A DNA stretch of 64,000 nucleotides from Candidatus Eiseniibacteriota bacterium. Lineage in GTDB: Bacteria; Eisenbacteria; RBG-16-71-46; JABDJR01. The translations under genes were made by a program, and so were the position numbers. The stretch lies in NCBI GenBank assembly GCA_963728475.1, contig CAVSKL010000003.1:393573-457572 (forward strand), in the 5' to 3' direction. This document shows, piece after piece, positions 1 through 64,000 of the stretch. Each line of letters begins with the position of its first letter. Position 1 is the first letter of the stretch. The notes beneath the pieces are model-generated. The model had not been told where the DNA came from. It saw only the letters and a list, made by a program, of their open reading frames with translations, and ran no database searches.

Positions 1-679
1 CACGTCGGACTGCACCCGGAGTTCCAGGTTCGCGGGGAGCTGGATGGGGGCCCCGGTGGCGGTGTCGAAGAAGTAGTCGAGCACCAACTGGTTGGTGCCG
101 TCCTCGATCAGGACCGGAAGCCCGGGGGCCGGAAAGCGGAGCGGCGCCCCCTCGGTGTCGGAGAGGAAGTCCATGGAGATGTGGGCGTTGCCGCCCCCAT
201 CGACCGAGAACTGGACGTGGATCTCGTCGCTGATCGCGCCGGCGTCGGGACTGCTCGCGGGCTCGATCATGTACATGGTGGCGTCGCCGGCGTAGCCGGG
301 CTGGCTGTTGGTGAACCAGCACGCGTTGACCTGGGCGGTCTCGCCGGAGGCGAAGGCGTCGATGCCGCACTCGAAGAAGTTGTCGTACACGACGGTCGTG
401 CTGTCCCCCTGCTCCACGAAGGCCAAATAGGCCGCCGAGGCGGGGGCGGAGGCCAGGAACCCGGACAGCACCAGCAATCCGAACGGGGCCACATAGCGCT
501 TGAGCATGGTGTCTCCTGAGGGATGCAGAGTGAAGCCGCGGAAGGAGGGTCCCCCCACGGCCTGATGGGAGTCGGGAATGATGTCCTTTCCTGGTCTGGA
601 AGTCAATCAAATTGGAGAAAGTTGGAATTCCTGTAGAACAACGCCGTCAAGTGTCGCGTGATCCACCCACCCCCGGCGG

Positions 680-3600
680 TCAACTCATGCCGAGCTTCCC
701 CTCCGGATCCATCCACCGGTAGAGAGCGGGCAGCAACAGGAGCACGATCGGCCCCGAAAGCACGAACCCCCCGATCACCGCGACGGCCAGGGGCTGCATG
801 AGCTGCGAACCCTGACCGAGCGCCACCGCCAGCGGCGCGAGCGCGAGCGAGGTGGCGAGCACGGTCATGGCCACCGGGCGGAGCCGGCGGCGAGAGGCCC
901 CCGCCCAGGCCTCGCGGACGCCGCGGCCGGCCTCGAGTTCGCGCTTGGCCTCGTGGATCACGAAGATCGCGTTCTCGCCCACGATCCCCACCATCATGAT
1001 CGCCCCCACGTAGCTCGAGATGTTGAGGGTGGTGCCGGTGAGGAGGAGCGCCGCCAGCACCCCGGCCAGAACCGCCGCCGCGCAGATCGCGGTGACCACC
1101 GGCGCCCGCCAGTCGCCGAACTCGAACAGGAGCACCACCGCCACCAGGCCGAGCCCCGCCAGCAGCACGTAGAGGAGCGCGCGGAAGGACTGCTGTTGCT
1201 GCTGGTAGAGACCGCCGAAACGGAGGCTCATGCCCGGGGGGAGCCGGAGCTTGCGGTCCAGCTCACGGCGGATGCGGGCGATTCCGGCGCCGAGGTTCTG
1301 CCCCGAAAGCCGCGCCGTCACCCCGAGGTAGGTGCGGAGGTCCTCGCGATCGATCTCGGCCTCGGGGGGGCCGGTGTCGATCGTGGCCAGCTCGCTAAGC
1401 GGCACCAGGGCGGAAGGGGGATCGTTGGCGCGCAGGCGCAGTTCCCTGATCGGATGGTCCCCGTTGGCCAGGACCCGCAGATCGTAGACCCGGTCGCCGA
1501 CCCGGACCTGGTCCACCACGGTGCCGGTCACCGCCGGTTCCAGCGCCGCCTCCACCTCCTGGGTGGTCAGTCCGTAGCGGGCGGCGGCGCGGGAGTCCAC
1601 CCGGACGTCCAGGGCCGGCCCGGCGATGGTGATCCCGTCGAAGACGTCCTCGATCCCGGGGATGGCCGAGATGATGTCCGCCACCCGGCGGGCCTGGTCC
1701 TGCAACACCCCGAAATCGCTCCCGAAGATCTTGATGTCGATGGGCTGCGGGCTCCCTCCGGTGAGGTCTCCGATGTTGTCCTCCAGGAGCTGCCCGAAAT
1801 CGGTGTTGATGGCGGGCTCCACTGCGGCGATCCGCGCCCGCAGATCGTCGATCACCTCGTCCACCGGACGGCGGCGGCCCCGCGGCTTGAGGTTGATCAC
1901 GTAATCCCCGGAGTTGGGCTCGGTGATGAAGAACCCGAGCTGGGTCCCGGTCCGCCGCGAGTAGCTCTCCACGTCCGGAACCGACTGGATCACCCGCTCC
2001 GCCTCGCGGAGCATGCGGTCGGTCTCGGTGAGCGAGGTCCCCGGCGGCGTCCAGTAGTCGAGGATGATCGAGCCCTCGTCCATGCTGGGGAGGAAATCGG
2101 TGCCGATGTGCCGGTAGGCGTAGGCGGCCCCGCCGATGAGCGCCGCCGCCACCAGCGCTGCGACCCAGGGCCGGTCGAGGAGGAACCCCACGAATCGGTC
2201 GTAGCCGCGGGACAGGGCGGCGGGGAGCGCGCGCCATCCCCGGGACGGCGCCGCGTCCCCCTCCGAGGCCTCGGATGGGGACGCGGGGGGATGGGGTTCG
2301 CGCCGGAGCCCGAACCGCCCCAGCGCCGCCGGCACCCAGAGCCAGGCCAGGAAGAACGACACGGTGAGCGCCACCGCCATGGTCAACGCCAGGGGGCGGA
2401 AGAATGCGCCCACCACCCCGGTGAGGAGCGCGAAGGGGAGGAGGATCAGGGTGGTGGAGAGGCTGGAGCCGACCAGCGCGGGGAGGATCTCGTCCAGGCC
2501 GCGTTCGGCGGGATCGCCGGGCCGGTGGAGCGACGCCTCGCGTTCGACGTTCTCGACCACCACGATGGCGTCGTCGGCAATGAGCCCGATCGCCGCCGCC
2601 ACCCCGGCCAGGGTCATGAGGTTCACGGTCTGGTGGAGCGCCCCCAGGGCGAGTCCCACGATGGCCACGGTGAAAGGAATGGTGAGCACCGCGATCAGGG
2701 TCAGCCGGAACTTGCGGAGGAACACCAGGAGCACCAGCGCCGCCAGCACCACCCCGATCAGGATGGCGTCGCGGGTGCCGTTCACCGAGGCCGACACGAA
2801 CCGCGCCTGGTCGTAGAACGTGGTCCAGCGGACGTCCTTCGGCAATAGGTCCGGGTTCTCGTGGAATAGCTTCCGGACCCCGTTCGCGATGGCCACGGTG
2901 TTGGCCGAGGGCTGGCGGATGAGGTTCACCAGCACCGCGGAGTCGCCGTCGGCGGTGGTGCGGATGTAGGAGACCTCGTTCGCGACCTCCACCGTGCCCA
3001 GCTCGGAAAGCGTGGCCGGCTGCCCGCCCGGAACCGCCACCGCCACCTTCCCGAGCGCGTCCAGCCCGTGCACCCGGCCGTCCACCAGGGTCAGGTAGAG
3101 CTCGTGGTTCTGTTCGGCGAGGCCGGCGGAGAGGACGTCGTTGTTGTCGCGGATGGCCTTGACCACGTCGCCCACCGAAAGCCCCCGCCCCTCCACCGCC
3201 CCCGGGTCCAGCCGGACCTGGAACTCGCGCTTCCGCCCCCCCTGGACCTCCACCCGCGACACCCCGGGGATCCGGCCCAGTTCCGGCTTGAGCGTGAACT
3301 CGGCCAGGCGCAGGAGGTCGGCCTGGGACTCCCGGTCCGAGGTGAGCGCGTATCCCTGGATGGGGAACGAGGCCGGATTCATCCACTCCACGTCGATCCG
3401 GGTGTCGGGGGGGAGGTCGGGCCGGATGCGCTGGGTCTCGGCCTGGACCCGCTGGAGCGCTACCTGCATATCGGTGCCCCACGCGAACTGCGCGCTCAGC
3501 TCAGAGGATCCGCGCGAGGTGGTGGAGCGCACCACCTGGATCCCGGGAACCCGGTGGATGGCCTCCTCCAGCGGCCGGGTCACCGTCGGCATCATCCGCG

Positions 3601-3769
3601 CCGCCGGCTCCTCGCCCACGTCCACGATCACCTTCACGATGGGGAAGGTCACCGCGGGGAAGATGGAGGAAGGGAGCCCGCGGGCGAGGAACGCCCCCGC
3701 GCCGGCCAGGATGAACACCAGCGCGAACAGCGCGGGCCAGCGCCGCCGCACCGAGGTGAGAACGGTCAC
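680..3769 (-). CDS. RND efflux transporter permease (AcrB/CzcA/CusA superfamily, ~1030 aa). The ~190-aa N-terminal extension of the 1222-aa track ORF is Arg/Gly-rich and judged non-coding. Proposed GTG start overlaps the MFP stop as GTGA.
   Basis: 12-TM RND architecture with two large periplasmic loops. N-terminus ...RRRWPALFALVFILAGAGAF... is typical of RND pumps. It is last in an OMF-MFP-RND operon. Confidence 0.85.
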   Translation of the reverse strand: MTVLTSVRRRWPALFALVFILAGAGAFLARGLPSSIFPAVTFPIVKVIVDVGEEPAARMMPTVTRPLEEAIHRVPGIQVVRSTTSRGSSELSAQFAWGTDMQVALQRVQAETQRIRPDLPPDTRIDVEWMNPASFPIQGYALTSDRESQADLLRLAEFTLKPELGRIPGVSRVEVQGGRKREFQVRLDPGAVEGRGLSVGDVVKAIRDNNDVLSAGLAEQNHELYLTLVDGRVHGLDALGKVAVAVPGGQPATLSELGTVEVANEVSYIRTTADGDSAVLVNLIRQPSANTVAIANGVRKLFHENPDLLPKDVRWTTFYDQARFVSASVNGTRDAILIGVVLAALVLLVFLRKFRLTLIAVLTIPFTVAIVGLALGALHQTVNLMTLAGVAAAIGLIADDAIVVVENVEREASLHRPGDPAERGLDEILPALVGSSLSTTLILLPFALLTGVVGAFFRPLALTMAVALTVSFFLAWLWVPAALGRFGLRREPHPPASPSEASEGDAAPSRGWRALPAALSRGYDRFVGFLLDRPWVAALVAAALIGGAAYAYRHIGTDFLPSMDEGSIILDYWTPPGTSLTETDRMLREAERVIQSVPDVESYSRRTGTQLGFFITEPNSGDYVINLKPRGRRRPVDEVIDDLRARIAAVEPAINTDFGQLLEDNIGDLTGGSPQPIDIKIFGSDFGVLQDQARRVADIISAIPGIEDVFDGITIAGPALDVRVDSRAAARYGLTTQEVEAALEPAVTGTVVDQVRVGDRVYDLRVLANGDHPIRELRLRANDPPSALVPLSELATIDTGPPEAEIDREDLRTYLGVTARLSGQNLGAGIARIRRELDRKLRLPPGMSLRFGGLYQQQQQSFRALLYVLLAGLGLVAVVLLFEFGDWRAPVVTAICAAAVLAGVLAALLLTGTTLNISSYVGAIMMVGIVGENAIFVIHEAKRELEAGRGVREAWAGASRRRLRPVAMTVLATSLALAPLAVALGQGSQLMQPLAVAVIGGFVLSGPIVLLLLPALYRWMDPEGKLGMS

Positions 3770-4764
3770 GACCGGGCCCGGACCGCGGCGCTGTCGGGAA
3801 GCCCCACCTGGCCGTTCACGATGACCGTTTCTCCGGCGGACACGCCGGGTCCGGTGATCTCGACCCGGCCCCGGTCGGCGACCCCGGTGCGCACGGTGTC
3901 CCACACCGCGATGCCCCCCCGCACCGCCGCGACTCGTGAAATGCCGGTCACGTCGTCGGTGATCACCGCCTCCGCGGGAGCCGAGAGGACGCCCCGCCGC
4001 TCGCCGACCACGATGGTGGCGGTTCCGAAGAGCCCCACCGCAGGGACGTCGAGGCCGTTGACGAGGTCGATCCGCACCGGGGCGCTGAACGCGTCGCCGG
4101 CGGCGGTGGGAAGCACACCGTGCACCGCGCCGAGGAGGCTGTCGGCCCGAGCGGAAAGCCGGACCCACGCCCGCTGGCCCGGCTTCACCCGGGCCAGGTC
4201 GCTCTGAGAGACCTCGGCCTGGAACACCGCCGATCCCGCGGCTGCGAGCTTGACGATCTCGTCCCCCTCGCCCAGCCGGTCCCCTTCGGTCGCGGCGTGG
4301 GAGAGGACCACCCCCGCCGCGGGCGCCTTGAGCACCCGCTCCACCCACTCGCGCCGGGCCAGGGCCAGCGCCGCCTTTGCGTCGGCCGAATCGGCCGCGT
4401 CCCGGGCCGAGGCCAGCATCGCCTGCGCCCCCTCCATCGCCGCCTCGCTGCTTCGCGCCACCAACCGTCCCAGCAGGTCGCCTTCCCGTACCCGGTCGCC
4501 GTCGGTCACCCGGAGTTCGGTGAGGGTGCCGGCGAAGGGTGCGCGCACCGTTTCCTCACGGAGGACCTGGGTGCGTCCGGACGCGGTCACGATGACCCGC
4601 AGGGTGTCGCGAACGATCCGCCCCAGGTCCACCGGGACCGCCGCCGCGGTGTCGCCCGCGGGCGGCGATCCGGACTCGTCGCCCTTCCCCGAGCCGCCCC
4701 CCGAGCACGCGGCCAGCGCCATCAGGAGCGCCGCGGCCAGCGCGGTGCCGGCCGGGCGGTTCAC
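3766..4764 (-). CDS. Efflux RND periplasmic adaptor subunit (membrane fusion protein, HlyD family), lipoprotein
   Basis: Track ORF 3766..6030; the C-terminal ~330 aa show an MFP beta-barrel/lipoyl-like fold. Proposed GTG start gives MNRPAGTALAAALLMALAACSGG with a lipobox and overlaps the OMF stop as GTGA. Confidence 0.8.
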   Translation of the reverse strand: MNRPAGTALAAALLMALAACSGGGSGKGDESGSPPAGDTAAAVPVDLGRIVRDTLRVIVTASGRTQVLREETVRAPFAGTLTELRVTDGDRVREGDLLGRLVARSSEAAMEGAQAMLASARDAADSADAKAALALARREWVERVLKAPAAGVVLSHAATEGDRLGEGDEIVKLAAAGSAVFQAEVSQSDLARVKPGQRAWVRLSARADSLLGAVHGVLPTAAGDAFSAPVRIDLVNGLDVPAVGLFGTATIVVGERRGVLSAPAEAVITDDVTGISRVAAVRGGIAVWDTVRTGVADRGRVEITGPGVSAGETVIVNGQVGLPDSAAVRARS

Positions 4765-6044
4765 GGCGTCCCCCAGCGGAGGGCCCGCGCTTCCGCTTCG
4801 CGATAGGAGTAGACGGCCTGGGCGGCGCTCCGGCCCGCCTGGACCCATTGATCGAAGGCGTCCAGCACGTCCAGAACCGACCCCTCGCCCCCGCGGTAAG
4901 AACTTTCGGCTTGCAAGTAGGCCTCCTCGGCGGCGGGCACCGCGTGATTCCAGGTCGCCACCTGGCGGTAGAGGTGCTCCATGTCGCTCCGGGCGCGGGT
5001 CCAGTCGAGGCGGACCGCGCGGCGCGTCGCTTCCGTGCTCAGGCCGGCCTGCCGGGCGCTCAGCTCGGCCCGGCGCAGACGGCCCCGGTACGCCCCGAAG
5101 TCCAGGAGCGGCCAGCTGAAGTTGAGGACGAACTCGGCTCCGCTCCCGGTTCCGGTGTTGAGGTTGGCGGGGGCCTCGGCGCCCAGGGTCGGCTCGGTAC
5201 CCACGTCGGCCTCCAGGTCCAGGTGCGGCCGGCGCTCGGCCCGCACCTCGTCGATCCGGGCCAGCTCGCGCCGGTGGGTGAGCCGCGCCTCCTCCAGATC
5301 CGGCGCCGACTCCCACGAGCCCGCCGCGGGAGCCGGCGGCGGCGCCGGCGGAGGAAGCGGAGCCAGGGCGAGGCTGTCGGCGGGGGTCCGCCCCAGAAGG
5401 TCGTTCATCTCCAGGCGCCGTCCCTCCAGGCGCTGCGCGATGTCCTCCAGGTCGGCGGTCTCGCCGTCCAGGCGCACCCGCGCCCGGAGCAGGTCCCCGG
5501 CCACCGGATCGCCGGACCGGCGGCGCGCCTCGATCAGCTCCACGTAGCGCTCCAGCCGGGCCACGCCCTGCTCCGCCAAGCGCCGCTCCTCCTCCAGCCC
5601 GAGGATTCCCGCGAACCGGGTGCGCACCTCCAGATCCAGATCCGCGGCCGCCATGCGGTAGCGCGCCGTGCTCAGCATGACCTCCGCGCGGGCTCCCGAG
5701 ACCCCGGCGCGGAGCCGCCCGCCGTCGTAGATGGGAAGGCCGGCGACGAGCTGGAGACGGGCGTCGCCGGAGGCGTACTTCCGGGGCGCGCCGTCGTGAA
5801 GATCGCCGTCCAGCCTCAGCGACGGCCCGAGCGCCCCCCGCGCCTCCTCCAGCCCCGCGCGCGCGACCAGGGTATCGGCGGCGGCCACCGGGAGTCCCGC
5901 GTTGGCCCGCCGCGCTTCCCGGAGCGCCTCGTCCAGGGTGAGGGGAGGTCCCGCGGACACGGTTCGCGAAGAGCAGAGCCCGAGCAGGAGAAGCGCTGCG
6001 CCTGCCACGGTTCCCGACCCGCGCATCCATTCGAGGTCGATCAT
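4761..6044 (-). CDS. Outer-membrane efflux protein (TolC/CzcC/OprM family outer membrane factor)
   Basis: Track ORF 4761..6122. Signal peptide MIDLEWMRGSGTVAGAALLLLGLCSS, two coiled-coil/beta-barrel repeats, first gene of the efflux operon. Alternative ATG at 6026. Confidence 0.8.
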   Translation of the reverse strand: MIDLEWMRGSGTVAGAALLLLGLCSSRTVSAGPPLTLDEALREARRANAGLPVAAADTLVARAGLEEARGALGPSLRLDGDLHDGAPRKYASGDARLQLVAGLPIYDGGRLRAGVSGARAEVMLSTARYRMAAADLDLEVRTRFAGILGLEEERRLAEQGVARLERYVELIEARRRSGDPVAGDLLRARVRLDGETADLEDIAQRLEGRRLEMNDLLGRTPADSLALAPLPPPAPPPAPAAGSWESAPDLEEARLTHRRELARIDEVRAERRPHLDLEADVGTEPTLGAEAPANLNTGTGSGAEFVLNFSWPLLDFGAYRGRLRRAELSARQAGLSTEATRRAVRLDWTRARSDMEHLYRQVATWNHAVPAAEEAYLQAESSYRGGEGSVLDVLDAFDQWVQAGRSAAQAVYSYREAEARALRWGTP

Positions 6045-6218
6045 GTTGCTGACGTACTTCTCCTCACGAACGGGTATGAGATGATCTAGCAGCGGATCCG
6101 CGAACCCGCCCGGACCGGACACGGATTCGCGAGCAATTGGAGCCCTCGTAAACCATACAACTCTATCAAGTGCCTATCGGGCTCGCAAGAAAGTGGCTGG
6201 AACGGGGAGGGCTCCCAG

Positions 6219-6713
6219 TCAATCCTTCTCGTCCGCTTCCTCATTGTTCCTCAACCTACCCTCCGCGGTGAAGACCAGCTCGTGACCCCCCCCGTTCAAC
6301 GTAACGTGGAGTTCGTAGGTCGGCTCTTCCTTGCTTCCGGGGACCAGATGACGCTCCGCGCTCTTGATCTTGGCTCCGGCGTACTCGGACTTGCCCAGGC
6401 TCGTGAGTACCGCCGCCGGCAACTCGCTTGCCGCCAGCGTGGTCTCTTCCTCTCTCACCACGCCCACCGTGTCCAGGAGCGCATCCACGTGACGCCCGTC
6501 AATCTTCATTTCGGCCTCGAAGAAGGTCGAGCTGTTTTCAGTTTCCTTGGAAAATCCAATAAATGTCGCCGCGTGATAATGGGTATTCAGGCTGTCCATA
6601 ACCGCCGCCGGGACTTCGCCGGGCTTGACCCTTACTTCCTTGGCCTGGGCGACGGGGATCAGAATCAGAGAAACGGCAGCCGCGAACAGGGCGCCGCGAA
6701 GCTTCATGCGCAT
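6219..6713 (-). CDS. Secreted PepSY-like (DUF2874-type) two-repeat periplasmic protein
   Basis: Signal peptide MRMKLRGALFAAAVSLILIPVAQA. Two internal ~55-aa repeats (VPAAVMDSL.../LPAAVLTSL...). Strong GGAGG RBS 5 nt before the ATG. Lies between a TCS and the efflux operon. Local GC is visibly lower than its surroundings. Confidence 0.55.
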   Translation of the reverse strand: MRMKLRGALFAAAVSLILIPVAQAKEVRVKPGEVPAAVMDSLNTHYHAATFIGFSKETENSSTFFEAEMKIDGRHVDALLDTVGVVREEETTLAASELPAAVLTSLGKSEYAGAKIKSAERHLVPGSKEEPTYELHVTLNGGGHELVFTAEGRLRNNEEADEKD

Positions 6714-6801
6714 TGCATCCTCCTCGGTAGCGGGATGAGATATGACCCCCTCATGGTCGGAACGCGAGAGGACACCTTAACAACCGAGCCCGAACTGAAC
6801 C

Positions 6802-8232
6802 TTAACGGGGCGATTCGGGCCCCAATTCGGCCACCGGAACCTGGAGATCCCAGGTTGGATTCGACAGGGCGGGGAGCCCGAGCACGAAGCAGGCGCCGCC
6901 GGAGGGAGCCGGCCGGTAGACCACGTCGCCCCGGTGCGCCCGCGCCACCTGGCGCAGGATGGGGAGCCCCAACCCGAACCCATGGGTCTTGGCCCGGGCC
7001 TCAGAGCCTCGGAAGAAGGGATCAAAGAGGCGGTCCACTTCCTCCGGCGCCACCCCCGGCCCATGGTCCGCCACCGTGGCCTGCACTTGGGCGCCTACCA
7101 ATTCGATGGTCACCTCCACCGCGTCGCCGCGCTGGGAGAATTTCAGAGCGTTGTCCACAAGATTGGTCATGGCGGAGGTAAGCAGGCTCGGGTGACCAAG
7201 GACAAGCACCTCGTCGGGCGCGGAGAGCCGCACGTCCTCGGCCCGGTCCGGCCGCGCGGCGACCTGCGCGCGGTGGACGTCACGCGCCACGTCGGCCAGG
7301 TTCACCGTCTCGAATTCTCCGGGGGGTCGGGCTCCCCCCTCGTTCAGGCGGCGCAGGAGGAGCAATGCATCGACGAGATCGTTCATGCGCTGGGCCTGAG
7401 CTCGGGCCGCGGCGATGCTCTCCGCCGCCGGGGTTCCGGGAGGTGTCGAGGAGCCGGCAAGCTCAAGTTCTCCAAGAAGGACGGTGAGGGGGGTGCGAAG
7501 CTCATGGGAGGCATCCGCAGCAAAGCGCCGCTCTCGTTGTCGCGCGTCGTCCAGTCCGGCCAAGAGCCGGTTGAACGCTGCGGTAAGCCGGTCTACCTCG
7601 TCGATGCCCGCGGGTTTGCCCAGGGAGCGCACCCCCGCCTCGGCGGACGCCGACCCGGCGCGACTGGTCATCTCCTCCAGCGGCCGCAACCCCCGGGTGG
7701 TGATGAGCCGCTCGGCCAGGACCACGAGAACGAGGAGAGGCAGGCCGGTCAGCACCAATGCCCGGATCAACGCGGCCATGTTTCGTCTGCGCCTCACGAC
7801 CGAGATCGACGTTTCGACCGTGAAGCCCCTGGTCGACACGTATCGCCCATAGTGTCTCGGATCTTGCCGGCCCTTGCTTGCCATGGGGGTACCGGCGGCC
7901 GAAGAGTCCACCGCGCCGGCTACCCCCGCCCCCGCGGGCCCGGTCGTTCCAAGCACTCTCCCCTGCGAATCGTAAACAGTGAGGCGGACTCCGGCGGGGG
8001 CATCCTCCTTTACCGCATCCCAGACCGCCTCCTGCGGGCTGCTCCCGCGGGAGAGGTCCTCATCGATGTCGGCGCCGACGCCGTGAGCGGTCTGTTCCAG
8101 CTCGCGCGCTTCCTCCAGCAGCAGGACGTGGCCGGTTACCAAGACCGCGGACGCAGCGAAGATCACCATGGACGCGCCGATCGCCGCCCCGTGCAGAAGC
8201 GTGAGTCGGCTGCGGAGGGAGCGCCCGGTCAC
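6802..8232 (-). CDS. Sensor histidine kinase (TM-HAMP-HisKA-HATPase_c), partner of the OmpR-type regulator
   Basis: H-box SHELRTPLTVLLGELE, with G1/G2 ATP-binding boxes downstream. Two TM segments flank a periplasmic loop. Start overlaps the RR stop by 4 nt. Confidence 0.85.
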   Translation of the reverse strand: MTGRSLRSRLTLLHGAAIGASMVIFAASAVLVTGHVLLLEEARELEQTAHGVGADIDEDLSRGSSPQEAVWDAVKEDAPAGVRLTVYDSQGRVLGTTGPAGAGVAGAVDSSAAGTPMASKGRQDPRHYGRYVSTRGFTVETSISVVRRRRNMAALIRALVLTGLPLLVLVVLAERLITTRGLRPLEEMTSRAGSASAEAGVRSLGKPAGIDEVDRLTAAFNRLLAGLDDARQRERRFAADASHELRTPLTVLLGELELAGSSTPPGTPAAESIAAARAQAQRMNDLVDALLLLRRLNEGGARPPGEFETVNLADVARDVHRAQVAARPDRAEDVRLSAPDEVLVLGHPSLLTSAMTNLVDNALKFSQRGDAVEVTIELVGAQVQATVADHGPGVAPEEVDRLFDPFFRGSEARAKTHGFGLGLPILRQVARAHRGDVVYRPAPSGGACFVLGLPALSNPTWDLQVPVAELGPESPR

Positions 8233-8903
8233 CGGGCAAGCTCCAGCACGTATCCTTCGCCGCGGACGGTCCGGATGAGGCCCGGGCCGCCCGCCCGACC
8301 CAGCTTCCGCCGGATTCGGCTCATGATCACGTCCAGGCTCTCCGAGGCCGACGAGGCGGCGTCACCCCAGGCGAGGGACAAGAGCTCGTCGCGACGCACC
8401 ACGCGGCCGGCCCGGGAGGCGAGGATTTCCAGCACGCGCCACTCGCGAGCGGTCATCGGGACCTGGGCCCCGTCCCGGCGCAGAACCCGGGCGGCGAAGT
8501 CGATCTCCAAGCCGTCCGTCACCAGGCGCGTCGGCGGAGCCGTTCCCTGGCGGCGGCCGAGTGCCCGCACCCGTGCGTCGAGTTCGGCGAGGGCAAAGGG
8601 CTTGCGAAGATAATCGTCGGCCCCAGCGTCGAGGCCTGCCACCCGGTCTCCCACCGCGCCGCGAGCGGTAAGGAAGAGGATGGGTACCCGCACCCCGTCC
8701 AGTCGGAGCTGGCGACAGATCTCGAGGCCGTCACCATCCGGAAGCTGGATGTCGATGATGAGAACGTCGAAGTCCTCGGTTCGCGCCAACTCGTCTCCGG
8801 TGGCGGCCCGGTCCGCTTCCCGGACCGAATGGCCGCGGACGGTGAGGGAGCGGCGGATCAGCGAGCGAGTGGGCTCGTCGTCTTCGATAAGCAGAATTCT
8901 CAT
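8229..8903 (-). CDS. OmpR-family two-component response regulator (REC + winged-helix)
   Basis: MRILLIEDDEPTRSLIRRSL...DVLIIDIQLPDGDGLEICRQLR...RKPFALAELDARVRALGRR plus a C-terminal trans_reg_C domain. The track ORF (to 9281) has a 126-aa non-homologous N-terminal extension, so the start is placed at the MRILL ATG. Confidence 0.85.
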   Translation of the reverse strand: MRILLIEDDEPTRSLIRRSLTVRGHSVREADRAATGDELARTEDFDVLIIDIQLPDGDGLEICRQLRLDGVRVPILFLTARGAVGDRVAGLDAGADDYLRKPFALAELDARVRALGRRQGTAPPTRLVTDGLEIDFAARVLRRDGAQVPMTAREWRVLEILASRAGRVVRRDELLSLAWGDAASSASESLDVIMSRIRRKLGRAGGPGLIRTVRGEGYVLELAR

Positions 8904-9277
8904 TTTCGGTTTCCGCTGCAGTCTCGAGCCGGCCGGCGCCGGCCCCGCCTCGTCCGGATGGGAGGGGCAGCGCGAACCACGGGTTCGACCGGCCCCGGAG
9001 CGTGCCGAGAGTATCCGGCCGGTCGCCGGTCCGGACAACCGGGTCTTTCCGGACGGGGTCTCGATGCCGGCGCCGACGCAAGCCTCCCCGTCCGGGGTGC
9101 TCCGGCGATCGATCCCTGAGAGGCTCCGCGGGGAGAGGGCCATGCCGAGGAGTAGGAGTTTGGTGCCGAGCAGATGCCTCCAGAGTTTCTCCCAGGCGAA
9201 TTGGCCGGCCCACTGGATCGTCACCGCGACGACCGCGACGACCACCAGCCAGGCGAGGAGAAAACGGATACGGCGGC

Positions 9278-9450
9278 TCACCCCTCGAGCAGCTCGGTCA
9301 GGGAACCGAGGTCGTAGCCCGCGTCCCGGAGGTCCCGGATGATGCCGGGAAGCGCTTCGGCGGTCTGCGAGCGATCGCCGGGGAGATCGTAGCCCTAGCC
9401 GTCGTGAAGCAGCACGGTCGCGCCCGGTCGGCCGACACCAAGAAGAATGA
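9278..9450 (-). pseudogene. Remnant of a CE4 polysaccharide deacetylase C-terminus with an in-frame stop (…GATVLLHDG*GYDLPGDRSQTAEALPGIIRDLRDAGYDLGSLTELLEG)
   Basis: Translation is colinear with the C-terminus of the downstream GT2-CE4 protein (ARPGAIILLHDG...ALPKIIHRLRAEGYSFVTIPELLG) but interrupted by TAG at ~9395-9397. Upstream sequence lacks homology. Confidence 0.4.
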
Positions 9451-9950
9451 TTATCTCCGCCCGCGACGTCCTGCTGTCAATCGTCGGTCTCCGGGGGGAA
9501 GGGGAGGTGGTTAGGGGCCAGTTAAGGTTCGAACCCCGCGGCGGTCGCGGCCGCTTCGAGGCCCCGCCGCTCGTGATCCGACGAGTTTGGTCCGGCACTT
9601 GGGCTTGGCCGGGCGGCCCGATCCGCCCGGCATCTCGCCCCCTTCACCTCGCCGGCCGGATCCCGGCAGCGGCCGGCCCTCGACCTTCGGGGTTTCCAGG
9701 AACTTTTCCGGCCATTTTGCCTACCATGGGTTGAACCGCCGACCGGCACCGGTTCCCACGGGCCCCTCTCTCGGGCACGGCCGAGTGCCGTGTGCGATCG
9801 GATCGGACCGATCACCGGAGCGTGCATGCTTCATGGCTCTCGCATACCCGGCGCCGGGGGGGCGGGTCCCTGCTTCGGCGGCGCTCGGACCCCGCGGACG
9901 GGCGGTCACGATAATCGGTACCGATCTCAAATGAATTTCCGGGGGGGCAC

Positions 9951-11594
9951 GTGGTCGCCATGAAGCTGCGTCGTTACGGTTCCGCCTTGCACAACCGCTT
10001 CCGCCACGGGAATGGACAGGGAACCGTACCGCCGCCGGTGACCAGCCTGCGCCCGCGGCGCGTCTCGGTGGTCATTCCCGCACGCAACGAAGAACACCTG
10101 ATCCGCACCTGCATCGACTCCGTCCTCGCCCAGGACTATCCCGGCGACCTTGAGGTCATAGTCGTGGACAATGGGAGCTCCGACCGCACCGCGGAGCACG
10201 CCTACCGTTCCGGCGTGCGGGTGGTGGGCGAACCCCGCCCCGGGTACGTCGTCGCGCTCATGGCCGGGTTCCGGGAAGCCAGCGGGGACATCGTCGCGAC
10301 AACCGACGCCGACACCGTCGTCCCGGCGAACTGGATCTCGCGAATCGCCTGGGAGTACGAGAACAATCCGGATGTAGTGGCAGTCGGCGGGGCCATTCAT
10401 TTTCACGACCCGAACTGGCGGGGCTGGCTGTTCACCCGGCTGCTGCTCCCGGTGCTTACGCGTCTCGATGCGACCAGCCCTGCCGGAGCGCATCTCTGGG
10501 GAGCCAACTTCTCCGTCCGCCGCGACGTGTTTCAAAGCGCCGGCGGCTGGAGCACCGACTTCAATCTCCAGGCGGACACGGAGCTTTCGGAACGCCTTCG
10601 CCGCTACGGGCGCGTGGTGCGTGTTGAGGACCTTCGAGTCTCGTCTTCCTGTCGCCGGTGGAACCACTCGCTCCTCCACAGCATGTTCCTCTATGCATCC
10701 AATTTCGTGTGGTTCCGGATCACCCGACGGCCGCTATGGCATGAATTTCCGGAGATCCGGGAACTGCGGAACCTCATTCCCGCCGGGAGACCGCGCAGGA
10801 GATTCACCGTGCGGACCGGCGCCATTGCCGCGGTCGGCTTGATCCTGTTGGGGCTCGTCGGCTACGTGGCGTGCACCCCCTGGTCGAGCGCGTTCGGGAA
10901 GACCTATTGGCAGACCGCGGACACCGGCCGCGTCCTTGCGCTCACGTTTGACGATGGCCCCAACGGACCCTACACGAACGAGGTGCTCGACATCCTGCAG
11001 CGCGAGCAGGTACGGGCCACCTTCTTCCTGATCGGGGAGAACGTCCGTCTCTACCCGGACGTGGCCGCCCGTATCGCCAGGGAAGGCCACGCGATTGGTA
11101 ATCACTCCGACACGCACCCCTTCGCCTTCGGGCTAGATCCTGTCCCCCTCCTGCGAGCACAGCTGGACCGGGCCGAAGAGACGATCCACTCCGCGACTGG
11201 GATCTACCCGCGGCTGTTCCGCCCGCCGCAGGGGATTCGCTCCCCCTGGCTGATGGAGACGCTGAAACGGGACTCGCTGGTCACTGTGACCTGGGACGAT
11301 GCACCGAGGGATTGGTTGCATTATCCGGCGTCGCGCCTGGTGGAATCAACGGTTCGGCGCGCCCGCCCGGGAGCGATCATCCTTCTTCACGACGGGCTCA
11401 ATTTGGACCATCCTGCCGATCGGAGCGCCACCGTCTCCGCGCTGCCCAAGATCATTCATCGGCTGCGCGCGGAGGGGTATTCGTTCGTGACCATTCCGGA
11501 GCTGCTCGGGTGCGAGTCGTCGTTGGCCGACTGGCCGGTGGCGGCGCCGAAGCGCGCAGGGTCGACGGGCGGCCGCGGGGGCGGTCGCCGGTGA
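9951..11594 (+). CDS. Bifunctional family-2 glycosyltransferase / polysaccharide deacetylase (GT2 - TM - CE4 NodB-domain fusion)
   Basis: N-terminal VSVVIPARNEEHLIRTCIDSVLAQDYPGDLEVIVVDNGSSDRT...TTDADTVV (GT2 DxD). Central TM helix AIAAVGLILLGLVGYVA. C-terminal LALTFDDGPNGPYT...HSDTHP...LLHDG (NodB motifs). Confidence 0.8.
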   Translation: MVAMKLRRYGSALHNRFRHGNGQGTVPPPVTSLRPRRVSVVIPARNEEHLIRTCIDSVLAQDYPGDLEVIVVDNGSSDRTAEHAYRSGVRVVGEPRPGYVVALMAGFREASGDIVATTDADTVVPANWISRIAWEYENNPDVVAVGGAIHFHDPNWRGWLFTRLLLPVLTRLDATSPAGAHLWGANFSVRRDVFQSAGGWSTDFNLQADTELSERLRRYGRVVRVEDLRVSSSCRRWNHSLLHSMFLYASNFVWFRITRRPLWHEFPEIRELRNLIPAGRPRRRFTVRTGAIAAVGLILLGLVGYVACTPWSSAFGKTYWQTADTGRVLALTFDDGPNGPYTNEVLDILQREQVRATFFLIGENVRLYPDVAARIAREGHAIGNHSDTHPFAFGLDPVPLLRAQLDRAEETIHSATGIYPRLFRPPQGIRSPWLMETLKRDSLVTVTWDDAPRDWLHYPASRLVESTVRRARPGAIILLHDGLNLDHPADRSATVSALPKIIHRLRAEGYSFVTIPELLGCESSLADWPVAAPKRAGSTGGRGGGRR

Positions 11595-11655
11595 GGTGAG
11601 ACCCTTCGGGTTCCCACCGGGCGGCCCGGCGTGGGCGCCGGGGAAGGACGGATCC

Positions 11656-13044
11656 CTACTTCCAGACCTTCCCCAGGAACTCCCGGATCTCGGGGACGCC
11701 GCCCTGGAGCACGAGGTAACCGTCGTGGGGCTCCCTCGGGGTCATGTCGGAGGCGATGGGCGTGGTCATGAGGGTGCGGGCGGCGTCGGGGTCGCCGGGG
11801 TGGAGCCCCAGCGCCCAGCCGAGCTTGATGTAGGCGGTCTCGGGGAGCATGTTGGCCAGCGGCACCACCCCCAGCCCCAGGATCTCGCGTCCGGTCTCGT
11901 AGACGTGCATCTGCACGAAGCCCCACAGGGTCTGGAGCGTCATGAACACCAGCACTCCCGCCTCGCGCGCGCGCTCGAGCGCCGGGTACACCTTGCGATT
12001 CACGTGGCCGAGGCCGGTCCCGGCGATGATGATCCCCTGGTAGCCGCGCTCGATCAGGGCGTCGATCACGTCGGGCTGCATGTTGGGATAGTAATAGAGG
12101 AGGGTAACCTTCTCCTCGAACGCCGCCCGCACCGTGACCTCGCGGTCGGTGCGGCGCGGGGCGTAGTCCTGCTTGAGCGGCACGATCCGCCCGTCCTCCA
12201 CCATGGCCAGCGGAATGTCGCCGATGGTGCGGAAGGTGCTCCTATACGAACTGTGCATCTTCCGCACCCGGGTCCCCCGGTGGAGGAGGTTGTACCGGTC
12301 CGAGGTCGGGCCGAACATGCAGACCATGACCTCGGCGATCCCCCCGCGGGCCGCGGCCCAGGTGGCGTTGATGAGGTTCTGGGCCGCGTCCGAGGACGGA
12401 CGGTCCGAGGAGCGCTGGCTTCCCACCATCACGATCGGAACCGGCGGATTCTGGACCATGAAGCTCAGGGCGGCGGAGGTGTGGTGCATGGTGTCGGTGC
12501 CGTGGCCGATCACGATCCCGTCGTAGCCGTCCCGGATCGCCTCGCCGATCTTCCCGGCGAGAACGAGGTACTGCTCCGGGCCCATGTTCTCGGAGAAGAC
12601 CCCGAAGAGCTTCTCGGTCTCCAGGTTGCAGATCTCGGCCAGCTCGGGCACCGAGCCGTAGAGTTCGCCGGGGCTGAACGCGGGGATCACCGCTCCCGTC
12701 CGGTAGTCGAGCCGCGAGGCGATGGTGCCGCCGGTTCCCAGGAGCTTCACCCTGGGCTTGTCCGGGCTCACCGGGAACTCCTTCTCCGGGATCTTGTAGT
12801 GGGCCTCCTTGAAGCCCTCCACGGTGAAGGAGCGGATGGTGTCGTGGCGGAGGCCCACGTTGTATCCGGTGTTGAGCTTGAGGACCAGGTGATACGGGTC
12901 CGAGGTCTCCGAGCGCGGGAGCACCAGCCCCCGGAAATCGCCGCGGTCGGTGTGCACGGTCACGATCGACCACACCGCGACCTCGAACCTCCGCATGAGG
13001 CTCACCAGGGGCTCGCGGTACCCCTTCATCCGGTCATCGCTCAC
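11656..13044 (-). CDS. gatD: Glutamyl-tRNA(Gln) amidotransferase subunit D (archaeal-type GatD; asparaginase-like domain with an N-terminal extension)
   Basis: LLGTGGTIASRLDYRTG asparaginase motif preceded by a ~95-aa GatD-type N-terminal domain (...LKLNTGYNVGLRH...). Overlaps the stop of the upstream gatE-like gene. Confidence 0.75.
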   Translation of the reverse strand: MSDDRMKGYREPLVSLMRRFEVAVWSIVTVHTDRGDFRGLVLPRSETSDPYHLVLKLNTGYNVGLRHDTIRSFTVEGFKEAHYKIPEKEFPVSPDKPRVKLLGTGGTIASRLDYRTGAVIPAFSPGELYGSVPELAEICNLETEKLFGVFSENMGPEQYLVLAGKIGEAIRDGYDGIVIGHGTDTMHHTSAALSFMVQNPPVPIVMVGSQRSSDRPSSDAAQNLINATWAAARGGIAEVMVCMFGPTSDRYNLLHRGTRVRKMHSSYRSTFRTIGDIPLAMVEDGRIVPLKQDYAPRRTDREVTVRAAFEEKVTLLYYYPNMQPDVIDALIERGYQGIIIAGTGLGHVNRKVYPALERAREAGVLVFMTLQTLWGFVQMHVYETGREILGLGVVPLANMLPETAYIKLGWALGLHPGDPDAARTLMTTPIASDMTPREPHDGYLVLQGGVPEIREFLGKVWK

Positions 13045-15118
13045 CGGCGTCCTCCTTCCACGTCCCGGAAAGCGTTTCGGCCAGCCGCGCCTCCACCCGG
13101 AGGGGGTCCATCCGCCCCAGGAGCGCCGGCATCACCCGGCCCATCGCCCACCGGAGCACGGTTTCCCGGCTCTTTCCCGCCAGGCCCGGGGCCCGCTCCG
13201 CGGTGCCGGCCACCAGCGCCGCCAGCTCGTGCGCCTCGGTTCCGCGCGGCCGGTAGGCATCCAGGATGCGTTCGGCGGGGACCTCGGGTTCGGTGGCGAC
13301 TCGCGCCAGGACCGCGTCGAGCGCCTCCGGCCGGAACTCGCCCCGCTCCAGCGCCCGGACCGCCGGGGCCAGCCGCTCCGCCGGGGGGAGGGCGGCCGGG
13401 CGCAGGTCCCGGCGGAGCCTCGGTCCCAGCTTCGCCAGCCCCGCGGCCAGGCGACGGGCCGGCGTCCCCGCTTGCGGCGCCGCCTCGGCAAACAGGCCGG
13501 CCCAGGGCGCGTCCACCAGCCGCCGCGCCGCCGCCGGATCCAGGCCCGCCCGCACCAGCTCCGCCTCGCGCTCGAACGGCCGCCGGGGGAGCCGCTCCCG
13601 GATCTCTGTCACCCAGGCGTCGGGGATCGGAACCGGCGGGGTGTCGGTGTCGGGGTACATGCGGTCGGCCCCGGGGAGGATCCGCTCGAAACCGGTGGTG
13701 CCGTCGGGGAATGCCTGCCGGGTCTCCGCCGGCACGCCCACCAGCGCCTCCCGGGCCCGGATCAGGATCTCCCGCACCGCGGTGTCCACGTCCCGCTCCG
13801 GCCCCCACACCGCCACCACCACGTCCTCGGGGCGGGCCCGGAGCGCGGTCCGGAGCTGCTTCCACTCCGCGCTCCCCAGCCCATAGCCGGGGATGTCGGA
13901 GTGGATCAGGAACGGGCGGGCGGTGAGGCAGGCGATCACCCGCGCCCGGCCCGCGAACTCGCCGGCGAAGGTCACTCCGGGCTGGGTGCGGTGGGTGAGG
14001 AGCCCGCCGAAACCGGGGAGCCGTACCGCCGCCGCGAACTCGCCGCGGTCGAGGACGTCGCGGACCGGGGCGAAGTCGGAACGGCGGAGCACCGCGGTGG
14101 CGTCGGTCACCAGCGCCGAGGTCTCCCACGCCTTGCCCGGATCGGGAAGGGGGAGCGCGCCGGCGGTGACTCCGCGGCGGGCCAGCTCCGCCCGGATCCT
14201 CAGGAGGTTGAGCTGGCGGAAGCCCTCGATGTGCACCAGGCGGGGAAGGTGGCGGTGGTTGTCGACTCCCTTGATCTCGGTCCGGCGGCCGCCGGCCACC
14301 GACACGTTCACGTCCTGGCGGGCCGCGCCGGGGCCTCGGCGCACCCTGTCCGAGGCCCGGGTGATCCGGGCAATGAGGCGCGCCCCCGCCTGCAGCTCCA
14401 GCGGGGTCAGGAGTTCGGGCTCGGTCACCACCTCGGTGAGGGGCATGCCCAGCCGGTCGGTGCGGAAGACGACGCGGTGCCCCACGTCCGAGACCTCGCG
14501 GCAGGCGTCCTCCTCCAGGGAGAGTTGGCGGATCGTGAGTTCCCGGTCCACTCCCAGGGCGGGTTCGCGGAAGGGGATGGTGCCGGCCAGGCCCATCATC
14601 GCGGTGCGCTGGAAGCCGGTGGGGATGGAGCCGTCCAGGTATTGCTTGCGCATCACGTGGAGTTCGGAGACCAGGTTCAGGTTGAAGAGCATGGAGATCT
14701 CGAGGGCGACCCGGACCGCTTCCTCGTCGATCACGAAGGGAGGGGTGTCGTCGATCTCGTAGGTGCAGACGGTACCCCGCTCCAGGAGGTAGACGATCTC
14801 CTTGTGGGTCTTGAACTCCATGAGGGCGGTGCCGTCGTACTCGCCCAGCTCACTCAAGGTGGGGCGCATGTGCCGCAGCACCTCGGCGTCGTAGTGGTCC
14901 ACGTAGACCCCGGCCGGGCAACGGCAGAAGAGCTTGGTGCGGGTGCGGAGCTGCTGATGCACCTCCAGCCCCGACATGAACCCGATCGCCCGGTAGTCGC
15001 CGGCGGACAGGGTTCCGAAGTCGCGGTCGGGGAAGTCCAGCGCCGGCTCCCGGCAGGGGTTCACGTCGCTCGGCGGCTCGAGGCCGGGCGCGGGATCTTG
15101 GGGCTCGACGGCGCTCAT
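13034..15118 (-). CDS. gatE: Glutamyl-tRNA(Gln) amidotransferase subunit E (archaeal-type GatE, GatB/E family with AspRS-like insertion)
   Basis: N-terminal GFMSGLEVHQQLRTRTKLFCRCP (GatE signature). The ~690-aa length exceeds GatB. Start placed at MSAVEPQD..., since the upstream 222 aa of the 916-aa track ORF belong to a different gene and frame. Confidence 0.75.
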   Translation of the reverse strand: MSAVEPQDPAPGLEPPSDVNPCREPALDFPDRDFGTLSAGDYRAIGFMSGLEVHQQLRTRTKLFCRCPAGVYVDHYDAEVLRHMRPTLSELGEYDGTALMEFKTHKEIVYLLERGTVCTYEIDDTPPFVIDEEAVRVALEISMLFNLNLVSELHVMRKQYLDGSIPTGFQRTAMMGLAGTIPFREPALGVDRELTIRQLSLEEDACREVSDVGHRVVFRTDRLGMPLTEVVTEPELLTPLELQAGARLIARITRASDRVRRGPGAARQDVNVSVAGGRRTEIKGVDNHRHLPRLVHIEGFRQLNLLRIRAELARRGVTAGALPLPDPGKAWETSALVTDATAVLRRSDFAPVRDVLDRGEFAAAVRLPGFGGLLTHRTQPGVTFAGEFAGRARVIACLTARPFLIHSDIPGYGLGSAEWKQLRTALRARPEDVVVAVWGPERDVDTAVREILIRAREALVGVPAETRQAFPDGTTGFERILPGADRMYPDTDTPPVPIPDAWVTEIRERLPRRPFEREAELVRAGLDPAAARRLVDAPWAGLFAEAAPQAGTPARRLAAGLAKLGPRLRRDLRPAALPPAERLAPAVRALERGEFRPEALDAVLARVATEPEVPAERILDAYRPRGTEAHELAALVAGTAERAPGLAGKSRETVLRWAMGRVMPALLGRMDPLRVEARLAETLSGTWKEDAGER

Positions 15119-15191
15119 GAACGGGTTCCTCCAGGCGAGACGGGCATGAACTATAGGGCCTGGGGGGCGGGGCCAGAAGGGGAAAAGGGGA

Positions 15192-15784
15192 TCAGTCGTC
15201 GTCTTCCAGCTCGATCGTGGGAAGGGGGGCGAGGACGTGGGAGTAAGCCAACCGGTGACCGCGGGACGGGTCGCGGGCGCCGTGAATGATCCCGATGACC
15301 CGGGTGATGAGGCGGTTGACCTCCTCCAGGTCCTCCGTCGAGAGCCAACCGGTGGCGCGTCCCCCCACAGGTTCCGGCGGGGCCCGTTGGGGAGAACGTC
15401 CACCGCCGCGAAGCCGGTCTCGAAATCCCGCTGGGCCATACGGATCGCTCCCCGGAGCACCCGGACGGTGGCCTGGCGCTTGGCCGGATCGTCGTGGTCG
15501 TAGAGGAGCCGCAGGCGGGGGTGAACGACCTGGAAGAGCGCCTCCTCGCGGCGGGCGGTCCGGCGGGTCCCCCCCTCGACCAGGAGGCCCACCTCGACGA
15601 GCTTTCTCACGTGGTAGTAGAGCGAGTCGGGGGTGCGCCCCACGATCCGGGCCAACTCCCGCATCGACAGGGGAGGGGCCCCGAGGAGGACGTCCACGAT
15701 CTCCTGCCGGACCTGCGAGACCAGGGCCTCGATCTGTTCGAGCCGCTTGATGGTGTAGAAGCCGTCATCTTTCTGGTGGCTCAT
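15192..15784 (-). CDS. Winged-helix (ArsR/MarR-like) transcriptional regulator. Its reading frame appears shifted at a C6 run (~15361-15367), so the C-terminal part is read in another frame ending ...LEEVNRLITRVIGIIHGARDPSRGHRLAYSHVLAPLPTIELEDDD*. As given, the N-terminal frame runs unbroken into gatE.
   Basis: N-terminal 125 aa (…EIVDVLLGAPPLSMRELARIVGRTPDSLYYHVRKLVEVGLLVEGG…) is a clean wHTH. After ~15370 the same frame turns Ser/Pro/Thr-rich, while a second frame gives a plausible helical C-terminus with a TGA at ~15192. Confidence 0.45.
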
Positions 15785-15807
15785 GGGACCTCGGCCTTGA
15801 CTCTATT

Positions 15808-15831
15808 GAAAATCGGGGGTAAATTTCAACA
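15808..15831. promoter_or_regulatory. Inverted repeat TTGAAA-N12-TTTCAA in a comparatively AT-rich stretch upstream of the wHTH regulator gene. Candidate operator or promoter element.
   Basis: Read directly from the sequence (ttgaaaatcgggggtaaatttcaa). Lies 25-50 nt upstream of the regulator start codon on the minus strand. Confidence 0.25.
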
Positions 15832-15965
15832 GCGGACCTCGAGATTCCCGGCCCGAGGACACCACGGTACACACCCGCCGGGGGGGGCTTCCCCCAGTCC
15901 CCCGGCGGGCGGTTTCCGAGGGTCGGGGTTTGAACGGGTTCGGGCCCAACGACTTGGGCCGCTAG

Positions 15966-16003
15966 TGAAGGGGCGGCGGTACCGTTGAGGTGCCGCCGCC
16001 CTT
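15966..16003 (-). terminator. GC-rich hairpin (13-bp stem, gggcggcggtacc / ggtgccgccgccc) just downstream of the M13 peptidase gene
   Basis: Near-perfect inverted repeat read in sequence. No U-tract follows, so confidence is low. Confidence 0.25.
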
Positions 16004-16101
16004 CCCTTGAGCTTCCGCCCGGAGAGCGGGGTCCGGCGCTCCCCGGGCTCCCAGCGCCGGGTCTTCATCCCCGGGCCTTTGTCCCTACCGGCCGGACCGC
16101 G

Positions 16102-18150
16102 CTACCAGATCACGCAGCGGCCTTCCCTGGCCATGGGTTCCCCCGGCTTCACCCCGAACGCGCGGGCGAACTCCGGAACGTTGGTCACGGTGCCGTCGAC
16201 CCGGAACCTTGCCGGGGGATGCGGGTCGGAGGTGACCTGCATCCGCAGGTACTGGGGGCGGGAGTCGGTGGCCCAGACCCGGGCGAAACCCAGGAAGAAG
16301 GTCTGGTCGGGGGTGAATCCCTTGAACATCGGTTCTTCCCCTCCGCCGGCCTCGGACATCCTGTAGGCGGTATAGGCCAGCTTGACCCCGCCCAGGTCCG
16401 CGATCGCCTCGCCAGTCACGAGCTTGCCCTGGACGTGGGCGTCGCCGTCCACCACGTAACCCGAGAACTGGTCGGCCACGCACTCGGTCGCCTTGTCGAA
16501 CCGGGCCCGGTCATCCTTGGTCCACCAGTTCTCCAGGTTCCCGAGGGCGTCGAACTGGCTCCCCTGGTCGTCGAATCCGTGGGTGATCTCGTGGCCCATC
16601 ACCGTGCCCACCGCGCCGTAGTTCCAGGCTTCCGGGGCCTGGGGATCGAAGAAGGGCGGCTGGAGTATCCCTGCCGGGAACACGATCTCGTTCATCGAGG
16701 GATTGTAGTAGGCGTTGACCGTCTGGGGGACCATGCCCCACTCGGTGCGGTCGACGGGCTTGCCGATCTTGTCCAGGTCGCGCTGGTTTTCGAACTCGCG
16801 CGAACGCATCACGTTGAGCACGTACGGCCCGCGGTCGATCTGGAGCTTGGAGTAGTCGCGCCACTTGTCCGGATACCCGATCTTCTGGTTCATCTTGGCC
16901 AGCTTTTCCTTGGCCTTGGTCCGCGTCTCCGGCCCCATCCAGCTCAACGTGTCCAGGTCGGCGGACAGCGCCCCGCGGATGGAGCGGAGGATCGCCTCCA
17001 CCCGGGACTTGGACTCCGGGGGGAAGTACTCCTTCACGAACTCCTTCCCCACCGCGAAACCCAGCACCCGGTTCTCGGTCCGCACCACGCGCTTCCACCG
17101 CTCTTGCTGCTTCTCCATCCCCATGAGCTGGCTGGCGAAGTTGAAGTCCTCATCCACGAACTTCTGGGTGAGGTAGGGCGACACCGAGGCGATGAAGTGC
17201 CACCGGAGATAGGTCTTCCAGTCCGGGAGGGCGGTGTCCTGGAGCATGGCGTTCACCGTCTTGAAGAAGTCGGGCGTACCCATGTTGACCTTGTCCGGGG
17301 TCCCCAGACCCATCCCCTGCAGGTAGGAGGTCCAGTCGAATTCGGGGGTGAGGTCGATGAGCTGCTTCACCGTCATCGGGTGGTAGGTCGCGTGGGGATC
17401 GCGCATCTCGACCGGGCGCAGGGACGAGAGGGCGAGCCGGGTCTCGATCGCCATCACCGTGTCCGCGTGCGCCCCGGCCGAGGCCTCGTCGTCCCCCAGG
17501 AGCTGGAACATCGCCGCGACGTGCTTGACGTAGTTGTCGCGGATCTCCTTGGACTTGGGGTCGTCCTTGGTGTAGTAGTCGCGGTTGCGCAGGCCCAGGC
17601 CTCCCTGGAACGCGCCGCCGATCACCTCTTCGCTGTTCTTGAAGTCCTGCATCGACCCGAAGTTGAAGGGAGCGCGCACCCCGATCATCTGGAGGTGCAG
17701 GATCTCGGCCTGGAGGTCCTTGGCGGACTTCATCGCGTCGATCCGGTCGAGTTCGGGACGCACCGGATCGAGTCCGGCGGCCTCGATGGCGGCGGAGTCC
17801 ATGCCGCTGGCATAGAAGTCGCCGATCTTCCGGGCCTCGCTCCCGGCGGCGGCGCCCCCGTTGGCGGCGGCGTCCTCGAGGATCCGGTGCACGCGCACGG
17901 TGTTGAGCTCGTTCAGCTCGGTGAACGTGCCGAAGGACGGGAATTCGGGGGGGGTGGGATGGTTCCGGATCCAGCCTCCGTCGGCGAATTGATAGAAGCT
18001 CTCGGCGGGGGAGACGGTGGTGTCCAGGTCGGCGCGGCTGAACGCGTCGGCGGAGAGATCCTTCGGTGCATCCCCGGCGGCGAAGGCCCGGGTGCCGGCG
18101 ACGAGCGCGGCACCCAGAAGGGCGAGCAAGGCAAGGTACGGTCGCTTCAT
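16102..18150 (-). CDS. M13-family zinc metallopeptidase (neprilysin/PepO-like endopeptidase), secreted
   Basis: HEITHGFDD (HExxH) and GEAIADLGG (ExxxD) motifs. Signal peptide MKRPYLALLALLGAALVAG. The track ORF extends 42 aa further upstream, without homology. Confidence 0.85.
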   Translation of the reverse strand: MKRPYLALLALLGAALVAGTRAFAAGDAPKDLSADAFSRADLDTTVSPAESFYQFADGGWIRNHPTPPEFPSFGTFTELNELNTVRVHRILEDAAANGGAAAGSEARKIGDFYASGMDSAAIEAAGLDPVRPELDRIDAMKSAKDLQAEILHLQMIGVRAPFNFGSMQDFKNSEEVIGGAFQGGLGLRNRDYYTKDDPKSKEIRDNYVKHVAAMFQLLGDDEASAGAHADTVMAIETRLALSSLRPVEMRDPHATYHPMTVKQLIDLTPEFDWTSYLQGMGLGTPDKVNMGTPDFFKTVNAMLQDTALPDWKTYLRWHFIASVSPYLTQKFVDEDFNFASQLMGMEKQQERWKRVVRTENRVLGFAVGKEFVKEYFPPESKSRVEAILRSIRGALSADLDTLSWMGPETRTKAKEKLAKMNQKIGYPDKWRDYSKLQIDRGPYVLNVMRSREFENQRDLDKIGKPVDRTEWGMVPQTVNAYYNPSMNEIVFPAGILQPPFFDPQAPEAWNYGAVGTVMGHEITHGFDDQGSQFDALGNLENWWTKDDRARFDKATECVADQFSGYVVDGDAHVQGKLVTGEAIADLGGVKLAYTAYRMSEAGGGEEPMFKGFTPDQTFFLGFARVWATDSRPQYLRMQVTSDPHPPARFRVDGTVTNVPEFARAFGVKPGEPMAREGRCVIW

Positions 18151-18320
18151 GATCTCCTCGTCGGGTGAGAGGGGGCCCCGTAGGGCTTGAGGACCAGGAG
18201 GGGAAGGCCAATAATGCCCCAGATCCCTCGGGCATGGGTATGGAAATCCGAGTCGATGCACCGGGGCCGCTTCCATGGAAGGTATGTTACGAGTTCACCG
18301 CGTAACCGGGAGGATTCGCA

Positions 18321-21300
18321 TTGAATCGAACTATGCTCGCATTTCTCTTCGCGTCGGCGGTAGCGGCCGCTCCGAACGCCGCCGCGGGAAAGGCTCCCGA
18401 GAAGGGGAAGGCGGAGGAGACCGGCCCCTGGAAGGCGGCGACCTTCACCGGCCTCGCCTTCCGGTCGATCGGCCCCGCCTTGACCTCGGGCCGTATCAGC
18501 GACCTCGCGGTGGATCCCACCAACCACGACGTCCGCTACGCCGCCGCCGCCTCGGGGGGGGTCTGGAAGACCGGGGACGCCGGCGTGACCTGGACCCCGG
18601 TCTTCGACCATGAAGGCTCCTATTCCATCGGTTGCGTGACCGTGGATCCGAACCGGCACCTCACGGTATGGGTGGGGTCGGGGGAGAACAACAGCCAGCG
18701 AAGCGTCGCCTACGGCGACGGCGTCTACCGGTCGGTGGACGGCGGGGCGAGCTGGGAGAACATGGGGCTCAAGAACTCCGAGCACATCGGAATGATCGTG
18801 GTGGACCCGCGTGGTTCCGACACGGTGTACGTGGCCGCCCAGGGCCCCCTGTGGGGACCGGGGGGCGACCGCGGCCTCTACAAGACCGTCGACGGGGGGA
18901 AGACCTGGAAGCAGGCGCTGAAGGTCGACGAGAACACCGGGGTGAGCGACATCGCGCTCGATCCGCGCGATCCCGACGTGATCTACGCCACCTCCTATCA
19001 GCGCCGGCGGCGGGTATGGACCCTGATCGACGGCGGGCCCGGCTCGGCCGTCTACAAGTCCACCGACGGCGGGGCGACCTGGAACAAGATCGACCGGGGG
19101 CTCCCCGCCGTGGATCTGGGCCGGATCGGGCTGGCGGTCTCTCCGGTGAACCCCGACGTGGTCTACGCCCTGGTCGAGGCCTCGGACGGGAAGAGCGGGT
19201 TCTACCGCTCCGAGGACGCCGGCTCCCACTGGAAGAAGCGCTCCGACTACTCCTCCTCCAGCCCGCAGTATTACCAGGAGATCGTGGCCGACCCGGTGGA
19301 CGTGGACAAGGTCTACTCCATGGACACCTTCATCATGGTGACCGAGGACGGCGGCAAGAGCTTCCACCGGATGTCCGCCCGCAACAAGCACGTGGACAAC
19401 CACCTGCTCTGGATCGATCCCACCCGTCCCGCGCACATGATCAACGGCTGCGATGGAGGGCTCTACGAGACCCGGGACGGCGGGGAGAACTGGCTCTTCT
19501 TCGCCAACCTGCCGGTGACCCAGTTCTACAAGCTGGACGTCGACAACGACCAGCCCTACTACAACGTCTACGGCGGCACCCAGGACAACAACACCCTGGG
19601 CGGCCCCTCCCGGACCGCCAGCGCCTCGGGCATCGTCAACTCCGACTGGTTCGTGACCACCGGCGGCGACGGCTTTCAGTCGCGGGTCGACCCCGCCGAT
19701 CCGGACATCGTCTACTCGGAGTCGCAGTACGGCGGCCTGGTCCGTTACGACCGCAAGAACGGGGAGCGGGTCGACATCCAGCCCCAGCCCGCGCCGGGGA
19801 AGCCCCCGCTCCGCTGGAACTGGGACTCCCCGCTCATCGTGAGCCCCCACGCCCACACCCGGATCTACTTCGCCGCCAACCGTCTGTTCCGGAGCGACGA
19901 CCGGGGCGATCACTGGACCGCGGTGAGCCCGGACCTCACCCGGCAGATCGACCGCAACCGGCTCACCGTGATGGGAAAGGTATGGACCCCGGAAGCGGTG
20001 GCCAAGGACGCCTCGACCTCGTTCTACGGCACCGTGGTCTCGCTCAGCGAGTCGCCGGCGGCCGAAGGGGTGCTCTACGCGGGCTGCGACGACGGGCTCA
20101 TCCAGGTCACCGAGGACGGCGGAAAGAACTGGCGGAAGATCGAGCGCGTGGACGGGGTCCCCGACGGGACCTACGTGAGCTATCTGGCCGCTTCCCGATT
20201 CGACGGCAACACCGTCTACGCGACCTTCGACAATCACAAGAACGCCGACTTCAAGCCCTACGTGGCCAGGAGCGCGGACCTCGGCCGTAGCTGGACCTCG
20301 ATCTCCGGCGACCTGCCCGCGCGCGGTTCCGCCTACTGTCTGGCCGAAGACTCCAAGGACCCGAACCTCCTCTTCGTGGGGACCGAGTTCGGGGTCTTCT
20401 TCACCGGCGACGGCGGCAAGCACTGGGTCCAGCTCAAGGGCGGGCTTCCGGTGATCGCGGTCCGGGACCTGGCGGTGCAGGCGCGCGAGAACGACCTGGT
20501 CCTGGCCACCTTCGGCCGCGGGTTCTACGTGCTCGACGACTACACCCCCCTCCGGGGGCTCACGCCGGCTCAGCTCGAGGCCGGCCCCGCCCTCTTCCCG
20601 GTGAAGCCGGCCTGGACCTACGTGGAGCGGCGCCCCCTGGGCGGCCGGGGGAAGGCGTCCCAGGGGGACGCGTTCTACACCGCGCCCAACCCGCCCTTCG
20701 GCGCGACCCTCACCTACTACCTGAAGGAGAAGCTCCAGACCCTCAAGGAGAAGCGCCAGGCGGAGGAGAAGAAGGCGGAGAAAGCGAAGAGCAAGGCGGA
20801 GAGCGCGCCTCCGTATCCGGGGTGGGACGAGCTGACCGCCGAGGCCCGCGAGCCGAAACCGGAGGTGCTCCTCACCGTGACCGATGAGGACAGGAACGTG
20901 GTGCGCCGGCTCACCGGGGCCACCGACTCCGGCTTCCACCGGGTGAGCTGGGATCTGCGGTATCCGCCCTCGACCCCGGTCCGCGAACCGCACGGGGGCG
21001 GCGAGGAGGAGGAATTCGGGCGCGGGCCCACCGGGCCCATGGCCGCTCCCGGACGCTACACGGTGTCCCTGGCCCGGCGGGTCGAAGGGAAGGAAACCCC
21101 GCTCGGCGAGCCGCGAACCTTCGAGGTCCGGCCGCTGGGGACCTCGACCCTGCCCCCGGCGGACCGGGATTCCCTCCTCGCGTTCGAGCGCCGGACGGCG
21201 CGCCTCCAGCGCGCGGTCCTGGGAGCGGTGCGCGCCGCCTCCGAGGCCTCGGCGCGGATCGGCGCGTTGCAACAGGCCTGGCTGGAGACCCCGAACGCCG

Positions 21301-21638
21301 ATCCCGCGCTCCGGGACCGGGCGCAGGCGCTGATGAACCGGCTCGAGGACATCCAGGTCAAGCTCACCGGGGACCCGGTGCGCTCCGCGCACAACGCCCC
21401 TCAGCCTCCCTCGATCAGCGGGCGGGTGTCGGACCTGGTTTACGGCGGATGGAACTCGACCGGAGCGCCCACCGGAACCCAGCGCGACGCCTACTGCTAC
21501 GCCGCCCAGGAGTTCGCGCCGGTTCTGGGTGATCTGCGCACGCTGGTCGAGACCGATCTGAGGGGGCTCGAGAACGAGATGGAGGCGGCGGGGGCCCCCT
21601 GGACTCCGGGCCGGGTTCCGGTCTGGAAGCCGGAGTAG
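18321..21638 (+). CDS. Secreted BNR/Asp-box repeat protein with sortilin/Vps10-like multi-propeller architecture (1105 aa)
   Basis: Repeated S-x-D-x-G-x-T-W motifs (SVDGGASW, TVDGGKTW, STDGGATW, SEDAGSHW...). Signal peptide. TTG start preceded by a GGGAGGA RBS. Confidence 0.75.
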   Translation: MNRTMLAFLFASAVAAAPNAAAGKAPEKGKAEETGPWKAATFTGLAFRSIGPALTSGRISDLAVDPTNHDVRYAAAASGGVWKTGDAGVTWTPVFDHEGSYSIGCVTVDPNRHLTVWVGSGENNSQRSVAYGDGVYRSVDGGASWENMGLKNSEHIGMIVVDPRGSDTVYVAAQGPLWGPGGDRGLYKTVDGGKTWKQALKVDENTGVSDIALDPRDPDVIYATSYQRRRRVWTLIDGGPGSAVYKSTDGGATWNKIDRGLPAVDLGRIGLAVSPVNPDVVYALVEASDGKSGFYRSEDAGSHWKKRSDYSSSSPQYYQEIVADPVDVDKVYSMDTFIMVTEDGGKSFHRMSARNKHVDNHLLWIDPTRPAHMINGCDGGLYETRDGGENWLFFANLPVTQFYKLDVDNDQPYYNVYGGTQDNNTLGGPSRTASASGIVNSDWFVTTGGDGFQSRVDPADPDIVYSESQYGGLVRYDRKNGERVDIQPQPAPGKPPLRWNWDSPLIVSPHAHTRIYFAANRLFRSDDRGDHWTAVSPDLTRQIDRNRLTVMGKVWTPEAVAKDASTSFYGTVVSLSESPAAEGVLYAGCDDGLIQVTEDGGKNWRKIERVDGVPDGTYVSYLAASRFDGNTVYATFDNHKNADFKPYVARSADLGRSWTSISGDLPARGSAYCLAEDSKDPNLLFVGTEFGVFFTGDGGKHWVQLKGGLPVIAVRDLAVQARENDLVLATFGRGFYVLDDYTPLRGLTPAQLEAGPALFPVKPAWTYVERRPLGGRGKASQGDAFYTAPNPPFGATLTYYLKEKLQTLKEKRQAEEKKAEKAKSKAESAPPYPGWDELTAEAREPKPEVLLTVTDEDRNVVRRLTGATDSGFHRVSWDLRYPPSTPVREPHGGGEEEEFGRGPTGPMAAPGRYTVSLARRVEGKETPLGEPRTFEVRPLGTSTLPPADRDSLLAFERRTARLQRAVLGAVRAASEASARIGALQQAWLETPNADPALRDRAQALMNRLEDIQVKLTGDPVRSAHNAPQPPSISGRVSDLVYGGWNSTGAPTGTQRDAYCYAAQEFAPVLGDLRTLVETDLRGLENEMEAAGAPWTPGRVPVWKPE

Positions 21639-21677
21639 CCGCGGGAACGGGTGGCGGCCCCCCGGGACCGCGGGCTC

Positions 21678-21700
21678 CGGGCGGGGAGCCGCCCGGCCCG
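21678..21700 (+). terminator. Hairpin ccgggcgg-ggag-ccgcccgg downstream of the BNR protein gene
   Basis: Perfect 8-bp stem read in sequence. Only a weak T-tract follows. Confidence 0.25.
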
Positions 21701-21809
21701 GGGCCCGGATTTGCTAGAGTTGTCCGCTCCGGAGGTGAGGCCGGCGGAAGGACCCCGACCACGGTCCCCGTCGCGATCCCCCTCCGGGTTTGCATGGAGG
21801 AACCTGCTC

Positions 21810-22274
21810 TTGCGTCGTCATCCGCTCATTCTCGTTTCTCTCGGTCTGGCCGCGGTGCTGGCGGCCGGCGCCCTGGGTACCGGCTGCTCCCGGGGGGGCA
21901 AGGACTCCGGCTCCGGCGAGAGCCTCATGGGAACGGTGCCCGGCTACTACAAGGCCTCGGGGTTGACCAAGCTCCCGCGGATCGCCTCCTCGGACCCGCT
22001 GGTCTATCCCGACGCCGTCCGGAGGAAGGGAGTCCAGGGCCGGGTCCTCATCCGGATGCTCGTTTCCGCCAGCGGCTCCATCGACTCCGTGCAGGTGATG
22101 GACGAGGTCCAAGGATACCCATCCCTGACCCAGGCCGCTCTCGAAGCCGCCCACAGTTGGAAGCTGGAGCCGGGGGAGCTGAACGGGAAGCCGGTCCCCA
22201 CCGAACTCATCGTGCCGTTCGACTTCAAGATCAACGGACCGATTCCTCCGGACTCGCTGGACACCGATCCCTGA
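21810..22274 (+). CDS. TonB C-terminal domain protein (energy transducer TonB family), lipoprotein-like N-terminus
   Basis: C-terminus LVYPDAVRRKGVQGRVLIRMLVSASGSIDSVQVMD...GKPVPTELIVPFDFK matches the TonB_C fold. Proposed TTG start gives MRRHPLILVSLGLAAVLAAGALGTGCS. The upstream part of the track ORF (from 21651) is low-complexity. Confidence 0.6.
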   Translation: MRRHPLILVSLGLAAVLAAGALGTGCSRGGKDSGSGESLMGTVPGYYKASGLTKLPRIASSDPLVYPDAVRRKGVQGRVLIRMLVSASGSIDSVQVMDEVQGYPSLTQAALEAAHSWKLEPGELNGKPVPTELIVPFDFKINGPIPPDSLDTDP

Positions 22275-22394
22275 CCGCGCGAGGAAGAGCCGGCCGCGAT
22301 CGCGCCGGCCGGCTCCTGCGGACAGGTCCGGGAACGAGGTATCTCCGGGTAGCGCGGGGCGCACGATCCCGAAGCGGGACCCGGGTCCCGATGT

Positions 22395-23438
22395 TCAGCC
22401 CGGATTGAACGCAGCCTCGGCCTCCGCCCGCACCAGGTCCTCGCGATCCTCGTAACGCGGCGAGAAGTGGATCGGCTCCAGCACCCTCACCCCCGCCGCC
22501 CGCGCGATCTCGCCGGCGGCCCGGGCGGTGAGGTGGTTCTTGCGCTCGGCGTGGCCGCGGTCGGCGTGGAGGAACGCGGCCTCGGCGAAGAGCACGTCCA
22601 CCCCCCGGACCAGCTCCGTGATGCGCCCGCGATTGGCCGGGGTGTCCCGCACGTCCACCACGTATCCCAGCCCCTGGCCGGGCACGATCCGGACCGCCCG
22701 CTCCACCAGGTCTCCCAGCCGCACCTCGCGCCCGGTGAACCCGGCGCCGTCCCGCCATCGCGCGCGAAGCACGGTGCCGGCGCCCGCCCCGGCCAGGATC
22801 GCCGCGCGCGCCTCGCGCAGCCAGGGCCCGACGCTCAGCCCCATCTCCTCCAGCCGGCTCTTCCAGAAATTCACGTGCTCGCGCTCCCGCACCGCGAACC
22901 CCAGGCAGGGGATGTCGTGATCGAGAAGGGCCGCCCGGGCTTCGAGCGCGCCGCGATTGAAGAGCACTCCCCCGGGCAACGCGACCTCCTCCGAGGCCTC
23001 GGCGGGGAAGCCGGCCCGGAGGCGGAACACGGCGCGGCGACCGGCCGGATCCATCCCGGCGCCGCCGCCCGGGCCGACTTCGGTCACCGTGAAGGTGAGA
23101 TCCTCCTCGTAGCGGTGGGCCACGTTCCAGGTGTAGGCGGCGAGCTTGTGGCCGACCTTCTCGATCATCCCCGGCGGCCCGAACACCCGGAGCGAACGGC
23201 CCCGGCCCAGGGCCAGCCGCAGGAGCCAGTCGAAGTCCTGGAAGTGGTCCATGTGGGGGTGGGTGACGAAGATCTCGGTCACCCGGAGGAGCTTGCGGGG
23301 TGGAAGGCGGCGGAGATTCCCCAGGTCGAAGAGGAGCGCCCGTCTCTCGTACTGAACGTCCACGTAGAGGACCGGATCCTCGAACGGGCCGTTGACCAGG
23401 TGGGGATGAAGAAGAGGTTTCATGCGCGGTGCCTTCAT
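22395..23438 (-). CDS. MBL-fold metallo-hydrolase (RNase Z / ElaC-like)
   Basis: VTHPHMDHFQD (HxHxDH) motif. ~340 aa. Alternative start at 23423. Confidence 0.7.
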   Translation of the reverse strand: MKAPRMKPLLHPHLVNGPFEDPVLYVDVQYERRALLFDLGNLRRLPPRKLLRVTEIFVTHPHMDHFQDFDWLLRLALGRGRSLRVFGPPGMIEKVGHKLAAYTWNVAHRYEEDLTFTVTEVGPGGGAGMDPAGRRAVFRLRAGFPAEASEEVALPGGVLFNRGALEARAALLDHDIPCLGFAVREREHVNFWKSRLEEMGLSVGPWLREARAAILAGAGAGTVLRARWRDGAGFTGREVRLGDLVERAVRIVPGQGLGYVVDVRDTPANRGRITELVRGVDVLFAEAAFLHADRGHAERKNHLTARAAGEIARAAGVRVLEPIHFSPRYEDREDLVRAEAEAAFNPG

Positions 23439-23519
23439 CCCATGATCGCACGCCGGGAGCGGGGAGGGGACCGGGTCCCGGAACCCGGAAGCGCGCAGTC
23501 ACTTGTGGCGCACGGGCTT

Positions 23520-23541
23520 GGGTCAAATAACCCCTTGACCC
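23520..23541. promoter_or_regulatory. Perfect 7-bp inverted repeat GGGTCAA-N8-TTGACCC overlapping a TTGACC(-35)...TATAAA(-10) promoter-like element upstream of the marR-ablAB cluster. Candidate MarR operator.
   Basis: Read in sequence (gggtcaaataaccccttgaccc ... ggtataaac). Lies ~110-130 nt upstream of the MarR start. Confidence 0.3.
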
Positions 23542-23670
23542 GGCCTCGGTCGTTTGTGGTATAAACATCAGGACACGAATGATTCTGACTGAAATGGCAT
23601 CGGCCCCGGGGTGGGGCGGAGCGGCGCGCGCTCCCCGCGGGGGGCGAGCGAATCGGGGGGAGCCACGGAG

Positions 23671-24201
23671 ATGGAGGATGCGGCGGTGAAACCCAGGGGC
23701 GAGTCCCCCGCCGGTTCGCGCTACGACGTGCGCATTCTCCAGGCGCTCCGGCGGATCATGCGCGCGGTGGAGATCCACTCGCACAAGCTTTCCGCCACCT
23801 ACCGGGTGACCGCTCCCCAGCTCGTCTGCCTCCTGGCCCTGCGGGACGACGGCCCCCTCACTCCCACCTCCATCGCGCGCCGGGTGTCGCTCAGCGCGAG
23901 CACGGTGGTGGGGATTCTCGACCGCCTGGACGAGAAGGGGCTGGTGCGGCGCGTGCGCGACACCCACGACCGCCGCCTGGTCCTGGTCTCGGTGACCCCG
24001 GAAGGGGAGCGGGTGTGCCGCGAGGCCCCCTTGCCCCTTCAGGGAACCCTTGCCGAGGCGCTCACGAACCTGTCCGTCGACGAGCAGGCGCTGATCGCCC
24101 GGTCGCTGGAACGCGTGGTGGACCTCATGGAAGTGGGACATCTTCCCGCCGCGCCGTTCCTGGAGAGCGGCCCCATCGACGCCGATTCCGGCGACAGGTA
24201 A
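23671..24201 (+). CDS. MarR-family transcriptional regulator
   Basis: wHTH core ...LTPTSIARRVSLSASTVVGILDRLDEKGLVRRVRDTHDRRLVLVSVTPEG... is a typical MarR. Start placed at MEDAAVK (track ORF begins 20 aa upstream). Confidence 0.8.
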   Translation: MEDAAVKPRGESPAGSRYDVRILQALRRIMRAVEIHSHKLSATYRVTAPQLVCLLALRDDGPLTPTSIARRVSLSASTVVGILDRLDEKGLVRRVRDTHDRRLVLVSVTPEGERVCREAPLPLQGTLAEALTNLSVDEQALIARSLERVVDLMEVGHLPAAPFLESGPIDADSGDR

Positions 24202-24222
24202 GACCGAGAGGAGAAGAGATCG

Positions 24223-25713
24223 ATGAACGCCAAGGACGCCGGTGCCCTCGTGGACGCCGCCGAAATCACCGCGCCCGTGACCGTGGCCGAGGTCCTGGAA
24301 TCGGCGGACCGGGTGCCGCAGCTCCAGGCCATCGCCGGGGTGGAGGTCCCCGAGCCGCTCAAGGAACCGGTGGAAGCCGCCGACCTGGCCCACCGCCGGC
24401 TGGACGAGAGCGAGTTCTGGAGGCGGATCCCCGCGTTCCGGAAGGTCTCCCGCGAGGAGTTCCTGGACCACCGGTTCCAGAACCGGCACAGCGTGACCCG
24501 GGTGGAGGATCTGGCCAAGCTCGTCCGCGACCTGGTGAGCGGGGAGTTCCTGGACGACGTGCGGCGGGGGATGGCGGCGGCGCCCATGAACATGCGCCTC
24601 TCGCCGTATCTGATGAGCCTGGTCGACTGGAGCGCGCCCTACGAGGATCCGCTCCGCATCCAGTTCATTCCGGTGGCCTCGACCCGGCTCCCCAACCATC
24701 CCAAGCTGGAGCTGGACTCGCTCCACGAGCAGGACGATTCGCCCACCCCGGGCCTGGTTCACCGCTACCCGGACAAGGCGCTCTTCCTCCCCCTCGACGT
24801 GTGCCCGGTCTACTGCCGCTTCTGCACCCGGAGCTACGCCATCGGCGGCGACACCGACACCGTGGACAAGGTGAACTACCGCCCGGTGGAGGCGCGCTGG
24901 GAGAAGGCGTTCGCGTATCTCGCCTCCCGCCCCGAGGTCGAGGACGTGGTGGTCTCGGGCGGGGACGCCTACCACCTGCCGCCGGCGCGGCTCAGGAAGA
25001 TCGGCAAGACGCTGCTCTCCATTCCCCACATCCGGCGCATCCGCTTCGCCACCAAGGGTCCGGCGGTGATGCCGATGAAGATCCTCACCGACCGGGCCTG
25101 GACCGAGGCCCTGGTGGAGGTGGTGGACTTCGGCCGCCACCGCTCCAAGGAGGTCGCCCTCCACACCCACTTCAACAGCCCCCGCGAGATCACCGCGATC
25201 ACCCGCGAGGCCATGGACCTGCTCTTCCGGCGCGGGGTCAAGGTGCGGAACCAGAGCGTTTGCATCCGCGGGGTGAACGACAGCCCCGGGGCCATGATCT
25301 CCCTGGTCAAGCGGCTCTCCTACCTGAACGTCCAGCCCTACTACGTCTACCAGCACGACATGGTGAAGGGGGTGGAGGACCTGCGCACCCGCGTCGCCGA
25401 CACCGTGGAGGTGGAGCGCCACGTCCGAGGCGCCACCGCCGGTTTCAACACCCCGACCTTCGTCACCGACGTGCCGGGCGGCGGGGGGAAGCGCGACGTC
25501 CACAGCTACGACCACTACGACGAGACCACCGGGGTGAGCGTGTACCGGAGCCCGTCGGTGGACGAGGAGAAGGTCTACCTCTACTACGATCCGATTCCGC
25601 TCCTCCCCGATGAGGGGCGCCGCCGCTGGGCCGATCCCGCCGAGCACGAGAAGATCGTGGGCGAGGCGCTGGCCGCGGCCGGCCTCGGGGACCTGACGCG
25701 GGCGGTGGAGTGA
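24223..25713 (+). CDS. ablA: Lysine 2,3-aminomutase (KamA family radical SAM enzyme, AblA-like)
   Basis: CPVYCRFCTRSYAIG radical-SAM CxxxCxxC motif characteristic of KamA. ~40-aa N-terminal extension. Stop abuts the start of the GNAT gene. Confidence 0.85.
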   Translation: MNAKDAGALVDAAEITAPVTVAEVLESADRVPQLQAIAGVEVPEPLKEPVEAADLAHRRLDESEFWRRIPAFRKVSREEFLDHRFQNRHSVTRVEDLAKLVRDLVSGEFLDDVRRGMAAAPMNMRLSPYLMSLVDWSAPYEDPLRIQFIPVASTRLPNHPKLELDSLHEQDDSPTPGLVHRYPDKALFLPLDVCPVYCRFCTRSYAIGGDTDTVDKVNYRPVEARWEKAFAYLASRPEVEDVVVSGGDAYHLPPARLRKIGKTLLSIPHIRRIRFATKGPAVMPMKILTDRAWTEALVEVVDFGRHRSKEVALHTHFNSPREITAITREAMDLLFRRGVKVRNQSVCIRGVNDSPGAMISLVKRLSYLNVQPYYVYQHDMVKGVEDLRTRVADTVEVERHVRGATAGFNTPTFVTDVPGGGGKRDVHSYDHYDETTGVSVYRSPSVDEEKVYLYYDPIPLLPDEGRRRWADPAEHEKIVGEALAAAGLGDLTRAVE

Positions 25714-26610
25714 ATGGGAGCCCGGCGACGACGGACCGCGGTCCCCACCCGGCGGTTCACCCTGGATCTCCCCTCGGGGGAACGCGACGCGGTGGCCGAC
25801 CCCCACAACCGCCGCCTCAAGGTCTACGGCCTGATCGACAAGGACGCCCAGGGGTTGAAGCCCAAGTCGCTCCTCGAGGCCGCCTCGGAGGGGGACGCGC
25901 TCACCAAGCTCACCCTCTACGCCCGCCCCGGCGAGCCCGTCGTCTGGAGCGACCACGGCTTCCGGGAAGAGGCCCGGATCCGCGGGTTCTTCGGCGACGA
26001 CGCCGACGCGGTGCTCTGGGCCGCCTACACCGACTCCGCCCGCGCCCGGGCGGGTGACGCCGGGGAACTCGACCGCGTGGTGGAGACCGCGCGGGGGAAG
26101 GGTCCCGCCCGGCCCGCGCTTCCCGAGGGGTGGCGGAGCGAGCCGGCCTCGGAGAACGACGCCGGGGAGCTGAGCGACCTCCTCGCCTTCGTCTTTCCCG
26201 ACTACCCGAGTTCGATCGACCCCGGCCACCTCGCCCGGCAGATCCGGATGCGGGCGAATCTCTTCCGCTGGGTGCGGGACGGCGACGGGGAGATGGTGGC
26301 GGCGGCCTCGGCCGAGATCGACCACCGGCGGCGGTCGGCGGAGATGACCGACTGCGCCACCCGCCCCGAGGCGCGCGGCCGCGGGCTCATGGTGTACCTC
26401 CTGCGCGCGCTCGAGGACGATCTCGCCGCCGGCCCCGGCATCACCGGTCTCTACACCCTGGCCCGGGCGGGGGAGGTGGGGATGAACTGCGCGTTCGCCA
26501 AGCTCGGCTACGACTACACCGGGCGCCTGGTCAACAACTGCCGCATGCCCGGCGGATGGGAGTCCATGAACGTGTGGTGCCGGTCCGGCGTTGCCTGGGA
26601 GCGGAACTGA
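25714..26610 (+). CDS. ablB: Beta-lysine N6-acetyltransferase-like GNAT protein (AblB-like)
   Basis: ~300 aa with a C-terminal GNAT acetyl-CoA motif (TRPEARGRGLMVYLLRALE). Immediately follows the KamA gene (TGAATG junction). The pairing is known from ablAB operons. Confidence 0.65.
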   Translation: MGARRRRTAVPTRRFTLDLPSGERDAVADPHNRRLKVYGLIDKDAQGLKPKSLLEAASEGDALTKLTLYARPGEPVVWSDHGFREEARIRGFFGDDADAVLWAAYTDSARARAGDAGELDRVVETARGKGPARPALPEGWRSEPASENDAGELSDLLAFVFPDYPSSIDPGHLARQIRMRANLFRWVRDGDGEMVAAASAEIDHRRRSAEMTDCATRPEARGRGLMVYLLRALEDDLAAGPGITGLYTLARAGEVGMNCAFAKLGYDYTGRLVNNCRMPGGWESMNVWCRSGVAWERN

Positions 26611-26614
26611 GCCG

Positions 26615-28147
26615 ATGACGCGCGGGCTCCGGGCGGTGCTGGCGCTGGCGGTCGCGATTCCGGGGCTCGTCCTGGGGGCGCCGGCGTCCCGCGCCGAAGC
26701 CCCGCTCCGGCTCGCCATGTCCGGCGCGTTCCGGCCCTTCTCCAGCACCGATCGCGAAGGGACCCTGGTCGGGTTCGACGCCGACGTCTCCCGCGAGGTG
26801 GCGCGCCGGCTCCACCGCGAGCCGGTCCTGGTCCAGACCGACTGGGCGGGGATCCAGGCCGGCCTGCACGCCGGGAAGTACGAGCTCATTTGCGGCTCCA
26901 TGGCCATCACCCCCGCGCGGCTCACCACCATGGACTTTTCGCTCCCGTACTACGTGAGCGGGGCGCAGGTGTTCGTGCGCCGGGGGATGACGTCCTTGCA
27001 GGGGGCCAGGATCGGGGTTACCGAGGACTCCACCTACGAGCGCTGGATCCACGACCACCCCGCCGACTTCCCCGCCGCGGAGGTGCTGCGGTTCGGGAGC
27101 GAGGCCGGGATCGTGGCCGCCATGAACGCGGACAAGATCGACGCCTTCGTGTCGGACCGGATCGTGGGCGGTTTCTACGTCCAGCAGGGGAGCGCCGGCG
27201 GCATCGTCCCCCTGGGCGGCCTGCTCTACCGCGAGGCGTGCGGGATCGCCGCGCGGCAGGACGAGGGAGCGCTGGTGCGCCGGGTCAACGCCGCGCTCTT
27301 CGCCATGATCCAGGACGGCACCTACGCCCGGATCTACCGGAAGTGGGTGGGGAGCCCCCCCGACCTGGACGTGCTGCTGGGCGCCTGGGGCAGGTTCGCC
27401 CCCATCGTCCCCGCGGTGGGTGCGGACGGGACCGAGGCTCCCGCGAGCGCGAAGCCGGCCTTCGCCGAGCGGGTGCGGGGCATCGTGCCGCTGCTGGCCC
27501 GGGGAGCGGTGCTGACCCTGGAACTCTCGCTCTCGACCGCGGTGCTGGCGCTGGTGCTCGGCTCGCTGGTGGGGGTGGGGACGGTCTCGGGGACGGGCTG
27601 GATCCGCGCCGTCGCCAACGCCTACGTCTGGGTGATCCGGGGGACGCCGCTCCTGGTCCAGCTCTTCATCAGCTACTTCGCGGCGGCCACCGCGGTCAAT
27701 CGCCTGGCCGGGACCGAGGTGGTGGGGGCGTTCGGGGCGGCGTTGATCGCGCTGGTGGTGAACACCGCCGCCTACAACGCCGAGACCCTGCGGGGCGGGA
27801 TCAATGCGGTGCCGCGCGGCCAGTGGGACGCGGCGGCGTCGCTGGGCATGAACCGGGGCAAGATCCTTCGCCGGGTGGTGCTCCCCCAGGCCTTCCGCGA
27901 TTCGCTCCCCTCGCTCGGCAACAACCTGGTGGTCCTGATCAAGGACACCTCCCTGGTCGGCGCCATCACCCTGATCGAACTCACCTACGCCGCCCGGAAC
28001 GTGGTCTTCCAGACCGGGCAGCCGTTGCTGCCGTTTTTGCTCGCCGCGGGGTTCTACCTGGTCATCATCTCCGGGCTGACCCTCGCGGTGAACGCCTGGG
28101 AGCGGCGGCTGGGCCGCTCGCGGCAAGCGGTGGGGAGTAACCTGTGA
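26615..28147 (+). CDS. Polar amino-acid ABC transporter, fused periplasmic substrate-binding domain + permease
   Basis: Signal peptide, then an SBP_bac_3-like domain (RLAMSGAFRPFSSTDREGTLVGFDADV...). C-terminal half carries the His/Glu/Gln/Arg permease motif (NTAAYNAETLRGGINAVPRGQWDAA). Confidence 0.8.
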   Translation: MTRGLRAVLALAVAIPGLVLGAPASRAEAPLRLAMSGAFRPFSSTDREGTLVGFDADVSREVARRLHREPVLVQTDWAGIQAGLHAGKYELICGSMAITPARLTTMDFSLPYYVSGAQVFVRRGMTSLQGARIGVTEDSTYERWIHDHPADFPAAEVLRFGSEAGIVAAMNADKIDAFVSDRIVGGFYVQQGSAGGIVPLGGLLYREACGIAARQDEGALVRRVNAALFAMIQDGTYARIYRKWVGSPPDLDVLLGAWGRFAPIVPAVGADGTEAPASAKPAFAERVRGIVPLLARGAVLTLELSLSTAVLALVLGSLVGVGTVSGTGWIRAVANAYVWVIRGTPLLVQLFISYFAAATAVNRLAGTEVVGAFGAALIALVVNTAAYNAETLRGGINAVPRGQWDAAASLGMNRGKILRRVVLPQAFRDSLPSLGNNLVVLIKDTSLVGAITLIELTYAARNVVFQTGQPLLPFLLAAGFYLVIISGLTLAVNAWERRLGRSRQAVGSNL

Positions 28148-28920
28148 GCGAGCCTGCCGTGCCCGCGACCCCGCCCGAGATCGAGGTGCGCGGGCTCCGG
28201 AAGCGCTTCGGCGCCCTGGAGGTGCTCCGGGGGGTGGACTTCGAGGTCGCCCCTCACGAGGTGGTGGCGCTGGTGGGGCCGTCGGGCTCGGGCAAGAGCA
28301 CGCTCTTGCGCTGCATGAACCTGCTCGAGATCCCCGACGGCGGCGTCCTGCGCTTCGAGGGGGGCCCGGTGGAGTACGGCACCATGTCCTCGAGGGCGAT
28401 GGCCGCCCACCGCACCCGCATGGGGATGGTGTTCCAGCACTTCAACCTCTTTCCCCACCGCACCGCGCTCCAGAACGTGATCGAGGGGCCGGTGCACGTG
28501 CTGGGGCGGCCGCGCCGCGAGTCCGAGGCCCGCGGGCGCCGGCTCCTGGACGAGGTCGGCCTCGGCGACAAGGTCGACGCCTGGCCGTCGCGGCTCTCCG
28601 GCGGCCAGAAGCAGCGGGTGGCCATTGCGCGGGCCCTGGCCATGGAGCCGGCGGCGCTGCTGCTGGACGAGGTGACCAGCGCCCTCGACGTGGAGATGAT
28701 CTCCGGGGTGAACGACCTCCTGGCCAAGCTCGCCGCCGGCGGGATGACCATGGTGGTGGTCACCCACGACCTCGCCTTCGCCCGCGGGGTGGCGCGGCGG
28801 ATCTGCTTCATGGACGAAGGGCGGCTCCTGGAGACGGGGACGCCGGAGGAGGTGCTGGACCGCCCGCGCCACCGGCGGCTCCGCGACTTCCTGGGCTCGG
28901 TGCTCTCGCTCCGGGGGTGA
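28144..28920 (+). CDS. Polar amino-acid ABC transporter ATP-binding protein
   Basis: Walker A GPSGSGKST, signature LSGGQKQRVAIARAL, Walker B LLLDEVTSALD. GTG start overlaps the upstream gene. Confidence 0.9.
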   Translation: MSEPAVPATPPEIEVRGLRKRFGALEVLRGVDFEVAPHEVVALVGPSGSGKSTLLRCMNLLEIPDGGVLRFEGGPVEYGTMSSRAMAAHRTRMGMVFQHFNLFPHRTALQNVIEGPVHVLGRPRRESEARGRRLLDEVGLGDKVDAWPSRLSGGQKQRVAIARALAMEPAALLLDEVTSALDVEMISGVNDLLAKLAAGGMTMVVVTHDLAFARGVARRICFMDEGRLLETGTPEEVLDRPRHRRLRDFLGSVLSLRG

Positions 28921-28938
28921 CCGGGGTCCGGACGCCGG

Positions 28939-30672
28939 TCAGGATTCCTCCGGTGCCCGGGGTGCCCGGCCCCGGAACGTCCGCGAGGCGAGCATGAGCG
29001 CGATCCCGTAGGCGGCCAGCCCCACGAAGAGCGTCACCGGCCGGCCTCGGGGGAGATCCTCCACCACCAGCTTGATCCCTCCGAGCGCGATCACCGGATA
29101 CACCAGCCACGCCAGCTCCCGGAGCCGGGTCCGCCGGCCCGCGACCACCAGGGCCACCGCGCACCCGGTGAGCACCACGGAACGGATCGCGGCCATCACG
29201 TGGGGCGCGGGCGCGGGGAGGATCGTCCGTCCCAGCCGGACTCCCAGCGCCGCCGCGGCCAGGAGCACCAGCGCTCCCAGGACCAGTCGGGGAAGGAGGC
29301 GCGGCCAGGGAAGGGCGGGAGCGCGCCGGTCCGACGCACAGATCGCCCACGCGATCGCCGCCGCCCCCGCGGCCAGGGCCGCGGACAGGCCGAACGGCGG
29401 CCACGCATTCCTTCCCGAGGCCCCGAACGCGGTCCCCGCGGCGGAGAAGAGACCCCCCTGCGCCGCCGCCGCCGCCAGGTAGACCGCGCCGTGGGCGCGC
29501 AGGGTGTGCCGCCGGAGGAGGGCGGCGGCCAGCGCCGAGATGACTCCGAGCCCGCCCCAGAGCGCGGTGAGGACGGGGCCCCCGGCCACCAGGGCGCAGC
29601 CGGCCAGCGCGAACAGGAGCCCCAGCCACCCGTAGAAGTAGAAGTTCCGGCGGGTCTCCGAACGCCGCTCCACGAACGCGAAGGCGAGAGCGTAGGCGGC
29701 GGCGGCCGCGGCCAGGGCGACCCCTCCCAGGACCCCCGCCCCTTCGCCGCTCGCGCGGACGATCCGCACCGAGCCGCCGAACCCCAGCACCAGCGCGGCC
29801 ACCGCCTGGACTACCTCGAACGGCGCCACCTCCCGGCGGCGGGCCAGGGTGCGGAGCCCGATGCTTCCCAGGTACACCGCGAGCAACGCCACCGCCACGA
29901 GCTCCACCGAGGCGGGGCCCAGATCGGGGTAGGCGCGCCGCGCGGCCGCGGGGCCGGTGAGAAGGAAGACGGCCAGGAGCACCATGAGGTCGGAGGCGAC
30001 CGCGGCCGGCCAGCGCAGGAGCCGCCAGTCGCGCCGGTACGAGACCCAGAGCGTGCCCAGGCCCAGCGCGATGGTGAAGCCGGTGAAGGGGATGAGCGCG
30101 CGGGTGGAAACCGCCAGCGCCCACGCGGCGCCCACCGAGGCCCCGGTGAAGATCCAGGCCGCGCCCCGGAGCCCCCGGCGGTCGGCGATCAGGAGCCCTA
30201 GTCCGGCGACGGCCGCGATCCCCGCCGCCGCCGCCCACGGGCCCAGGAGCCGGAAGCGCGCGGTGGTTTCCCAGAGCAGGGGAAAGGCCACCAGCGCGCC
30301 GGTGAGCGCGAAGAAGGAAGCGCTCAGCCGCCGGGTCGTCGCCGCCGGCCGGGCGGCGAGCCCGATCCAGACCAGGGAGTAGAGGAGTCCGAGCGCCACC
30401 CCCAGCTCCCGGGAGATCAGGCCTTCATCGGTGACCGCCCGGAGCAGGAAGGCGCCGCCCAGGCCGAGCACGGTCCGGCCGGTCACGGTAAGCGCGGAGG
30501 CGAGCCCACCCTCGCCGCCGGCCACCGCCGGAAGGACGCCGGCGGGGTCCGGGGTCCGGACGGAGGCGGGGCGGGCTCCCCGCTCCAGGGCCTCCAACCG
30601 GGCTTCGAGCGCCGCCACCGTCCGGGCAAGGCCGGCGACCGTCGACTCCAGGCGATCGAACTCGTCGTTCAT
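28939..30672 (-). CDS. DUF2339-type multi-pass membrane protein with N-terminal coiled-coil
   Basis: N-terminal MNDEFDRLESTVAGLARTVAALEARLEALE followed by a Pro-rich linker and >12 predicted TM helices. Confidence 0.55.
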   Translation of the reverse strand: MNDEFDRLESTVAGLARTVAALEARLEALERGARPASVRTPDPAGVLPAVAGGEGGLASALTVTGRTVLGLGGAFLLRAVTDEGLISRELGVALGLLYSLVWIGLAARPAATTRRLSASFFALTGALVAFPLLWETTARFRLLGPWAAAAGIAAVAGLGLLIADRRGLRGAAWIFTGASVGAAWALAVSTRALIPFTGFTIALGLGTLWVSYRRDWRLLRWPAAVASDLMVLLAVFLLTGPAAARRAYPDLGPASVELVAVALLAVYLGSIGLRTLARRREVAPFEVVQAVAALVLGFGGSVRIVRASGEGAGVLGGVALAAAAAAYALAFAFVERRSETRRNFYFYGWLGLLFALAGCALVAGGPVLTALWGGLGVISALAAALLRRHTLRAHGAVYLAAAAAQGGLFSAAGTAFGASGRNAWPPFGLSAALAAGAAAIAWAICASDRRAPALPWPRLLPRLVLGALVLLAAAALGVRLGRTILPAPAPHVMAAIRSVVLTGCAVALVVAGRRTRLRELAWLVYPVIALGGIKLVVEDLPRGRPVTLFVGLAAYGIALMLASRTFRGRAPRAPEES

Positions 30673-31100
30673 GGGGAGGGCTCGCGGCGTCCGGCCGCGG
30701 CCGGCCGGCGCCCGGAAAGAGGACCCCCGCACACGGGAAGGCTTCCACCCACCCCGGATTCATAGCAGGTTCCCTTATCGGTAAGCACAAGAAAAATGCA
30801 TGCAAAGCGACAAAGAAGGTGCGTTGTGTCGTGATTTCGGATACTGGATAAACGCCGTGGCGGCAACGGAATATGGCGGCTGTGCATGAACGGATGGATT
30901 CGGTCTTGTTATCCTTGAAGTTGGTTATCGTTTTTGTGTACTTCCCCCATCGCCCCCATCCGGATATTTCATTCTTTTTGTCTGTTGTCCGTCCGCGCGC
31001 GCCCGGACGCGCCGGAGAAGCGGTTCATACCGCGCCCCGCCGGAGCGGGCGTCCGCCGCCTCTTCGATGGGGTCACCACCTCCGGGAAGGGAGGGTTTGC

Positions 31101-31475
31101 GTGAACGACGGCCGCGTCCGGCTCGTGGAGTTCCTCCGCTGGCTGACGGCGCCGGAGAGCCCGCCGCCGGAGTCCCGGGCCGCCTCTCCCGCCCGGGCCA
31201 CTCCCGGGGAGCGATCCTTCCCCGGGTGGCTCCTCGGAAACGACCCGCCCGATCCCGCTCCCAAGGCGGCCGCCGTCCCCCCGCCGGCCGGACCCGGTTT
31301 CTGGGCCTGGCTTCTCCGCCCCGAGCGGCCCGGAACGGCGAGTCCCGGTCCCCGCCCCGGCGGACCCGGTTTCTTCTCCTGGCTCTTTCTTCCCGAGAAC
31401 CCCGACCGGGCGGGGGACCGCCCCCGCCCCGGCGCTTCGGACCCTCAACGACGAGGTGGTCATGAGACCCGATAG
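31101..31475 (+). CDS. Hypothetical Pro-rich protein with three FxxWLxxPE repeats
   Basis: GTG start 5 nt after a GGGAAGGGAGGG RBS. Three repeats: RLVEFLRWLTAPESPP / GFWAWLLRPERPG / GFFSWLFLPENPD. Its 3' end overlaps the cytochrome gene start. The upstream track ORF (from 30873) uses AT-rich codons and is probably non-coding. Confidence 0.35.
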   Translation: MNDGRVRLVEFLRWLTAPESPPPESRAASPARATPGERSFPGWLLGNDPPDPAPKAAAVPPPAGPGFWAWLLRPERPGTASPGPRPGGPGFFSWLFLPENPDRAGDRPRPGASDPQRRGGHETR

Positions 31476-31947
31476 CCCCCTCTTCCACGCCAAGCACGTC
31501 TTCCGCGCGCTCATCCTCTTCCTGCTGGGCGTGGTCGCCCTGATCGTGGTGCGGTCGCTCTTGGTGCCGCCCTCCTGGGGCGCCTACGGCCACTACCGGG
31601 GGGACAGCCCCGCGGAATACAGCGCGCTCCCGGTGAGCTACCAGGGGCCCGCCTCCTGCGCCGCCTGCCACGACGAGGAGTCCAAGGCCCGCGACGCGGG
31701 CGTCCACCACACGGTGAGCTGCGAGGTCTGCCACGCCCCCCTCGCCCGGCACGTGAAGGACGGCGACGTGATCGCGGAGATGCCGGTGGCCAAGACCGAC
31801 GCCCTCTGCCTGCGCTGCCACCTCGAGCTGGATGCGCGGCCCGCCACCTTTCCGCAGGTGCAGCCCAGGAAACACATCGAGGAGCAGGGCGGCACCGACG
31901 GCCCCACCGCCTGCTTCGACTGCCACAACCCCCATTCGCCGCTTTGA
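31462..31947 (+). CDS. Membrane-anchored tetraheme cytochrome c (NapC/NirT/NrfH-like)
   Basis: One N-terminal TM helix (ALILFLLGVVALIVV) and four CxxCH motifs (CAACH, CEVCH, CLRCH, CFDCH) within ~110 aa. GAGG RBS before the ATG. Confidence 0.8.
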   Translation: MRPDSPLFHAKHVFRALILFLLGVVALIVVRSLLVPPSWGAYGHYRGDSPAEYSALPVSYQGPASCAACHDEESKARDAGVHHTVSCEVCHAPLARHVKDGDVIAEMPVAKTDALCLRCHLELDARPATFPQVQPRKHIEEQGGTDGPTACFDCHNPHSPL

Positions 31948-31976
31948 GCGAGGCCACTCCGATGGAGGATCGCACC

Positions 31977-32774
31977 ATGTCCGATGAATGCAACCGGATT
32001 GGAACCGAGGCTCCGGCGGCCCCTCCCTCCCGGCGGGATTTCCTGAGACGGGCGGCGGCGGCCGCGGCCACCATGGCCGCCTACGGGGTGGTGGGACTCA
32101 TTCTCCCCGACGACGCGGCCGGGCTCGAGACCGCCGGCTACGACTGGAACCAGCACACCTGGGTCTACCTCATCGACACCACCAAGTGCATCGGCTGCGG
32201 CTCGTGCGTGCGGGCGTGCCGGGAGGAGAACGACGTTCCCGAGGGCATGTTCCGCACCTGGGTCGAGCGCTACGAGATCCCGGTGAACGGCGAGACGAGG
32301 GTGGACTCGCCCGACGGCGCCGCCGAGGGATTCGGCCCCGACGCCTCCGGCAACGCGGTGCGCAAGGCCTTCTTCGTGCCCAAGATGTGCAACCACTGCC
32401 GCGAGACCCCCTGCATCCAGGTCTGCCCGGTGGGCGCCTCCTATCGCACCCGGGACGGAGTGGTGCTGGTGGACAAGACCCACTGCATCGGCTGCGGCTA
32501 CTGCGTGCAGGCCTGCCCCTACGGGAGCCGGTTCCTGGATCCGCGCACCCGCACCGCCGACAAGTGCACCTGGTGCTACCACCGGATCACCAAGGGGCTG
32601 AAGCCGGCCTGCGTGGAGGTCTGCCCGGTGGGAGCGCGCATGTTCGGCGACCGCCGGAACCCCGACGATCCCATCAACGACATCCTGGCCACCAAGCGCG
32701 TGATGGTCCTGCAGCCCGAGCTCTTGACCAAGCCGCAGTGCTTCTACCTGGGTCTGGACATGGAGGTCCGGTGA
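31977..32774 (+). CDS. Tat-exported 4Fe-4S ferredoxin-type subunit (NrfC/PsrB/HybA family)
   Basis: Twin-arginine signal SRRDFLRRAAAAAATMAAYG. Four Cys clusters (CIGCGSCVRACREEN, CNHCRETPCIQVCPVGA, CIGCGYCVQACPYG, CTWCYHRITKGLKPACVEVCPVGA). Alternative starts at 31944 and 31962. Confidence 0.85.
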   Translation: MSDECNRIGTEAPAAPPSRRDFLRRAAAAAATMAAYGVVGLILPDDAAGLETAGYDWNQHTWVYLIDTTKCIGCGSCVRACREENDVPEGMFRTWVERYEIPVNGETRVDSPDGAAEGFGPDASGNAVRKAFFVPKMCNHCRETPCIQVCPVGASYRTRDGVVLVDKTHCIGCGYCVQACPYGSRFLDPRTRTADKCTWCYHRITKGLKPACVEVCPVGARMFGDRRNPDDPINDILATKRVMVLQPELLTKPQCFYLGLDMEVR

Positions 32775-33961
32775 TGATTCCCGAGCTGACCGGTTATCTC
32801 TTTCCCAACGACATCCACATCCAGTGGAGCCTGATGATCGTGCTCTACCCCTACATCACCGGGCTGGTGGCGGGCGCGTTCTTGGTCTCCTCGCTCTACC
32901 ACGTGTTCGGAAAGAAGGAGTTCGAGCCCCTGGGCCGGTTCGCCCTGGCCACCGCCTTCTGCTTCCTGCTCGTGGCCACCTTTCCCCTCCTCAACCACCT
33001 TGGGCATCCGGAACGGGCGTTCAACGTGGTGGTCACCCCCAACTTCTCCTCGGCCATGGCCGGGTTCGGAATCCTCTACACCAGCTACTTCCTGCTGCTG
33101 CTGCTGGAAATCTGGTTCGTGTTCCGGGGGGACATTGTGGCGCGGGCGGTGGAGGGGCGCGGTCTCAAGCGGGCGTTCTACTCGGTGCTCGCCCTCGGGG
33201 TCTACGACGTTTCGCCCAAGGCTCGGGACCTGGACCGCCGGATCATCCGGGTGCTGGCCGCGGTGGGGATCCCCGCCGCCTGCCTGCTCCACGGCTACGT
33301 GGGCTTCATCTTCGGCGCGCTCAAGGCCAACCCCTGGTGGTCCACCCCGCTCATGCCGGTGATCTTCCTGTTCTCGGCCATGGTCTCGGGGATCGCGCTC
33401 CTTATCGTGCTCTACCAGGTGGCGATGAGGCTCAAGGGCTGGCCCATCGACCAGGCCGCGATCTCGGCCCTGGCTCGGTGGCTATGGCTCTTCCTCATCA
33501 TGACCGTGACCCTGGAACTCCTCGAGATCATGACCCTGAGCTACATGAAGGCGGAATCGTGGGAGGTGATCAGCCACCTTCTCACCCACCAGCTCTCGAT
33601 CTCGTTCATCGCCATCCAGATGGTACTGGGTGGGCTTATCCCGCTGATCCTGCTCATGTTCGTGGTGCTCCTGGACCGCTACATGCATCCGACGATCCGG
33701 AACACGCTCACCTTCATCTCGTCCTCGATCCTCCTGGTCCAGGTGATCTCCATGCGCTGGAACGTGGTGATCGGCGGCCAGATGTTCTCCAAGAGCATGC
33801 GCGGCTTCCGCGAGGCCTACGTGCCCGGCCTTTTCGACAAGGAGGGGATCGCGGCGGCGGTGGTCATCCTCATCCTGCCCTTCATCCTGCTCCTGGTGTT
33901 CGAACGGGTGCTGCCGACTTTTTCGCACCTCAACCCGCCGGCCGGAGCCCCGGAAGCCTGA
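32774..33961 (+). CDS. NrfD/PsrC-family integral membrane quinone-interacting subunit
   Basis: ~395 aa, 8-10 TM helices, the N-terminal MIPELTGYLFPNDIHIQWSLMIVLYPYITGLVAG is typical of NrfD/PsrC. ATG overlaps the upstream stop (TGATG). Confidence 0.85.
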   Translation: MIPELTGYLFPNDIHIQWSLMIVLYPYITGLVAGAFLVSSLYHVFGKKEFEPLGRFALATAFCFLLVATFPLLNHLGHPERAFNVVVTPNFSSAMAGFGILYTSYFLLLLLEIWFVFRGDIVARAVEGRGLKRAFYSVLALGVYDVSPKARDLDRRIIRVLAAVGIPAACLLHGYVGFIFGALKANPWWSTPLMPVIFLFSAMVSGIALLIVLYQVAMRLKGWPIDQAAISALARWLWLFLIMTVTLELLEIMTLSYMKAESWEVISHLLTHQLSISFIAIQMVLGGLIPLILLMFVVLLDRYMHPTIRNTLTFISSSILLVQVISMRWNVVIGGQMFSKSMRGFREAYVPGLFDKEGIAAAVVILILPFILLLVFERVLPTFSHLNPPAGAPEA

Positions 33962-34058
33962 GCTCCCGGCAGCCCGTCGAACAGCCGGTCCCGGCCGCGC
34001 CGGCCGGCTCTTGCGAGCAGATCCAGCGACGAGGAGGAGGCGATGCCCCCGCACATCG

Positions 34059-35450
34059 CTAGCGCGCGGCCCCCGTCGGGGGGCCGCCCACCCGTCCCCC
34101 CCGGGCCCGGAAGTAGGCCCGGGTCTCCCGGGCCACCAACCCGCTCAGGAGAAGGAGCCCGATCAGGTTCGGAAGCGCCATGAGCCCGTTCATGACGTCG
34201 GAGAGCGTCCACACGAACTCCAGGCTTCGCACCGTGCCCACGAAGGCCGCGATCACGAAGAGCACCCGGTAGGGAACCACCGTCCATGATCCCAGCAGGT
34301 ACTCGATGCTCTTCTCGCCGTAGTAGCTCCACCCCAGGAGGGTGGAGAAGGCGAAGGTGGCGAGCCCCACCGCCACCAGCCAGCCTCCCCAGCTGCCGGG
34401 AAGCCCGTCCCGGAAGGCGAGCTGGGTGAGGTTCGCTCCGTCCAGCCCCGACCGCCAGGCCCCGGTGGCCACGATGGTGAGCCCGGTGAAGGAGCAGACC
34501 ACGATGGTGTCGATGAAGGTCTGGGTCATGGATACCAGGGCCTGGGTGGCGGGTTCGCTGGTCTGGGCGGCGGCGGCGGCGATGCCCGCCGAGCCCAGGC
34601 CGGACTCGTTGGAGAAGATGCCTCGGGCCACCCCGAACCGGATCGCCCGGGCCACCGCCACCCCCGCGAACCCCCCGGCGGCGGCGGCGGGGGTGAAGGC
34701 GTCGCGCAGGATGAGCGCGATCGCGCCGGGGATCGCCCCGGCATGGAGCGCGAGGGCCACCCCGGAGCCGGCCATGTAGAGCACGATCATGATCGGCACG
34801 AAGAAGCCGGTGAAGCGGCCGATGGACTTGATCCCGCCCAGGATCACCGCCCCGGCGGCCAGCGCGATCACCACCCCGGTGAGCCACATGGGGATGTGGA
34901 AGGAGTGCTCGAGAGCGGAGGCCACCGAGTTCGACTGCACCATGTTGCCGATCCCGAACGCGGCCACCGCCGCGAAGAGCGCGAACAGGATGCCGAGGGC
35001 CTTGCCCAGCGGCCCGCGGATCCCCTGGGTGAGGTAGTACATGGGACCGCCCGCCTGCTCGCCCCGCCGGTCCACCGTCCGGAATCTTACGGAGAGGAAT
35101 GCCTCGGAGTACTTGGTGGCCATCCCGACCAGTCCGGTCATCCACATCCAGAACATGGCTCCGGGGCCGCCGGCGGAGATCGCGGTGGCCACCCCCACGA
35201 TGTTCCCGGTCCCGACCGTGGCCGCGAGCGCGGTCATGAGCGCTTGGAAGTGGGAGATGTCCCCCTCGGCGCCCGGCTCCCGGCGCACCACCAATCCCAA
35301 GTAGAGCGCGCCCCAGAGCTTGGAGAACTGCACCCCGCGAAGCCGCAGGGTGAGAAAGAGTCCGGTCAGGAGCAGGAGCGGGATGAGCAGCCACGGTCCC
35401 CAGATGAAGCCCGAGGCCTGGTTGAGGAGTTCGGTGAGCCGGGTGAACAC
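34059..35450 (-). CDS. Alanine/glycine:cation symporter (AGCS family)
   Basis: ...[55 protein letters not shown]... is a conserved AGCS signature. ~460 aa, 11 TM helices. Confidence 0.9.
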
Positions 35451-35623
35451 GCGCGCGCCCTCCTTGCGGTGACGGTCGACCCTCGGCGTCCGCGGTGGGG
35501 CGCCCCGATCGGGGGATATCCTAATATCGGCCGAGTAAAATGGCTAACCCGGAGCGAGAGCGGAATCGGAAGGGGGAGACGGCCTCTCGGAGGGGGGAGG
35601 AGCATGCGCCCGCGTGGACCGGC

Positions 35624-35670
35624 GCCTTTGAAGGTGCTAGTCTAACAAACTACTCATAGGCAAATATAAT
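35624..35670 (+). promoter_or_regulatory. AT-rich promoter-like region with a perfect TATAAT hexamer (~35665-35670) upstream of kaiC
   Basis: Read in sequence (ctactcataggcaaatataatcttatcc). Local AT-richness stands out against ~70 % GC. Confidence 0.25.
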
Positions 35671-35680
35671 CTTATCCGGG

Positions 35681-37177
35681 GTGCGCCAAAAGATTGGGGG
35701 AACCGTGAAACGAACACAGGGGAACTCCACTTCGGTGCCCGTCGCGGTCCAGCCCATCGTGAAGATCCCGACCGGCATCCGGGGGCTCGACGCCATTCTT
35801 GACGGAGGGCTCCCCCGTGGACGGATGACCGTGCTGGCCGGGGGACCGGGAAGCGGCAAGACCGTACTTGCCCTGGAGTTCCTCTATCGCGGGGCCCTGG
35901 CCGGGGAGCCGGGGATCTTCATCACCTTCGAGGAAGCGGCCGAGGATCTCCGTGCCAACGCCGCCGCGATGGGCATGGACGTGGCGCCCCTCGAAGCTTC
36001 CGGAATGCTCCGGATCATGCATGCCAAGGTCCCCCACCAGGCGATCCATGCCGGTGAGTTCGACCTCCAGGGCCTGCTGGCGATCCTGGACGGACAATTC
36101 CGGTCCGTGGAGTCCGGGCGGATCGTCCTGGATGCCGTCGACGTTCTCATGCGGATCTTCGGCGATCCGAGGCGGGAACGGGTGGAACTGCATGTTCTGA
36201 ACGACTGGCTGCGCGCACGCGGAGCGACCTCGGTGGTGACCGCCAAGGCCGGGCGGGAGGGAAGGCAGATCTATCCCTTTCTCGACTTCATGTCCGACTG
36301 CGTTCTCCTCATCGATCAGCGCATGGAAGGGCAGGTCCGGACGCGCCGGTTGAGCGTGATGAAATACCGGGGATCGGGCTTCCTCGAGAACGAGCACCCG
36401 TTCGCCATCTCCCCCCGGGGGGTGGTCCTGCTGCCGGTCGCCTCGACGGCGCTCTCCGATCGAAGGATCGACCGGCGCATCTCGAGCGGCCACGAGCAGC
36501 TGGACGTGCTCCTCGGGGGAGGGTATCTCCAGGGATCCTGCATTCTGCTGGCGGGTCCGAGCGGCGCCGGAAAGACGACTCTCGCCTGCACCTTTGTCGA
36601 GCGCGCTTGCCGGAGGGGTGAGCGGGTCCTTTATCTGTGCCTGGACGAGGCCCATCAATCGCTCCTGGTGGAAATGAAGAACGAGGGAATCGATCTGGAG
36701 CCGGCGGCCCACGCCGGAACGATCGCGTTCCAGGACATCATGCCCGAGACGGACGGCGTGGAGCAGCATCTGCTGAAGATTCTCGATGCGATCGAGGAAT
36801 TCGAACCGCACCACGTCATCGTCGATTCCATCTCGGCGGTCCAGCGGATGGGTACCCGGTCGGCGGCCTTCGACTTTCTGCTTCGCCTTCTCGCCGAATC
36901 CAAGCGGCGGGGGATCACCTGCTTCTTCACCAATCAGATTCTGGACCTGGAGCGGGTCACCGGGGACGGCGGAGAGGGGGTTTCTTCCCTGGTGGACACC
37001 ATGGTGGGCCTCCAGTACGAGGACGACGGCCGGAGGTTGCGGCGGCGGCTGCTGGTGATCAAGTCGCGCGGCACCGGCCATTCCATGCTCTATCACCGGT
37101 TTGAAATCACCGGTCACGGCATCGAACTGGCCGACGACGATCGGTCTCGGAAAGGCGAGGAGGACGGTGATCGGTGA
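35681..37177 (+). CDS. kaiC: KaiC-family double RecA-like ATPase/autokinase
   Basis: Two RecA-like domains, with Walker A GGPGSGKT and AGPSGAGKT. The KaiC-typical N-terminus is IPTGIRGLDAILDGGLPRG. Alternative GTG start at ~35705 after a GGGGGA RBS. Confidence 0.85.
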   Translation: MRQKIGGTVKRTQGNSTSVPVAVQPIVKIPTGIRGLDAILDGGLPRGRMTVLAGGPGSGKTVLALEFLYRGALAGEPGIFITFEEAAEDLRANAAAMGMDVAPLEASGMLRIMHAKVPHQAIHAGEFDLQGLLAILDGQFRSVESGRIVLDAVDVLMRIFGDPRRERVELHVLNDWLRARGATSVVTAKAGREGRQIYPFLDFMSDCVLLIDQRMEGQVRTRRLSVMKYRGSGFLENEHPFAISPRGVVLLPVASTALSDRRIDRRISSGHEQLDVLLGGGYLQGSCILLAGPSGAGKTTLACTFVERACRRGERVLYLCLDEAHQSLLVEMKNEGIDLEPAAHAGTIAFQDIMPETDGVEQHLLKILDAIEEFEPHHVIVDSISAVQRMGTRSAAFDFLLRLLAESKRRGITCFFTNQILDLERVTGDGGEGVSSLVDTMVGLQYEDDGRRLRRRLLVIKSRGTGHSMLYHRFEITGHGIELADDDRSRKGEEDGDR

Positions 37178-37491
37178 TCGGTGACCAGGAACCGGCCTCG
37201 CCAGGTCCCGTAAAGGAGAGAGCCGTCGACCGGCTGGTCCTGTTCGTGGCCGGGGACGAGTTCAACAGCCGCCTGGCCAAACGGAACTTGGCGGAGATCT
37301 GCAGCGGAAGGCGGTGCGAGGACTTCGCGGTCGAGATCGTGGACGTCCTTACGGACTCCGCGCTTGCGATCGAACACAACATCCTGGTCACCCCGACCCT
37401 GCTGGTGCTGACCGGGGGCCGGGCGACGATGGTGATCGGAAACCTGAGCGACCGGCAGGAAGTCCGCTCGGCGTTGCGATGGAAAGAGTGA
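37174..37491 (+). CDS. kaiB: KaiB-like thioredoxin-fold protein
   Basis: 105 aa, ...LVLFVAGDEFNSRLAKRNLAEICSG...EIVDVLTDSALAIEHNILVTPTLLVL... GTG start overlaps the kaiC stop (GTGA). Confidence 0.8.
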   Translation: MIGDQEPASPGPVKERAVDRLVLFVAGDEFNSRLAKRNLAEICSGRRCEDFAVEIVDVLTDSALAIEHNILVTPTLLVLTGGRATMVIGNLSDRQEVRSALRWKE

Positions 37492-37492
37492 G

Positions 37493-39310
37493 ATGGGTGA
37501 AGACCTGAACCGGCTTCGTGAGCGGCTTGCCCGGGCCGAGGAAGTCCTGAGGGCGCTACGGGCGGACGAGATCGATGCCGTGATCGGAAATCGGGGCGTC
37601 GCGCTCCTCCGCCTGGGTGCCTTGGAACGGGCGCTGCGGGAGAGCGAGGAACGCCTCCACCTGGCGCTCGACGCGGCCGATCTCGCCACTTTCGAGATCG
37701 ATCTCGGGACGGGCAAGATCTCGAGCGCGACCGGGATCTGGAAGATGCTGGAACCCGGACCGGACCGGACGCCGGCGACGTTTGACGAATGGATCGGATT
37801 GATGCTTCCGGAGGACCGGGACCGGGTGAGAAAGGCTATCGAGCGTTCGTACGCCACCGGCGAGAAATACGAGATCGAGTACCGCATCCGCTGCGCGAAC
37901 GGAGAGGTCCGGTGGCGGCGCGGCAAGGGAGGCCCGGCTTCCGCGGACGGGAAGTCTCCCGACCGGGTAACCGGGGTCGTGGTGGACGTCACCGCGAAGA
38001 AACAGGCCGAGGCGGATCTGCGCAGGAGCCGCGACGAGCTGGAAAAGAGGGTGATGGAACGCACCGCCGAGCTCTCGGAGGTGGTGGCGGCCCTGAGGGA
38101 AGAGGCGGAACGCCGGATTGTCGCCGAGGAGGAGCTGCGCGAGCGCTCGGAGCGCTTGAGCGCCCTCTCCGCGTCGCTGACCCTCGCCGAGCAGCGGGAA
38201 AGGGAGAGACTGGCCCGGGTGCTCCACGACGGACTGCAACAGTACCTGGCCGCGGCCCGATATCACCTCGCCTCCCTGAAACACTCCACCGACCCCGTCG
38301 CTCTCGAGACCGAGAAGGAGGTGGATGGCCTCCTCTCCGAAGCCATCGAGACCGGACGCCTTCTGACCGCGGAGCTGAGCCCGCCGGTCCTCATCGAGGG
38401 AGGACTCGGGAGCGCGATGGAGTGGCTGGCGGCCTGGATGGAGGACAAGCACGGCCTCGCCGTGGATCTGGAGATCGAAGGCCGCCTCGACGGCGTCCGC
38501 AGGGACGTCGCCGTCCTCCTCTTCGAGAGCGTCCGCGAGCTTCTCTTCAACGTGGTGAAGCACGCCGGGGTCAAGACGGCCCACGTCCGGGCCTCTTCGC
38601 AGGGACCACAGCTCAGGATCGAGGTTTCGGACCGGGGGGTGGGCTACGATCCCCGGAAACTCATGGCCGGTAACCGGGGCTCGACAAGGTTCGGACTTCT
38701 CAGCATCGCGGAGCGCCTCGCCCTGCTCGGCGGGGAGATGGAGGTCGAGGGCTCGCCGGGCGAAGGGACGCGATTCACCCTGACCGTCCCTCTCGCCAAG
38801 TCGACCGAGGCGCCGGCAGCCAAAGCGGCCGGCCGGGGGCAGGAGCCGGCGCCCGCCGACGACACCGAAGCGGAATGCGACGACGCCCGGATCCGCCTGG
38901 TGCTGGTGGACGACCACACGGTGATGCGCCAGGGATTGGCGACGCTGTTGCGGGACGAACGGGACATGGTGGTGGTCGGAGAGGCCGCCGACGGCGAAAC
39001 CGCGGTCCGGGTGGTCTGCGAGGTTCACCCGGACGTCGTGCTCATGGATGTGTCCATGCCGGGCATGAACGGAGTCGAGGCGACCCGGCTCGTCCATGAG
39101 CGGTGCCCGGCGGCGCGGGTGATCGGTCTGTCGATGTTCGAGGATCCGGAGCACATGGCCTCGATGATCGCGGCCGGAGCCTGGGCCTACCTCGGCAAGA
39201 ACGGGCCGGCCGATAAGTTGCTGGACCACATCCGGAGGGCCGGCCGCACCATCCCCCGGAACCGCTCCGCCATCCGGCGCCCGCACCCCCCCAAAGAGCT
39301 TCGCTTCTGA
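37493..39310 (+). CDS. Hybrid sensor histidine kinase (PAS - HisKA_3 - HATPase_c - REC)
   Basis: PAS domain with ...EIEYRIRCANGEVRW.... NarL-type H-box LHDGLQQYLAAARYHL. G1/G2 boxes. C-terminal receiver IRLVLVDDH...VVLMDVSMPGMNG. Confidence 0.85.
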   Translation: MGEDLNRLRERLARAEEVLRALRADEIDAVIGNRGVALLRLGALERALRESEERLHLALDAADLATFEIDLGTGKISSATGIWKMLEPGPDRTPATFDEWIGLMLPEDRDRVRKAIERSYATGEKYEIEYRIRCANGEVRWRRGKGGPASADGKSPDRVTGVVVDVTAKKQAEADLRRSRDELEKRVMERTAELSEVVAALREEAERRIVAEEELRERSERLSALSASLTLAEQRERERLARVLHDGLQQYLAAARYHLASLKHSTDPVALETEKEVDGLLSEAIETGRLLTAELSPPVLIEGGLGSAMEWLAAWMEDKHGLAVDLEIEGRLDGVRRDVAVLLFESVRELLFNVVKHAGVKTAHVRASSQGPQLRIEVSDRGVGYDPRKLMAGNRGSTRFGLLSIAERLALLGGEMEVEGSPGEGTRFTLTVPLAKSTEAPAAKAAGRGQEPAPADDTEAECDDARIRLVLVDDHTVMRQGLATLLRDERDMVVVGEAADGETAVRVVCEVHPDVVLMDVSMPGMNGVEATRLVHERCPAARVIGLSMFEDPEHMASMIAAGAWAYLGKNGPADKLLDHIRRAGRTIPRNRSAIRRPHPPKELRF

Positions 39311-39451
39311 CCCCACTTTCAGCAACCGGGAGCGGGGGCCGGACGCGGTATACTTTCCGGACCTGAGCTGCATTGAAGGGCTTGGGCCGGTCCACCGGGG
39401 CTGAGCCCAATGCGATCGACGACCGGGGCCCCGGTCCAGCCCGAGGACACG

Positions 39452-42400
39452 ATGACACGCCGATTCCTCCCGGCCGCTGCCTTGATGCTCGCCGCCCTCG
39501 CCTTCGCCCCCGCCCGGGCCGGCGAGACCGCCAATCCGCCCATCTACATCGCCTTCCTCTGGCACATGCACCAGCCCATCTACTGGCCGTATGAATCGGT
39601 GGTCGCGACCGACGCCAACCAGCGCTACGGCTACTCGGTCACCGACATCCACAATCAGCGGCTGGGGCCGTACACCTCGTGGCCCAAGGACGCGGTCTCG
39701 GCCGGGGTCGCCGCCGGTATGCCGCACTTCGGCGCCCAGGTGAGCTTCTCGGGCTCGCTCATGGAAAACCTGAACTCCCTGGAAGCCGCCGGGAACGGCA
39801 ACTTCCAGAACTGGAAGTCGTCCTGGGATTGGATCAAGACCCAGACCACCTCGCTCGGCAATCCCCGGCTCGACATGGTGGGCTTCGGTTACCACCACCC
39901 GCTCATGGGGCTCCTGGGCACCCTCGACATCGAGCGGCAGATCGAGGCCCACCGGAGCATGATGGCCTCGAACTTCAGCGGGTCGTACTCGAAGGGCATC
40001 TTCCCGCCCGAGGACGCCTTCTCGGCCCGGATGATCCCGGCGCTGGCCGCCGAGGGGCTCCGGTGGGTGCTGGTGGACAACCTCCACTTCGACCGCGCCG
40101 CGGCGGGCTACCCGTACAACACCGGCGGGAACGTCGTGGAGCCCAACCGAGCCGACCAGCGGAATCCGGATCCGGGCGACTGGGTCCAGCTCACCGATCT
40201 CTGGGCGCCCACCAGGATCTCCGGCGGTTGGGGCCACCGGCCGCACGTTGCCGAATACGTGGATCCGGCCTCCGGCCAGGTGTCGCGGATCGTCGCCGTT
40301 CCCGCCGACCGCTACATGGGGAACGAGGACGCCCGCGGGGGGTTCGGGGCGCTCCAGTACGACGACGTGATGAGCCAGCTCGAGCCCTACAACACCGACC
40401 CCGCGCATCCGCTCCTGGTGGTGCTCCACCACGACGGGGACAACTACGGGGGCGGGACCGACAGCTACTACCACTCCAACTTCGACGCCTTCGTGAGCTG
40501 GCTCCAGGCCAGCCCCTCGCGGTTCGTGTGCACCACCGTCCAGGACTACCTGGACCGGTTCCCCCCGGACACGAGCGACGTCATCCACGTGGAGGACGGG
40601 AGCTGGAGCGGCGCCGACAACGGCGACCCCGAATTCAAGAAGTGGCTGGGCGACCCCGCCGCCGACGGCTACAGCCCCGACCGGAACAGCTGGGCGGTGG
40701 TGACCGCGGCCCGGAACATCGTGTCCACCGCGGACGAGGTGGCGCCGGGGTCGCCGGAGACCGCGCTGGCCTGGCACTACCTGCTGAACGCCGAGGCCAG
40801 CGATTACTGGTACTGGGACGGGTCTCAGGGGGGCGTCTGGGATTCGCATCCGACGCGCGCGTCCAATCTGGCGGTGCCGCACGCGTTGAACGCGATCGGG
40901 AGCGGCGCCGACCTCACCGGGCCCACCATCTTTCTCCCCCAGCGCGAGCCCTACAACCCGGGCGGCACCGAGTGGGGGATCGCCCAGCCCCGCGACTTCC
41001 AGGTCTGGACGTTCGCGTTCGACCTTGACGGGTTGTCGTCGGTCAGCCTGAAGATCCGCGGGGACCGGGACGGGGCGCTTCCGGCCGGGTCGTCGGACAA
41101 CGATACCTATCTTGGGGGCCCCGCGGTGACCGCGTGGACCTCGATCCCCATGACCGCGAGCGACATGGCGTCGCGGACCGATCCATTGCCGCTCTATCGC
41201 GCTTCGCAGTACGCGGCCACCGTCACCGGTGTCACCGACTCGCTCCTGGATTACTACGTGGAGGCGGTGGACGGGCACGGGAACGTGTCGAGTTCGCCCA
41301 TCCGCCATGTGTGGGTGGGAACCGGCACCAGCGGCGGGGGAGGGGGGAGCGCCGGGGTGAGCTGGACGCCGCCGTCGCCGGCGGCCGAGGACTCGGTCAC
41401 CCTCACCGTGGCCGGCGCCGGGAAGGGCGGCAAGCTCCACTGGGGGGTGAACGGGTGGGGCGCTCCGGCGACGGGCTACCAGCCGGCGGGGACGGTGCCG
41501 TATAGCGGTGGTTCGGCAGTGGAGACGCCGATGGCACTCTCCGGGGGCGACCTCGCGCTCACCCTGGGGCCGTTCGACGATCCCGCCCAGCCGGTGCGAA
41601 CGCTCGACTTCGTCATCCACTACGACGACGACACCTGGGACAACAACGGGGGACAGGACTACCACGTGACGGTCACCGGCGCCGCCGCGGCGAAGACGTT
41701 CACCGTGGACGGCGCGCTCGACGCGTCGGCGGTCAAGGTGGCGTCGGCGGGCGGGGTGGACCTGTACCTGGACTACAACGGGAGCGATCTCTACGTGGCC
41801 ACTCAGGCTGCGGGAGGGAGCCAGAGCGACGCCTTCGTGTTCGTGACCGGCCCGCCCCCCGGGGCGATGGCCGCTTCGCCGTGGGCCAAGGCCGGCCAGG
41901 TGGCGGGGTGGTCCTTGTTCCTGGGGAACGAGAGCGGGAACAACTGGTGCGGCTGGACCGGCCAGGCCGGAACGGTGGCGCAGGCCGCCGGAACGTACCT
42001 AGAGGGGACGGTGAACCTGTCCTCGGAGTTTGGCTCGGTGCCGCCGGTGGTCTACGTGGCGGTCGGTCGCTACCAGACCGCCGACGGGGGGGCGCTGGTT
42101 GCGCAGGCCCCCGCGGGGAACGGAAACGGCGACCTCGAGGCCTCGGAGTACTACGCCTACGACCTCAGCGCCACTGGGGTGCCGGATGGAGCGGTCCTGG
42201 ACCCGGGTCCGCTTCTGCGGAGCTATCCCAACCCGTTTCGCGGAGCGGCCACGGTGTCGTTCCGGCTTTCGACGCGGGGCGCGGTGCGGTTGTCGATGTA
42301 CGACCTGAGCGGGCGGCTGGTGCGCGTCTTGGCCGCGCGTGAGTTCGACGGGGGGGAGCACCGGGTCGCCGTCGACGGTGCGGGCCTGGCCGGCGGGATC

Positions 42401-42463
42401 TACTTCGTGGAGCTTCGCGCGCCCGGCGTCCGCGCGTCGCAGCGGCTGGTGCTGTTGCGGTAG
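39452..42463 (+). CDS. Secreted glycoside hydrolase family 57 enzyme (alpha-amylase / alpha-glucan-acting) with middle beta-sandwich/CBM-like domains and a T9SS (Por) C-terminal sorting domain
   Basis: GH57 signature IAFLWHMHQPIYW. Signal peptide MTRRFLPAAALMLAALAFAPARA. C-terminal ~80 aa (LLRSYPNPFRGAATVSFRL...GGIYFVELRAPG...) match the T9SS CTD consensus. GAGGA RBS. Confidence 0.8.
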   Translation: MTRRFLPAAALMLAALAFAPARAGETANPPIYIAFLWHMHQPIYWPYESVVATDANQRYGYSVTDIHNQRLGPYTSWPKDAVSAGVAAGMPHFGAQVSFSGSLMENLNSLEAAGNGNFQNWKSSWDWIKTQTTSLGNPRLDMVGFGYHHPLMGLLGTLDIERQIEAHRSMMASNFSGSYSKGIFPPEDAFSARMIPALAAEGLRWVLVDNLHFDRAAAGYPYNTGGNVVEPNRADQRNPDPGDWVQLTDLWAPTRISGGWGHRPHVAEYVDPASGQVSRIVAVPADRYMGNEDARGGFGALQYDDVMSQLEPYNTDPAHPLLVVLHHDGDNYGGGTDSYYHSNFDAFVSWLQASPSRFVCTTVQDYLDRFPPDTSDVIHVEDGSWSGADNGDPEFKKWLGDPAADGYSPDRNSWAVVTAARNIVSTADEVAPGSPETALAWHYLLNAEASDYWYWDGSQGGVWDSHPTRASNLAVPHALNAIGSGADLTGPTIFLPQREPYNPGGTEWGIAQPRDFQVWTFAFDLDGLSSVSLKIRGDRDGALPAGSSDNDTYLGGPAVTAWTSIPMTASDMASRTDPLPLYRASQYAATVTGVTDSLLDYYVEAVDGHGNVSSSPIRHVWVGTGTSGGGGGSAGVSWTPPSPAAEDSVTLTVAGAGKGGKLHWGVNGWGAPATGYQPAGTVPYSGGSAVETPMALSGGDLALTLGPFDDPAQPVRTLDFVIHYDDDTWDNNGGQDYHVTVTGAAAAKTFTVDGALDASAVKVASAGGVDLYLDYNGSDLYVATQAAGGSQSDAFVFVTGPPPGAMAASPWAKAGQVAGWSLFLGNESGNNWCGWTGQAGTVAQAAGTYLEGTVNLSSEFGSVPPVVYVAVGRYQTADGGALVAQAPAGNGNGDLEASEYYAYDLSATGVPDGAVLDPGPLLRSYPNPFRGAATVSFRLSTRGAVRLSMYDLSGRLVRVLAAREFDGGEHRVAVDGAGLAGGIYFVELRAPGVRASQRLVLLR

Positions 42464-42625
42464 CGCAGGCGAGGCGAGAGACTTCTCTACCCACTCCCAC
42501 GCATCCCCGCGTCGCGTGGCGGCCGATGGCACGAGCCGCCTCTCCGGCCGGCCGCGCGTCGTCGCCCCCTAGCACGCAATGGCGCGAACCTTCTGCGCAC
42601 CCGGGTGCGCATGGCGCGCTCGGCA

Positions 42626-42639
42626 TTTCCCCGGGGAAA
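42626..42639. repeat. Perfect 14-bp palindrome TTTCCCCGGGGAAA (copy 1 of 2; second copy at ~57126-57139)
   Basis: Read in sequence. Intergenic, between the convergent GH57 gene and the decayed lipoprotein gene. A separate palindrome gcgcacccgggtgcgc lies ~25 nt upstream. Confidence 0.3.
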
Positions 42640-42679
42640 CGGGGCTCGATCGGGGACCCTCGGCTGGTTCGCGGGGCGG

Positions 42680-44359
42680 TCAGGGTGAGCAGCCGGGGGT
42701 GGTGAAGGCGCCGATCTTCAGGGCGTCGGACAGGGCGGGGGAATCGCTCCGCACGTGGAAGTCATCGTTGGCGGGATCACAGAAGAGGGGATCGGCGAAG
42801 AGATTCGCGGACTGCCAATTAGGAAAGCAGCCGAGGGGATCATCCACATCTGAGGGAGTGTTGAACCAGAAGATGTTCTTGGTAAGTCGCACATTAGGGT
42901 TTAGCCAGAATCGACATACCACGCCGCATCCTTGACCGAGAGCGAACACGTTTTGGGTGATGGTGATTGCCTTGGGGTCAAGGGTGCTGACGAGGACTTG
43001 TCCCCCGCTGCAACTTGAGATCCCTGTCCCTATGTTGCCGACAAATGTGTTGTTGGCTATGACCCCCGACCAGCCCCGCATGGAGATCGCGCCCCCAGTA
43101 TCCGGACCTTGAGGTGTGTCTTGTCCATGGGCCTCGTTTCTCACGAACAAATTCTTCCGGATAGTGAGTGGAGGGGACTGGTAACCTTGCTGGCCCGCCT
43201 CAATCCCGCCTCCATGGTCTCCGGCGATATTCCCCCAGAACTCGCTATTGGAAATACGGGCCGTACCCGGCTCGCTCATAAAGACATAGATTGCTCCACC
43301 GTCATATTGGCATTGGTTTTCACGAGAACCAGCTGCTCGGCTTCGCCAGACAGCTTGGGGGTGAGCGAGACACCTACCGTGGCAGCCTGAACCCAGGTGG
43401 CATCAGTGATGGCGGCCTCGGCGTAGCGGACCAGGTAGGCGGCCGCTCGCCCTTCCTCCCCATCATCGCCCGGCGCCGTCCAGGACAGGGTTGCCGTGAA
43501 AGGACTGGTCGTCGCAACCGCGAGATCGGTGATGGCGGCGGGAGGGACCGTATCCGGCGGAAGAGCCACCACGGCATCGTTAAAGATAGGACCGAGTAGG
43601 CCCGCGTCGTCGACCGCTCGGACCGCGAAGTGAAGGGTTTCGCCGGGATCGAGCCCCGCGACCTGAATCGTCTCCGCAGCCCCGGCTGTCAGGGGCACTT
43701 GGGTCACCTCGAAGGGTGTCGCCGTGTCCCAGGTGGCCTCGGTGATCGCGGTAGCGGCGTAGCGAACCAAGTAAGCAGCCGCCCGCCCCAGGTTGCCGTT
43801 GTCCCCGGGCGCAGTGAACGCCAGGGTGACGGCATGGGGGGTCGGATTCTCCGTGTGGAGATCAGCAACCCGCCCCGGCGGGGTCAGGTCGCCGGTCTCG
43901 GCCTCGACGACGTTCGAGAGCCCCGACACGTTCCCCGCCTCGTCCAACGTCTCCAGCGCGAAGTAGTAGGGCACCAGCCGGGCCAGCGGGCCAACCCTCA
44001 CGGAATCCCCCGGCCGGCGGGCTGCGGAGACGGCAAACCCGTGACCACCGTGGCCGAGTCCCAACCGGTGGCAAGCGGCTGCAACGAGTAGCGAAGGTCG
44101 TAGCGGGCGGCTGGCCCTGCGAGCCGTCATCCCCCGGAGCGGTCCACGTGAGGGTGACGGTGCTGTCGGTGGCCGCGGCTACGGTTAGGTCGGTCACCGC
44201 CGCGGGTGGGGTCGCGTCCGGCGCGGCCGACTTGCCGCAGCCCGCGATCCACAGAACGCCGATCGCCAACGCGAAGCAAAGCGGAAGCGCGGCCCACGCG
44301 AAACGGCGCACCGATCGCGTTCGTGCCGTCGCAACTGTCCATCGTCGGTCCGCGGCCAT
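42680..44359 (-). pseudogene. Decayed gene for a lipoprotein with three Fn3-like repeats followed by a right-handed parallel beta-helix (pectate-lyase-fold) domain, broken by at least three frameshifts and one internal stop
   Basis: Lipobox MAADRRW...LWIAGCGK. Repeat units TLTWTAPGDDG / TLAFTAPGDNG / TLSWTAPGDDG ... AAAYLVRYA ... YYFALETLDEAGNVS are spread over three reading frames (track ORFs 43862..44512, 43276..44130, 42680..43279). The beta-helix part reads ...DGGAIYVF... The region is ~10 % lower in GC than the flanks. Confidence 0.5.
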
Positions 44360-44640
44360 CCCCACAATCCCCCCCCGCGCCTCGATCCCGCCGCCCAACC
44401 GCAGCGGGAACGGGCACCGCCGGGGCATGATACCAGCCAGGCCCGGTCGGCAACGGGGGCGCCCCCGGCCGGCCGCGCCCTGTCCGGTCTGCCGCGTACT
44501 CGGGTAGTTCATTGTTACACATCACTATACGTGGACAGGCGGCCCGGTCCCGCTGGTTCGTCCAACCGGCCACGATTCATCTCTAAACGGCCACACTCTG
44601 TGGTAGTATGGCCACATACTGTGGCCCTGGAGGCGAGCCC

Positions 44641-44979
44641 ATGACCCCGATGCTGATCGCGCTTTTCGGCAGCAAGTCCGCTGCCCAGACCCTCCTCTTC
44701 CTTCAGAACTACGGCGAGGGACACGCGCGCCGGATCGCCGCCACCTTCGGCGTCTCCCATATGGGGATCCAGCGGCAGTTGAGGCGGCTCGAAGCCGACG
44801 GCATCCTGGTCTGCCGCCTTGTCGGGAACACCCGGGTGTTCACCTGGAATCCGCGAAGCGCGACGGTCACGAACCTGCGCGCGTTTCTGGAGGCCGAATT
44901 GGATCGTTTGCCGCCCGAGGTGACGCGGGCGTACTTCCGGCAGCGACAGCGCCCGCGCCGGAGCGGCAAGGCCGGATAG
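44641..44979 (+). CDS. Small winged-helix DNA-binding protein (putative antitoxin / AbiEi-like partner of the downstream nucleotidyltransferase)
   Basis: 112 aa with wHTH core ...RRIAATFGVSHMGIQRQLRRLEADGILV.... GGAGG RBS 7 nt before the ATG. 4-nt gap to the next gene. Confidence 0.45.
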   Translation: MTPMLIALFGSKSAAQTLLFLQNYGEGHARRIAATFGVSHMGIQRQLRRLEADGILVCRLVGNTRVFTWNPRSATVTNLRAFLEAELDRLPPEVTRAYFRQRQRPRRSGKAG

Positions 44980-44982
44980 CCG

Positions 44983-45525
44983 ATGTCCATCAACCGGAAC
45001 ACCACGATCATCGAGCTGGCGGCCCGCGTCAGCCAGAGTCTCCAGGACGCGGGCATCAGGGCGACGCTCTCCGGCGGCGGTGCCGTGTGTGTGTACACCG
45101 ACAACGAGTATCAATCCAGCGATCTGGATTTCGTCACCGCGGCGTCGCGAGACCGCTTGTCCGCAGCCTTGGCGCCTCTCGGCTTCGCCCTGGCACGCGG
45201 CCGGCGCCACTTCACCCATCCGGACACCGACCTGTTCCTGGAGTTTCCGGCGGGCCCTCCCCAGTTCGGGGATCGGGTCGTGCCGCACGACGAAATCCCC
45301 GTGCTCGAAACCCGGTGGGGTCCGCTTCGCGTTATCACCCCGACCCAGTGCGTGATGGACCGGCTCGCCGCATTCTGGCACTGGAGCGATCGCCAGTCCT
45401 GGGATCAGGCCGTCCTGGTGGCGCGCCACCGGGATGTGGACTACGAATCGCTCGCCGAATACGCTCATGAAGAAGGAGCCGACCCTAGAGACATCGACCG
45501 ACTGCGCCGGAAGGCCGGCCGGTGA
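44983..45525 (+). CDS. Nucleotidyltransferase-fold protein (putative toxin of an AbiEii / type IV TA-like pair)
   Basis: NTase motifs LSGGGAVCVY and SSDLDFV (hG[GS] ... DxD). 180 aa. Immediately downstream of the small wHTH gene, inside the lower-GC island. Confidence 0.45.
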   Translation: MSINRNTTIIELAARVSQSLQDAGIRATLSGGGAVCVYTDNEYQSSDLDFVTAASRDRLSAALAPLGFALARGRRHFTHPDTDLFLEFPAGPPQFGDRVVPHDEIPVLETRWGPLRVITPTQCVMDRLAAFWHWSDRQSWDQAVLVARHRDVDYESLAEYAHEEGADPRDIDRLRRKAGR

Positions 45526-45671
45526 GGCAGGGCCCCCCGTGGCGGGGGCCTCCGTCCAGCTCGCCGGGGGTCGAGCGATTCCGCGCCCTCCTCTAGACTG
45601 AAACCTTCCGGCGCGCCGATCGAAGGTGGCGGCTTGCCGTTCACCCGCGCCCGCCGCACGGAAAGGAACCG

Positions 45672-46337
45672 ATGGCCGACCGCACCGCCTACTGGCCGCG
45701 ACTCACCTGGCTCGCGCTCTTCGGCGCCGCCTTCGGCTTCGTTGAAGCCGCGGTGGTGATCTACCTCCACCGCATCTATTACCCGGCCGGCTTCGGTTTC
45801 CCCCTCATCCTCCCCGAGCTGCCGCTCCTCAAGGTGGAACTCGCCCGCGAGCTCTGCACCCTGGTCATGCTGCTCGCGGTGGCCATGCTCGCCGAGCGCC
45901 GTGCGTGGGCGCGCTTCGGCGTCTTCTGCTTCCTCTTCGGGGTATGGGACCTGGTCTACTACCTGGGCCTGTGGTGGGCGATCGGGTGGCCGCCCAGCCT
46001 CTGGACCTGGGACGCGCTCTTCCTGCTTCCCACCCTGTGGGTCGGCCCGGTGTTCACCGCGGTGGCGGTGGCGGCCAGCCTCACCGTGGCCGGCGCGATC
46101 ATCGTCCGCAAGAGCGCCGACCGCCGTCCCTACACCCCATGGTGGGTGTGGCTGGGGTCGGCGGGCGCTTTCGCGCTCCTCCTGGTCGCGTTCATGGGCG
46201 ACGAGGCCTCGGTGCGGGCCACGGGGACGCCCCACGACTTTCCGTGGGCGCCGTATCTCATCGGGCTCGTGCTGGGCTGGGCGATGTTCGGGACGGCGTT
46301 CCTCTCGCTCCGGACGGAGTATTCGCCGGAACCGTGA
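45672..46337 (+). CDS. Hypothetical polytopic membrane protein (6 predicted TM helices, Trp-rich)
   Basis: Track ORF with an AAGGAA RBS. Hydrophobic segments throughout; no recognisable catalytic motif. Confidence 0.55.
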   Translation: MADRTAYWPRLTWLALFGAAFGFVEAAVVIYLHRIYYPAGFGFPLILPELPLLKVELARELCTLVMLLAVAMLAERRAWARFGVFCFLFGVWDLVYYLGLWWAIGWPPSLWTWDALFLLPTLWVGPVFTAVAVAASLTVAGAIIVRKSADRRPYTPWWVWLGSAGAFALLLVAFMGDEASVRATGTPHDFPWAPYLIGLVLGWAMFGTAFLSLRTEYSPEP

Positions 46338-46347
46338 GCGAAAGCGC

Positions 46348-47046
46348 TCAGTCCTCCCCCGGCGCCGGAGGCGGCGACCCGAGGATCCACAAGAGCTCGG
46401 CCAGGACCATGGCGGTGGCGCCCCAGAGCTTCTCGCCCTCCAGGTCGAAGTAGGGGATGCGCACCTGGCGGTCCTGGAGGATCCGGATCTCGGATCGGAG
46501 CCGCTCGCGGCCGATGAGGTGGGAGAGAGGAATCATGAGAATCCGCTCCACCTCGGCCGGGTTGGGGCGCACCTCGGGGGTGAACGGGCTCACCCCGACG
46601 AAGGGATGAAGCAGGAACCCGCTCACCGGAATGTAGACCGGGGAGAGCGCGCCCAGGAGTCTCACTTTGGCGGTGTCGAGCCCGACCTCCTCCCGCGCCT
46701 CGCGTAAGGCGGCCTGGTTCAGCGCTTCGCCCGGCTCCACCACGCCGCCGGGGAGCGAGAGCTGCCCGCGATGGCTGGGCAGATCGCGGCTCCGCACCGT
46801 GAGCAGGAGGTACGGTACCTCGCCCCGGGGATAGAGGAGCAGGAGCGCGGCCGCGGGGCGGACCGTTTCGTCCGAAGGGGGAAAGACGGGGCGGGGCCTC
46901 GGGCGCATCCGCTCGTGGGCCCGGGGGCCGGGGAGGGGCGCGCGAAGGGCGTCCTCCAGCCCGTGAACGATGTGCTGAAAGGGCTCGCGTCCCGGCGACG
47001 GGCTCCGTTCGGCGGGGTTTTTCCCTGGCGGCATGAAAACGAGCAT
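46348..47046 (-). CDS. NUDIX hydrolase (CoA pyrophosphatase-like)
   Basis: Nudix box GQLSLPGGVVEPGEALNQAALREAREEVGL. Start placed at MLVFM (GGGGGG RBS); alternative at 46908. The remainder of the 551-aa track ORF overlaps a plus-strand esterase gene and is judged spurious. Confidence 0.7.
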   Translation of the reverse strand: MLVFMPPGKNPAERSPSPGREPFQHIVHGLEDALRAPLPGPRAHERMRPRPRPVFPPSDETVRPAAALLLLYPRGEVPYLLLTVRSRDLPSHRGQLSLPGGVVEPGEALNQAALREAREEVGLDTAKVRLLGALSPVYIPVSGFLLHPFVGVSPFTPEVRPNPAEVERILMIPLSHLIGRERLRSEIRILQDRQVRIPYFDLEGEKLWGATAMVLAELLWILGSPPPAPGED

Positions 47047-47244
47047 AGCCCAATCCCCCCGCGCGGGGTGAGACGGATCGGATCGCGCCCCGGGGCTTGG
47101 CGAGGCGGGTGACGCCGGCGCCGCCCAAGTAACCGCAGGGGCCTTGTCCCCCCGCGCGGCGCGAGGCGGATGACGCCGGCGCCGCCGATGGGCTATGGTC
47201 GGCCCCTCGTAGGACGCCGGGAGGGACCGCAGGTGGCCGAACCG

Positions 47245-47931
47245 ATGCTCGACTGCGTGGAAATCGAACCCGAGGCTCCGGCCGGCGCCTCGGTGCTGTG
47301 GCTCCACGGCCTGGGGGCCGACGGCCACGACTTCGTGCCCATCGTACCGCTCCTGGGTCTCCCCCCGGAGCTGAGGGTGCGCTTCGTGTTCCCGCACGCG
47401 CCCAGGATGCCGGTCACCATCAACATGGGGATGGTGATGCGGGCCTGGTACGACATCTCGGCGCTGGACCTGCGCGAGGAGCAGGATGAAGCGGGGGTCC
47501 GCCGCTCCGCGGAGCAAGTCGAGCGGCTCCTGGACCGCGAAGCCGAACGTGGGGTGGCTCCGGAGCGCACGGTGCTGGCCGGCTTTTCGCAGGGCGGGGT
47601 GATCGCGCTGCACGCCGGGCTCCGCCGGCCGCAACCCCTGGCCGGGATCCTGGCGCTGTCCACCTACCTGGCCCTGGACGCGGCGCTGGAGGCCGAGGGC
47701 GCCCCCGCCGGCCGGTCCACCCCGGTCTTCATGGGCCACGGCCGCTACGATCCGGTGGTCCCCCTCGAGCGGGGGCGGGCGTCGCGGGACCGGCTTCTGG
47801 AGGCCGGCCACCGGGTGGAGTGGCGCGAGTACGACGTGGAGCACGGGGTGGCGCCGGACGAGATCGCCGACGTGGGGGCCTGGCTCGTCCGGGTGCTGAA
47901 TATCGGAACCCCGGGGGCGGGTTCTTCGTAG
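47245..47931 (+). CDS. Alpha/beta-hydrolase carboxylesterase/phospholipase family protein
   Basis: ...VLWLHGLGADGHDF... and nucleophile elbow GFSQGG. ~228 aa from MLDCVEIEP. Confidence 0.8.
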   Translation: MLDCVEIEPEAPAGASVLWLHGLGADGHDFVPIVPLLGLPPELRVRFVFPHAPRMPVTINMGMVMRAWYDISALDLREEQDEAGVRRSAEQVERLLDREAERGVAPERTVLAGFSQGGVIALHAGLRRPQPLAGILALSTYLALDAALEAEGAPAGRSTPVFMGHGRYDPVVPLERGRASRDRLLEAGHRVEWREYDVEHGVAPDEIADVGAWLVRVLNIGTPGAGSS

Positions 47932-47978
47932 TCCGGAGCACGAACGGGCCGAAGTCCGGCCCGCGGGAGGATTCGCGC

Positions 47979-48722
47979 TTGGTCCAGGAAGCAGGCATCG
48001 CACTCCGCACCTATCTCGCCCCGCTCTCGTCGTTCCGGGGACTGAGGAAGGGGAGCTTGGTGGCCGGGATCGCGGTGTTCCTCACCGCGGCCGCGTTCGT
48101 CCTCAGCAAGCTTCTCCCCTCGGTGTTCGGCGGTCTTCTCGGGGCGCTCCGGGGGTCGGTGATCGTCCCGGGGGTGCCCCTGGCCGCGGTCCTGGTGAGC
48201 GAGATGGCGCTCCGGGAGGGGATCACCCATCGCACCCTCCTGTACCCGCTTCTCGGCCCGGTGTCCCGGCCGATGACCGCAGTGGTGCGGACGATCGCCA
48301 CCGGACTCCTGCTCGCGCTGGGGACGTCGTTGTTCCTGGTGCTGGTGGTGGCGCTCGACGGCGAACCCTGGACGGCGGTTCCCCGGGATCTGGCCGCGAT
48401 CCTCTGCGGCTCGCTCGCCTACACCGCGCTTTTCGGGTTCCTGCACCTGGTCTCCCGCCGGGGGTTGGTGGTGGGGCTGGTGGTCTATTTCCTGGGCGAC
48501 CAGCCCCTGGCCCAGCTCCCCTTCCTGCTCCGGCGGCTCTCTCCGTCCTATCACCTGAGCGTGATGGCCGACCGGGTGATCGAGATGCGCCTCCCGGTGA
48601 GCTTCCCCCCTCCCGAACCGCACAAGTTCGCCTCGGGGCTGGTGCTGGTGGCGGTGGCGGCGGCGCTGACCGCGCTCACCGCCTGGCTCTTCCGCCGGAA
48701 GGCGCTGGGAGAGCTCTGCTGA
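47979..48722 (+). CDS. ABC-2-type transporter permease (first half-transporter)
   Basis: Six predicted TM helices. TTG start 7 nt after a GGGAGGA RBS. Its stop overlaps the ATG of the following ABC ATPase. Confidence 0.5.
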   Translation: MVQEAGIALRTYLAPLSSFRGLRKGSLVAGIAVFLTAAAFVLSKLLPSVFGGLLGALRGSVIVPGVPLAAVLVSEMALREGITHRTLLYPLLGPVSRPMTAVVRTIATGLLLALGTSLFLVLVVALDGEPWTAVPRDLAAILCGSLAYTALFGFLHLVSRRGLVVGLVVYFLGDQPLAQLPFLLRRLSPSYHLSVMADRVIEMRLPVSFPPPEPHKFASGLVLVAVAAALTALTAWLFRRKALGELC

Positions 48723-49678
48723 TGGATGCGACCGCCCTCCGGGGCCCGAACCAAAACGGCGCCTGGATCGAGATGGATTCGGTCACGTTGTACCGAGGCG
48801 GCCGGCTGGTCCTCGACGACGTCACCGCCCACCTCGGCGGGCGCGCGGTCGGGCTGGTGGGAGCCAACGGCGCCGGCAAGTCGAGCCTGATCGGCACGCT
48901 TCTGGGCGTGCTCAAGCCGCGGTCGGGAAGGGTCCGGGTGCTCGGGCTCGAACTGCCGGGGAGCGCCATGGAGGTGCGGGCGCGGACCGGGGTCATGGCC
49001 GAGCAGGCGGGCATCTTTCCCGGCGGCTCCGGGGTGGAGGCGGTGGCTTTCGCCGGCATGCTGAGCGGGCTCTCCCGCCGCGAAGCGCTCCGGCGGGCCC
49101 ACCGCGCCCTGGACGCCCTGGACGTGGGGGAGGAGCGCTACCGGCGGACCAAGGGGTATTCCACCGGCATGCGGCAGCGGACCAAGCTCGCCATGAGCCT
49201 GGTTCACGATCCCCAGACCCTGATTCTCGACGAGCCCACCGTGGGCCTGGATCCGCCGGGACGGATGCAGCTTCTCCACCTCATCCGCGACCTGCGCGAC
49301 GAGGGGCGGCGGATCCTGGTCAGCACCCACATCCTTCACGACGCCGAGTTCCTCTGCGACGAGCTGTTGCTGCTGGAGGGGGGCGGGGTGGCCTACTACG
49401 GCCCGGTGGCCGACCTCATGGGGAAGGGCTCGGAGCTGCTGGTCGCGCGCGGAGAGGGCCTGGACGAGGCCTTCGCGGCGCGGCTCGAGGCCGCCGGTTT
49501 TGCCGTCCGCAAGCGCGACCCCGGCGAGCTGGTGTTCGAGGCGGGCCCGAACGCCGATCTCATGGACTTCTGGCGGCTGGCCGCGGAGCGCGGGGCGGCG
49601 GTGCGCCACCTGGGAACCGACATCCCCACCCTCGAGGACGCGGTGGTCTCGGTCATGGAGCGCGGCCGTGCCGGTTGA
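48722..49678 (+). CDS. ABC transporter ATP-binding protein
   Basis: Walker A GANGAGKSSL, signature YSTGMRQRTKLAMSL, Walker B LILDEPTVGLD. Confidence 0.85.
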   Translation: MDATALRGPNQNGAWIEMDSVTLYRGGRLVLDDVTAHLGGRAVGLVGANGAGKSSLIGTLLGVLKPRSGRVRVLGLELPGSAMEVRARTGVMAEQAGIFPGGSGVEAVAFAGMLSGLSRREALRRAHRALDALDVGEERYRRTKGYSTGMRQRTKLAMSLVHDPQTLILDEPTVGLDPPGRMQLLHLIRDLRDEGRRILVSTHILHDAEFLCDELLLLEGGGVAYYGPVADLMGKGSELLVARGEGLDEAFAARLEAAGFAVRKRDPGELVFEAGPNADLMDFWRLAAERGAAVRHLGTDIPTLEDAVVSVMERGRAG

Positions 49679-50462
49679 ACGAATCTCCCCGTCCCACTGG
49701 CACGTGATCCGCGCCATCGCCCGGCGCGAGATGGGGATCGCTTCCCGGCGGAAGCTGGTGAGGTTGCTCTTCCTGTTCAGCATCCTCCCGCCCCTGATCC
49801 TGGGGGTGCTCCTGGTGGTGCGGGTGATGGCCAAGAAATCGATGGGGGTGGACCTGGGGTGGGACCCGGTGCTGCGATTCCTGATCGCGCAATCGTTGCC
49901 GGTGGCGCTCCTGAGCCTGGGGCTGGGGACGCCGCTGGTGGCGCGGGATCGTTCCGAGGACGTGCTCTACCTCTACGCGGTGCGGCCGGTGCTCCCCTGG
50001 CACTACACGGTGGGGAAGATGCTCGCGGTGGCCGCGCCCGCGCTCCTGTTGCTCTTCCTTCCCGGGGTCCTGATCGCGGTGCTCCGGCAGGGGGTGATGC
50101 CGGAGATGGTGACCACCGGCCAGTCGCTGGCGCTCACCGCCAAGATCGCCCTCGCTTCCGTCTTCCTCGCCGCGGGATTCGCGGGGGTGACGGTGGGCCC
50201 GAGCGCGGCCACCAAGCGCGCGCGGTGGGCGATCCTCCTCGCCGCCGCGTTCCTGATCATCCCCGACACCGTGGTCCAGGCGATCTGGCACGACGGTGCC
50301 TGGGCGCTCAGCCCGATCTCCGCGGGCAGGGATCTCCTCACCTCGCTTCTCGGCGACCTGGGCTTCACCCGTGGGCTGGTGGCGGCGGTGGTGCTGGTGC
50401 TCTATGCGGCGGCGGGGTCGCTGGTGACCATGGCCTCGGTGCGCCGCGAGATGATTCCATGA
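49668..50462 (+). CDS. ABC-2-type transporter permease (second half-transporter)
   Basis: N-terminal HWHVIRAIARREMG... matches the usual ABC-2 permease start. Six TM helices. GTG start overlaps the upstream ATPase stop by 11 nt. Confidence 0.55.
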   Translation: MPVERISPSHWHVIRAIARREMGIASRRKLVRLLFLFSILPPLILGVLLVVRVMAKKSMGVDLGWDPVLRFLIAQSLPVALLSLGLGTPLVARDRSEDVLYLYAVRPVLPWHYTVGKMLAVAAPALLLLFLPGVLIAVLRQGVMPEMVTTGQSLALTAKIALASVFLAAGFAGVTVGPSAATKRARWAILLAAAFLIIPDTVVQAIWHDGAWALSPISAGRDLLTSLLGDLGFTRGLVAAVVLVLYAAAGSLVTMASVRREMIP

Positions 50463-51439
50463 CCGGCGCGGCAGCCTCTTTTCGCGACGACCGCGCCCCC
50501 GCGGCCCCGATCGTACTCGCCGGGGTGAGCGTGTTCTACGGCGAGGTGGTGGGGCTGAGCAACATGACCCTGGACATCGCCCCCGGTATCACCGGGGTGG
50601 TGGGGCCGAACGGGAGCGGCAAGACCACCCTCATGCGGGTCCTCACCGGCCTGGTCACTCCGGTCGAGGGGACGGTGCGGGTCCTGGGGGGCGATCCCTT
50701 CACGCACGCGGCGGTGCGGACGCGGACCCGGCTCGTGCCCGCCACCGAGTGCTTCCACACCGGGCTCTCGGGGCGGAGGAACCTGGAGATCGCGTTCCTG
50801 GCTCGCGGGGCGGCGCGGAGCCCGGCGCGCGAGCTGGCCGCGATCGCCCTCGAACGGGTGCGGCTCGTCCCCGACGGCGACCGGAAGGTCGGCACCTACT
50901 CGCGGGGCATGCGGCAGCGGCTGAAGCTGGGGCTGGCGCTGGCCGACGAGTCCGACCTGGTGCTCCTCGACGAGCCCTTCCTGGGGGTGGACCCGCCCAG
51001 CCGGCGCCAGCTTCGCGACCTGATCCTGCATCTGGGGGAGAGCGGGCGCACCGTGCTCGTGTCCTCCCATGTCCTCCACGAGGTCGAGTCGCTCACCGAC
51101 CGGGTGGGGATCCTGGCCCACGGCCGGCTTCTGGGCTTTGGGAGGGTGGCCGAACTCCTGGTGGAACTCCGCGACCGGCACCCCCACCGGGTGCAGCTCA
51201 CCGGACCCGACCCGCGCGCCCTGGCCGCCGCGCTGGTGGCCGCTCCCCACGTGCGCGAGGTGCGGATCACCGGGCCCGAGCGGGTGGAGTTCGTGACCGA
51301 GCGCCCGGAGACCGCCTACCGCGAGATCGCCGCCCTGGTGGCGGGAACCGGGGTGCCGGTGCGCCGGCTGGAGACCCTGGACAACACGCTCGAGGCGGTC
51401 TTCCGCCACGTCACCGCCGCCGGCACCCGCCGGCTCTAG
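50459..51439 (+). CDS. ABC transporter ATP-binding protein
   Basis: Walker A GPNGSGKTTL, signature YSRGMRQRLKLGLAL, Walker B LVLLDEPFLGVD. ATGA overlap with the upstream permease. Confidence 0.85.
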   Translation: MTGAAASFRDDRAPAAPIVLAGVSVFYGEVVGLSNMTLDIAPGITGVVGPNGSGKTTLMRVLTGLVTPVEGTVRVLGGDPFTHAAVRTRTRLVPATECFHTGLSGRRNLEIAFLARGAARSPARELAAIALERVRLVPDGDRKVGTYSRGMRQRLKLGLALADESDLVLLDEPFLGVDPPSRRQLRDLILHLGESGRTVLVSSHVLHEVESLTDRVGILAHGRLLGFGRVAELLVELRDRHPHRVQLTGPDPRALAAALVAAPHVREVRITGPERVEFVTERPETAYREIAALVAGTGVPVRRLETLDNTLEAVFRHVTAAGTRRL

Positions 51440-51560
51440 CCAGGCCCACCCGGACGCGGCCGCTCCGGTGCGCCCGAAGGGACCGCGAGGGGCGGCCGAA
51501 AAGAGACGGGGCGCCGGCCCCTCGGACCGGCGCCCCCGGCGTTCACGGCGAGCCGCGAGC

Positions 51561-52634
51561 TTACGGCCTCGCCTCCAGGATCAGGTTGAAGGGCGTCTCC
51601 GCCGCCCGGCGCACCGAGCGGAATCCCCCCTCCCGGATCACCGCTTGCAGGCGCTCCGGGCCCGCCTGCGCCCCCAGCGCCGCGCCCACCTCCTGGGCCA
51701 GCGACGCGGGCGTGCAGACCAGGGTCGAGGCGGCGTAGAAGAGCCGCCCCACCGGGTTCAGGTTGTCCTCGACCTTGTCCCCGGCCCGCGGCTCCACGAT
51801 CATCCACGTCCCGTCGGAGGCCAGCGACCGGTGGACGTGGGCCGCCGCCCCCACCGGGTCGCCCATGTCGTGGAGGCAGTCGAAGCACGCCACCAGGTCG
51901 TAGGGGCCGCCGGTGAAGGTCTTGCTGGTCGCGACCTCGAAGCGGACGTTGCCGTCGAGCCCGGCCGCCCGGGCTCGCTCCCGGGCCCGGGCCACCGAGT
52001 GCTCGTGGTAGTCGAAGCCGGTGAAGCGCGATTCGGGATAGGCCTTGGCCATGAGGATGGTCGAGGCCCCGAACCCGCAGCCCACGTCGGCCACGTTCGC
52101 CCCCGCGCGGAGCCGCGCCTCCACCTCGTCCAGGGCGGGAATCCACTCCGGAACCAGGTGGGCGGCGTAGCCGGCGCGGAAGAACCGCTCCGTGCCCTCG
52201 TAGAGTTCCGAGTCGTGCTCGTGCCACCCAACTCCCTTGCCGGACTTGAAGGCCTGCGTGATGGCCTCCTGGTCCCGGGTGGCGGCCAGCGCCACCTGGA
52301 AGAGGCCCGGGAGGTAGACCGGGCTCCCCTCGTCGGCCAGGGCGAACGCCTGCTCCGGGCTCAGCGAGTACCGCCCGGTGCCGGCGTCGTAGGTCACGTA
52401 ACCTCCGGCGGCCTGGGCATTCAACCACTCGCGCACGTAGCGCTCGCTGGCGCCGGCGCGCCGGGCCAGGCCCTCGGAGGTGGTGGGCCCGCCCGCGGCC
52501 AGTCCCTTGTAGAGGCCGGCCTTCTCTCCGATCAGGACCAGCGCCGTGTTGAGCGTCCCGCCGGCGTCCACCACCACCTTGCCCAGGAACGCCTCCAGCT
52601 TGCCGTGGTCCACCGCGTTGACTTCGGGATTCAT
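51561..52634 (-). CDS. Class I SAM-dependent methyltransferase with N-terminal winged-helix/dimerisation-like domain
   Basis: Motif I VADVGCGFGASTILMA. Acidic motif II DLVACFDCLHDMGDP. Strong GGGAGGGAG RBS. The 518-aa track ORF is trimmed to the ATG that follows the RBS. Confidence 0.8.
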   Translation of the reverse strand: MNPEVNAVDHGKLEAFLGKVVVDAGGTLNTALVLIGEKAGLYKGLAAGGPTTSEGLARRAGASERYVREWLNAQAAGGYVTYDAGTGRYSLSPEQAFALADEGSPVYLPGLFQVALAATRDQEAITQAFKSGKGVGWHEHDSELYEGTERFFRAGYAAHLVPEWIPALDEVEARLRAGANVADVGCGFGASTILMAKAYPESRFTGFDYHEHSVARARERARAAGLDGNVRFEVATSKTFTGGPYDLVACFDCLHDMGDPVGAAAHVHRSLASDGTWMIVEPRAGDKVEDNLNPVGRLFYAASTLVCTPASLAQEVGAALGAQAGPERLQAVIREGGFRSVRRAAETPFNLILEARP

Positions 52635-52648
52635 GGGTTCTCCCTCCC

Positions 52649-53077
52649 TCAGGGCAGCAGCATGCCGGTGAAGGACTCGGTCATCGTCTTGCCGTCCTTG
52701 TCCGTCCAGGTGAACTGCCCGGTGACGGCTTCGTTCTTCACCGTGCCCGACCAGGCCATGGTGCCGTCGGTGGGGCTCTGGGCGGTGCACTCGAACAGGG
52801 TTCCGCCGGCGCCGGCGTGGGCGGTGTACTTCTCCTTGGAGAAGTGGTACGGACGGCACTCGGTGGAGAGGAAGTAGCCGCGGCCGAAGACCAGGATGTC
52901 GGGATGGTCCGGGGTGCCGTCGGGCTTGGTGCCGGTGACCTCGAAGGTCATCCCGTCCAGGGCGGCCTTCATCGCCGGCATGGACGGCTTCTTGTCCGCC
53001 CCTCCCTTGGCCAGCGCGGTGCCGGCCAGCGCCGCCAAGGCGAGAGGAAGGGCCAGGAAACGAATCGCGCGATGCAT
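52649..53077 (-). CDS. Small secreted protein of unknown function, co-oriented 14 nt upstream of the methyltransferase
   Basis: Signal peptide MHRAIRFLALPLALAALAGTALA. 142 aa. No recognisable domain. Confidence 0.55.
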   Translation of the reverse strand: MHRAIRFLALPLALAALAGTALAKGGADKKPSMPAMKAALDGMTFEVTGTKPDGTPDHPDILVFGRGYFLSTECRPYHFSKEKYTAHAGAGGTLFECTAQSPTDGTMAWSGTVKNEAVTGQFTWTDKDGKTMTESFTGMLLP

Positions 53078-53223
53078 GGGGATCTCCTTTCGTCGGGGTA
53101 CGAGGGGACCGCACCACTACACCTCATCCGGGACGGGGGAATGAAGCCGCATGTTCATGCGGGGCCCGGGCCGGCGGCCCGATCCGGCGTCGTGCGCCCC
53201 GTGCGGGGTCTCGGGCGGGAGGC

Positions 53224-53868
53224 TCAGCGGAAGAGGCCGCTCCGGATCGCCTTCGCCACCGCTTCCGACTTCGAGTGGACGTGGAGCTTCTCGTAGATCC
53301 CGCGGATATGGAAGCGCACGGTGTCCTGGCTCAGCACCAGCTCGGCGGCGGCGGTCTTGTAGCTGTGGCCGTCGGCCAGAAGCTTGAGCACCTGGAGCTC
53401 GCGGGGGGAGAGGCGGCGGCCGGGGTCGCGCGGAGGAGCCGCGCGCTGGAACATGGCGACCACTTTGCGGGCGACATCCGGGGACATGGGGGCGCCTCCG
53501 GCGTGGACCTCGCGCACCGCCTCCAGGAGCCGCGCCGGCGGCGTGTCCTTCAACAGGTAGCCGCACGCCCCCGCGCAGATCGCCTCGAAGATCCGTTCGT
53601 TGTCCGAGAACACGGTGAGCATGAGGATCTGGAGTTCGGGACGCCGGTCCTTGAGCCGTCCCACCCCCTCCAGGCCGGACATCCCGGGGAGCCCGATGTC
53701 CACCAGGGCGACGTCGGAGCCGGCCGGCGCCTCCGAGGCGAGGGCGGCCTCCATGGAGTCGAAGCTCCCGCTCACCCGGAGCCCGGGGGCGGCGGCGACG
53801 AGCGCGGCCAGACCCTCGCGCACCGGGGCCACGTCCTCGATCATCAGCACCCGGATCGATCTGGGCAT
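53224..53868 (-). CDS. NarL/FixJ-family response regulator (REC + LuxR-type HTH)
   Basis: IRVLMIEDVAPVREGL...DVALVDIGLPGMSG... plus C-terminal LSPRELQVLKLLADGHSYKTAAAELVLSQDTVRFHIRGIYEKL. Confidence 0.85.
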   Translation of the reverse strand: MPRSIRVLMIEDVAPVREGLAALVAAAPGLRVSGSFDSMEAALASEAPAGSDVALVDIGLPGMSGLEGVGRLKDRRPELQILMLTVFSDNERIFEAICAGACGYLLKDTPPARLLEAVREVHAGGAPMSPDVARKVVAMFQRAAPPRDPGRRLSPRELQVLKLLADGHSYKTAAAELVLSQDTVRFHIRGIYEKLHVHSKSEAVAKAIRSGLFR

Positions 53869-53953
53869 GCTCACCTCGCCGGCGGGAAGGGTGGAGGAAG
53901 GCGGACCGCGCGAGAACCATGCCTCATCCGTCCGGTCCCGCGCCACCGCCCGT

Positions 53954-56900
53954 TCATGCGGGGGGCCTCGGGCGGGATCGCCGGATGCCGGGGATGCGGC
54001 GGCGGAAACCCGGCCACCGGCCCCTCCCCAGGGGCGCCTCCAGCCGCACCGCGGCTCCCTCCCCCGGGGCGGACTCCACCGTGCAGCGGCCGCCCAGGGC
54101 CGCCGCCCGGGCTTCCAGGTTCCCCAGGCCGTTGCCGGAGAGCCGCGCGGCGGCGGGGTCGAAGCCCCGGCCGTCGTCCCGGACCGTGAGATCGAGCCGG
54201 TTCCCCTCGACCCGGAGGCAAACCGCCATCCGGCGCGCTCCGGCGTGGCGGGCCACGTTGGTCACCGTCTCCTGGAAGAAGAGGAGCAGGTGCCGGCGGC
54301 GGTCGGGGCCGAGCCCGATCCCCCGCAATTCGCGGTCGAGAGGGACGTCGAAGTCGGTCTCCACCCCGGCCGCCCGGAGCAGGTTGAACGCGGTCTGCCG
54401 CATGCGCCGGACCAGGTCCAGGAGCCGGTCCCGGCGCGGGTCCACCGACCACACGATGTCGTTCATGGACTGGCGCAGCGCCCGCGCCCGTCCCGCGGTG
54501 TGGTCGAGGAGCGCGTCGGAAGCCTGGGTCGCGTCGCCGCGGGCCACCTCGCTCAGGATCGCGATCTCGGCCAAGCCCGACCCGACCTCGTCGTGGAGAT
54601 CGAGGGCGATCCGGCGACGGATCCCTTCCAGGGCCAGGATCCGGCGCACCCGGGCCCGGTGCCAGGCGAGGGCGGCCAGGAGGACCCTTAGGGCCGCCAG
54701 GGTCAGGAACCACGCGCGCTGGTAGAGCGGAGGGAGCACGGTGAAGGACACCGAGGCCTCGGCGGGGCCGGAAGGCGACCGGAGATCCAGCGCCTGCACC
54801 CGGAACCGGTACCGGCCGGGCGCGAGATGGGCGAAGTTCACCGAACGCTCGCCCCCGGTGTCGTGGAACCCGGAGTCGGCCCCCTCCAGCCGGTAGCGAT
54901 AGCGGAGCGGTGTCCCGGGCCGGTAACGGAGCCCCACGAACTCCACCGCGAGGTGGTCGTGGGCGGGGGAGAGGACCAAGCCGCCGAGCGCGGTGGTGCC
55001 CCGCCCGCTCAGCATCGCTTCGCGGTCGTCCACCCGCACCCGGCTCAGGTACACCCGCGGGGCCGGGGGAGGAGGCGGGTCGCCGGCCGGGTCGAGCCGG
55101 GAGAGCCCGCCCGAGGTGGCGATCCAGATCCGCCCCTGGCGGTCGGCCAGGCCGTGGTTCACCACCTCCCCGGCCAAGCCGTCGGCGGTGGTGAAGTGGA
55201 CCACCCCGCCGTGGAGGGGGTCGAGGCGGTCCAGCCCGCGCCCGGTGGCGAGATAGATCCGCCCCGCCCGGTCCTCGGCCACCCACCACACCGTCTCGCT
55301 GGCCAGTCCCTGCGGGGTGGAGTAGTTCTCGAACTCCGGGCGGTCGGCGTCCGGATCGCGGGTCATCGACACCCCGCGGTTGCGGAGGCCCAGCCACAGC
55401 CGCCCGCGAGAGTCCTGGAACAGGCAGCGGGCCTCGGTCTCGGGAAGGCCGGGGCCGGGGGCGAGCGTTTCCGCCCGCCCCTCCCGGAGGCGCACGATCC
55501 CCTGGAAGCCGGCCACCCACACCGTGCCTCCGCGGTCCTCGAAGATCTGTCGCGGCGCGAAGCCCGGGATGGAGGGAAGCGCGACCGGCTCCAGCCGGGG
55601 CGCCCCGCCCCCGTCCACCCGGCCGCAGAACAGCCCGCCGTCGCCCATCCCCACCCACAGGCGTCCGGCGACGCGGTCCACCCAGAGCCCGAGCACCAGG
55701 CGCCCGGCCGCGGGGCCCGGCACCGCCCGTGCGCGGGTGAAGTCCAGATCGGGCCCCGGGATCCGGTAGAGGCCCCGGTCGGTCCCCGCCCACCAGTCCC
55801 CGGCGGCGTCCCGGTCCAGCCGGTAGTTGAGGTTGGCGAAGCGCGGGTCGCTGGACCCCGGGACCGGGATGGCGCCGTCGCCGGACACTTCCACCACCCC
55901 GAGGCTGCCGGTGGCGTAGATGCGCCCGTCCACCCCTTCCGCGGTCAGGGTGCGCTCCAGCCCGCCGGTCTCCTCCCCGGCCAGGCTCACGATGCGCTCC
56001 CCCGAGTACTCGCACACCCCCACCGCGTTGGTGCCGATCCAGAGATTCCCCTCGTCGTCCTCGAGAAGCGTGCGCACGTAGCTGTCGGGAAGCCCCTCGC
56101 GGACGGTGTAGACCCGGGTGCGCCCGCCCGCATAGCGCACCAGCCCCCGCCTGGTGCCCACCCACAGGTCCCCGGCGCGGCCGGCGAGGAGGCAGCGGAT
56201 CTCCCCGGGATGGAGCAGCTTGACCGGGAGGGGGCTCCATCCGGCCGCCGGCTCCCGCCCGCCGCCGTCCCGGCTCACCCACACGCCGGTGGAGTCGGCG
56301 AGGTAGAGCGCCCCGTCCGAGGCCTCGGCCAGCGCGATCACCGAGGCCGGGCGCGGGCGGCCCGGCCACAGGACCGGCTCCGGCCGGTTCCCGGCCATCC
56401 GGTACAGGGCTCCCCCGGCGGCGAGCCATACCGAACCGTCCCGGCGGCAGAGGCCGGCCTCGGGTAAGGCGGGAAGGGGGATGGGGGCGAAGCGCAGGCT
56501 GTCCCCGGCCGGATCGCCGCGGAAGACCCCGGCCAGGGTGAGGCACCAGAGCGAGCCGGGGCGGTCGAAGAACAGGTTGAACACCTCGCCGGCGCGGCGG
56601 GCGGTGTCGGGGCGGAAGGCGCGGAAACGGGGGAGGCCGGCGGGGCCGGGATCGTCGAGCCGCGCCACCCCCGCCCCCCAGTCCGCCGCCCACATGCGGC
56701 CGGCGGAGTCCTCGGCCACCGCGAACAACGCCGGGCGCTCGAGCCCGGCCTCGAACCCGTAGTTCACGAACCGGTAGCCGTCGAAGCGGCTCAATCCTTC
56801 CCAGGTGCCGAACCAGAGGTAGCCCCAGCGATCCTGGTGAATGGAGGTGACGCGGCTGTGGGCGAGCCCGTCGCGCACGTCCAAGCGGCGGAGCGGCACT

Positions 56901-56989
56901 TCCTGGGCAAGGCCGGCTCCGGCGGACCACGTGGAGGCGATGAGAAGGAGGGCGGCGCCGGCGAGGGCGCGCCCCCGGCGGGGATGCAT
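53954..56989 (-). CDS. Sensor histidine kinase with periplasmic two-component-regulator beta-propeller repeats + Y_Y_Y domain, TM, HisKA_3, HATPase_c
   Basis: Repeated ...G.LW.GT..GL..Y/F... propeller blades across ~700 aa. H-box LHDEVGSGLAEIAIL. ATPase G-boxes. Signal peptide after MHPRRGRALAGAALLLIASTWSAGAGLA. Confidence 0.85.
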   Translation of the reverse strand: MHPRRGRALAGAALLLIASTWSAGAGLAQEVPLRRLDVRDGLAHSRVTSIHQDRWGYLWFGTWEGLSRFDGYRFVNYGFEAGLERPALFAVAEDSAGRMWAADWGAGVARLDDPGPAGLPRFRAFRPDTARRAGEVFNLFFDRPGSLWCLTLAGVFRGDPAGDSLRFAPIPLPALPEAGLCRRDGSVWLAAGGALYRMAGNRPEPVLWPGRPRPASVIALAEASDGALYLADSTGVWVSRDGGGREPAAGWSPLPVKLLHPGEIRCLLAGRAGDLWVGTRRGLVRYAGGRTRVYTVREGLPDSYVRTLLEDDEGNLWIGTNAVGVCEYSGERIVSLAGEETGGLERTLTAEGVDGRIYATGSLGVVEVSGDGAIPVPGSSDPRFANLNYRLDRDAAGDWWAGTDRGLYRIPGPDLDFTRARAVPGPAAGRLVLGLWVDRVAGRLWVGMGDGGLFCGRVDGGGAPRLEPVALPSIPGFAPRQIFEDRGGTVWVAGFQGIVRLREGRAETLAPGPGLPETEARCLFQDSRGRLWLGLRNRGVSMTRDPDADRPEFENYSTPQGLASETVWWVAEDRAGRIYLATGRGLDRLDPLHGGVVHFTTADGLAGEVVNHGLADRQGRIWIATSGGLSRLDPAGDPPPPPAPRVYLSRVRVDDREAMLSGRGTTALGGLVLSPAHDHLAVEFVGLRYRPGTPLRYRYRLEGADSGFHDTGGERSVNFAHLAPGRYRFRVQALDLRSPSGPAEASVSFTVLPPLYQRAWFLTLAALRVLLAALAWHRARVRRILALEGIRRRIALDLHDEVGSGLAEIAILSEVARGDATQASDALLDHTAGRARALRQSMNDIVWSVDPRRDRLLDLVRRMRQTAFNLLRAAGVETDFDVPLDRELRGIGLGPDRRRHLLLFFQETVTNVARHAGARRMAVCLRVEGNRLDLTVRDDGRGFDPAAARLSGNGLGNLEARAAALGGRCTVESAPGEGAAVRLEAPLGRGRWPGFRRRIPGIRRSRPRPPA

Positions 56990-57125
56990 CGTGTTCGGGT
57001 CCGGTCGTCGGGCGCGGAGGCGGTCCCCGCGCCGAGCGGAATCATAGCCGACCCCCATCCGCCGGATGAGCGGGGCTCGTCGCCGGTCGTCTTAACCATT
57101 TGTGGCCCTGACGGTTGCCCGGCCG

Positions 57126-57139
57126 GTTTCCCCGGGGAA
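57126..57139. repeat. Second copy of the TTTCCCCGGGGAAA palindrome, in the divergent region between the propeller HK and the M16 peptidase gene
   Basis: Read in sequence (ccggtttccccggggaaaacgccc). 16/17 identity with the copy at ~42626 when flanks are included. Confidence 0.3.
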
Positions 57140-57228
57140 AACGCCCTCGTGGGCTCCGGCCGGAGGCGGTACAATGCCAGCCCCTCATCCATCCGACGCT
57201 TCCCTTTCCGAACAGTCCGGAGGATTTC

Positions 57229-58727
57229 ATGAGATTCCGTTCGCTGGCCGCCCTCGTCCTGGTGACGATCCTCGTCGCCGTCAGCTCCGCGGGCGCGGCC
57301 GAATTCGACGAGCTGAAGTCGGAGATCAAGAGCTTCACCCTTCCCAACGGGTTGACCTTCGTGGTCCTGGAGCGGCACGACGCCCCCGTGTTCTCCTTCC
57401 GGACCTACGTGAACGCCGGCGGGGTGGACGAGGTGACGGGGATCACCGGCGTGGCCCACATGTTCGAGCACATGGCCTTCAAGGGCACGCAGACCGTGGG
57501 CACCACCGACTACAAGGGTGAGAAGAAGGCCATGGACGCGGTGGACGCGGCGTGGCAGAAGGTGTCGGACGAGCTGGACAAGGGAGCCGCGGCCGACACC
57601 GTCAAGCTCGCCGGGCTCCGCGCCGATTTCAAGGATGCCCAGGCCGAGGCGCGGAAGTACGTGGTCTCGAACGCCTACAGCAAGACCCTGGAGGAGAACG
57701 GCGCGGTGGGGCTCAACGCCTCCACCTTTACCGACTGGACCCAGTACTACTACAGCCTGCCCTCCAACCGGCTGGAGCTGTGGGCGCGGCTCGAGGGGAC
57801 CGCCTCACCAACCCGGTGCTGCGCGAGTACTACACCGAGCGCGACGTGGTCTACGAGGAGCGCCGGCTCCAGGAGTCCAGCCCCACCGGCCGGCTCTTCC
57901 TGAACTGGATCTCCTCGGCCTACTTCGCCCACCCCTACGGCGTGGGCGGGGTAATCGGCATCGCCTCGGACCTCAAGCGCATCACCCGGGACGACGCCCG
58001 GACGTTCTTCGCCCGCAACTACGTGGCCTCCAACATCTCGGTCGCGGTGGTGGGAGACGTCAAGTTCGACGACGTCAAGCGGTACGCCGAGAAGTATTTC
58101 TCGGGGGTTCACTCCGGGCCCAAACCGCCGCCCCTGCGGTCGGTGGAGCCGCGCCACGAGGCCGAGGTGCGGGTGATCCGCCACGACGACGCCCAGCCCC
58201 TGCTCCTGGTGGGCTACCACATCTGCAGCCGCAAGGACCCGGACTGGTACGCCACCGAGCTTCTCGCCGACATCGCCGGCGGCGGGCGCTCCAGCCGTCT
58301 CTACGACCGGCTGGTGAAGAAGGACAAGATCGCGGCCCAGGCCGGTTCCGGAGCCGGCTTCCTGGGCAATAAGTACCCGGCGCTGCTGGTGGTGCAGGCA
58401 CTGGTGGCCAAGGGCTCCACCACCGATCAGGTGGAGGACGCGACCTACGAGGAGTTGAAGCGGCTGGCCGACGAGGGTCCGACCCAGGCCGAACTCGACA
58501 AGGTGAAGACCGAGGACCGGGCATCCTTCATTCGCGGGCTCCGCTCCAACATGGGATTGGCCGGACAGCTCGCCGAGGCCCAGGGCAAGCTCGGTGACTG
58601 GCATGCCATGTTCGAGTACCTGGACGGCATCAACGCGGTCACCGTCGAGGACGTCCAGCGCGTGGCCGCCGAGACCTTCCGTCCCGGGAACCGGGTGGTC
58701 GGCCTCATCGAGAAGCCCCAGTCATGA
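57229..58727 (+). CDS. M16-family (pitrilysin/insulinase-like) zinc peptidase. The reading frame shifts at a G4 run (~57795-57798), splitting it into track ORFs 57115..57903 and 57552..58727.
   Basis: Signal peptide MRFRSLAALVLVTILVAVSSAGAA. Inverted zinc motif HMFEHMAFKG (HxxEH). Translation continues colinearly in the +1 frame (...LELWARLEG | DRLTNPVLREYYTERDVVYEERRL...). Confidence 0.7.
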
Positions 58728-58777
58728 GCCGCGCAACGACTTCGATCCTGAATTCGCTCCGCAGGGAGGTGGACAGT

Positions 58778-60928
58778 ATGCGTTCGATTCGAATGGGTAA
58801 GGGCTCCGCGGTGCTCCTCGCCGCCGTGGCCTGCCTCTTCCTGGCCGGAAACGTCCTGGCCGCCGGCCCCTTCGGTGATCCGGCCAAGGTCCCGGTTCCG
58901 CCCCTGGGCCAGATCCAGGTGCCGACGCCGGAACGGTACGTGATGGACAACGGGATGGTGGTCTACCTGCTCGAGGACCACGAGTTCCCGCTGGTGGACG
59001 CCCGCGCCCTGGTGCGGGCGGGCTCGATCTACGACCCCACCGACAAGGTGGGGCTGGCTTCGGTGACCGGCACCGTGATGCGGAGCGGGGGCACCAAGAG
59101 CATCTCCGGCGACGACCTCGACGAGAAGCTGGAGTCCATGGGCGCCTCGGTGGAGGTGGACCTGGGCCAGACCCAGGGGACGGCCTCGATGTCGGTGCTG
59201 AGCAAGGACACCCCCGTCGGGATCTCGCTCCTCGCCGACGTGCTCCGCAATCCCGCCTTCCCCCAGGACAAGATCGACCTGGCCAAGAAGCAGGAGAAGA
59301 CGGACATCGCGGGACGGAACGACGAGCCGCTCAACATTCTCATGCGGGAGTTCCCCAAGCTCATCTACGGGCGCGAGCATCCCTACTCGCGCAACACCGA
59401 GTACGCCACCATCGACGCGATCTCCCGCGACGATCTGGTGAAGTACCACCAGGACTTCTTCCACCCCGACCGGATCATCCTCACCGTCTACGGCGACTTC
59501 GATCCGGCCAAGGTGAAGCAGCTCCTGCAGGATTCGTTCGGGGACTGGGCCAAGGCCTCGGCGCCGGTTCCGCCCGATCCCCAGGTGAATCCGAACCCCG
59601 TCACCGGCATGTTCGTGATCAACAAGGAGGGGATGACCAACTCGATGGTGGTGCTGGGCCAGATCGGGATCAAGATGGACGACCCCGACTACCCGGCCCT
59701 GGACGTGTACAACGAGGTGCTGGGCGGCGGCTCGTTCTCCAGCCGTCTGGTGAACGACATTCGCACTAAGCGGGGCCTGGCCTATGCCGCCGGGTCCTCG
59801 GTGGGGGCCGGCCTCCACCACCCGGGGGGAATGGTGTTCTACGCCATCACCCAGACCGATTCGACCGTGGTCACCCTGGGGCTGGTCAAGGACGAACTCG
59901 AGCGCTCGCTGGCCGAGCCTTTCACCGCCGGGGAGGTCCAGCGGGCCAAGGATCAGATCCTGAACGCGCTCGTCTTCGACCTGTCTTCCAAGCGCTCGGT
60001 GCTGAACCGGCTGGCCCAGTACGAGTACTACGGCTACCCGGCCGATTTCCTCCAGAAGTACCAGTCGGCGGTGAAGCAGATCACCCCCGCGGAGGTGCTG
60101 GCCGCGGCCAAGCGCCACGTGAAGTATCCCGAGATGGGCACCCTCATCATCGGGGAGAAGAAGAACTTCGCGGACGCGCTCGGTTCGGTGGGCCCGTATC
60201 AGGACATCGACATCACCATTCCCGAGCCGGCGGCGGAGCTGCCCGAGGCCACCGACGCCGACTTCCAGCGCGGCCAGGCGCTCATGTCCCAGGCGGCCAA
60301 GGCGATGGGCGCCTCCGCCCTGACCAAGGTCAAGGACATGACGGTGGACGAGTCGGGCAGCATCTCCATCCAGGGGATGGAGATCCAGATAGGCTCGACC
60401 ACGGTCAAGAAGCTCCCCGACTGCGAGCGAATGGAGCAGAAGACCCCGATGGGGCAGGTCGTGACCGCGATCTGCGGCGACTCGGGCTGGATGCAGAGCC
60501 CGCGGGGGGTGCAGGACATCCCCGGCCCCGCCCTCGCCGAGCAGAAGTCCGAGAACGAGCGGGACCTGCTCACCTTCCTCACCTCGTATCCGGACATGAA
60601 GATCCAGTCGCTTCCCGACCCCGAGCCGGTCGACGGAAAGCCCGCCGACGTGCTCTTCGTCCACAGCGACGCGGTGAAGCAGTGGAAGGTGTACCTGGAC
60701 AAGGACACCCATCGCATCGTCCGCATGGACTACCGCACCCGCAATCCCATGACCGGTTCCCCGGCCATGGCCCAGGAGACTCTCTCCGACTACCGGACGG
60801 TGTCCGGATTCCAGTGGCCCCACAAGCGGGTGGTGCTCCAGGACGGGGATCCCTTCGCCACCGTCACCGTGAACTCGGTGAAGGTGAATACCGGAGTGCA
60901 GGACTCGGTATTCAAGAAGCCGTCGTGA
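58778..60928 (+). CDS. M16-family peptidase-like protein (second, probably non-catalytic partner subunit, with a C-terminal extension)
   Basis: Two M16 half-domains with no HxxEH motif. Signal peptide MRSIRMGKGSAVLLAAVACLFLAG. GGGAGGTGG RBS. Confidence 0.8.
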   Translation: MRSIRMGKGSAVLLAAVACLFLAGNVLAAGPFGDPAKVPVPPLGQIQVPTPERYVMDNGMVVYLLEDHEFPLVDARALVRAGSIYDPTDKVGLASVTGTVMRSGGTKSISGDDLDEKLESMGASVEVDLGQTQGTASMSVLSKDTPVGISLLADVLRNPAFPQDKIDLAKKQEKTDIAGRNDEPLNILMREFPKLIYGREHPYSRNTEYATIDAISRDDLVKYHQDFFHPDRIILTVYGDFDPAKVKQLLQDSFGDWAKASAPVPPDPQVNPNPVTGMFVINKEGMTNSMVVLGQIGIKMDDPDYPALDVYNEVLGGGSFSSRLVNDIRTKRGLAYAAGSSVGAGLHHPGGMVFYAITQTDSTVVTLGLVKDELERSLAEPFTAGEVQRAKDQILNALVFDLSSKRSVLNRLAQYEYYGYPADFLQKYQSAVKQITPAEVLAAAKRHVKYPEMGTLIIGEKKNFADALGSVGPYQDIDITIPEPAAELPEATDADFQRGQALMSQAAKAMGASALTKVKDMTVDESGSISIQGMEIQIGSTTVKKLPDCERMEQKTPMGQVVTAICGDSGWMQSPRGVQDIPGPALAEQKSENERDLLTFLTSYPDMKIQSLPDPEPVDGKPADVLFVHSDAVKQWKVYLDKDTHRIVRMDYRTRNPMTGSPAMAQETLSDYRTVSGFQWPHKRVVLQDGDPFATVTVNSVKVNTGVQDSVFKKPS

Positions 60929-60984
60929 CCGGCACCCCGCTTTCCTGACGGGCTCCCAGCCCGCCGGAACCGGCCGGGATCCGG

Positions 60985-61021
60985 GGCCCGGGCCGCCGCG
61001 CGCGGCCCGGGCCCTTTTCTT
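60985..61021 (+). terminator. Intrinsic terminator: 12-bp GC stem (ggcccgggccgc / gcggcccgggcc), 5-nt loop, then CTTTTCTT
   Basis: Read in sequence, ~55 nt downstream of the M16 gene stop. Confidence 0.45.
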
Positions 61022-61148
61022 GGGTGGGGTGGGGCCTACGGTGAATCCCCGCGCGGCGCGGGCGGGACCGGACGAGGGCTTGTTCGCCAGGGGCCTCGGG
61101 GGTAGGCTCTCCGGACCCCTCGATACCCACCACCCCGGCCTTCATGCC

Positions 61149-64000
61149 ATGAGAGGAATCGACATGAGATCACGCTTCCCCCTCATCGTGTCGAGCCTGA
61201 CCGCGGTGATGCTCTCGACCGCGGCCCGCTGGACCGATGCGTCTCCCGCCTACTACCGCTATCCCGACATCCATGGCAACCAGATCGTCTTCACCGCGGA
61301 GGCGGATCTATGGGTGGTGCCGGATCAGGGCGGAGTGGCCAGGCGGCTGACCACTCACGTGGGCGACGAGTACTTCCCGCAGTTCTCTCCGGACGGCAAG
61401 TGGATCGCCTTCACCGGGCAATACGACGGGAACAGCGACGTCTACGTGATCCCGGTGGAAGGCGGCGAGCCCCACCGGCTGACCTGGCATCCCGCGACCG
61501 ACCAGGTGGTGGGATGGACCCCCGACGGCAAGGACGTCATCTTCCGCAGCCAGCGCTCCGATCCCAACAACGAATGGGACCTTTACGAGGTGCCGGCGCA
61601 GGGAGGCGATCCGGTGATGCTGCCCCTGGGCTGGGCGGCGCGCATCGACATCGACCCCCAGACCGGGATGTGGGCGTTCAACCGGAAGTCCACCGAGACC
61701 TTCACCTGGAAGCGGTACCGGGGCGGCACCGCCAGCGACATCTGGGTGGGGGATCCGGCCAAGGCCGACTTCAAGCAGGTGACCGACTTCGACGGCACCG
61801 ACGCTTTTCCCATGTGGCACGGGGGGATGATCTACTTCTTGAGCGACCGTGGCGGCACCATGAACATCTGGTCCATGAAGCCGGACGGGACCGGGCTCAA
61901 GCAGCATACCGACTTCAAGGACTTCGACGCCCGCTGGCCCGCCATGGGGGACGACGGCCGCATCGTCTACACCCTGGCCGCCGACATTTACGTTTTCGAC
62001 CCCAAGGACGACTCCGTCCGCAAGGTGAACGTGGATCTCCCCAGCGACCGGGTGCTGACCCGGGTCCGCTACCCCGATCCCGGGAGCTACATCAGCTACT
62101 TCGACCTCTCGCCCGGCGGCGACCGGCTGGCGGTGACCGCCCGGGGCGAGATCTTCTCGATCCCGGCCAAGGACGGGGTGACGCTGCCGGTGTCGCGGGG
62201 GAGCGGCGCCCGTGAGAGCTGGGCCAGCTACGGCCCCGAGGGGAAGAAGATCCTCTACGTGACCGACGCCGGGCACGAGGAGTCGATCCGGACCATCGAC
62301 GCCTGGGGCCGGGGCGAGGCCAAGACCGTGGTCCCGGCCGGCGACCACGGTTGGCACTTCGCGCCGGTGTTGTCCCCGGACGGGAAATGGGTGGCCTACG
62401 GGGACGAGACCCAGACCCTGTACGTGGTGCCCGCCTCCGGCGGGTCGCCCAAGAAGGTGGACAGCGCGCGCCAGGGGCCGATCGCGGACTACTCCTGGAG
62501 CCCCGACGGCCGCTGGCTCGCCTACGACAAGGCGCTCGACAACAACTACAGCTCGGTCTACATCTACGACACCGGTGACGGCAGCGTCCACGAGGTCACC
62601 GGGGCCATGACCAACGACTACGGCCCGAGCTGGGATCCCGACGGGCGCTACCTCTATTTTCTCAGCACCCGCGCCATCAACCCCATTCTCGGAACCCAGG
62701 ACTGGGACAACGTGGAGGCGAAGAACACCCGGCCCTACCTGGTGCTCCTTCGCAAGGACGTGAAGAACCCCCTGGCCGAGCTGGAAGGGATGCCCGCCTC
62801 CGACGACCAGGACCAGGGCAAGTCGGGGGACAAGGACAAGGACAAGAAGGACAAGAAGGACGACGACAAGAAGGGGGACGAGAAGGCGGCTCCCGCGCCG
62901 GTCAAGATCGACTTCGACGGACTCGAGGCGCGGGTGGTGGAGCTTCCCGTGCCGCGGGGCAACTACAACGGGATCTCCGCGACCTCGGACGACGTGTTCT
63001 ACGTCTCGAATCCCATCCACGGGTTCGCCGAGCAGCCGGGCCTGTTCCAGGAGAGCGGGCCGGAGGGGACGCTCATCTCCTTCAACCTGAAGAAGAAGGA
63101 GCCCAAGGACTTCATCACCGGCATCTCCGGATACTCGCTGGCCGCCAAGGCGGGGAAGATCGCGATCATGAAGCGCCCGGGCGAATTCTACGTGGTGGAC
63201 GCGGGCTCGCCTCCCGGCGATCTTTCCGACGCCAAGGTGAGCATGAAGGACGTGGTCATCGATCTGGATCCCCGCGAGGAGTGGGACCAGATGTACTACG
63301 AAGCCTGGCGCCACGAGCGGGACTTCTTCTGGGATGCCGGCATGGGCGGCCTGGACTGGAAGGGCATCCGCGACCGCTATGCGGCGCTCCTCCCCCGCCT
63401 GGCCACCCGGAGCGACCTCCAGGACCTGATCGGTCAGATGATCGGGGAACTCAACAATTCCCACACCTACGTGTTCGGCGGGGACCCGGGAGTCCAGGTG
63501 CCGCACGTCTCGGTGGGGCTCCTGGGGGCCGACGTCCAGAGGGAAGGGAGCGCCTACAAGATCGTGCGGATCTACCACGGGGACCCCGCCGACCGGGTGG
63601 CCGCGCCCCTGGCCGACCCGGGGGTGAACGTGTCGGAGGGCGACTACATCCTGGCCGTCAACCACCGGGCGTTCACCGGCGACCGCCCCTTCCTGGCCTA
63701 CTTCGAGGACATGGCGGGGAAGAACGTGGTCCTGACCGTGAACGGGAAGCCCACCATGGACGGCTCGCGCGAGGTCGTGGTCACCCCCGCCGGGAGCGAG
63801 CACGACCTGCGCTACTCGGACTGGGTGCGCCGGAACCGGGAGTACGTGGCCCGCAAGACCGGCGGCAAGATCGGCTACATCCACATCCCCGACATGTGGA
63901 AGAACGGGCTGATCCAGTTCAATACCTGGTTCTATCCGCAGCTCGACACGGAAGGGATGATCGTGGACAACCGCTGGAACGGCGGCGGCGCGGTCTCGCA
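61149..64000 (+). CDS. Tricorn-protease homolog (S41B family: N-terminal beta-propellers, PDZ, C-terminal catalytic domain). 3' partial, running off the window.
   Basis: Own translation of the plus strand (not in the track because no stop is reached): signal peptide MRSRFPLIVSSLTAVMLSTAARW, TolB-like propeller repeats (...FSPDGKWIAFTG..DVYVIP.EGG...). A K/D-rich linker KDKDKKDKKDDDKKGDEK lies at ~62.82-62.88 kb. Confidence 0.75.
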   Translation, partial: MRGIDMRSRFPLIVSSLTAVMLSTAARWTDASPAYYRYPDIHGNQIVFTAEADLWVVPDQGGVARRLTTHVGDEYFPQFSPDGKWIAFTGQYDGNSDVYVIPVEGGEPHRLTWHPATDQVVGWTPDGKDVIFRSQRSDPNNEWDLYEVPAQGGDPVMLPLGWAARIDIDPQTGMWAFNRKSTETFTWKRYRGGTASDIWVGDPAKADFKQVTDFDGTDAFPMWHGGMIYFLSDRGGTMNIWSMKPDGTGLKQHTDFKDFDARWPAMGDDGRIVYTLAADIYVFDPKDDSVRKVNVDLPSDRVLTRVRYPDPGSYISYFDLSPGGDRLAVTARGEIFSIPAKDGVTLPVSRGSGARESWASYGPEGKKILYVTDAGHEESIRTIDAWGRGEAKTVVPAGDHGWHFAPVLSPDGKWVAYGDETQTLYVVPASGGSPKKVDSARQGPIADYSWSPDGRWLAYDKALDNNYSSVYIYDTGDGSVHEVTGAMTNDYGPSWDPDGRYLYFLSTRAINPILGTQDWDNVEAKNTRPYLVLLRKDVKNPLAELEGMPASDDQDQGKSGDKDKDKKDKKDDDKKGDEKAAPAPVKIDFDGLEARVVELPVPRGNYNGISATSDDVFYVSNPIHGFAEQPGLFQESGPEGTLISFNLKKKEPKDFITGISGYSLAAKAGKIAIMKRPGEFYVVDAGSPPGDLSDAKVSMKDVVIDLDPREEWDQMYYEAWRHERDFFWDAGMGGLDWKGIRDRYAALLPRLATRSDLQDLIGQMIGELNNSHTYVFGGDPGVQVPHVSVGLLGADVQREGSAYKIVRIYHGDPADRVAAPLADPGVNVSEGDYILAVNHRAFTGDRPFLAYFEDMAGKNVVLTVNGKPTMDGSREVVVTPAGSEHDLRYSDWVRRNREYVARKTGGKIGYIHIPDMWKNGLIQFNTWFYPQLDTEGMIVDNRWNGGGAVS

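Follow-up and report, generated by a model that had tools for sequence, protein, structure and literature searches.

A putative KaiA-independent KaiC-KaiB phospho-switch encoded with its own hybrid histidine kinase

The locus described here raises the question of whether a kaiC-kaiB pair and the histidine kinase gene that follows it form a single signalling system, and if so, whether that system is a clock, a timer or a sensor. We analysed it within a 64-kb stretch of DNA (hereafter the window), in which all features given below lie on the + strand. The host is an uncultured, non-cyanobacterial, high-GC bacterium. As a first-pass annotation had proposed, a full double-domain KaiC (35705..37177), a KaiB translationally coupled to it (37174..37491) and a PAS-HisKA_3-HATPase-REC hybrid kinase (37493..39310) are encoded by three co-directional, tightly packed genes that constitute one operon. 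The GTG of kaiB overlaps the TGA of kaiC (GTGA, 4-nt overlap) and the kinase ATG lies 1 nt downstream of the kaiB stop. The kaiC reading frame spans 35681-37177 and includes an alternative upstream start at GTG 35681; GTG 35705, yielding 490 aa, is the more likely start because the public gene call (P0001) uses it and a Shine-Dalgarno-like GGGGGA run precedes it. For kaiB (105 aa, GTG start), a GAGGAGG is located 8-9 nt upstream of the GTG, and no second in-frame start was found ahead of the KaiB domain. The AT-rich promoter with a perfect TATAAT noted in the annotation was also recovered, and is predicted to be the single outstanding, strongly promoter-like element upstream of the operon (35626..35675). 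This region has a GC content of 32% against ~70% across the window, the lowest of all 50-nt stretches in the 64 kb (a fraction of 3e-5 of 50-nt windows are as low), and contains the sole TATAAT on either strand (35665-35670), separated by a 17-nt spacer from a -35-like CTAACA (35642-35647). The CTAACA-17 nt-TATAAT element (35642-35670) is the only match in a sigma-70 scan of 35300-39600, which by itself is not significant as shuffled sequences give a mean of 0.5 matches, and the sequence of the promoter region is not conserved relative to the related locus L008.

Gene order in relatives bears directly on whether the kinase belongs to this system. Of 11 related loci in other lineages (Planctomycetota, Desulfobacterales and unnamed metagenome lineages), 10 have the same kaiC-kaiB-kinase order (L001, L002, L003, L005, L006 and L008-L012), while in related locus L004 kaiB is truncated and the kinase absent. 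This recurrence argues that the kinase is cognate to kaiCB, as the annotation had supposed, and the alternative that it is an unrelated neighbour from another regulon is not borne out. The arrangement itself is not new, since kaiC-B-PAS/HK operons have already been described in the purple bacteria Rhodopseudomonas palustris and Rhodobacter sphaeroides (8DBA/8FWJ), where, as in the window, kaiC, kaiB and a PAS histidine kinase gene share one promoter (PMC4794148). The purple-bacterial KaiBC systems further resemble the present one in having no KaiA and a Ser-Ser phosphosite pair.

KaiC is a double RecA-like protein with two KaiC/ATPase domains (Pfam, E=1e-93), scoring 448 bits against PRK09302, above the cut-off of 408, and 265 bits against the cyanobacterial model TIGR02655, well short of the cut-off of 546. 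Its best solved-structure match is Rhodobacter KaiC (8DBA/8DB3, 313 bits), which is also the nearest characterised KaiC and only ~39% identical. The CI domain carries a Walker A motif, GGPGSGKT (35840..35863), whose Lys is invariant in the alignment, and the catalytic pair E76-E77 (35930-35935), which is EE in 120/120 aligned sequences; by alignment, CII carries the Walker A motif GPSGAGKT (36554..36577) and the catalytic pair D314-E315 (codons GAC GAG, 36644..36649). The phosphosite pair S427-S428 (36983..36988) aligns with S431/T432 of Synechococcus (Se) and S413/S414 of Rhodobacter, Ser-Ser being the usual pair in the kaiC2 subgroup according to PMC10076222. E348 and R381 are conserved and equivalent to Se E352/R385, which act as a kinase switch (PMC12065004), and the conserved KYRGS and KSRGxxH motifs keep their Arg and His. 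Among the columns conserved at >=90% in 119 homologs, five differ in the window KaiC, all conservatively. Judged by its sequence, KaiC is an intact double-domain protein.

One substitution requires closer attention, as the annotation had raised the possibility of a degenerate paralog lacking the catalytic Glu or the phosphosites. The phosphosites are intact, but D314 places an Asp at the position of the Synechococcus CII catalytic base E318, where 118 of 119 other homologs have Glu; Rhodobacter KaiC also has Glu there. In Synechococcus this residue is the catalytic base for autophosphorylation and E318Q suppresses kinase activity (PMC12065004), so the change could strongly slow or abolish autophosphorylation. 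KaiC might then have a crippled CII and serve as a CI ATPase or scaffold, a KaiC-like stress ATPase with no phosphorylation cycle. We consider this improbable because Asp is still a carboxylate, and because CII has kept both phosphosite serines, its Walker A motif, E348 and R381. The only other homolog with Asp is P0011 from a sister genome (L008), whose KaiC is just 61% identical to that of the window; persistence of the residue at this identity indicates selection on a working CII site. With the carboxylate kept and the change common to the sister genome, the Glu-to-Asp replacement is best read from the alignment as a lineage trait rather than decay.

KaiB matches the Pfam KaiB domain with 46 bits (cut-off 27), and the NCBIfam KaiB equivalogs with ~41 bits, below their cut-offs of 110-145. 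The protein ends in VRSALRWKE, in which Ala100 and Arg102 correspond to G89 and D91 of Thermosynechococcus elongatus KaiB; mutation of these two positions (G89A/D91R) locks cyanobacterial KaiB in the KaiC-binding fold, and the window KaiB has Ala and Arg natively. The PDB entries closest to it in sequence are fold-switch-stabilised T. elongatus KaiB, KaiC-bound Rhodobacter KaiB (the second best) and Legionella Lpp1115. The KaiBC pair of Legionella pneumophila, KaiA-less and non-phototrophic like the present system, is reportedly a stress-response Kai system. Lpp1115 (PDB 4KUN), whose crystal structure shows the thioredoxin-like, switched fold (PMC10808063), is one of the best matches of the window KaiB in both sequence and structure. 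Its C-terminus, VISALE, resembles the window VRSALR through a common SAL, whereas Rhodobacter KaiB has LVNL in place of SALR. By analogy, the window KaiB probably favours the thioredoxin-like KaiC-binding fold or is locked in it; this rests mainly on the two residues and the Legionella comparison, as our structure model is a single-sequence prediction (pLDDT 60) and AlphaFold2 prefers the switched fold also when a KaiB protein has a stable ground state (PMC10808063).

The cyanobacterial KaiABC system likewise pairs a double-domain KaiC ATPase and autokinase with KaiB, but the present system departs from it in several respects. No match to the KaiA family was found among the ~45 window ORFs scanned, in keeping with the annotation's statement that kaiA is missing, and KaiC and KaiB fall far below the cut-offs of TIGR02655 and the KaiB equivalog models, respectively. 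KaiC ends ~9 residues past the equivalent of Se N485, and the alignment shows no A-loop and no KaiA-binding tail, only a short, non-conserved C-terminal tail; in all its close homologs the tail is likewise non-conserved and 12-20 residues long. Of the two KaiC features singled out for profiling in the annotation, the phosphosite pair is therefore present, as Ser-Ser, and the A-loop is absent. Rhodobacter KaiC instead bears a coiled-coil C-terminal extension of ~50-100 residues that drives dodecamer formation and replaces KaiA (PMC10076222). Such a coiled coil occurs in 8 of 120 KaiC sequences, and the window KaiC does not have this extension. A self-sustained circadian oscillator with an unrecognised KaiA substitute would be compatible with a KaiA search spanning only 64 kb of the genome. 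Proteins of the KaiA3 type with receiver-like domains are said to exist outside the canonical system. Among them, a KaiA3 ortholog has been reported in R. rubrum (PMC10931921). We nevertheless regard an oscillator as very improbable, given the absence of a KaiA match among the window ORFs and of the sites of KaiA action in KaiC (the A-loop and the C-terminal tail), the fold-switched-state signatures of KaiB, which would remove the slow delay step, and the identity of the module-bearing relatives, which are Planctomycetota and Desulfobacterales MAGs.

The hybrid kinase (605 aa) comprises, in order, an N-terminal motif, a PAS domain, a long helix, HisKA_3, HATPase_c, a disordered linker and a receiver. 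Pfam matches are PAS_3 (residues 90-163), HisKA_3 (236-299), HATPase_c (341-435) and Response_reg (470-581). The PAS sensor domain (37676..37990) is supported by Pfam and the structure model; the core (38198..38797) contains the HisKA_3 dimerisation and phosphotransfer domain, with His245 (38225-38227) in the H-box VLHDGLQQ, and HATPase_c (38513-38797). The C-terminal NarL-type receiver (38891..39247) has D473, D474, D519, S547 and K569 intact, D519 (39047-39049) being the phospho-acceptor Asp. No DNA-binding domain was found in the kinase by Pfam/NCBIfam search and no output domain follows the receiver; the operon encodes neither an Hpt protein nor a response regulator with an output domain. 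The analogy to SasA/CikA drawn in the annotation holds functionally, in that cyanobacterial histidine kinases read the KaiC state and CikA, like the window kinase, ends in a receiver-fold domain. It does not extend to domain make-up, since the kinase lacks the KaiB-like N-terminal domain of SasA and the GAF domain of CikA, has a true receiver rather than a pseudo-receiver, and is built on HisKA_3 instead of HisKA.

The kinase could alternatively act as an input that senses redox, oxygen or light through its PAS domain and, by way of the kinase itself or its receiver, sets or resets the KaiC state via KaiC/KaiB, much as in the input role of CikA. A review has proposed that the PAS kinase beside kaiBC in purple bacteria relays oxygen/redox signals to the clock (PMC10931921), and the lack of an output regulator in the operon would fit. 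PAS domains also vary between orthologous loci while the Kai-facing motif is constant, suggesting lineage-specific signals into a common Kai core. We hold an input role to be unlikely, as a complete autokinase core with a true receiver is the usual equipment of an output phosphorelay and the Kai-associated kinases of cyanobacteria and Pseudomonas relay the KaiC state outward, although the two roles are not mutually exclusive and CikA performs both.

Pseudomonas KaiC homologs, which differ from the window system in having no KaiB, are likewise in operons with histidine or hybrid kinases and have a single-domain response regulator nearby; there KaiC binds the neighbouring kinase through kinase N-terminal residues 1-138 (bioRxiv 10.1101/2022.01.26.477890). 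Residues 1-58 of the window kinase (37493..37666) form a motif conserved among kinases of kai loci, with the consensus RLxxAE....AL.....VDAVVG..GV..LRL.E.E..L, which has no Pfam match and no PDB relative and is possibly the new item of this locus. It is predicted to fold as a helix-hairpin-helix (helix 5-23, beta-hairpin 30-37, helix 41-61), the hairpin with low confidence (pLDDT ~50). All kinases of the ten related kaiC-kaiB-kinase loci named above share the motif, and the PAS domains after it vary. A motif-seeded metagenome scan found kaiB immediately upstream in 8/8 loci, among which close relatives are over-represented given that 8 of >600 pattern matches were confirmed, and motif proteins obtained by exhaustive search or HMM were kai-linked in 4/4 cases (P0268, P0136 and the variant-motif P0223 and P0246). 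The motif thus adjoins kai genes in 12/12 motif-seeded look-ups, against 0/2 for a small negative-control set of motif-less kinases of the same architecture. Its occurrence on HisKA_3 (24), HisKA (9) and HWE/HisKA_2 (1) cores and on a sigma-54/GerE protein (1), with varying PAS number, suggests that it behaves as a portable module.

From this co-occurrence, the motif may dock the kinase to the Kai proteins. That it is instead a mere dimerisation coiled coil or PAS N-cap, co-inherited with the operon, is possible but on balance doubtful. Its flanking helices are coiled-coil-like, many spurious coiled-coil matches arose in the exhaustive search, helix 41-61 continues straight into the PAS domain in the AF2 monomer, and many linked loci could share ancestry. 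Co-inheritance sits poorly, however, with a motif that stays beside kaiB in every motif-seeded case despite different cores and PAS numbers and whose absence from close kinase homologs coincides with absence of kai linkage; moreover, its fourteen invariant columns, including the DAV.G hairpin, exceed what a generic coiled coil needs.

Taking the gene structure and conserved synteny observed here together with the intact catalytic motifs and the motif-kai link, we think it fairly probable that the operon encodes a KaiA-independent KaiC-KaiB phospho-switch, co-transcribed with its own hybrid histidine kinase and working as an hourglass or an energy/stress sensor rather than a self-sustained clock. 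KaiC hexamers would autophosphorylate S427/S428 in CII as their default state, there being no A-loop to restrain the kinase, at a rate that the Asp base may slow. KaiB would bind the CI ring and drive KaiC towards dephosphorylation, and, if fixed or biased in the thioredoxin-like fold, would do so with no long fold-switch delay. ATP/ADP could set the phosphorylation balance, in line with the Rhodobacter KaiBC hourglass, which ATP/ADP resets (PMC10076222). The PAS-HisKA_3 kinase, recruited to the KaiC-KaiB complex via its 58-residue N-terminal helix-hairpin-helix, would then report the KaiC state, combined with the PAS-sensed signal, through autokinase activity and phosphorelay from His245 to Asp519.

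Three open reading frames with GC3 of the coding type run head to tail on the + strand of the window (~70% G+C), bearing out the co-directional kaiC-kaiB-hybrid kinase cluster of the first-pass annotation. The kaiC frame ends at 37177 and starts at a GTG at 35681 or, more likely, at the GTG at 35705, which is the start in the public gene call (P0001, the window KaiC, 490 aa, on a 908,743-bp NCBI/ENA contig). The GTG of kaiB (37174-37491, + strand) overlaps the TGA of kaiC as GTGA, with GAGGAGG 8-9 nt upstream and no alternative in-frame start ahead of the KaiB domain, and the kinase gene (37493-39310, + strand) begins with an ATG 1 nt past the kaiB stop. The AT-rich, promoter-like stretch proposed upstream of kaiC is also present: positions 35626-35675 are the lowest-GC 50 nt in the 64 kb (32% GC) and include a TATAAT that follows CTAACA by 17 nt and occurs nowhere else in the window on either strand. 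A generic promoter scan gave one match against 0.5 expected, which is not above chance alone; the site stands out as a compositional outlier and not by its scan score. Alignment of the kaiC upstream region to L008, the related locus of a sister genome, revealed no conserved promoter or operator around the TATAAT. The kaiC-symporter intergenic region additionally contains the palindrome CCGATCGGGGGATATCCTAATATCGG (35505-35530), partly kept in L008 (ATCCTAA ... ATCGGCC), and two direct copies of TCGGA(A/G)GGGGGAG with 21-nt spacing (35566-35599); together these elements (35505-35599) could represent a symporter promoter/operator or a site for a kaiC regulator. No RNA family was detected in the window using Rfam, and none of the ~45 ORFs scanned across the 64 kb matched a KaiA or KaiA3 family, in agreement with the earlier statement that kaiA is missing here.

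The genes flanking the module are unrelated to it, comprising upstream a divergent Na:Ala symporter and a multihaem cytochrome/4Fe-4S/NrfD set, and downstream a GH57 protein with a T9SS sorting tail. The latter (39410-42463, ~1000 aa) is assigned to the GH57 family and also carries an Ig-like domain of the alpha-glucan-binding type and, at its C-terminus, a T9SS sorting domain; secreted GH57 proteins are unusual, and synteny of this gene with the kai operon is kept in L008 only. L008 (contig_7436, 1.94 Mb, ERZ25039549) derives from a relative of the source organism and shares the whole neighbourhood with window positions 31456-42463, namely the cytochrome/Fer4/NrfD genes, the Na:Ala symporter, kaiC-kaiB-kinase and GH57. 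Farther away, adjacent genes on the - strand (11656-15784) resemble archaeal-type GatD, with Asparaginase N and C domains plus GatD_N, and GatE, in which a GatB_N catalytic domain is split by a GAD-like insertion and an HTH lies at the ORF N-terminus. GatDE is normally an archaeal marker, and the surrounding genome is otherwise Gram-negative-like (AcrB, OEP, TonB and T9SS tails). Judged by its T9SS tails and ~70% GC, the source may be an FCB-group or related uncultured lineage.

The first protein belongs to the double-domain KaiC family, matching PF06745 in two stretches (E=1e-93) and PRK09302 at 448 bits (cut-off 408); its 265 bits to the cyanobacterial equivalog TIGR02655 (cut-off 546) place it outside the cyanobacterial clock KaiC1. 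The closest solved structures are Rhodobacter KaiC (313 bits, ~39% identity), 8ZN5 (311 bits) and Synechococcus KaiC (258 bits), the best match in a contig scan was a Phycisphaerae MAG (63%), and thousands of homologs are already labelled KaiC in public annotations. Had the catalytic Glu or phosphosite residues been lost, a degenerate paralog would have been suspected, as the first-pass annotation pointed out. Both Walker A motifs (GGPGSGKT in the first domain, CI, and GPSGAGKT in the second, CII) and the CI Glu pair E76-E77 are present, the key residues showing no variation across 120 aligned sequences; in the alignment with 119 homologs, the conserved KYRGS / KSRGxxH motifs keep their Arg and His; and the equivalents of E352/R385 in Synechococcus (Se) numbering occur as E348/R381. 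The phosphosite pair S427-S428 aligns with Se S431/T432 and Rhodobacter S413/S414, Ser-Ser being characteristic of the kaiC2 subgroup (PMC10076222). The one departure is the first CII Glu. Considering columns at least 90% conserved among the 119 homologs, the window KaiC deviates at five, four of them trivial and the fifth D314, which with E315 forms the CII pair at Se E318/E319 and is Glu in 118 of the 119 other homologs. Se E318 is the catalytic base for autophosphorylation, and kinase activity is suppressed by E318Q (PMC12065004); D314 keeps the carboxylate of Glu. Among the 120 sequences the Asp is found elsewhere only in P0011, the KaiC of L008, and because the two proteins share it despite only 61% identity (58% for the kinases), it is a retained lineage trait as opposed to an error or decay. 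The window KaiC ends 13 residues after 'GIELAD', ~9 charged residues beyond the Se N485 equivalent, and consequently has neither the A-loop/KaiA-binding tail, a feature the first-pass annotation had singled out, nor the ~50-100-residue C-terminal coiled-coil extension of the dodecameric Rhodobacter-type KaiC (PMC10076222). Tails of close homologs are all similarly short and not conserved, the coiled-coil extension being present in 8 of the 120 sequences.

KaiB matches PF07689 over profile positions 2-82 of 82 (46 bits, cut-off 27), and its 41 bits to the equivalogs TIGR02654 and PRK09301 (cut-offs 145 and 110) indicate that it is not a cyanobacterial clock KaiB. Its top PDB sequence matches are 5JYT (a fold-switch-stabilised T. 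elongatus mutant), 8FWJ_M (KaiC-bound Rhodobacter KaiB) and 4KUN (Legionella Lpp1115). When aligned to 5JYT, the window protein has native Ala100 and Arg102 at the positions of the engineered G89A/D91R substitutions, where T. elongatus has Gly89 and Asp91. The Ala is shared by its clade-mates, with (R/L)xAL(R/G/H), and KaiBs paired with long, Rhodobacter-length KaiCs (loci L023 and L024) retain the cyanobacterial 'VGLD'. Crystals of Legionella KaiB ('SALE') contain the fold-switched state (PMC10808063). Modelled by AF2 from its single sequence (pLDDT 60), the window KaiB adopts the topology beta-alpha-beta-alpha-beta-beta-alpha, and every Foldseek match was a thioredoxin, a SasA N-terminal domain or a KaiB in the switched fold, ground-state KaiBs being absent from the top 50; this result counts for little here, since AF2 by default gives the fold-switched state, T. 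elongatus KaiB included (PMC10808063). Mostly from Ala100/Arg102 and the Legionella precedent, we infer that the window KaiB is probably biased towards the binding-competent fold. Clade KaiBs also have two conserved Cys, one closing helix 1 and one opening strand 2 (KaiB alignment A3), spaced C-x7-C in 9 relatives and C-x4-C in the window protein (residues 43-48, 37300-37317), where the usual second site is Phe. Cyanobacterial-type KaiBs have Tyr in place of the second Cys, and the pair is possibly redox-sensitive.

The kinase consists of PAS_3, HisKA_3, HATPase_c and a NarL-type receiver with no output domain. HisKA_3 (PF07730, 34 bits, cut-off 24) carries the H-box VLHDGLQQ with His245, HATPase_c scores 49 bits, and the receiver has all of D473, D474, D519, S547 and K569; an AF2 model from a 38-sequence alignment reached pLDDT 85. 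Proteins related to its catalytic core are very numerous (2006 homologs at E<=1e-20), and a search with residues 1-206 was uninformative, giving 10 weak PAS matches of ~200-340 aa that did not include the kinase itself. The order kaiC-kaiB-kinase recurs in 10 of the 11 loci recovered via KaiC similarity, distributed over Phycisphaerae, Planctomycetes, Desulfobacterales and other lineages, which argues that the kinase is cognate to kaiCB, as first proposed, and not part of an unrelated regulon. The likeness to SasA/CikA output suggested at the same time does not extend to architecture. SasA-type kinases have a KaiB-like N-terminal domain, a HisKA core and RpaA as partner, whereas this kinase lacks a KaiB/thioredoxin match and has a predicted helix-hairpin-helix N-terminus and a HisKA_3 core; CikA-type kinases have GAF, HisKA and a pseudo-receiver without the phospho-acceptor Asp, in contrast to the PAS, HisKA_3 and Asp-bearing receiver found here. 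No conserved fourth gene, for example for a response regulator or Hpt, was found, downstream genes varying among the related loci (GH57, Fer2/molybdopterin enzymes and others). The sole OmpR-type regulator in the window (8229-9281) lies beside its own HisKA kinase, ~26 kb upstream. The only NarL-type regulator in the window (REC-GerE, 53224-53946) was not accepted as a partner as it adjoins its own HisKA_3 kinase, a 1034-aa Reg_prop/Y_Y_Y sensor with which it forms a two-component pair on the - strand (53224-57058).

The exception to the conserved order is L004, a Desulfonatronospira MAG locus in which kaiC is followed by a truncated kaiB (2114-2380, 88 aa, first 55 profile positions only) and no kinase, apparently a decayed copy of the module. 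A 589-aa 'KaiC' in another related locus, L021 (P0012, 201-1970), with the kinase seemingly right after it, was rejected as a KaiC-KaiB fusion or KaiB-less variant since tblastn finds an intact kaiB in a different frame (1702-1947); its Arg-rich tail comes from reading kaiB in the wrong frame, a gene-call/read-through artefact. In the MAG locus L011, the genes on either side of kaiC-kaiB-kinase (3497-5510, 10435-12464) comprise serine recombinases, a DUF2924 gene and an NTP_transf_2/HepT toxin-antitoxin pair, suggesting that a mobile element can carry the module. These flanks and the slightly lower GC3 of the window module (0.81-0.86 versus 0.92-0.95 in its neighbours) would fit a horizontal spread of kaiC, kaiB and the kinase gene as one unit.

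KaiBC systems are widespread outside the cyanobacteria, and few have been studied (Rhodopseudomonas, Rhodobacter, Legionella). Operons of the "kaiC-B-PAS/HK" type have been explicitly described in R. palustris and R. sphaeroides (PMC4794148); the gene arrangement is therefore not new, and the window locus is a further case of an expected operon type, from an uncharacterised clade. It differs from the studied KaiBC systems by its lack of a coiled-coil tail, its CII Asp, its fold-switched-type KaiB residues and its HisKA_3 hybrid kinase.

Alignment of the kinases from related loci showed that the PAS domains following the N-terminus differ, while the first ~58 residues (1-58 in the window kinase, 37493-37666) are strikingly conserved, with 14 invariant columns and the consensus RLxxAE....AL.....VDAVVG..GV..LRL.E.E..L. 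This motif has no Pfam match, a profile search of PDB sequences gave no significant relative, and tblastn against PLSDB plasmids found nothing; AF2 predicts a helix, a short beta-hairpin (low confidence) and a helix leading into PAS. In a metagenome scan seeded with the motif alone, which produced >600 pattern matches, all 8 loci confirmed among the matches listed have kaiB directly upstream; the KaiC-seeded loci are not independent evidence for a link between motif and kai genes. An exhaustive phmmer search with residues 1-60 against 1.84 billion representatives returned multi-stretch internal coiled-coil noise and ~50 single-stretch matches, the latter placed at target residues 1-60. The motif proteins P0268 and P0136 occur in kaiC-kaiB-kinase (the P0268 locus being L021, with its kaiB hidden in another frame), and a variant motif, EAEETLRAIREGEVDAVVVSG, is also kai-linked, in kaiC-kaiB-kaiB-kinase (P0223) and kaiC-kaiB-kaiB-CheB/CheR/PAS-kinase (P0246). 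Motif-less kinases of the same architecture (P0237 and P0208; n=2 controls) have no kai genes nearby. The cores of 38 motif proteins are varied (HisKA_3 in 24, HisKA in 9, HWE/HisKA_2 in 1 and a sigma-54/GerE protein in 1), and a receiver is present in 18, all 18 of which keep the receiver catalytic residues if Glu may replace the first Asp and Thr the Ser. Based on the kai-linked look-ups, the kai-free controls and the variety of cores, the motif behaves, at the sequence level, as a portable, kai-associated module. We found no description of a kai-linked N-terminal motif of this kind in a limited literature search, which is no proof of novelty, and searching for KaiC with HisKA_3 yielded only an unrelated review. 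A second type of kai cluster was noted in L023 (1485-5818) and L024 (1-7715), each having a long KaiC of Rhodobacter length (564-568 aa), two tandem kaiB paralogs with cyanobacterial-type 'VGLD' C-termini, followed in L024 by a CheB-CheR-PAS fusion, and a terminal hybrid kinase with the variant motif.

A KaiC-KaiB phospho-switch that works without KaiA, its state coupled to a dedicated hybrid kinase, would fit the data. Synechococcus KaiC deleted for the A-loop reportedly has its CII kinase on by default, and since the window KaiC has no A-loop, its CII kinase would be expected to behave likewise, although autophosphorylation may be slower with Asp as the base. Binding of KaiB to CI would involve no long wait for a fold switch and would favour dephosphorylation according to ATP/ADP, as in Rhodobacter (PMC10076222), and the kinase would dock via its N-terminal hairpin and run a His245 -> Asp519 relay. 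A precedent exists in Pseudomonas, where KaiC binds a kinase directly through the kinase N-terminal region (bioRxiv 10.1101/2022.01.26.477890). Module-bearing relatives of the window locus are largely MAGs of Planctomycetota and Desulfobacterales. As these lineages are mostly non-phototrophic, an energy/stress switch or hourglass seems to us likelier than a circadian oscillator. Taken as a whole, the interpretation in the first-pass annotation was partly to largely right. A joint reading, which we offer tentatively and with rather less than even expectation, is that the 58-residue helix-hairpin-helix is an unnamed, portable Kai-docking module doing the job of the SasA KaiB-like domain with an unrelated structure, its hairpin possibly added to the KaiB sheet, and marking a widespread class of Kai-coupled kinases in several phyla; combined with a KaiC of short tail and a KaiB locked in its binding-competent fold, it would constitute a third way of running KaiBC, without KaiA or a coiled-coil extension.

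The clade of the window locus (Planctomycetota, Desulfobacterales and related MAGs) is large and uncharacterised and has neither of the known KaiC activators, KaiA and the coiled-coil tail; the natural E318D-like and G89A/D91R-like residues of the locus are ready-made variants for questions of timer tuning. If the docking-module reading is true, Kai partner kinases would become predictable from sequence in non-cyanobacteria, and should the motif physically connect the kinase with KaiB or KaiC, Kai-coupled kinases could be recognised in any genome by a simple sequence marker, and a short peptide would be available for binding assays.

Follow-up and report, generated by a model that had tools for sequence, protein, structure and literature searches.

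The closest systems to the locus described here belong to a family of uncharacterised lipoproteins that combine three Fn3 domains with a right-handed beta-helix and are encoded in Eisenbacteria/Zixibacteria-type genomes (P0138 and its relatives P0145, P0146, and P0168). P0138, the intact homologue to which we compare the locus, has 760 aa and is encoded at positions 7608-9890 of locus L085 (JGI metagenome 3300057004, contig Ga0568869_0003290); it was found by an exhaustive protein search, which yielded 600 homologues, and a word-indexed search missed it. Its lipoprotein signal is followed by three Fn3 domains and a beta-helix, with matches to the Pfam models fn3 and Beta_helix, and further family members of 757-781 aa present the same architecture. 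Next to its gene lie phage terminase genes, a fragment of an integrase, and four helix paralogues in tandem. Both the intact lipoproteins of this type and tandem secreted helix paralogues are common in these genomes.

A second related system is the decayed helix fragment of L081/L082/L083 (P0124), which is the closest relative of the helix piece found in this work: the two align without gaps over 565 nt at 78% nucleotide identity and are 79% identical in amino acids. This fragment has a GC content of 0.58 within DNA of ~0.70 GC and lies in a mobile-element-rich neighbourhood, its low GC being shared with our locus. It is truncated at the 5' end beside higBA, contains an in-frame TAA where our locus has CAA (Gln), and is cut at the 3' end by an IS that carries an rve transposase. 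Unlike the copy described below, it has no Fn3 part. Here we analyse that copy, which lies in a stretch of 64 kb (the window) from an Eisenbacteria genome.

The gene and its intact homologue

The gene runs on the minus strand from 44359 to 42680, and its lipoprotein signal, Fn3 repeats, and beta-helix tail are readable only through frames 0, 2, 1, 0 (three-frame translation). The original prediction, which was made from the sequence alone, had described one ancestral gene with precisely these parts that could only be followed across several frames, and both points were borne out: a GC3 frame plot gave the same order of frames along the minus strand, and P0138 has exactly this architecture. In tblastn searches with intact homologues, collinear pieces were found in the three frames; for Fn3 repeat 1, the P0005 matches fall in frames -1, -3, and -2 and follow one another in protein order. 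Frame 1 is open for 244 codons (44007-43276), its stop codon being 43276-43278, and frame 0 is open for ~214 codons in DNA of 57% GC, for which we calculated a chance probability of ~4e-4. The coordinates of all features are collected in Table 1.

Table 1. Features of the lipoprotein-gene remnant, its lesions, and the surrounding insertion (window coordinates).
Feature	Position	Strand	Remarks
Segment 1	44359 to ~44111	-	frame 0; signal peptide, lipobox IAGC, start of Fn3 repeat 1
Segment 2	~44111 to ~44007	-	frame 2
Segment 3	~44007 to 43324	-	frame 1; end of Fn3 repeat 1, Fn3 repeat 2, first two thirds of Fn3 repeat 3
Segment 4	43318 to 42683	-	frame 0; beta-helix; stop codon 42680-42682
Signal peptide and lipobox (…VLWIAGC)	44237..44359	-	frame 0; Cys41 = 44239-44237; translation
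Fn3 repeat 1	43891..44224	-	split over frames 0, 2, 1; tblastn with P0005
Fn3 repeat 2	43558..43890	-	frame 1, intact
Fn3 repeat 3	43324..43557	-	frame 1; N-terminal two thirds only
Beta-helix, C-terminal 212 codons and stop codon	42680..43318	-	frame 0; lowest-GC stretch of the window
Shift site 1	44110..44111	-	one base (G) missing; window CAG-CCGCC, L085 CAGGCCGCC; nucleotide alignment
Shift site 2	44007..44011	-	one base missing in or beside G5 run (CGGGGG-ATTCC)
Deletion junction	43319..43323	-	5 nt filler (GTGAA); nucleotide alignment to L085
Lineage-specific 3.2-kb insertion	42464..45671		between GH57 gene (stop 42463) and membrane-protein gene (start 45672)
Winged-HTH gene	44608..44979	+	first cassette gene; weak Pfam GntR and MarR_2 matches
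180-aa protein gene	44983..45525	+	second cassette gene

The N-terminus has the properties of a lipoprotein processed by signal peptidase II, that is, a basic N-terminus, a hydrophobic core, and a lipobox of the form [LVI][ASTVI][GAS]C, assessed by eye: it reads …RSVRRFAWAALPLCFALAIGVLW-IAGC-GKS, its Cys occupies the same place in the homologues, and the whole signal aligns with those of P0138 (LLFVTAC) and P0005. Three Fn3 repeats follow, as predicted, with a period of ~110-112 aa according to the DNA repeat spacing (333-336 nt) and not of ~95 aa. Once two single bases are restored, the Pfam fn3 model (PF00041) matches in two stretches with 53.3 bits (cut-off 25), and the best match extends over both shift sites (residues 54-153 of the repaired protein). 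The 216-aa tail is matched by Beta_helix (PF13229; 29.8 bits vs 25.9), beside weak Pfam matches to NosD, DUF5123, and Disaggr_assoc. The 199-aa ORF at 42680-43279 starts at an internal Met codon of this helix.

The alignment to an intact homologue that the original prediction had called for gave two blocks. The repaired window protein matches residues 12-330 of P0138 with 0 gaps and 71% identity, and the alignment then skips to residues 546-760 (61-63% identity), up to closely similar C-termini (…GAYDTPGCGP in P0138, …GAFTTPGCSP in the window ORF). Homology in the third Fn3 repeat ends at …SGEAEQ(L/M)VL, residue 328 of P0138, which agrees with the predicted truncation of the last Fn3. The two copies share the signal, the lipobox, the Fn3 domains, the helix C-terminus (DPLFCDP…DDYHVRSDSPAL…PGC), and a step in GC content. 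The differences are that residues 329-550 of P0138 are missing from the window copy, that its frame is broken at up to three places, and that its neighbour is an HTH/180-aa cassette. The window copy is not collinear over the full length with the P0138 type, in which the signal precedes three complete Fn3 domains and an entire helix of ~400 aa; the feature is a remnant of such a member and not an intact one.

Lesions in the gene

The largest lesion is the deletion junction, where L085 8592-9257 (666 nt, encoding P0138 residues 329-550; breakpoints 8591/9258) has no counterpart in the window. The net loss at 43324/43318 is ~661 nt, out of frame, and takes the end of Fn3 repeat 3 together with the first ~180 helix residues. 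The original prediction had noticed the missing Fn3 end and had missed the lost helix residues; of the frame changes that it took for frameshifts, two are indeed single-base shifts and the third is this junction. Logan contig L093, from a second assembly (run ERR11718636), reproduces the junction at 100% identity. Overall, Logan contigs are identical to the window (100%) over 43561-37680 and 44150-48525, junction and 199-aa ORF included, and the 588 nt that hold both single-base shifts (43562-44149) fall outside both contigs. An intact homologue exists and the out-of-frame deletion is present in two assemblies, as expected of a pseudogene, and we consider this deletion of ~661 nt to be, decisively, the main inactivating lesion.

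Relative to L085, the Fn3 part has a dS of 0.49 and the helix part one of 2.1, a difference that could also be explained if the junction were a recombination joint between two family members rather than a simple deletion, the remnant then being a mosaic. The helix part is in fact nearer to the L081-L083 fragment (79% amino-acid identity, dS 1.3) than to P0138 (62%), and the tandem helix paralogues that follow the intact gene in L085 are also in line with such an origin. However, the best match among the five helix domains of L085 is that of the Fn3-helix gene (62% vs 29-46% for the others), the intact gene has the same GC step, and the higher GC3 of the Fn3-coding part probably limits change at synonymous sites and so makes dS look smaller. 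We therefore regard a mosaic as rather unlikely, and a simple deletion as the preferred reading of the junction.

A very improbable alternative is that the present arrangement is functional, in which case an Fn3 lipoprotein of reduced length and a 199-aa helix protein, coupled to it in translation, would both be expressed and maintained by selection. Both frames are open over long stretches with low dN/dS (0.08 for the helix vs L081, 0.23 for the Fn3 part vs L085), a stop/start overlap ATGA is present at 43276-43279, and ORFs were called at the remnant by the source annotation and by the Logan gene caller. Nevertheless, Fn3 repeat 3 has lost its last strands and the helix its N-terminal cap, ~8 coils, and the signal peptide. 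The ATG of the 199-aa ORF goes back to a Met codon inside the ancestral gene, which P0138 and L081 have as well, and the overlapping TGA is accounted for because ATGAGC contains TGA automatically. In addition, the low dN/dS comes from comparisons with distant relatives and is mostly a legacy of the period that preceded inactivation. Inactivation by the deletion thus remains the reading that we follow.

The other two lesions lie in Fn3 repeat 1. Restoring a G at site 1 yields GQAARYDL, a string present in P0021, and restoring one base at site 2 yields …AGRGDSVRVGPL…, in gapless alignment with P0138. There is some chance, clearly below even, that both shifts are consensus errors of long-read sequencing (Nanopore homopolymer or motif errors). 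The gene would then encode, up to 43276, a lipoprotein of 361 aa that contains 2.6 Fn3 domains, with the 199-aa helix ORF after it, and it would be truncated by the 661-nt deletion regardless. This possibility is suggested by an M16 peptidase gene in the window, which looks functional and has a deletion of the same type, one G in a G-run at ~57798 (CTCGAGGGG-ACC): it keeps an intact HxxEH motif, and, once repaired, its product can be aligned with PDB entry 3amj without a break at the shift junction. All of the single-base lesions (3/3) are deletions adjoining G or C runs. Moreover, restored site 1 would read CCAGG, and methylated CCAGG is a known motif for Nanopore base-calling errors. The source contig is 908,743 bp long, and the nearest relatives are Nanopore-only MAGs that received one round of Medaka polishing (PMC12313526).

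On the other hand, our frame scan revealed only one other frameshift in ~60 kb, a syntenic stretch of 22 kb shows no frame change relative to L001, and 10.2 kb of Logan contig sequence is 100% identical to the window. At the rate of the scan, two independent errors 104 nt apart would be very unlikely unless errors cluster, and both shifts sit in a gene that the deletion had already inactivated. Two of the three other same-strand frame changes flagged by the codon scan, at ~50.45 kb and ~52.65 kb, were explained by ordinary neighbouring genes.

We see next to no likelihood that the frame changes are regulatory, by phase variation through G-run slippage or by programmed frameshifting, as the position of site 2 in a G5 run of a surface-lipoprotein gene might suggest. 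G5 is shorter than typical contingency tracts, site 1 lies outside any long run, and no Rfam element is present. A regulatory reading would further require three shifts, all in the same direction, and the 661-nt deletion takes essential parts whatever the frame. The two single-base shifts are therefore best taken as either real, secondary deletions or sequencing errors, in a gene inactivated by the larger deletion.

The insertion and its composition

The two genes that flank the locus, a GH57 gene and a membrane-protein gene, are orthologous in two related Eisenbacteria genomes, where they are separated by 34 nt (L001) and 22 nt (L002), and in the window they are 3.2 kb apart. From this we conclude that the window carries a 3.2-kb insertion that is absent from both syntenic relatives; the window is otherwise collinear with L001 from 29.7 to 51.5 kb. 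The insertion contains the lipoprotein-gene remnant and a widespread, self-contained two-gene cassette, in which a winged-HTH protein with a weak PADLOC match to PDC-M05A (E=4e-7) is followed by a 180-aa protein that has no match in Pfam, NCBIfam, PADLOC, or PDB. The latter has 509 homologues; the best 120 are 61-75% identical to it and come, apart from the source genome, from at least two named gammaproteobacterial lineages. The pairing of both genes, with an identical spacing of 3 nt, recurs in unrelated genomes. When the pair was compared with toxin-antitoxin and defence modules, weak matches were obtained for the HTH protein alone.

Hallmarks of mobility were not detected: there is no integrase among the ORFs of the insertion, no tRNA gene in the window, and no convincing direct repeat flanking the insertion, and scans of the region for Rfam families, tRNAs, promoters, and terminators gave nothing relevant. 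A 16-nt inverted repeat (42538-42553 and 45513-45528) was considered as a terminal repeat and set aside, because, by our own estimate, chance alone would give ~0.6 pairs of this kind in 3.5 kb of DNA with this composition. We did not find an ortholog with more than 80% nucleotide identity, an exact match of the junction 30-mer in JGI metagenome contigs, or any hit in a protein-guided scan of the same contigs. When IMG/VR was scanned with P0138, only three distant Fn3 matches and zero helix matches were obtained, so that a phage origin of the remnant is unsupported.

The locus had been originally predicted to be a low-GC island extending from ~42.7 to ~44.4 kb. The window indeed has its lowest 600-nt GC here (0.56 at 42801-43400, against a mean of 0.698 with sd 0.038, z ~-3.7), but the strong drop covers only the helix-coding part, ~42.6-43.7 kb, and from 43.75 to 44.4 kb the GC is 0.72-0.74, average or above. 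The tetranucleotide comparison proposed as a check of this claim gave only a slight deviation (~z=2) at the 1.5-kb scale. The helix piece has a GC of 0.57 and a GC3 of 0.65, with GC3 values of 0.74-0.90 in the Fn3 part, 0.81-0.85 in the cassette, and 0.90-0.92 in the flanking genes. In the P0138 gene, too, the GC is 0.64-0.71 where Fn3 is encoded and falls to 0.53-0.63 where the helix is encoded. As the intact homologue has the same step, the dip belongs to the gene family, and low GC by itself is no evidence of a foreign island. Horizontal acquisition, the other half of the prediction, is in line with other data: the insertion is missing from L001 and L002, its GC3 is below that of the host, and a native codon model scored 42.4-44.7 kb as almost wholly non-coding.

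The beta-helix fold

The helix domain of the homologue P0130 is predicted to be a right-handed beta-helix (pLDDT 81.2, pTM 0.86). Foldseek comparisons of this model with lyases, hydrolases, and tailspikes gave E values of about 9e-4 to 1e-1, 9-15% identity, and TM scores of 0.2-0.46; PL6 chondroitinase B (1dbg/1ofm), PL6 alginate lyases, GH87, and P22-type tailspikes resemble it in fold class only. No family model of polysaccharide lyases (PL1, PL6, or PL9) or of glycoside hydrolases matches the beta-helix tail. The earlier suggestion of an adhesin or polysaccharide lyase thus amounts to an analogy at the level of the fold, by which the ancestral protein may have acted on a surface or extracellular polysaccharide.

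Discussion

The data presented here make it likely that this locus is the remnant of an inactivated surface-lipoprotein gene, located in a 3.2-kb insertion and broken by an internal, out-of-frame deletion of ~661 nt. The ancestor was a protein of ~760 aa in which a signal peptide with lipobox preceded three Fn3 domains and a ~400-aa right-handed beta-helix. The deletion joins the middle of Fn3 repeat 3 to the middle of the helix, and because of this fusion translation of the Fn3 part stops 16 codons beyond the junction, leaving a helix tail without signal peptide and without its N-terminal half. The two single-base deletions in Fn3 repeat 1, if real, would break the frame again. The gene probably came intact by horizontal transfer and then decayed in place, a sequence of events that we can only infer because no close ortholog (>80% nucleotide identity) was found. 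The long open frames 1 and 0, together with the low dN/dS, suggest that the decay is recent.

It could be speculated, with very little expectation, that breakage and re-joining of helix-coding pieces is a recurrent event in this family, as in the Fn3 fusion described here, the fragment cut by a TA system and an IS in L081-L083, and the tandem paralogues beside phage genes in L085, and, from the open frames and low dN/dS, that such fragments could constitute a reservoir for recombinational variation of surface beta-helices, or that the 199-aa tail could be expressed alone.

With regard to annotation, the locus merits the label of one pseudogene, instead of the two or three hypothetical ORFs recorded (P0001, 241 aa; P0121, 133 aa). 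It also illustrates that a GC dip within a gene may simply characterise the family to which it belongs and does not necessarily mark the edge of an island and, as the M16 peptidase case indicates, that single-base frameshifts at G/C runs in long-read MAGs cannot be called pseudogenising without read support. The remnant adds nothing on the function of the family and has little import beyond annotation.

Finally, the locus can be compared with ordinary bacterial pseudogenes found in strain-specific insertions. In these, as here, an indel and point frameshifts affect a non-essential surface-protein gene; as here too, the remnant lies in DNA that is absent from relatives and beside a small mobile cassette. 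We find no substantive difference between them, and the locus is a common case of gene decay, not a novel system.

Reading frames and lesions of the remnant

Three-frame translation of 44650-42550 resolved the remnant, which lies on the minus strand, into four coding segments, and the GC3 frame plot gave the same order of frames. When the two missing single bases were restored, Pfam fn3 scored 53.3 bits (cut-off 25) in a match spanning both shift sites, and the tail matched Beta_helix with 29.8 bits (cut-off 25.9), besides DUF5123 below threshold and Disaggr_assoc right at its cut-off. These analyses confirmed the original prediction of an Fn3/beta-helix gene that can be read only across frames, with its extents corrected.

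The nearest Fn3 homologues in a word-indexed search (P0005, P0021, and P0027; 49-54% identity) all have a lipoprotein signal and three Fn3 domains followed by a beta-helix start, RTWEVRVDGTGDAPTIQAGIDS…VLVDPGTYYEN, and tblastn mapped them onto the window in three collinear frames. An exhaustive search with the helix tail as query found P0138, an intact homologue of 760 aa encoded at locus L085 (a JGI metagenome contig), the last 211 residues of which match the tail end to end (63%). According to Pfam, P0138 and further family members of 757-781 aa contain fn3 plus Beta_helix. Residues 12-330 of P0138 are 71% identical to the repaired window protein with zero gaps and residues 546-760 are 61% identical, while at the DNA level L085 7683-8591 and 9258-9845 match window 44230-43324 (77%) and 43318-42725 (67%), respectively.

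Nucleotide alignment with L085 revealed three lesions. The third frame change, previously taken for another frameshift, is in fact the junction of a deletion with a net loss of 661 nt, which is out of frame and removed P0138 residues 329-550, comprising the last strands of Fn3 repeat 3 and about the first 180 helix residues.

Features of the remnant, its relatives and its surroundings (window coordinates unless a locus is named)
Feature	Coordinates	Strand	Details
Segment 1, frame 0		minus	MAADRRW…FAWAALPLCFALAIGVLWIAGCGKS…TVTLTWTAPGDDGSQGQ
Segment 2, frame 2		minus	AARYDLRYSLQPLATGWDSATVVTGLPSPQPAGRG
Segment 3, frame 1		minus	DSVRVGPL…, complete Fn3 repeat 2, then first 2/3 of Fn3 repeat 3, ending …SGEAEQLVLVKTNANMTVEQSMSL (stop)
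Segment 4, frame 0 again		minus	…ENQCQYDGGAIYVFMSEPGTARISNSEFWGNIAGDHGGGIEAG… to …IGAFTTPGCSP (stop)
Lesion 1, one G missing	44111/44110		CAG-CCGCC in window, CAGGCCGCC in L085
Lesion 2, one base missing	44011-44007		G5 run; alignment to L085
Lesion 3, deletion	L085 8592-9257 absent		5 nt filler in place; alignment to L085
Logan contig L093	43561-37680
Logan contig L092	44150-48525
Winged-HTH gene	44608-44979	plus	Cassette gene 1
180-aa protein gene	44983-45525	plus	Cassette gene 2; G..x..DLD motif
HTH/180-aa pair elsewhere	L089 3659-4552; L091 3659-4549		HTH proteins of 112-123 aa, window copy included
L081 fragment	3176-4070 (L081)		Also in L082 and L083

Reliability of the single-base shifts

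Two contigs from the Logan assembly of run ERR11718636 are 100% identical to the window, so that a different assembler arrived at the same deletion junction, frame-1 stop, and 199-aa ORF. The contigs leave 43562-44149 uncovered, and both single-base shifts fall there. Their ends at 43561 (L093) and 44150 (L092) are conserved Fn3 motifs, PPDTVPPAAITDL and TWTAPGDDG, and suggest k-mer branching by paralogues that share exact k-mers in the genome or in the sample.

A frame scan detected one further frameshift in the window. The M16 zinc-peptidase gene at 57229-58727 (plus strand) keeps its HxxEH motif intact and is divided between two frames at about 57795-57800, which a single G missing from CTCGAGGGG-ACC explains. 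The repaired product aligns continuously with PDB entry 3amj across the junction, and the break is a consensus error of long-read assembly or else a second pseudogene. The nearest relatives are Microflora Danica MAGs, which are Nanopore-only assemblies with one round of Medaka polishing (PMC12313526), and the source contig is of 908,743 bp. The two single-base shifts may therefore be consensus errors, and the gene-decay reading is open to a partial explanation by assembly error. However, we consider this unlikely, as two errors only 104 nt apart would be improbable when the background is about one in 60 kb and both shifts lie in an already dead gene. Whatever they prove to be, the locus is a remnant because of the deletion.

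Composition

GC falls to its minimum for the window at 42801-43400 (0.56 over 600 nt; z about -3.7) and is 0.72-0.74 at 43.75-44.4 kb, so the dip is confined to the helix-coding part. GC3 is 0.90-0.92 in the flanking host genes, 0.81-0.85 in the HTH/180-aa cassette, 0.74-0.90 in the Fn3 parts, and 0.65 in the helix tail, and a codon model trained on the long genes of the window scored nearly all of 42.4-44.7 kb as non-coding. The intact L085 gene has the same internal step (the Fn3-coding part has GC 0.64-0.71 and GC3 0.68-0.82, the helix-coding part GC 0.53-0.63 and GC3 0.56-0.70), and GC is 0.57-0.61 in the four helix paralogues that follow it in tandem. The dip thus comes with the gene family and does not point to a separate origin for the helix piece. 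The original prediction was largely right but incomplete: the deletion escaped it, and it took for an island signal a dip that in itself does not indicate foreign DNA.

Two other segments of the window are of note. The second-lowest GC (0.585-0.61) is at 6001-6900; the native codon model gives low scores over 5.9-11.7 kb, possibly a further atypical segment. The region 31944-33961 (plus strand; GC 0.62-0.65) has the second-highest tetranucleotide deviation and is very strongly conserved in the related Eisenbacteria locus L001 (about 78-81% in the best-matching frames, less in others). Coding seems to switch frame at about 32.76 kb in both, which may mean that two genes adjoin there or that a frame change has been conserved.

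History and relatives of the gene

Stop codons are absent from both long frames and dN/dS is low (0.08 for helix vs L081, 0.23 for Fn3 vs L085, and 0.15 for helix vs L085), suggesting that most of the divergence arose under selection and that the inactivation is probably recent. A mosaic produced by recombination may underlie the unequal dS to L085 (0.49 for Fn3 vs 2.1 for helix), or this difference may stem from codon-usage constraint in the GC-rich part; we find an origin by recombination quite improbable.

The closest relative of the helix piece (78% nucleotide identity; loci L081-L083) is itself a fragment: its 5' end is truncated beside higB/higA, an in-frame TAA stands in place of the Gln codon of the window, and an IS carrying an rve transposase cuts its 3' end. 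As it is identical in three samples, its decay is real. The intact L085 gene has an integrase fragment on one side and phage terminase, ParB, and methyltransferase genes on the other; an IMG/VR scan gave no phage link for the family. Downstream of the intact gene, and within the same flanking genes, L085 10441-15560 encodes four secreted beta-helix paralogues in tandem (412-430 aa). All four have a signal peptide and share a C-terminal tail (…PGC…VPVExTTWGQIKARYR), conserved among them and absent from the lipoprotein form.

Insertion site and cassette

The remnant is an ordinary decaying gene that shares a small lineage-specific insertion (42464-45671) with a two-gene cassette. The neighboring GH57 gene has its best genome matches in Candidatus Eisenbacteria MAGs, and L001 is collinear with window 29.7-51.5 kb. 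From the GH57 stop to the start of the membrane-protein gene there are 34 nt in L001, 22 nt in the related locus L002, and 3.2 kb in the window. L001 and L002 have insertions of their own (13423-16543, 3.1 kb, and 13322-18804, 5.5 kb; window counterpart 46049-46360) between the membrane-protein and NUDIX genes, one gene further on, so the site is a variable spot and a local hotspot where gene content changes. Neither a tRNA gene nor an integrase nor direct repeats at the flanks were found to mark the 3.2-kb insertion. Close within each end of the insertion is one arm of a 16-nt inverted repeat (42538-42553 and 45513-45528, 15/16 complementary). Chance would yield about 0.6 pairs of this kind at such a composition, but the placement of this one is suggestive.

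The 180-aa protein has no match in Pfam, NCBIfam, or PDB. It has 509 homologues, none with a Pfam domain, and the best 120 of the 509, named gammaproteobacterial ones included, are 61-75% identical. In two other genomes (L089 and L091) the HTH partner is found 3 nt upstream in unrelated contexts, and the HTH protein gives a weak match to PDC-M05A, a PADLOC candidate. The pair could be an uncharacterized toxin-antitoxin or defence-like module.

Function of the ancestor

The helix homologue P0130 was modelled as a right-handed beta-helix (pLDDT 81, pTM 0.86), and from this fold and the Fn3 spacers a putative polysaccharide-active surface enzyme is a reasonable guess for the ancestor. Foldseek against PDB returned only generic beta-helix proteins, with E between 1e-3 and 1e-1 and identities of 9-15%. 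Among them are Rhombotarget A, chondroitinase B and alginate lyases of PL6, tailspikes, and GH87, and the likeness to them is that of a generic beta-helix.

Follow-up and report, generated by a model that had tools for sequence, protein, structure and literature searches.

The window analysed here, a stretch of 64,000 nucleotides, carries two adjacent genes on the plus strand. The first (44641-44979) encodes a winged-helix protein (wHTH) of 112 amino acids with a pI of 11.7, the second (44983-45525) a nucleotidyltransferase-fold protein (NTase) of 180 amino acids with a pI of 5.65. A preliminary description had proposed a pair of precisely these lengths, and both open reading frames were confirmed on this strand. 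The best homologues gave E-values of 1e-86 for the NTase and 5e-54 for the wHTH; both are real genes. The TAG stop codon of the wHTH gene is followed by three nucleotides (CCG) and the ATG of the NTase gene, so that the separation of 4 nt given earlier is the coordinate difference and not the gap. A GGAGG ribosome-binding site at 44629-44633 (plus strand) lies 7 nt ahead of the wHTH start codon, and the leader (44501-44640) has a GC content of 0.586 compared to 0.698 across the whole window; both the site and the comparatively AT-rich leader had been noted before. A longer wHTH reading frame starting at ATG 44608 was discarded because the homologues are 112 amino acids long and begin with M-x-P-x-L. 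The wHTH and NTase reading frames lie in one frame in the window. A read-through fusion of both was nevertheless rejected, since the genes overlap out of frame in most homologues. No terminator hairpin was detected 3' of the NTase gene, where folding equalled that of shuffled sequences (z=0.12), and a terminator scan gave no site on the plus strand and two matches on the minus strand, a count not above that of shuffles.

The neighbouring gene on the minus strand (42680-44512) is broken across three reading frames and is in part of low GC content, in agreement with the decayed gene reported to adjoin the pair. The same description had placed the pair inside an island. The GC content of the pair (0.665-0.67) and its GC3 (0.81-0.87) are only slightly under those of the neighbouring genes, and no tRNA, integrase or defence gene adjoins it in the window. 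Rfam searches yielded sub-threshold matches only and no tRNA as attachment site. The flanks showed no synteny with other loci, except for one identical Logan contig. The case for an island in the window is weak.

The structural model of the wHTH predicts an ArsR/SmtB-like winged helix, followed by two C-terminal helices and a basic tail. Its Foldseek neighbours were SmtB, HlyU, CadC and MarR proteins, with AbiEi not among them, and profile searches gave weak matches to GntR/MarR/ArsR. Neither a conserved Cys/His metal site nor a ligand-binding domain was found in the protein. Codons 98-112 (44932-44976, plus strand) encode an invariant arginine-rich tail, YFRQRQRPRRSGKAG, which is predicted to be disordered. 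Its family motif [YF][YF]RxRxRPRRxGKPL is kept down to 33% identity. The only Ser/Thr of the tail, at position 108, varies between S, T, A, P, N, G and Q and is therefore unlikely to be a nucleotidylylation site; some members carry F, C, H or L instead of Tyr98. The wHTH carries a net charge of +9 versus -8 for the NTase. It is a candidate antitoxin.

An operator-like array precedes the wHTH gene at 44568-44626. It consists of three GGCCAC-containing units which start 21 nt apart, at 44568, 44589 and 44610. The second unit holds the complete palindrome CCACA-N3-TGTGG (44589-44603), the third the complete palindrome GGCCACA-TAC-TGTGGCC (44610-44626). Between both lies the A/T-rich hexamer TAGTAT (44604-44609, plus strand), which may serve as a -10 element or offer the basic wHTH tail a minor-groove site; an equivalent (A/T)ATAT spacer is present at most loci. 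A sigma-70 promoter scan of the window revealed no consensus promoter. In AT-rich genomes (loci L067 and L078) a TTGACA-N17-TAAAAT promoter overlaps the palindromes. The tandem 21-nt layout recurs at other loci with clade-specific sequences, and perfect palindrome pairs 19-23 nt apart were found at 22 of 75 loci versus 2.2% of shuffles. The sequence of the operator varies in step with that of the wHTH recognition helix: SHMAIQRQL occurs with GGCCACA, TAIKRQL with ACACA, GLNMTQRQL with GACCCC, SLSxVQKQL with ACCTAT and VSVVQDQL with ACCGG. Because the palindrome sequence shifts together with the recognition helix, the wHTH is most likely the autorepressor of its own operon, as predicted from these sequences. 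A dimeric, ArsR/SmtB-like wHTH would bind the tandem palindromes over its promoter and thereby repress the operon.

The AF2 model of the NTase (pLDDT 94.4) is two-lobed, with a predicted N-terminal alpha/beta domain of the pol-beta type and a C-terminal four-helix bundle. Foldseek matched it to MenT1/MenAT1, MenT3, JHP933, ANT(2'')-Ia and LnuA with TM-scores of only 0.5-0.58 across all matches; sequence searches of the PDB with the single sequence and with a profile gave no meaningful match. The protein carries LSGGGAV and S-x-D-L-D-F, and the catalytic motif GGG-x-...-Y-x-S45-x-D47-L-D49 is encoded by codons 31-49 (45073-45129, plus strand). Conservation was counted in 102 sequences, the window protein and 101 diverse family members. 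G31 was found in 100 of these, G32 in 98, D47 in 99 and D49 in 101, while position 45 holds S in 91 sequences and T in 10. E87 (45241-45243, plus strand), the presumed third metal-binding carboxylate, is E in 77 and D in 17 sequences. The GG, [S/T]45, D47, D49 and E/D87 are thus each kept in 92-99% of the set, and the catalytic residues of the NTase are predicted to be intact. The first helix of the C-terminal bundle contains D-R-L-A-A-F-W-H-W (codons 126-134; 45358-45384, plus strand). Across the wide family, no residues other than D126 and R127 are invariant. No conserved Lys exists anywhere in the family, which is acidic (median pI 5.1, net charge -8). The spacing R127-x5-H133 had suggested a HEPN-like C-terminal domain; this candidate was rejected, as H133 is present in only 60 of the 102 sequences and no HEPN model matched.

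The preliminary description had matched the pair to AbiEi/AbiEii. The architecture bears this out: as in AbiE, the NTase gene follows the wHTH gene in a bicistronic operon, the 4-nt overlap known for abiEi/abiEii (PMC3985639) is common in both, the module is mobile and patchily distributed, and autoregulation by the wHTH through inverted repeats in the promoter is predicted. The active-site signature agrees as well. Motifs I and II of DUF1814, hG[G/S]-x15-DhD (PMC3985639), are present as L29-S-G31-G32...D47-L-D49 with 14 residues from GG to D47 in 96-99% of the 102 sequences. S45 occupies the position, two residues ahead of the first Asp, of the auto-phosphorylation sites MenT1 T39, MenT3 S78 and AbiEii T65 (PMC10435456; bioRxiv 10.64898/2026.01.19.700257). 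Motif III of DUF1814, KLxAaxxR, contains the catalytic Lys (PMC3985639). The stretch D126-R127-L-A-A-[YF]-x-H-W of the NTase family appears to resemble it in its L-x-A-aromatic register, with R127 in place of the Lys, a residue equivalence that was read from the motif and not from an alignment. Motif IV, +DxxD, is not conserved in the family, where the region reads N-D136-R-Q-S-[LW]-[ED]-Q-A. The acidic character of the NTase, the missing conserved Lys and the missing motif IV were counted against its being a toxin.

Neither protein is itself a member of AbiE. No match of the window NTase was obtained with Pfam PF08843, a profile named in the preliminary description, at E<=1 or with the PADLOC AbiEii model, and none of the wHTH with the AbiEi models of Pfam and PADLOC; among 27 NTase family members PF08843 reached E=0.08 in one. 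A genuine AbiEii of 307 amino acids, encoded beside the pair at locus L033, scored 7.5e-40 and 2.1e-108 on these models. An hhalign comparison of the NTase family profile (97 sequences) with an AbiEii profile (25 sequences) aligned only residues 29-70 (E 0.0095, probability 4.3%). It paired S45, D47 and D49 with S44, D46 and D48 of the genuine AbiEii, and the C-terminal halves did not align. The lack of significant sequence similarity to DUF1814 outside the pol-beta core was likewise counted against a toxin. The proteins also differ in build. The wHTH has 112 amino acids, an ArsR/SmtB-like fold and an Arg-rich tail, whereas AbiEi has a C-terminal antitoxicity domain, and the NTase is acidic with 180 amino acids compared to about 300 for AbiEii. 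It is highly improbable, then, that the pair is a bona fide, merely shortened AbiE member (AbiEi/AbiEii, COG5340/DUF1814), in spite of the shared motifs I and II and Ser at -2, the similar gene order and overlap, and the UniProt label 'Nucleotidyl transferase AbiEii toxin' of a Microbulbifer homologue: the models that readily recognize the true AbiEii at L033 fail here, the hhalign probability is low, the catalytic Lys and motif IV are missing from the family, and the wHTH is without the AbiEi C-terminal domain. The earlier characterization as AbiE-like, shorter than canonical AbiE and possibly an undescribed variant was fair, because a conserved coupled pair, an operator-like region and the AbiEii/MenT fold and signature were found.

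The nearest sequence families of the NTase are DUF2204 (PF09970) and DUF6036 (PF19502), both of uncharacterised function. DUF2204 gave sub-threshold matches at the N-terminal motif in 21 of 27 family members, and the window NTase scored 12.1 bits, under the cut-off of 20.3. For DUF6036 only the distant member P0389 reached the cut-off (23.7 versus 23.6 bits), and no mention of DUF6036 was found in the searched literature. The family is undescribed: no Pfam, NCBIfam or PADLOC model covers it, and the searched literature does not mention it. The PADLOC candidate system PDC-M05 consists of an NTase and a HEPN protein (PMC12988326). The wHTH matched the PDC-M05A model N-terminally (E 3e-7, model positions 9-86 of 201). 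PDC-M05 and MNT-HEPN systems share with the pair the layout of a two-gene module containing an NTase, but a HEPN gene is absent here and the window NTase matched no PDC-M05 model.

MenAT1 of M. tuberculosis (MenA1/MenT1, Rv0078B/Rv0078A) has a minimal NTase of similar size, about 185-195 amino acids. MenT1 has a two-lobed fold with a beta-sheet NTase domain and a four-helix bundle (PMC10435456), and the model of our NTase shows the same alpha/beta domain and bundle (Foldseek match 8an5_B, TM 0.57, probability 1.00). Both systems have the T/S-x-D-x-D loop and a small partner encoded upstream. MenA1, however, is a peptide of 68 amino acids that lacks a DNA-binding domain. MenT1 belongs to DUF1814, has a catalytic Lys137 and shares about 16% identity with the NTase in the structural alignment. 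MenT1 furthermore has an electropositive tRNA-binding cavity (PMC10435456), whereas the NTase family is acidic with a pI of about 5, a comparison which concerns bulk charge only.

The wHTH gene was found directly upstream of the NTase gene at 78 of 78 assessable loci from more than 10 phyla; in the remaining two of 80 genome loci the contig ends at the NTase. Identity to the window copy correlates between the two proteins (r=0.88). The commonest junction is a 4-nt overlap (18 loci), and other overlaps are frequent. A pattern-limited scan of 185,579 species genomes recovered 147 relatives. In a library of 1.84 billion representatives the family forms at least 1,800 clusters when grouped at 50% identity. 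Its spread is patchy and includes Gammaproteobacteria, Eisenbacteria, Acidimicrobiia, Acidobacteriota, Cyanobacteria, Bdellovibrionota, Myxococcota, Fermentibacteria and others, with identities of 60-75% between phyla. The flanks are unrelated among the loci (a flagellar cluster, capsule genes, methionine synthase, integrase islands), and no recurrent partner was detected among 130 neighbouring ORFs of 42 loci. The pair is also plasmid-borne, in Leptospira, Bdellovibrio, Sulfurospirillum and Sulfurimonas, once adjoining parB. Each of the two proteins has a PHROG family, and the pair itself occurs on one IMG/VR contig; a tblastn search of GenBank phages was negative, and Foldseek against viral structures found nothing nearer than generic NTases. 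The pair is a self-contained, horizontally mobile, translationally coupled two-gene operon. It shows the generic features of toxin-antitoxin systems, namely a coupled two-gene operon that is mobile, patchily distributed and plasmid-borne. A housekeeping NTase of repair or RNA maturation that neighbours an unrelated regulator by chance would agree with the generic pol-beta fold and with nothing further. This explanation is refuted because the pairing is conserved, at every assessable locus and between unrelated flanks, and the distribution is patchy, with only the 147 relatives from the pattern-limited scan and with plasmid-borne copies; its probability is practically nil.

Pfam and PADLOC scans of the 130 neighbouring ORFs of the 42 loci revealed few defence genes and no enrichment. 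The defence-island setting suggested previously was thus seen neither in the window nor at these loci, a result which was also counted against a toxin. Decayed copies give conflicting signs with respect to toxicity. At two loci an intact wHTH accompanies an NTase that was destroyed, in L029 by deletion of an internal part and in L030 by a frameshift, which was counted in favour of a toxin, whereas Leptospira noguchii plasmids carry a frameshifted wHTH gene beside an apparently intact NTase. The latter case was again counted against a toxic NTase.

A different function is suggested by the structure search, in which ANT(2'')-Ia, a small-molecule NTase, gave the best E-values; these E-values, at TM-scores of only 0.5-0.58, were counted against a toxin as well. 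The pair may be a regulated small-molecule NTase cassette for resistance or detoxification, in which the acidic NTase would adenylylate a cationic compound, for example an aminoglycoside or a lincosamide-like one, and the wHTH would merely be its dedicated repressor. ANT(2'')-Ia (174-185 amino acids in PDB chains) and LnuA, which was also matched (158 amino acids in the PDB chain), resemble the NTase in length and acidity. They differ at a TM-score of about 0.5 and 13-16% identity, and to our knowledge they have no obligate overlapping wHTH partner. Pfam PF10706 (Aminoglyc_resit) gave weak matches in 6 of 27 family members over the first ~65 positions (best E 9.2e-5), but no match to the window NTase. 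It has been argued that mobile modules of regulator and enzyme can serve resistance and not toxin-antitoxin functions (PMC2701414), and the L. noguchii plasmids tolerate an intact NTase with a frameshifted wHTH. On the other hand, the ArsR-like wHTH of 112 amino acids has neither a ligand-binding domain nor a conserved Cys/His metal site, the operators and recognition helices diversified clade by clade, a pattern that self-specific toxin-antitoxin regulators typically show, the conserved Ser/Thr at -2 of DxD belongs to the features of MenT/AbiEii, and no integron- or transposon-type resistance context was found among the loci inspected. We consider such a cassette possible, if unlikely.

The charges of the two proteins are opposite and extreme, and together with the tail motif they point to a further conceivable role. 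The pair may form a non-toxic switch whose NTase targets its own partner or the complex of wHTH and DNA, perhaps through nucleotidylylation or sequestration of the basic wHTH tail, and the pair would by itself sense the nucleotide or stress state. NTase chemistry on a partner has a precedent in the HEPN/MNT type VII systems, and the L. noguchii plasmids fit this scheme. The variability of position 108 and the replacements of Tyr98 argue against it. The mobility pattern suits selfish or addiction modules better. Moreover, the switch would control nothing else because no output gene is conserved beyond the pair. This role is quite improbable. An improbable proposal, too, is that the acidic mini-NTase and the basic ArsR-like repressor control each other through the Arg-rich tail and represent a large undescribed class. 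The tail would switch between the operator's A/T-rich spacer and the active-site cleft of the NTase, or be a substrate in that cleft. The module would then act as a transcriptional switch driven by nucleotides, or as a toxin-antitoxin system whose neutralisation mechanism and target are unlike those of MenT/AbiEii, and would not be AbiE in miniature.

We favour an autonomous, mobile operon of the toxin-antitoxin type that works like AbiE and MenAT, to which we assign about an even chance, with toxicity proposed by analogy. The translationally coupled second gene would supply a minimal NTase of the pol-beta superfamily with the shape and the [S/T]-x-D-x-D loop of MenT/AbiEii. By analogy, free NTase would transfer nucleotides to a cellular target, which is the tRNA 3' end in the case of MenT, and cause growth arrest. 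The wHTH would hold the NTase inactive, perhaps by direct binding via its C-terminal helices or the Arg-rich tail. It may also provoke auto-phosphorylation of the NTase at Ser45, as the antitoxin does in MenA1/MenT1, MenA3/MenT3 and AbiEi/AbiEii.

NTase toxins such as AbiEii and MenT form a recently understood class, in which extension of the tRNA 3' end blocks translation and the toxin is turned off via antitoxin-induced auto-phosphorylation. In the family presented here, an acidic enzyme of far smaller size retains the catalytic core and the regulatory Ser/Thr and is joined by a different type of partner. If the NTase is toxic, the MenAT/AbiE paradigm would be extended to a minimal, easily studied system, the family would test the generality of control by auto-phosphorylation, and a missing model would be supplied to annotation pipelines for toxin-antitoxin and defence systems. 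If it is not toxic, the pair would represent a widespread, mobile, regulated enzyme.

Both open reading frames of the preliminary description were found on the forward strand, the wHTH gene (112 aa) at 44641–44979 and the NTase gene (180 aa) at 44983–45525, together with a GGAGG ribosome-binding site at 44629–44633. Three bases (CCG) lie between the TAG stop codon of the first gene and the ATG of the second. The leader described as AT-rich (44501–44640) has a GC content of 58.6%, compared to 69.8% for the whole window. Database searches yielded hundreds of NTase homologues with 60–75% identity (best E-value 1e-86) and wHTH homologues with 70–85% identity; both are genuine genes. An exhaustive NTase profile search retrieved 1,817 cluster representatives at E ≤ 1e-3, of which 787 passed E ≤ 1e-10. 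Among the matches listed, most are about 180 aa long and the shorter ones cover only part of the profile. Homologues carry no public name or only a generic one ("hypothetical protein", "MarR/ArsR family"), and one UniProt entry bears an automatic "AbiEii" label. In the literature searched, DUF6036 was not mentioned and the sole mention of DUF2204 was unrelated; in a survey of toxin-antitoxin-like pairs from 2009, ArsR appears with COG3832 only (PMC2701414).

The two genes are indeed kept together, as their description as a pair had implied. Among 80 loci recovered from contigs (one genome per species), a wHTH homologue was located immediately upstream of the NTase gene in 78; in the other two the NTase gene lies at the contig end. 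Across loci the identities of both proteins to the window copies are correlated (r = 0.88). The junction is mostly overlapping (-4 nt in 18 loci, also -1, -8, -11, -13 and -32), and the +3 spacing of the window represents a minority state.

The wHTH protein gave only sub-threshold GntR, MarR and ArsR matches in Pfam. Its AF2 model (pLDDT 84) consists of four helices, the fourth being the recognition helix, a beta hairpin, two further helices and a disordered tail. Foldseek neighbours were SmtB, AntR, HlyU, CadC, SqrR and MarR proteins; AbiEi was absent among them. The PADLOC model PDC-M05A was matched with an E-value of 3e-7 over the first 86 of its 201 positions only. PDC-M05 is a candidate system of NTase and HEPN (PMC12988326), so this match reflects a common wHTH, and membership of the pair was rejected. 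The wHTH family is strongly basic (median pI 11.25, net charge +9; window copy pI 11.7). Its best-conserved feature is the C-terminal tail YFRQRQRPRRxGK, kept as [YF][YF]RxRxRPRRxGKPL in homologues at 33–50% identity; the sole Ser/Thr position of the tail is variable. That the pair is a regulatory switch, with the NTase acting on this basic tail, is considered improbable.

Upstream of the wHTH gene three units were found in a 21-nt phase. Two are perfect palindromes, CCACA-CTC-TGTGG (44589–44603) and GGCCACA-TAC-TGTGGCC (44610–44626), separated by the spacer TAGTAT. Nearly all homologous loci possess two or three such units with a 21-nt period and an A/T-rich spacer. Pairs of perfect palindromes with 5-nt arms, 19–23 nt apart, were observed in 22 of 75 loci versus 2.2% of shuffles, and at least one perfect upstream palindrome in 69 of 75 versus 51%. 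In two loci from AT-rich genomes (L067, L078) clear TTGACA-N17-TAAAAT promoters overlap the palindromes. The half-site varies jointly with the first residues of the recognition helix: SHMAIQRQL accompanies GGCCACA, xTAIKRQL (A/G)ACACA, GLNMTQRQL GACCCC, SLS(S/T)VQKQL ACCTAT, VS(V/I)VQDQL ACCGG, SVSVVLKQL AGATC and NQQRVQYQM TATAAC. Because half-site and helix change together, the wHTH is predicted, on good indirect evidence, to bind its own promoter.

The NTase reached no Pfam or NCBIfam model, and its only PADLOC match (REase_II, E 0.035) is at chance level. Among 27 family members, weak matches were obtained to DUF2204 (21), ANT(2'') (6, best E 9e-5), NTP_transf_5 (3) and AbiEii (1, E 0.08); one distant member barely reached the DUF6036 cut-off. 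The AF2 model is confident (pLDDT 94.4, pTM 0.89) and combines an alpha/beta NTase domain with a C-terminal four-helix bundle. All Foldseek matches in the PDB had TM scores of 0.45–0.58 at 10–16% identity and comprised ANT(2'')-Ia, a fungal NTase-like protein, MenT1 and the MenAT1 complex (TM 0.57), LnuA, TM1012, JHP933 and MenT3/TglT. Conservation was analyzed with the window protein and 101 diverse members 30–50% identical to it. Conserved residues are G31-G32, Y38, Y43, D47, D49, G67-F68, H79, D126-R127-L128, D136 and Q142-A143, with Ser or Thr at position 45 in 101 of 102 sequences and Glu or Asp at position 87 in 94. D126 and R127 are the sole invariant columns of a 97-sequence alignment. 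With these residues conserved, the NTase has the look of a functional enzyme.

An S/T-x-D-x-D loop characterizes MenT1 (T39/D41/D43) and MenT3 (S78/D80/D82); likewise, the phosphorylated T65 of AbiEii stands two residues before D67/D69, as Ser/Thr45 does before D47. In MenT1, MenT3 and AbiEii toxicity does not depend on this residue; it is there that the antitoxin induces auto-phosphorylation (PMC10435456, PMC11375011, bioRxiv 10.64898/2026.01.19.700257). R127 within D-R-L-A-A-[YF] seems to take the KLxAa position of DUF1814 motif III (defined in PMC3985639). The NTase family has no conserved Lys, and motif IV (+DxxD) is absent from it. When the NTase profile was aligned by hhalign with one built from a genuine 307-aa AbiEii, only residues 29–70 were covered (E 0.0095, probability 4%), with S45/D47/D49 paired with S44/D46/D48. 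Of the proposed AbiE-like module the architecture fits an AbiE/MenAT-type mode of working, but true AbiE membership failed in the sequence tests. NTase family members are acidic (median pI 5.06, net charge -8), whereas MenT1 is described as having an electropositive cavity (PMC10435456). This acidity and the likeness to ANT(2'') and LnuA would suit the main rival reading, a regulated small-molecule NTase, which we regard as unlikely, though less so than the switch, since the wHTH regulator has no ligand-sensing feature and the MenT-type Ser/Thr is present.

In the window the neighbours of the pair are ordinary: a secreted 1017-aa GH57-family glycoside hydrolase with Ig-like and T9SS C-terminal sorting domains (39410–42463, forward strand), a broken surface-protein gene, a membrane protein, a NUDIX hydrolase and a carboxylesterase. 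The GH57 enzyme with its sorting domain would suit an FCB-group-like or Eisenbacteria-like host. The broken fn3/beta-helix gene (42680–44512, minus strand) is split over three frames: 43862–44512 with a signal peptide/lipobox (LWIAGC) and the first part of fn3, 43276–44130 with fn3, and 42680–43279 with beta-helix/DUF5123/Disaggr_assoc. The last has a GC content of 0.58 and a GC3 of 0.675 versus ~0.9 in neighbouring genes. The description of the broken gene as decayed and horizontally acquired is probably right, or else the split stems from assembly frameshifts. Between this gene and the leader, 44131–44500 is very GC-rich (0.746), part of it probably being the 5' end of the broken gene; imperfect inverted repeats occur at 44402–44415/44542–44555. 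GC and GC3 of the pair are only slightly low, and no tRNA was found near it.

Hosts include Gammaproteobacteria, Ca. Eisenbacteria, Acidimicrobiia, Vicinamibacterales, Cyanobium, Synechococcus, Pseudanabaena, Bdellovibrionota, Myxococcales, Fermentibacteria, Coriobacteriia and Spirochaetales. The flanking genes differ from locus to locus: capsule genes (L001), metH/metF with integrase fragments and a DUF4011 helicase (L003), a reverse transcriptase (L006) or a flagellar cluster with the pair in its middle (L091). In L091, on a 2.4-Mb metagenomic contig, the inserted pair (6659–7549) has a FliA-type sigma factor gene on one side and flgB/flgC-like rod genes on the other. The suggested defence-island setting was not borne out: no Pfam family recurred in more than 3 of 130 flanking ORFs (42 loci), and PADLOC detected isolated defence genes only (one AbiEii, one reverse transcriptase, two PD-DExK). 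In a Cyanobium MAG (L033:4561–5481, minus strand) the canonical AbiEii used for hhalign (PF08843, E 7.5e-40) adjoins the pair, and two NTase modules stand side by side. On a Sulfurimonas paralvinellae plasmid (L099:1079–3528) the pair follows reverse-transcriptase-like, gamma-glutamylcyclotransferase-family and DUF2130 genes, which may form a small defence-like cluster. Seventeen plasmids carry the pair (Leptospira, Bdellovibrio, Sulfurospirillum, Sulfurimonas); on L. interrogans pLiSL32 (L098) it adjoins parB with both genes intact. The pair was absent from GenBank phages and present on one IMG/VR contig; a PHROG family exists for each protein. Two otherwise identical contigs (L092, L093) have the left flank and the pair in common, and one alone contains an integrase/AlpA/HNH island, inserted ~240 nt beyond the stop codon of the NTase gene (downstream of position 7546). 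This makes the 3' side of the pair a possible hotspot of integration in these contigs.

The pair is very probably a mobile autoregulated operon. Regulator-first order, translational coupling, a self-specific operator, selfish patchy distribution, plasmid carriage and an intact catalytic site all fit a toxin-antitoxin-type module working like AbiE/MenAT. For the full putative toxin/antitoxin mechanism we consider the case evenly balanced. Indirect signs on the putative toxicity conflict. In two loci an intact wHTH accompanies an inactivated NTase, which has either lost ~35 residues in frame, the E87 strand included (L029:3331–3765), or suffered a frameshift after residue 132 (L030:6001–6538). 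In an allele common to ~10 L. noguchii plasmids (L088:3640–4507) the wHTH gene carries a frameshift that falls between its wing/helix-5 region and its conserved RRRPRxKGKP tail, and the NTase keeps all catalytic motifs. The pair can be described as a toxin-antitoxin-like NTase module that differs in its partner and whose enzyme is minimal and divergent. Its family, widespread and uncharacterised, lends itself to experiments; the underlying logic is familiar and the function putative.
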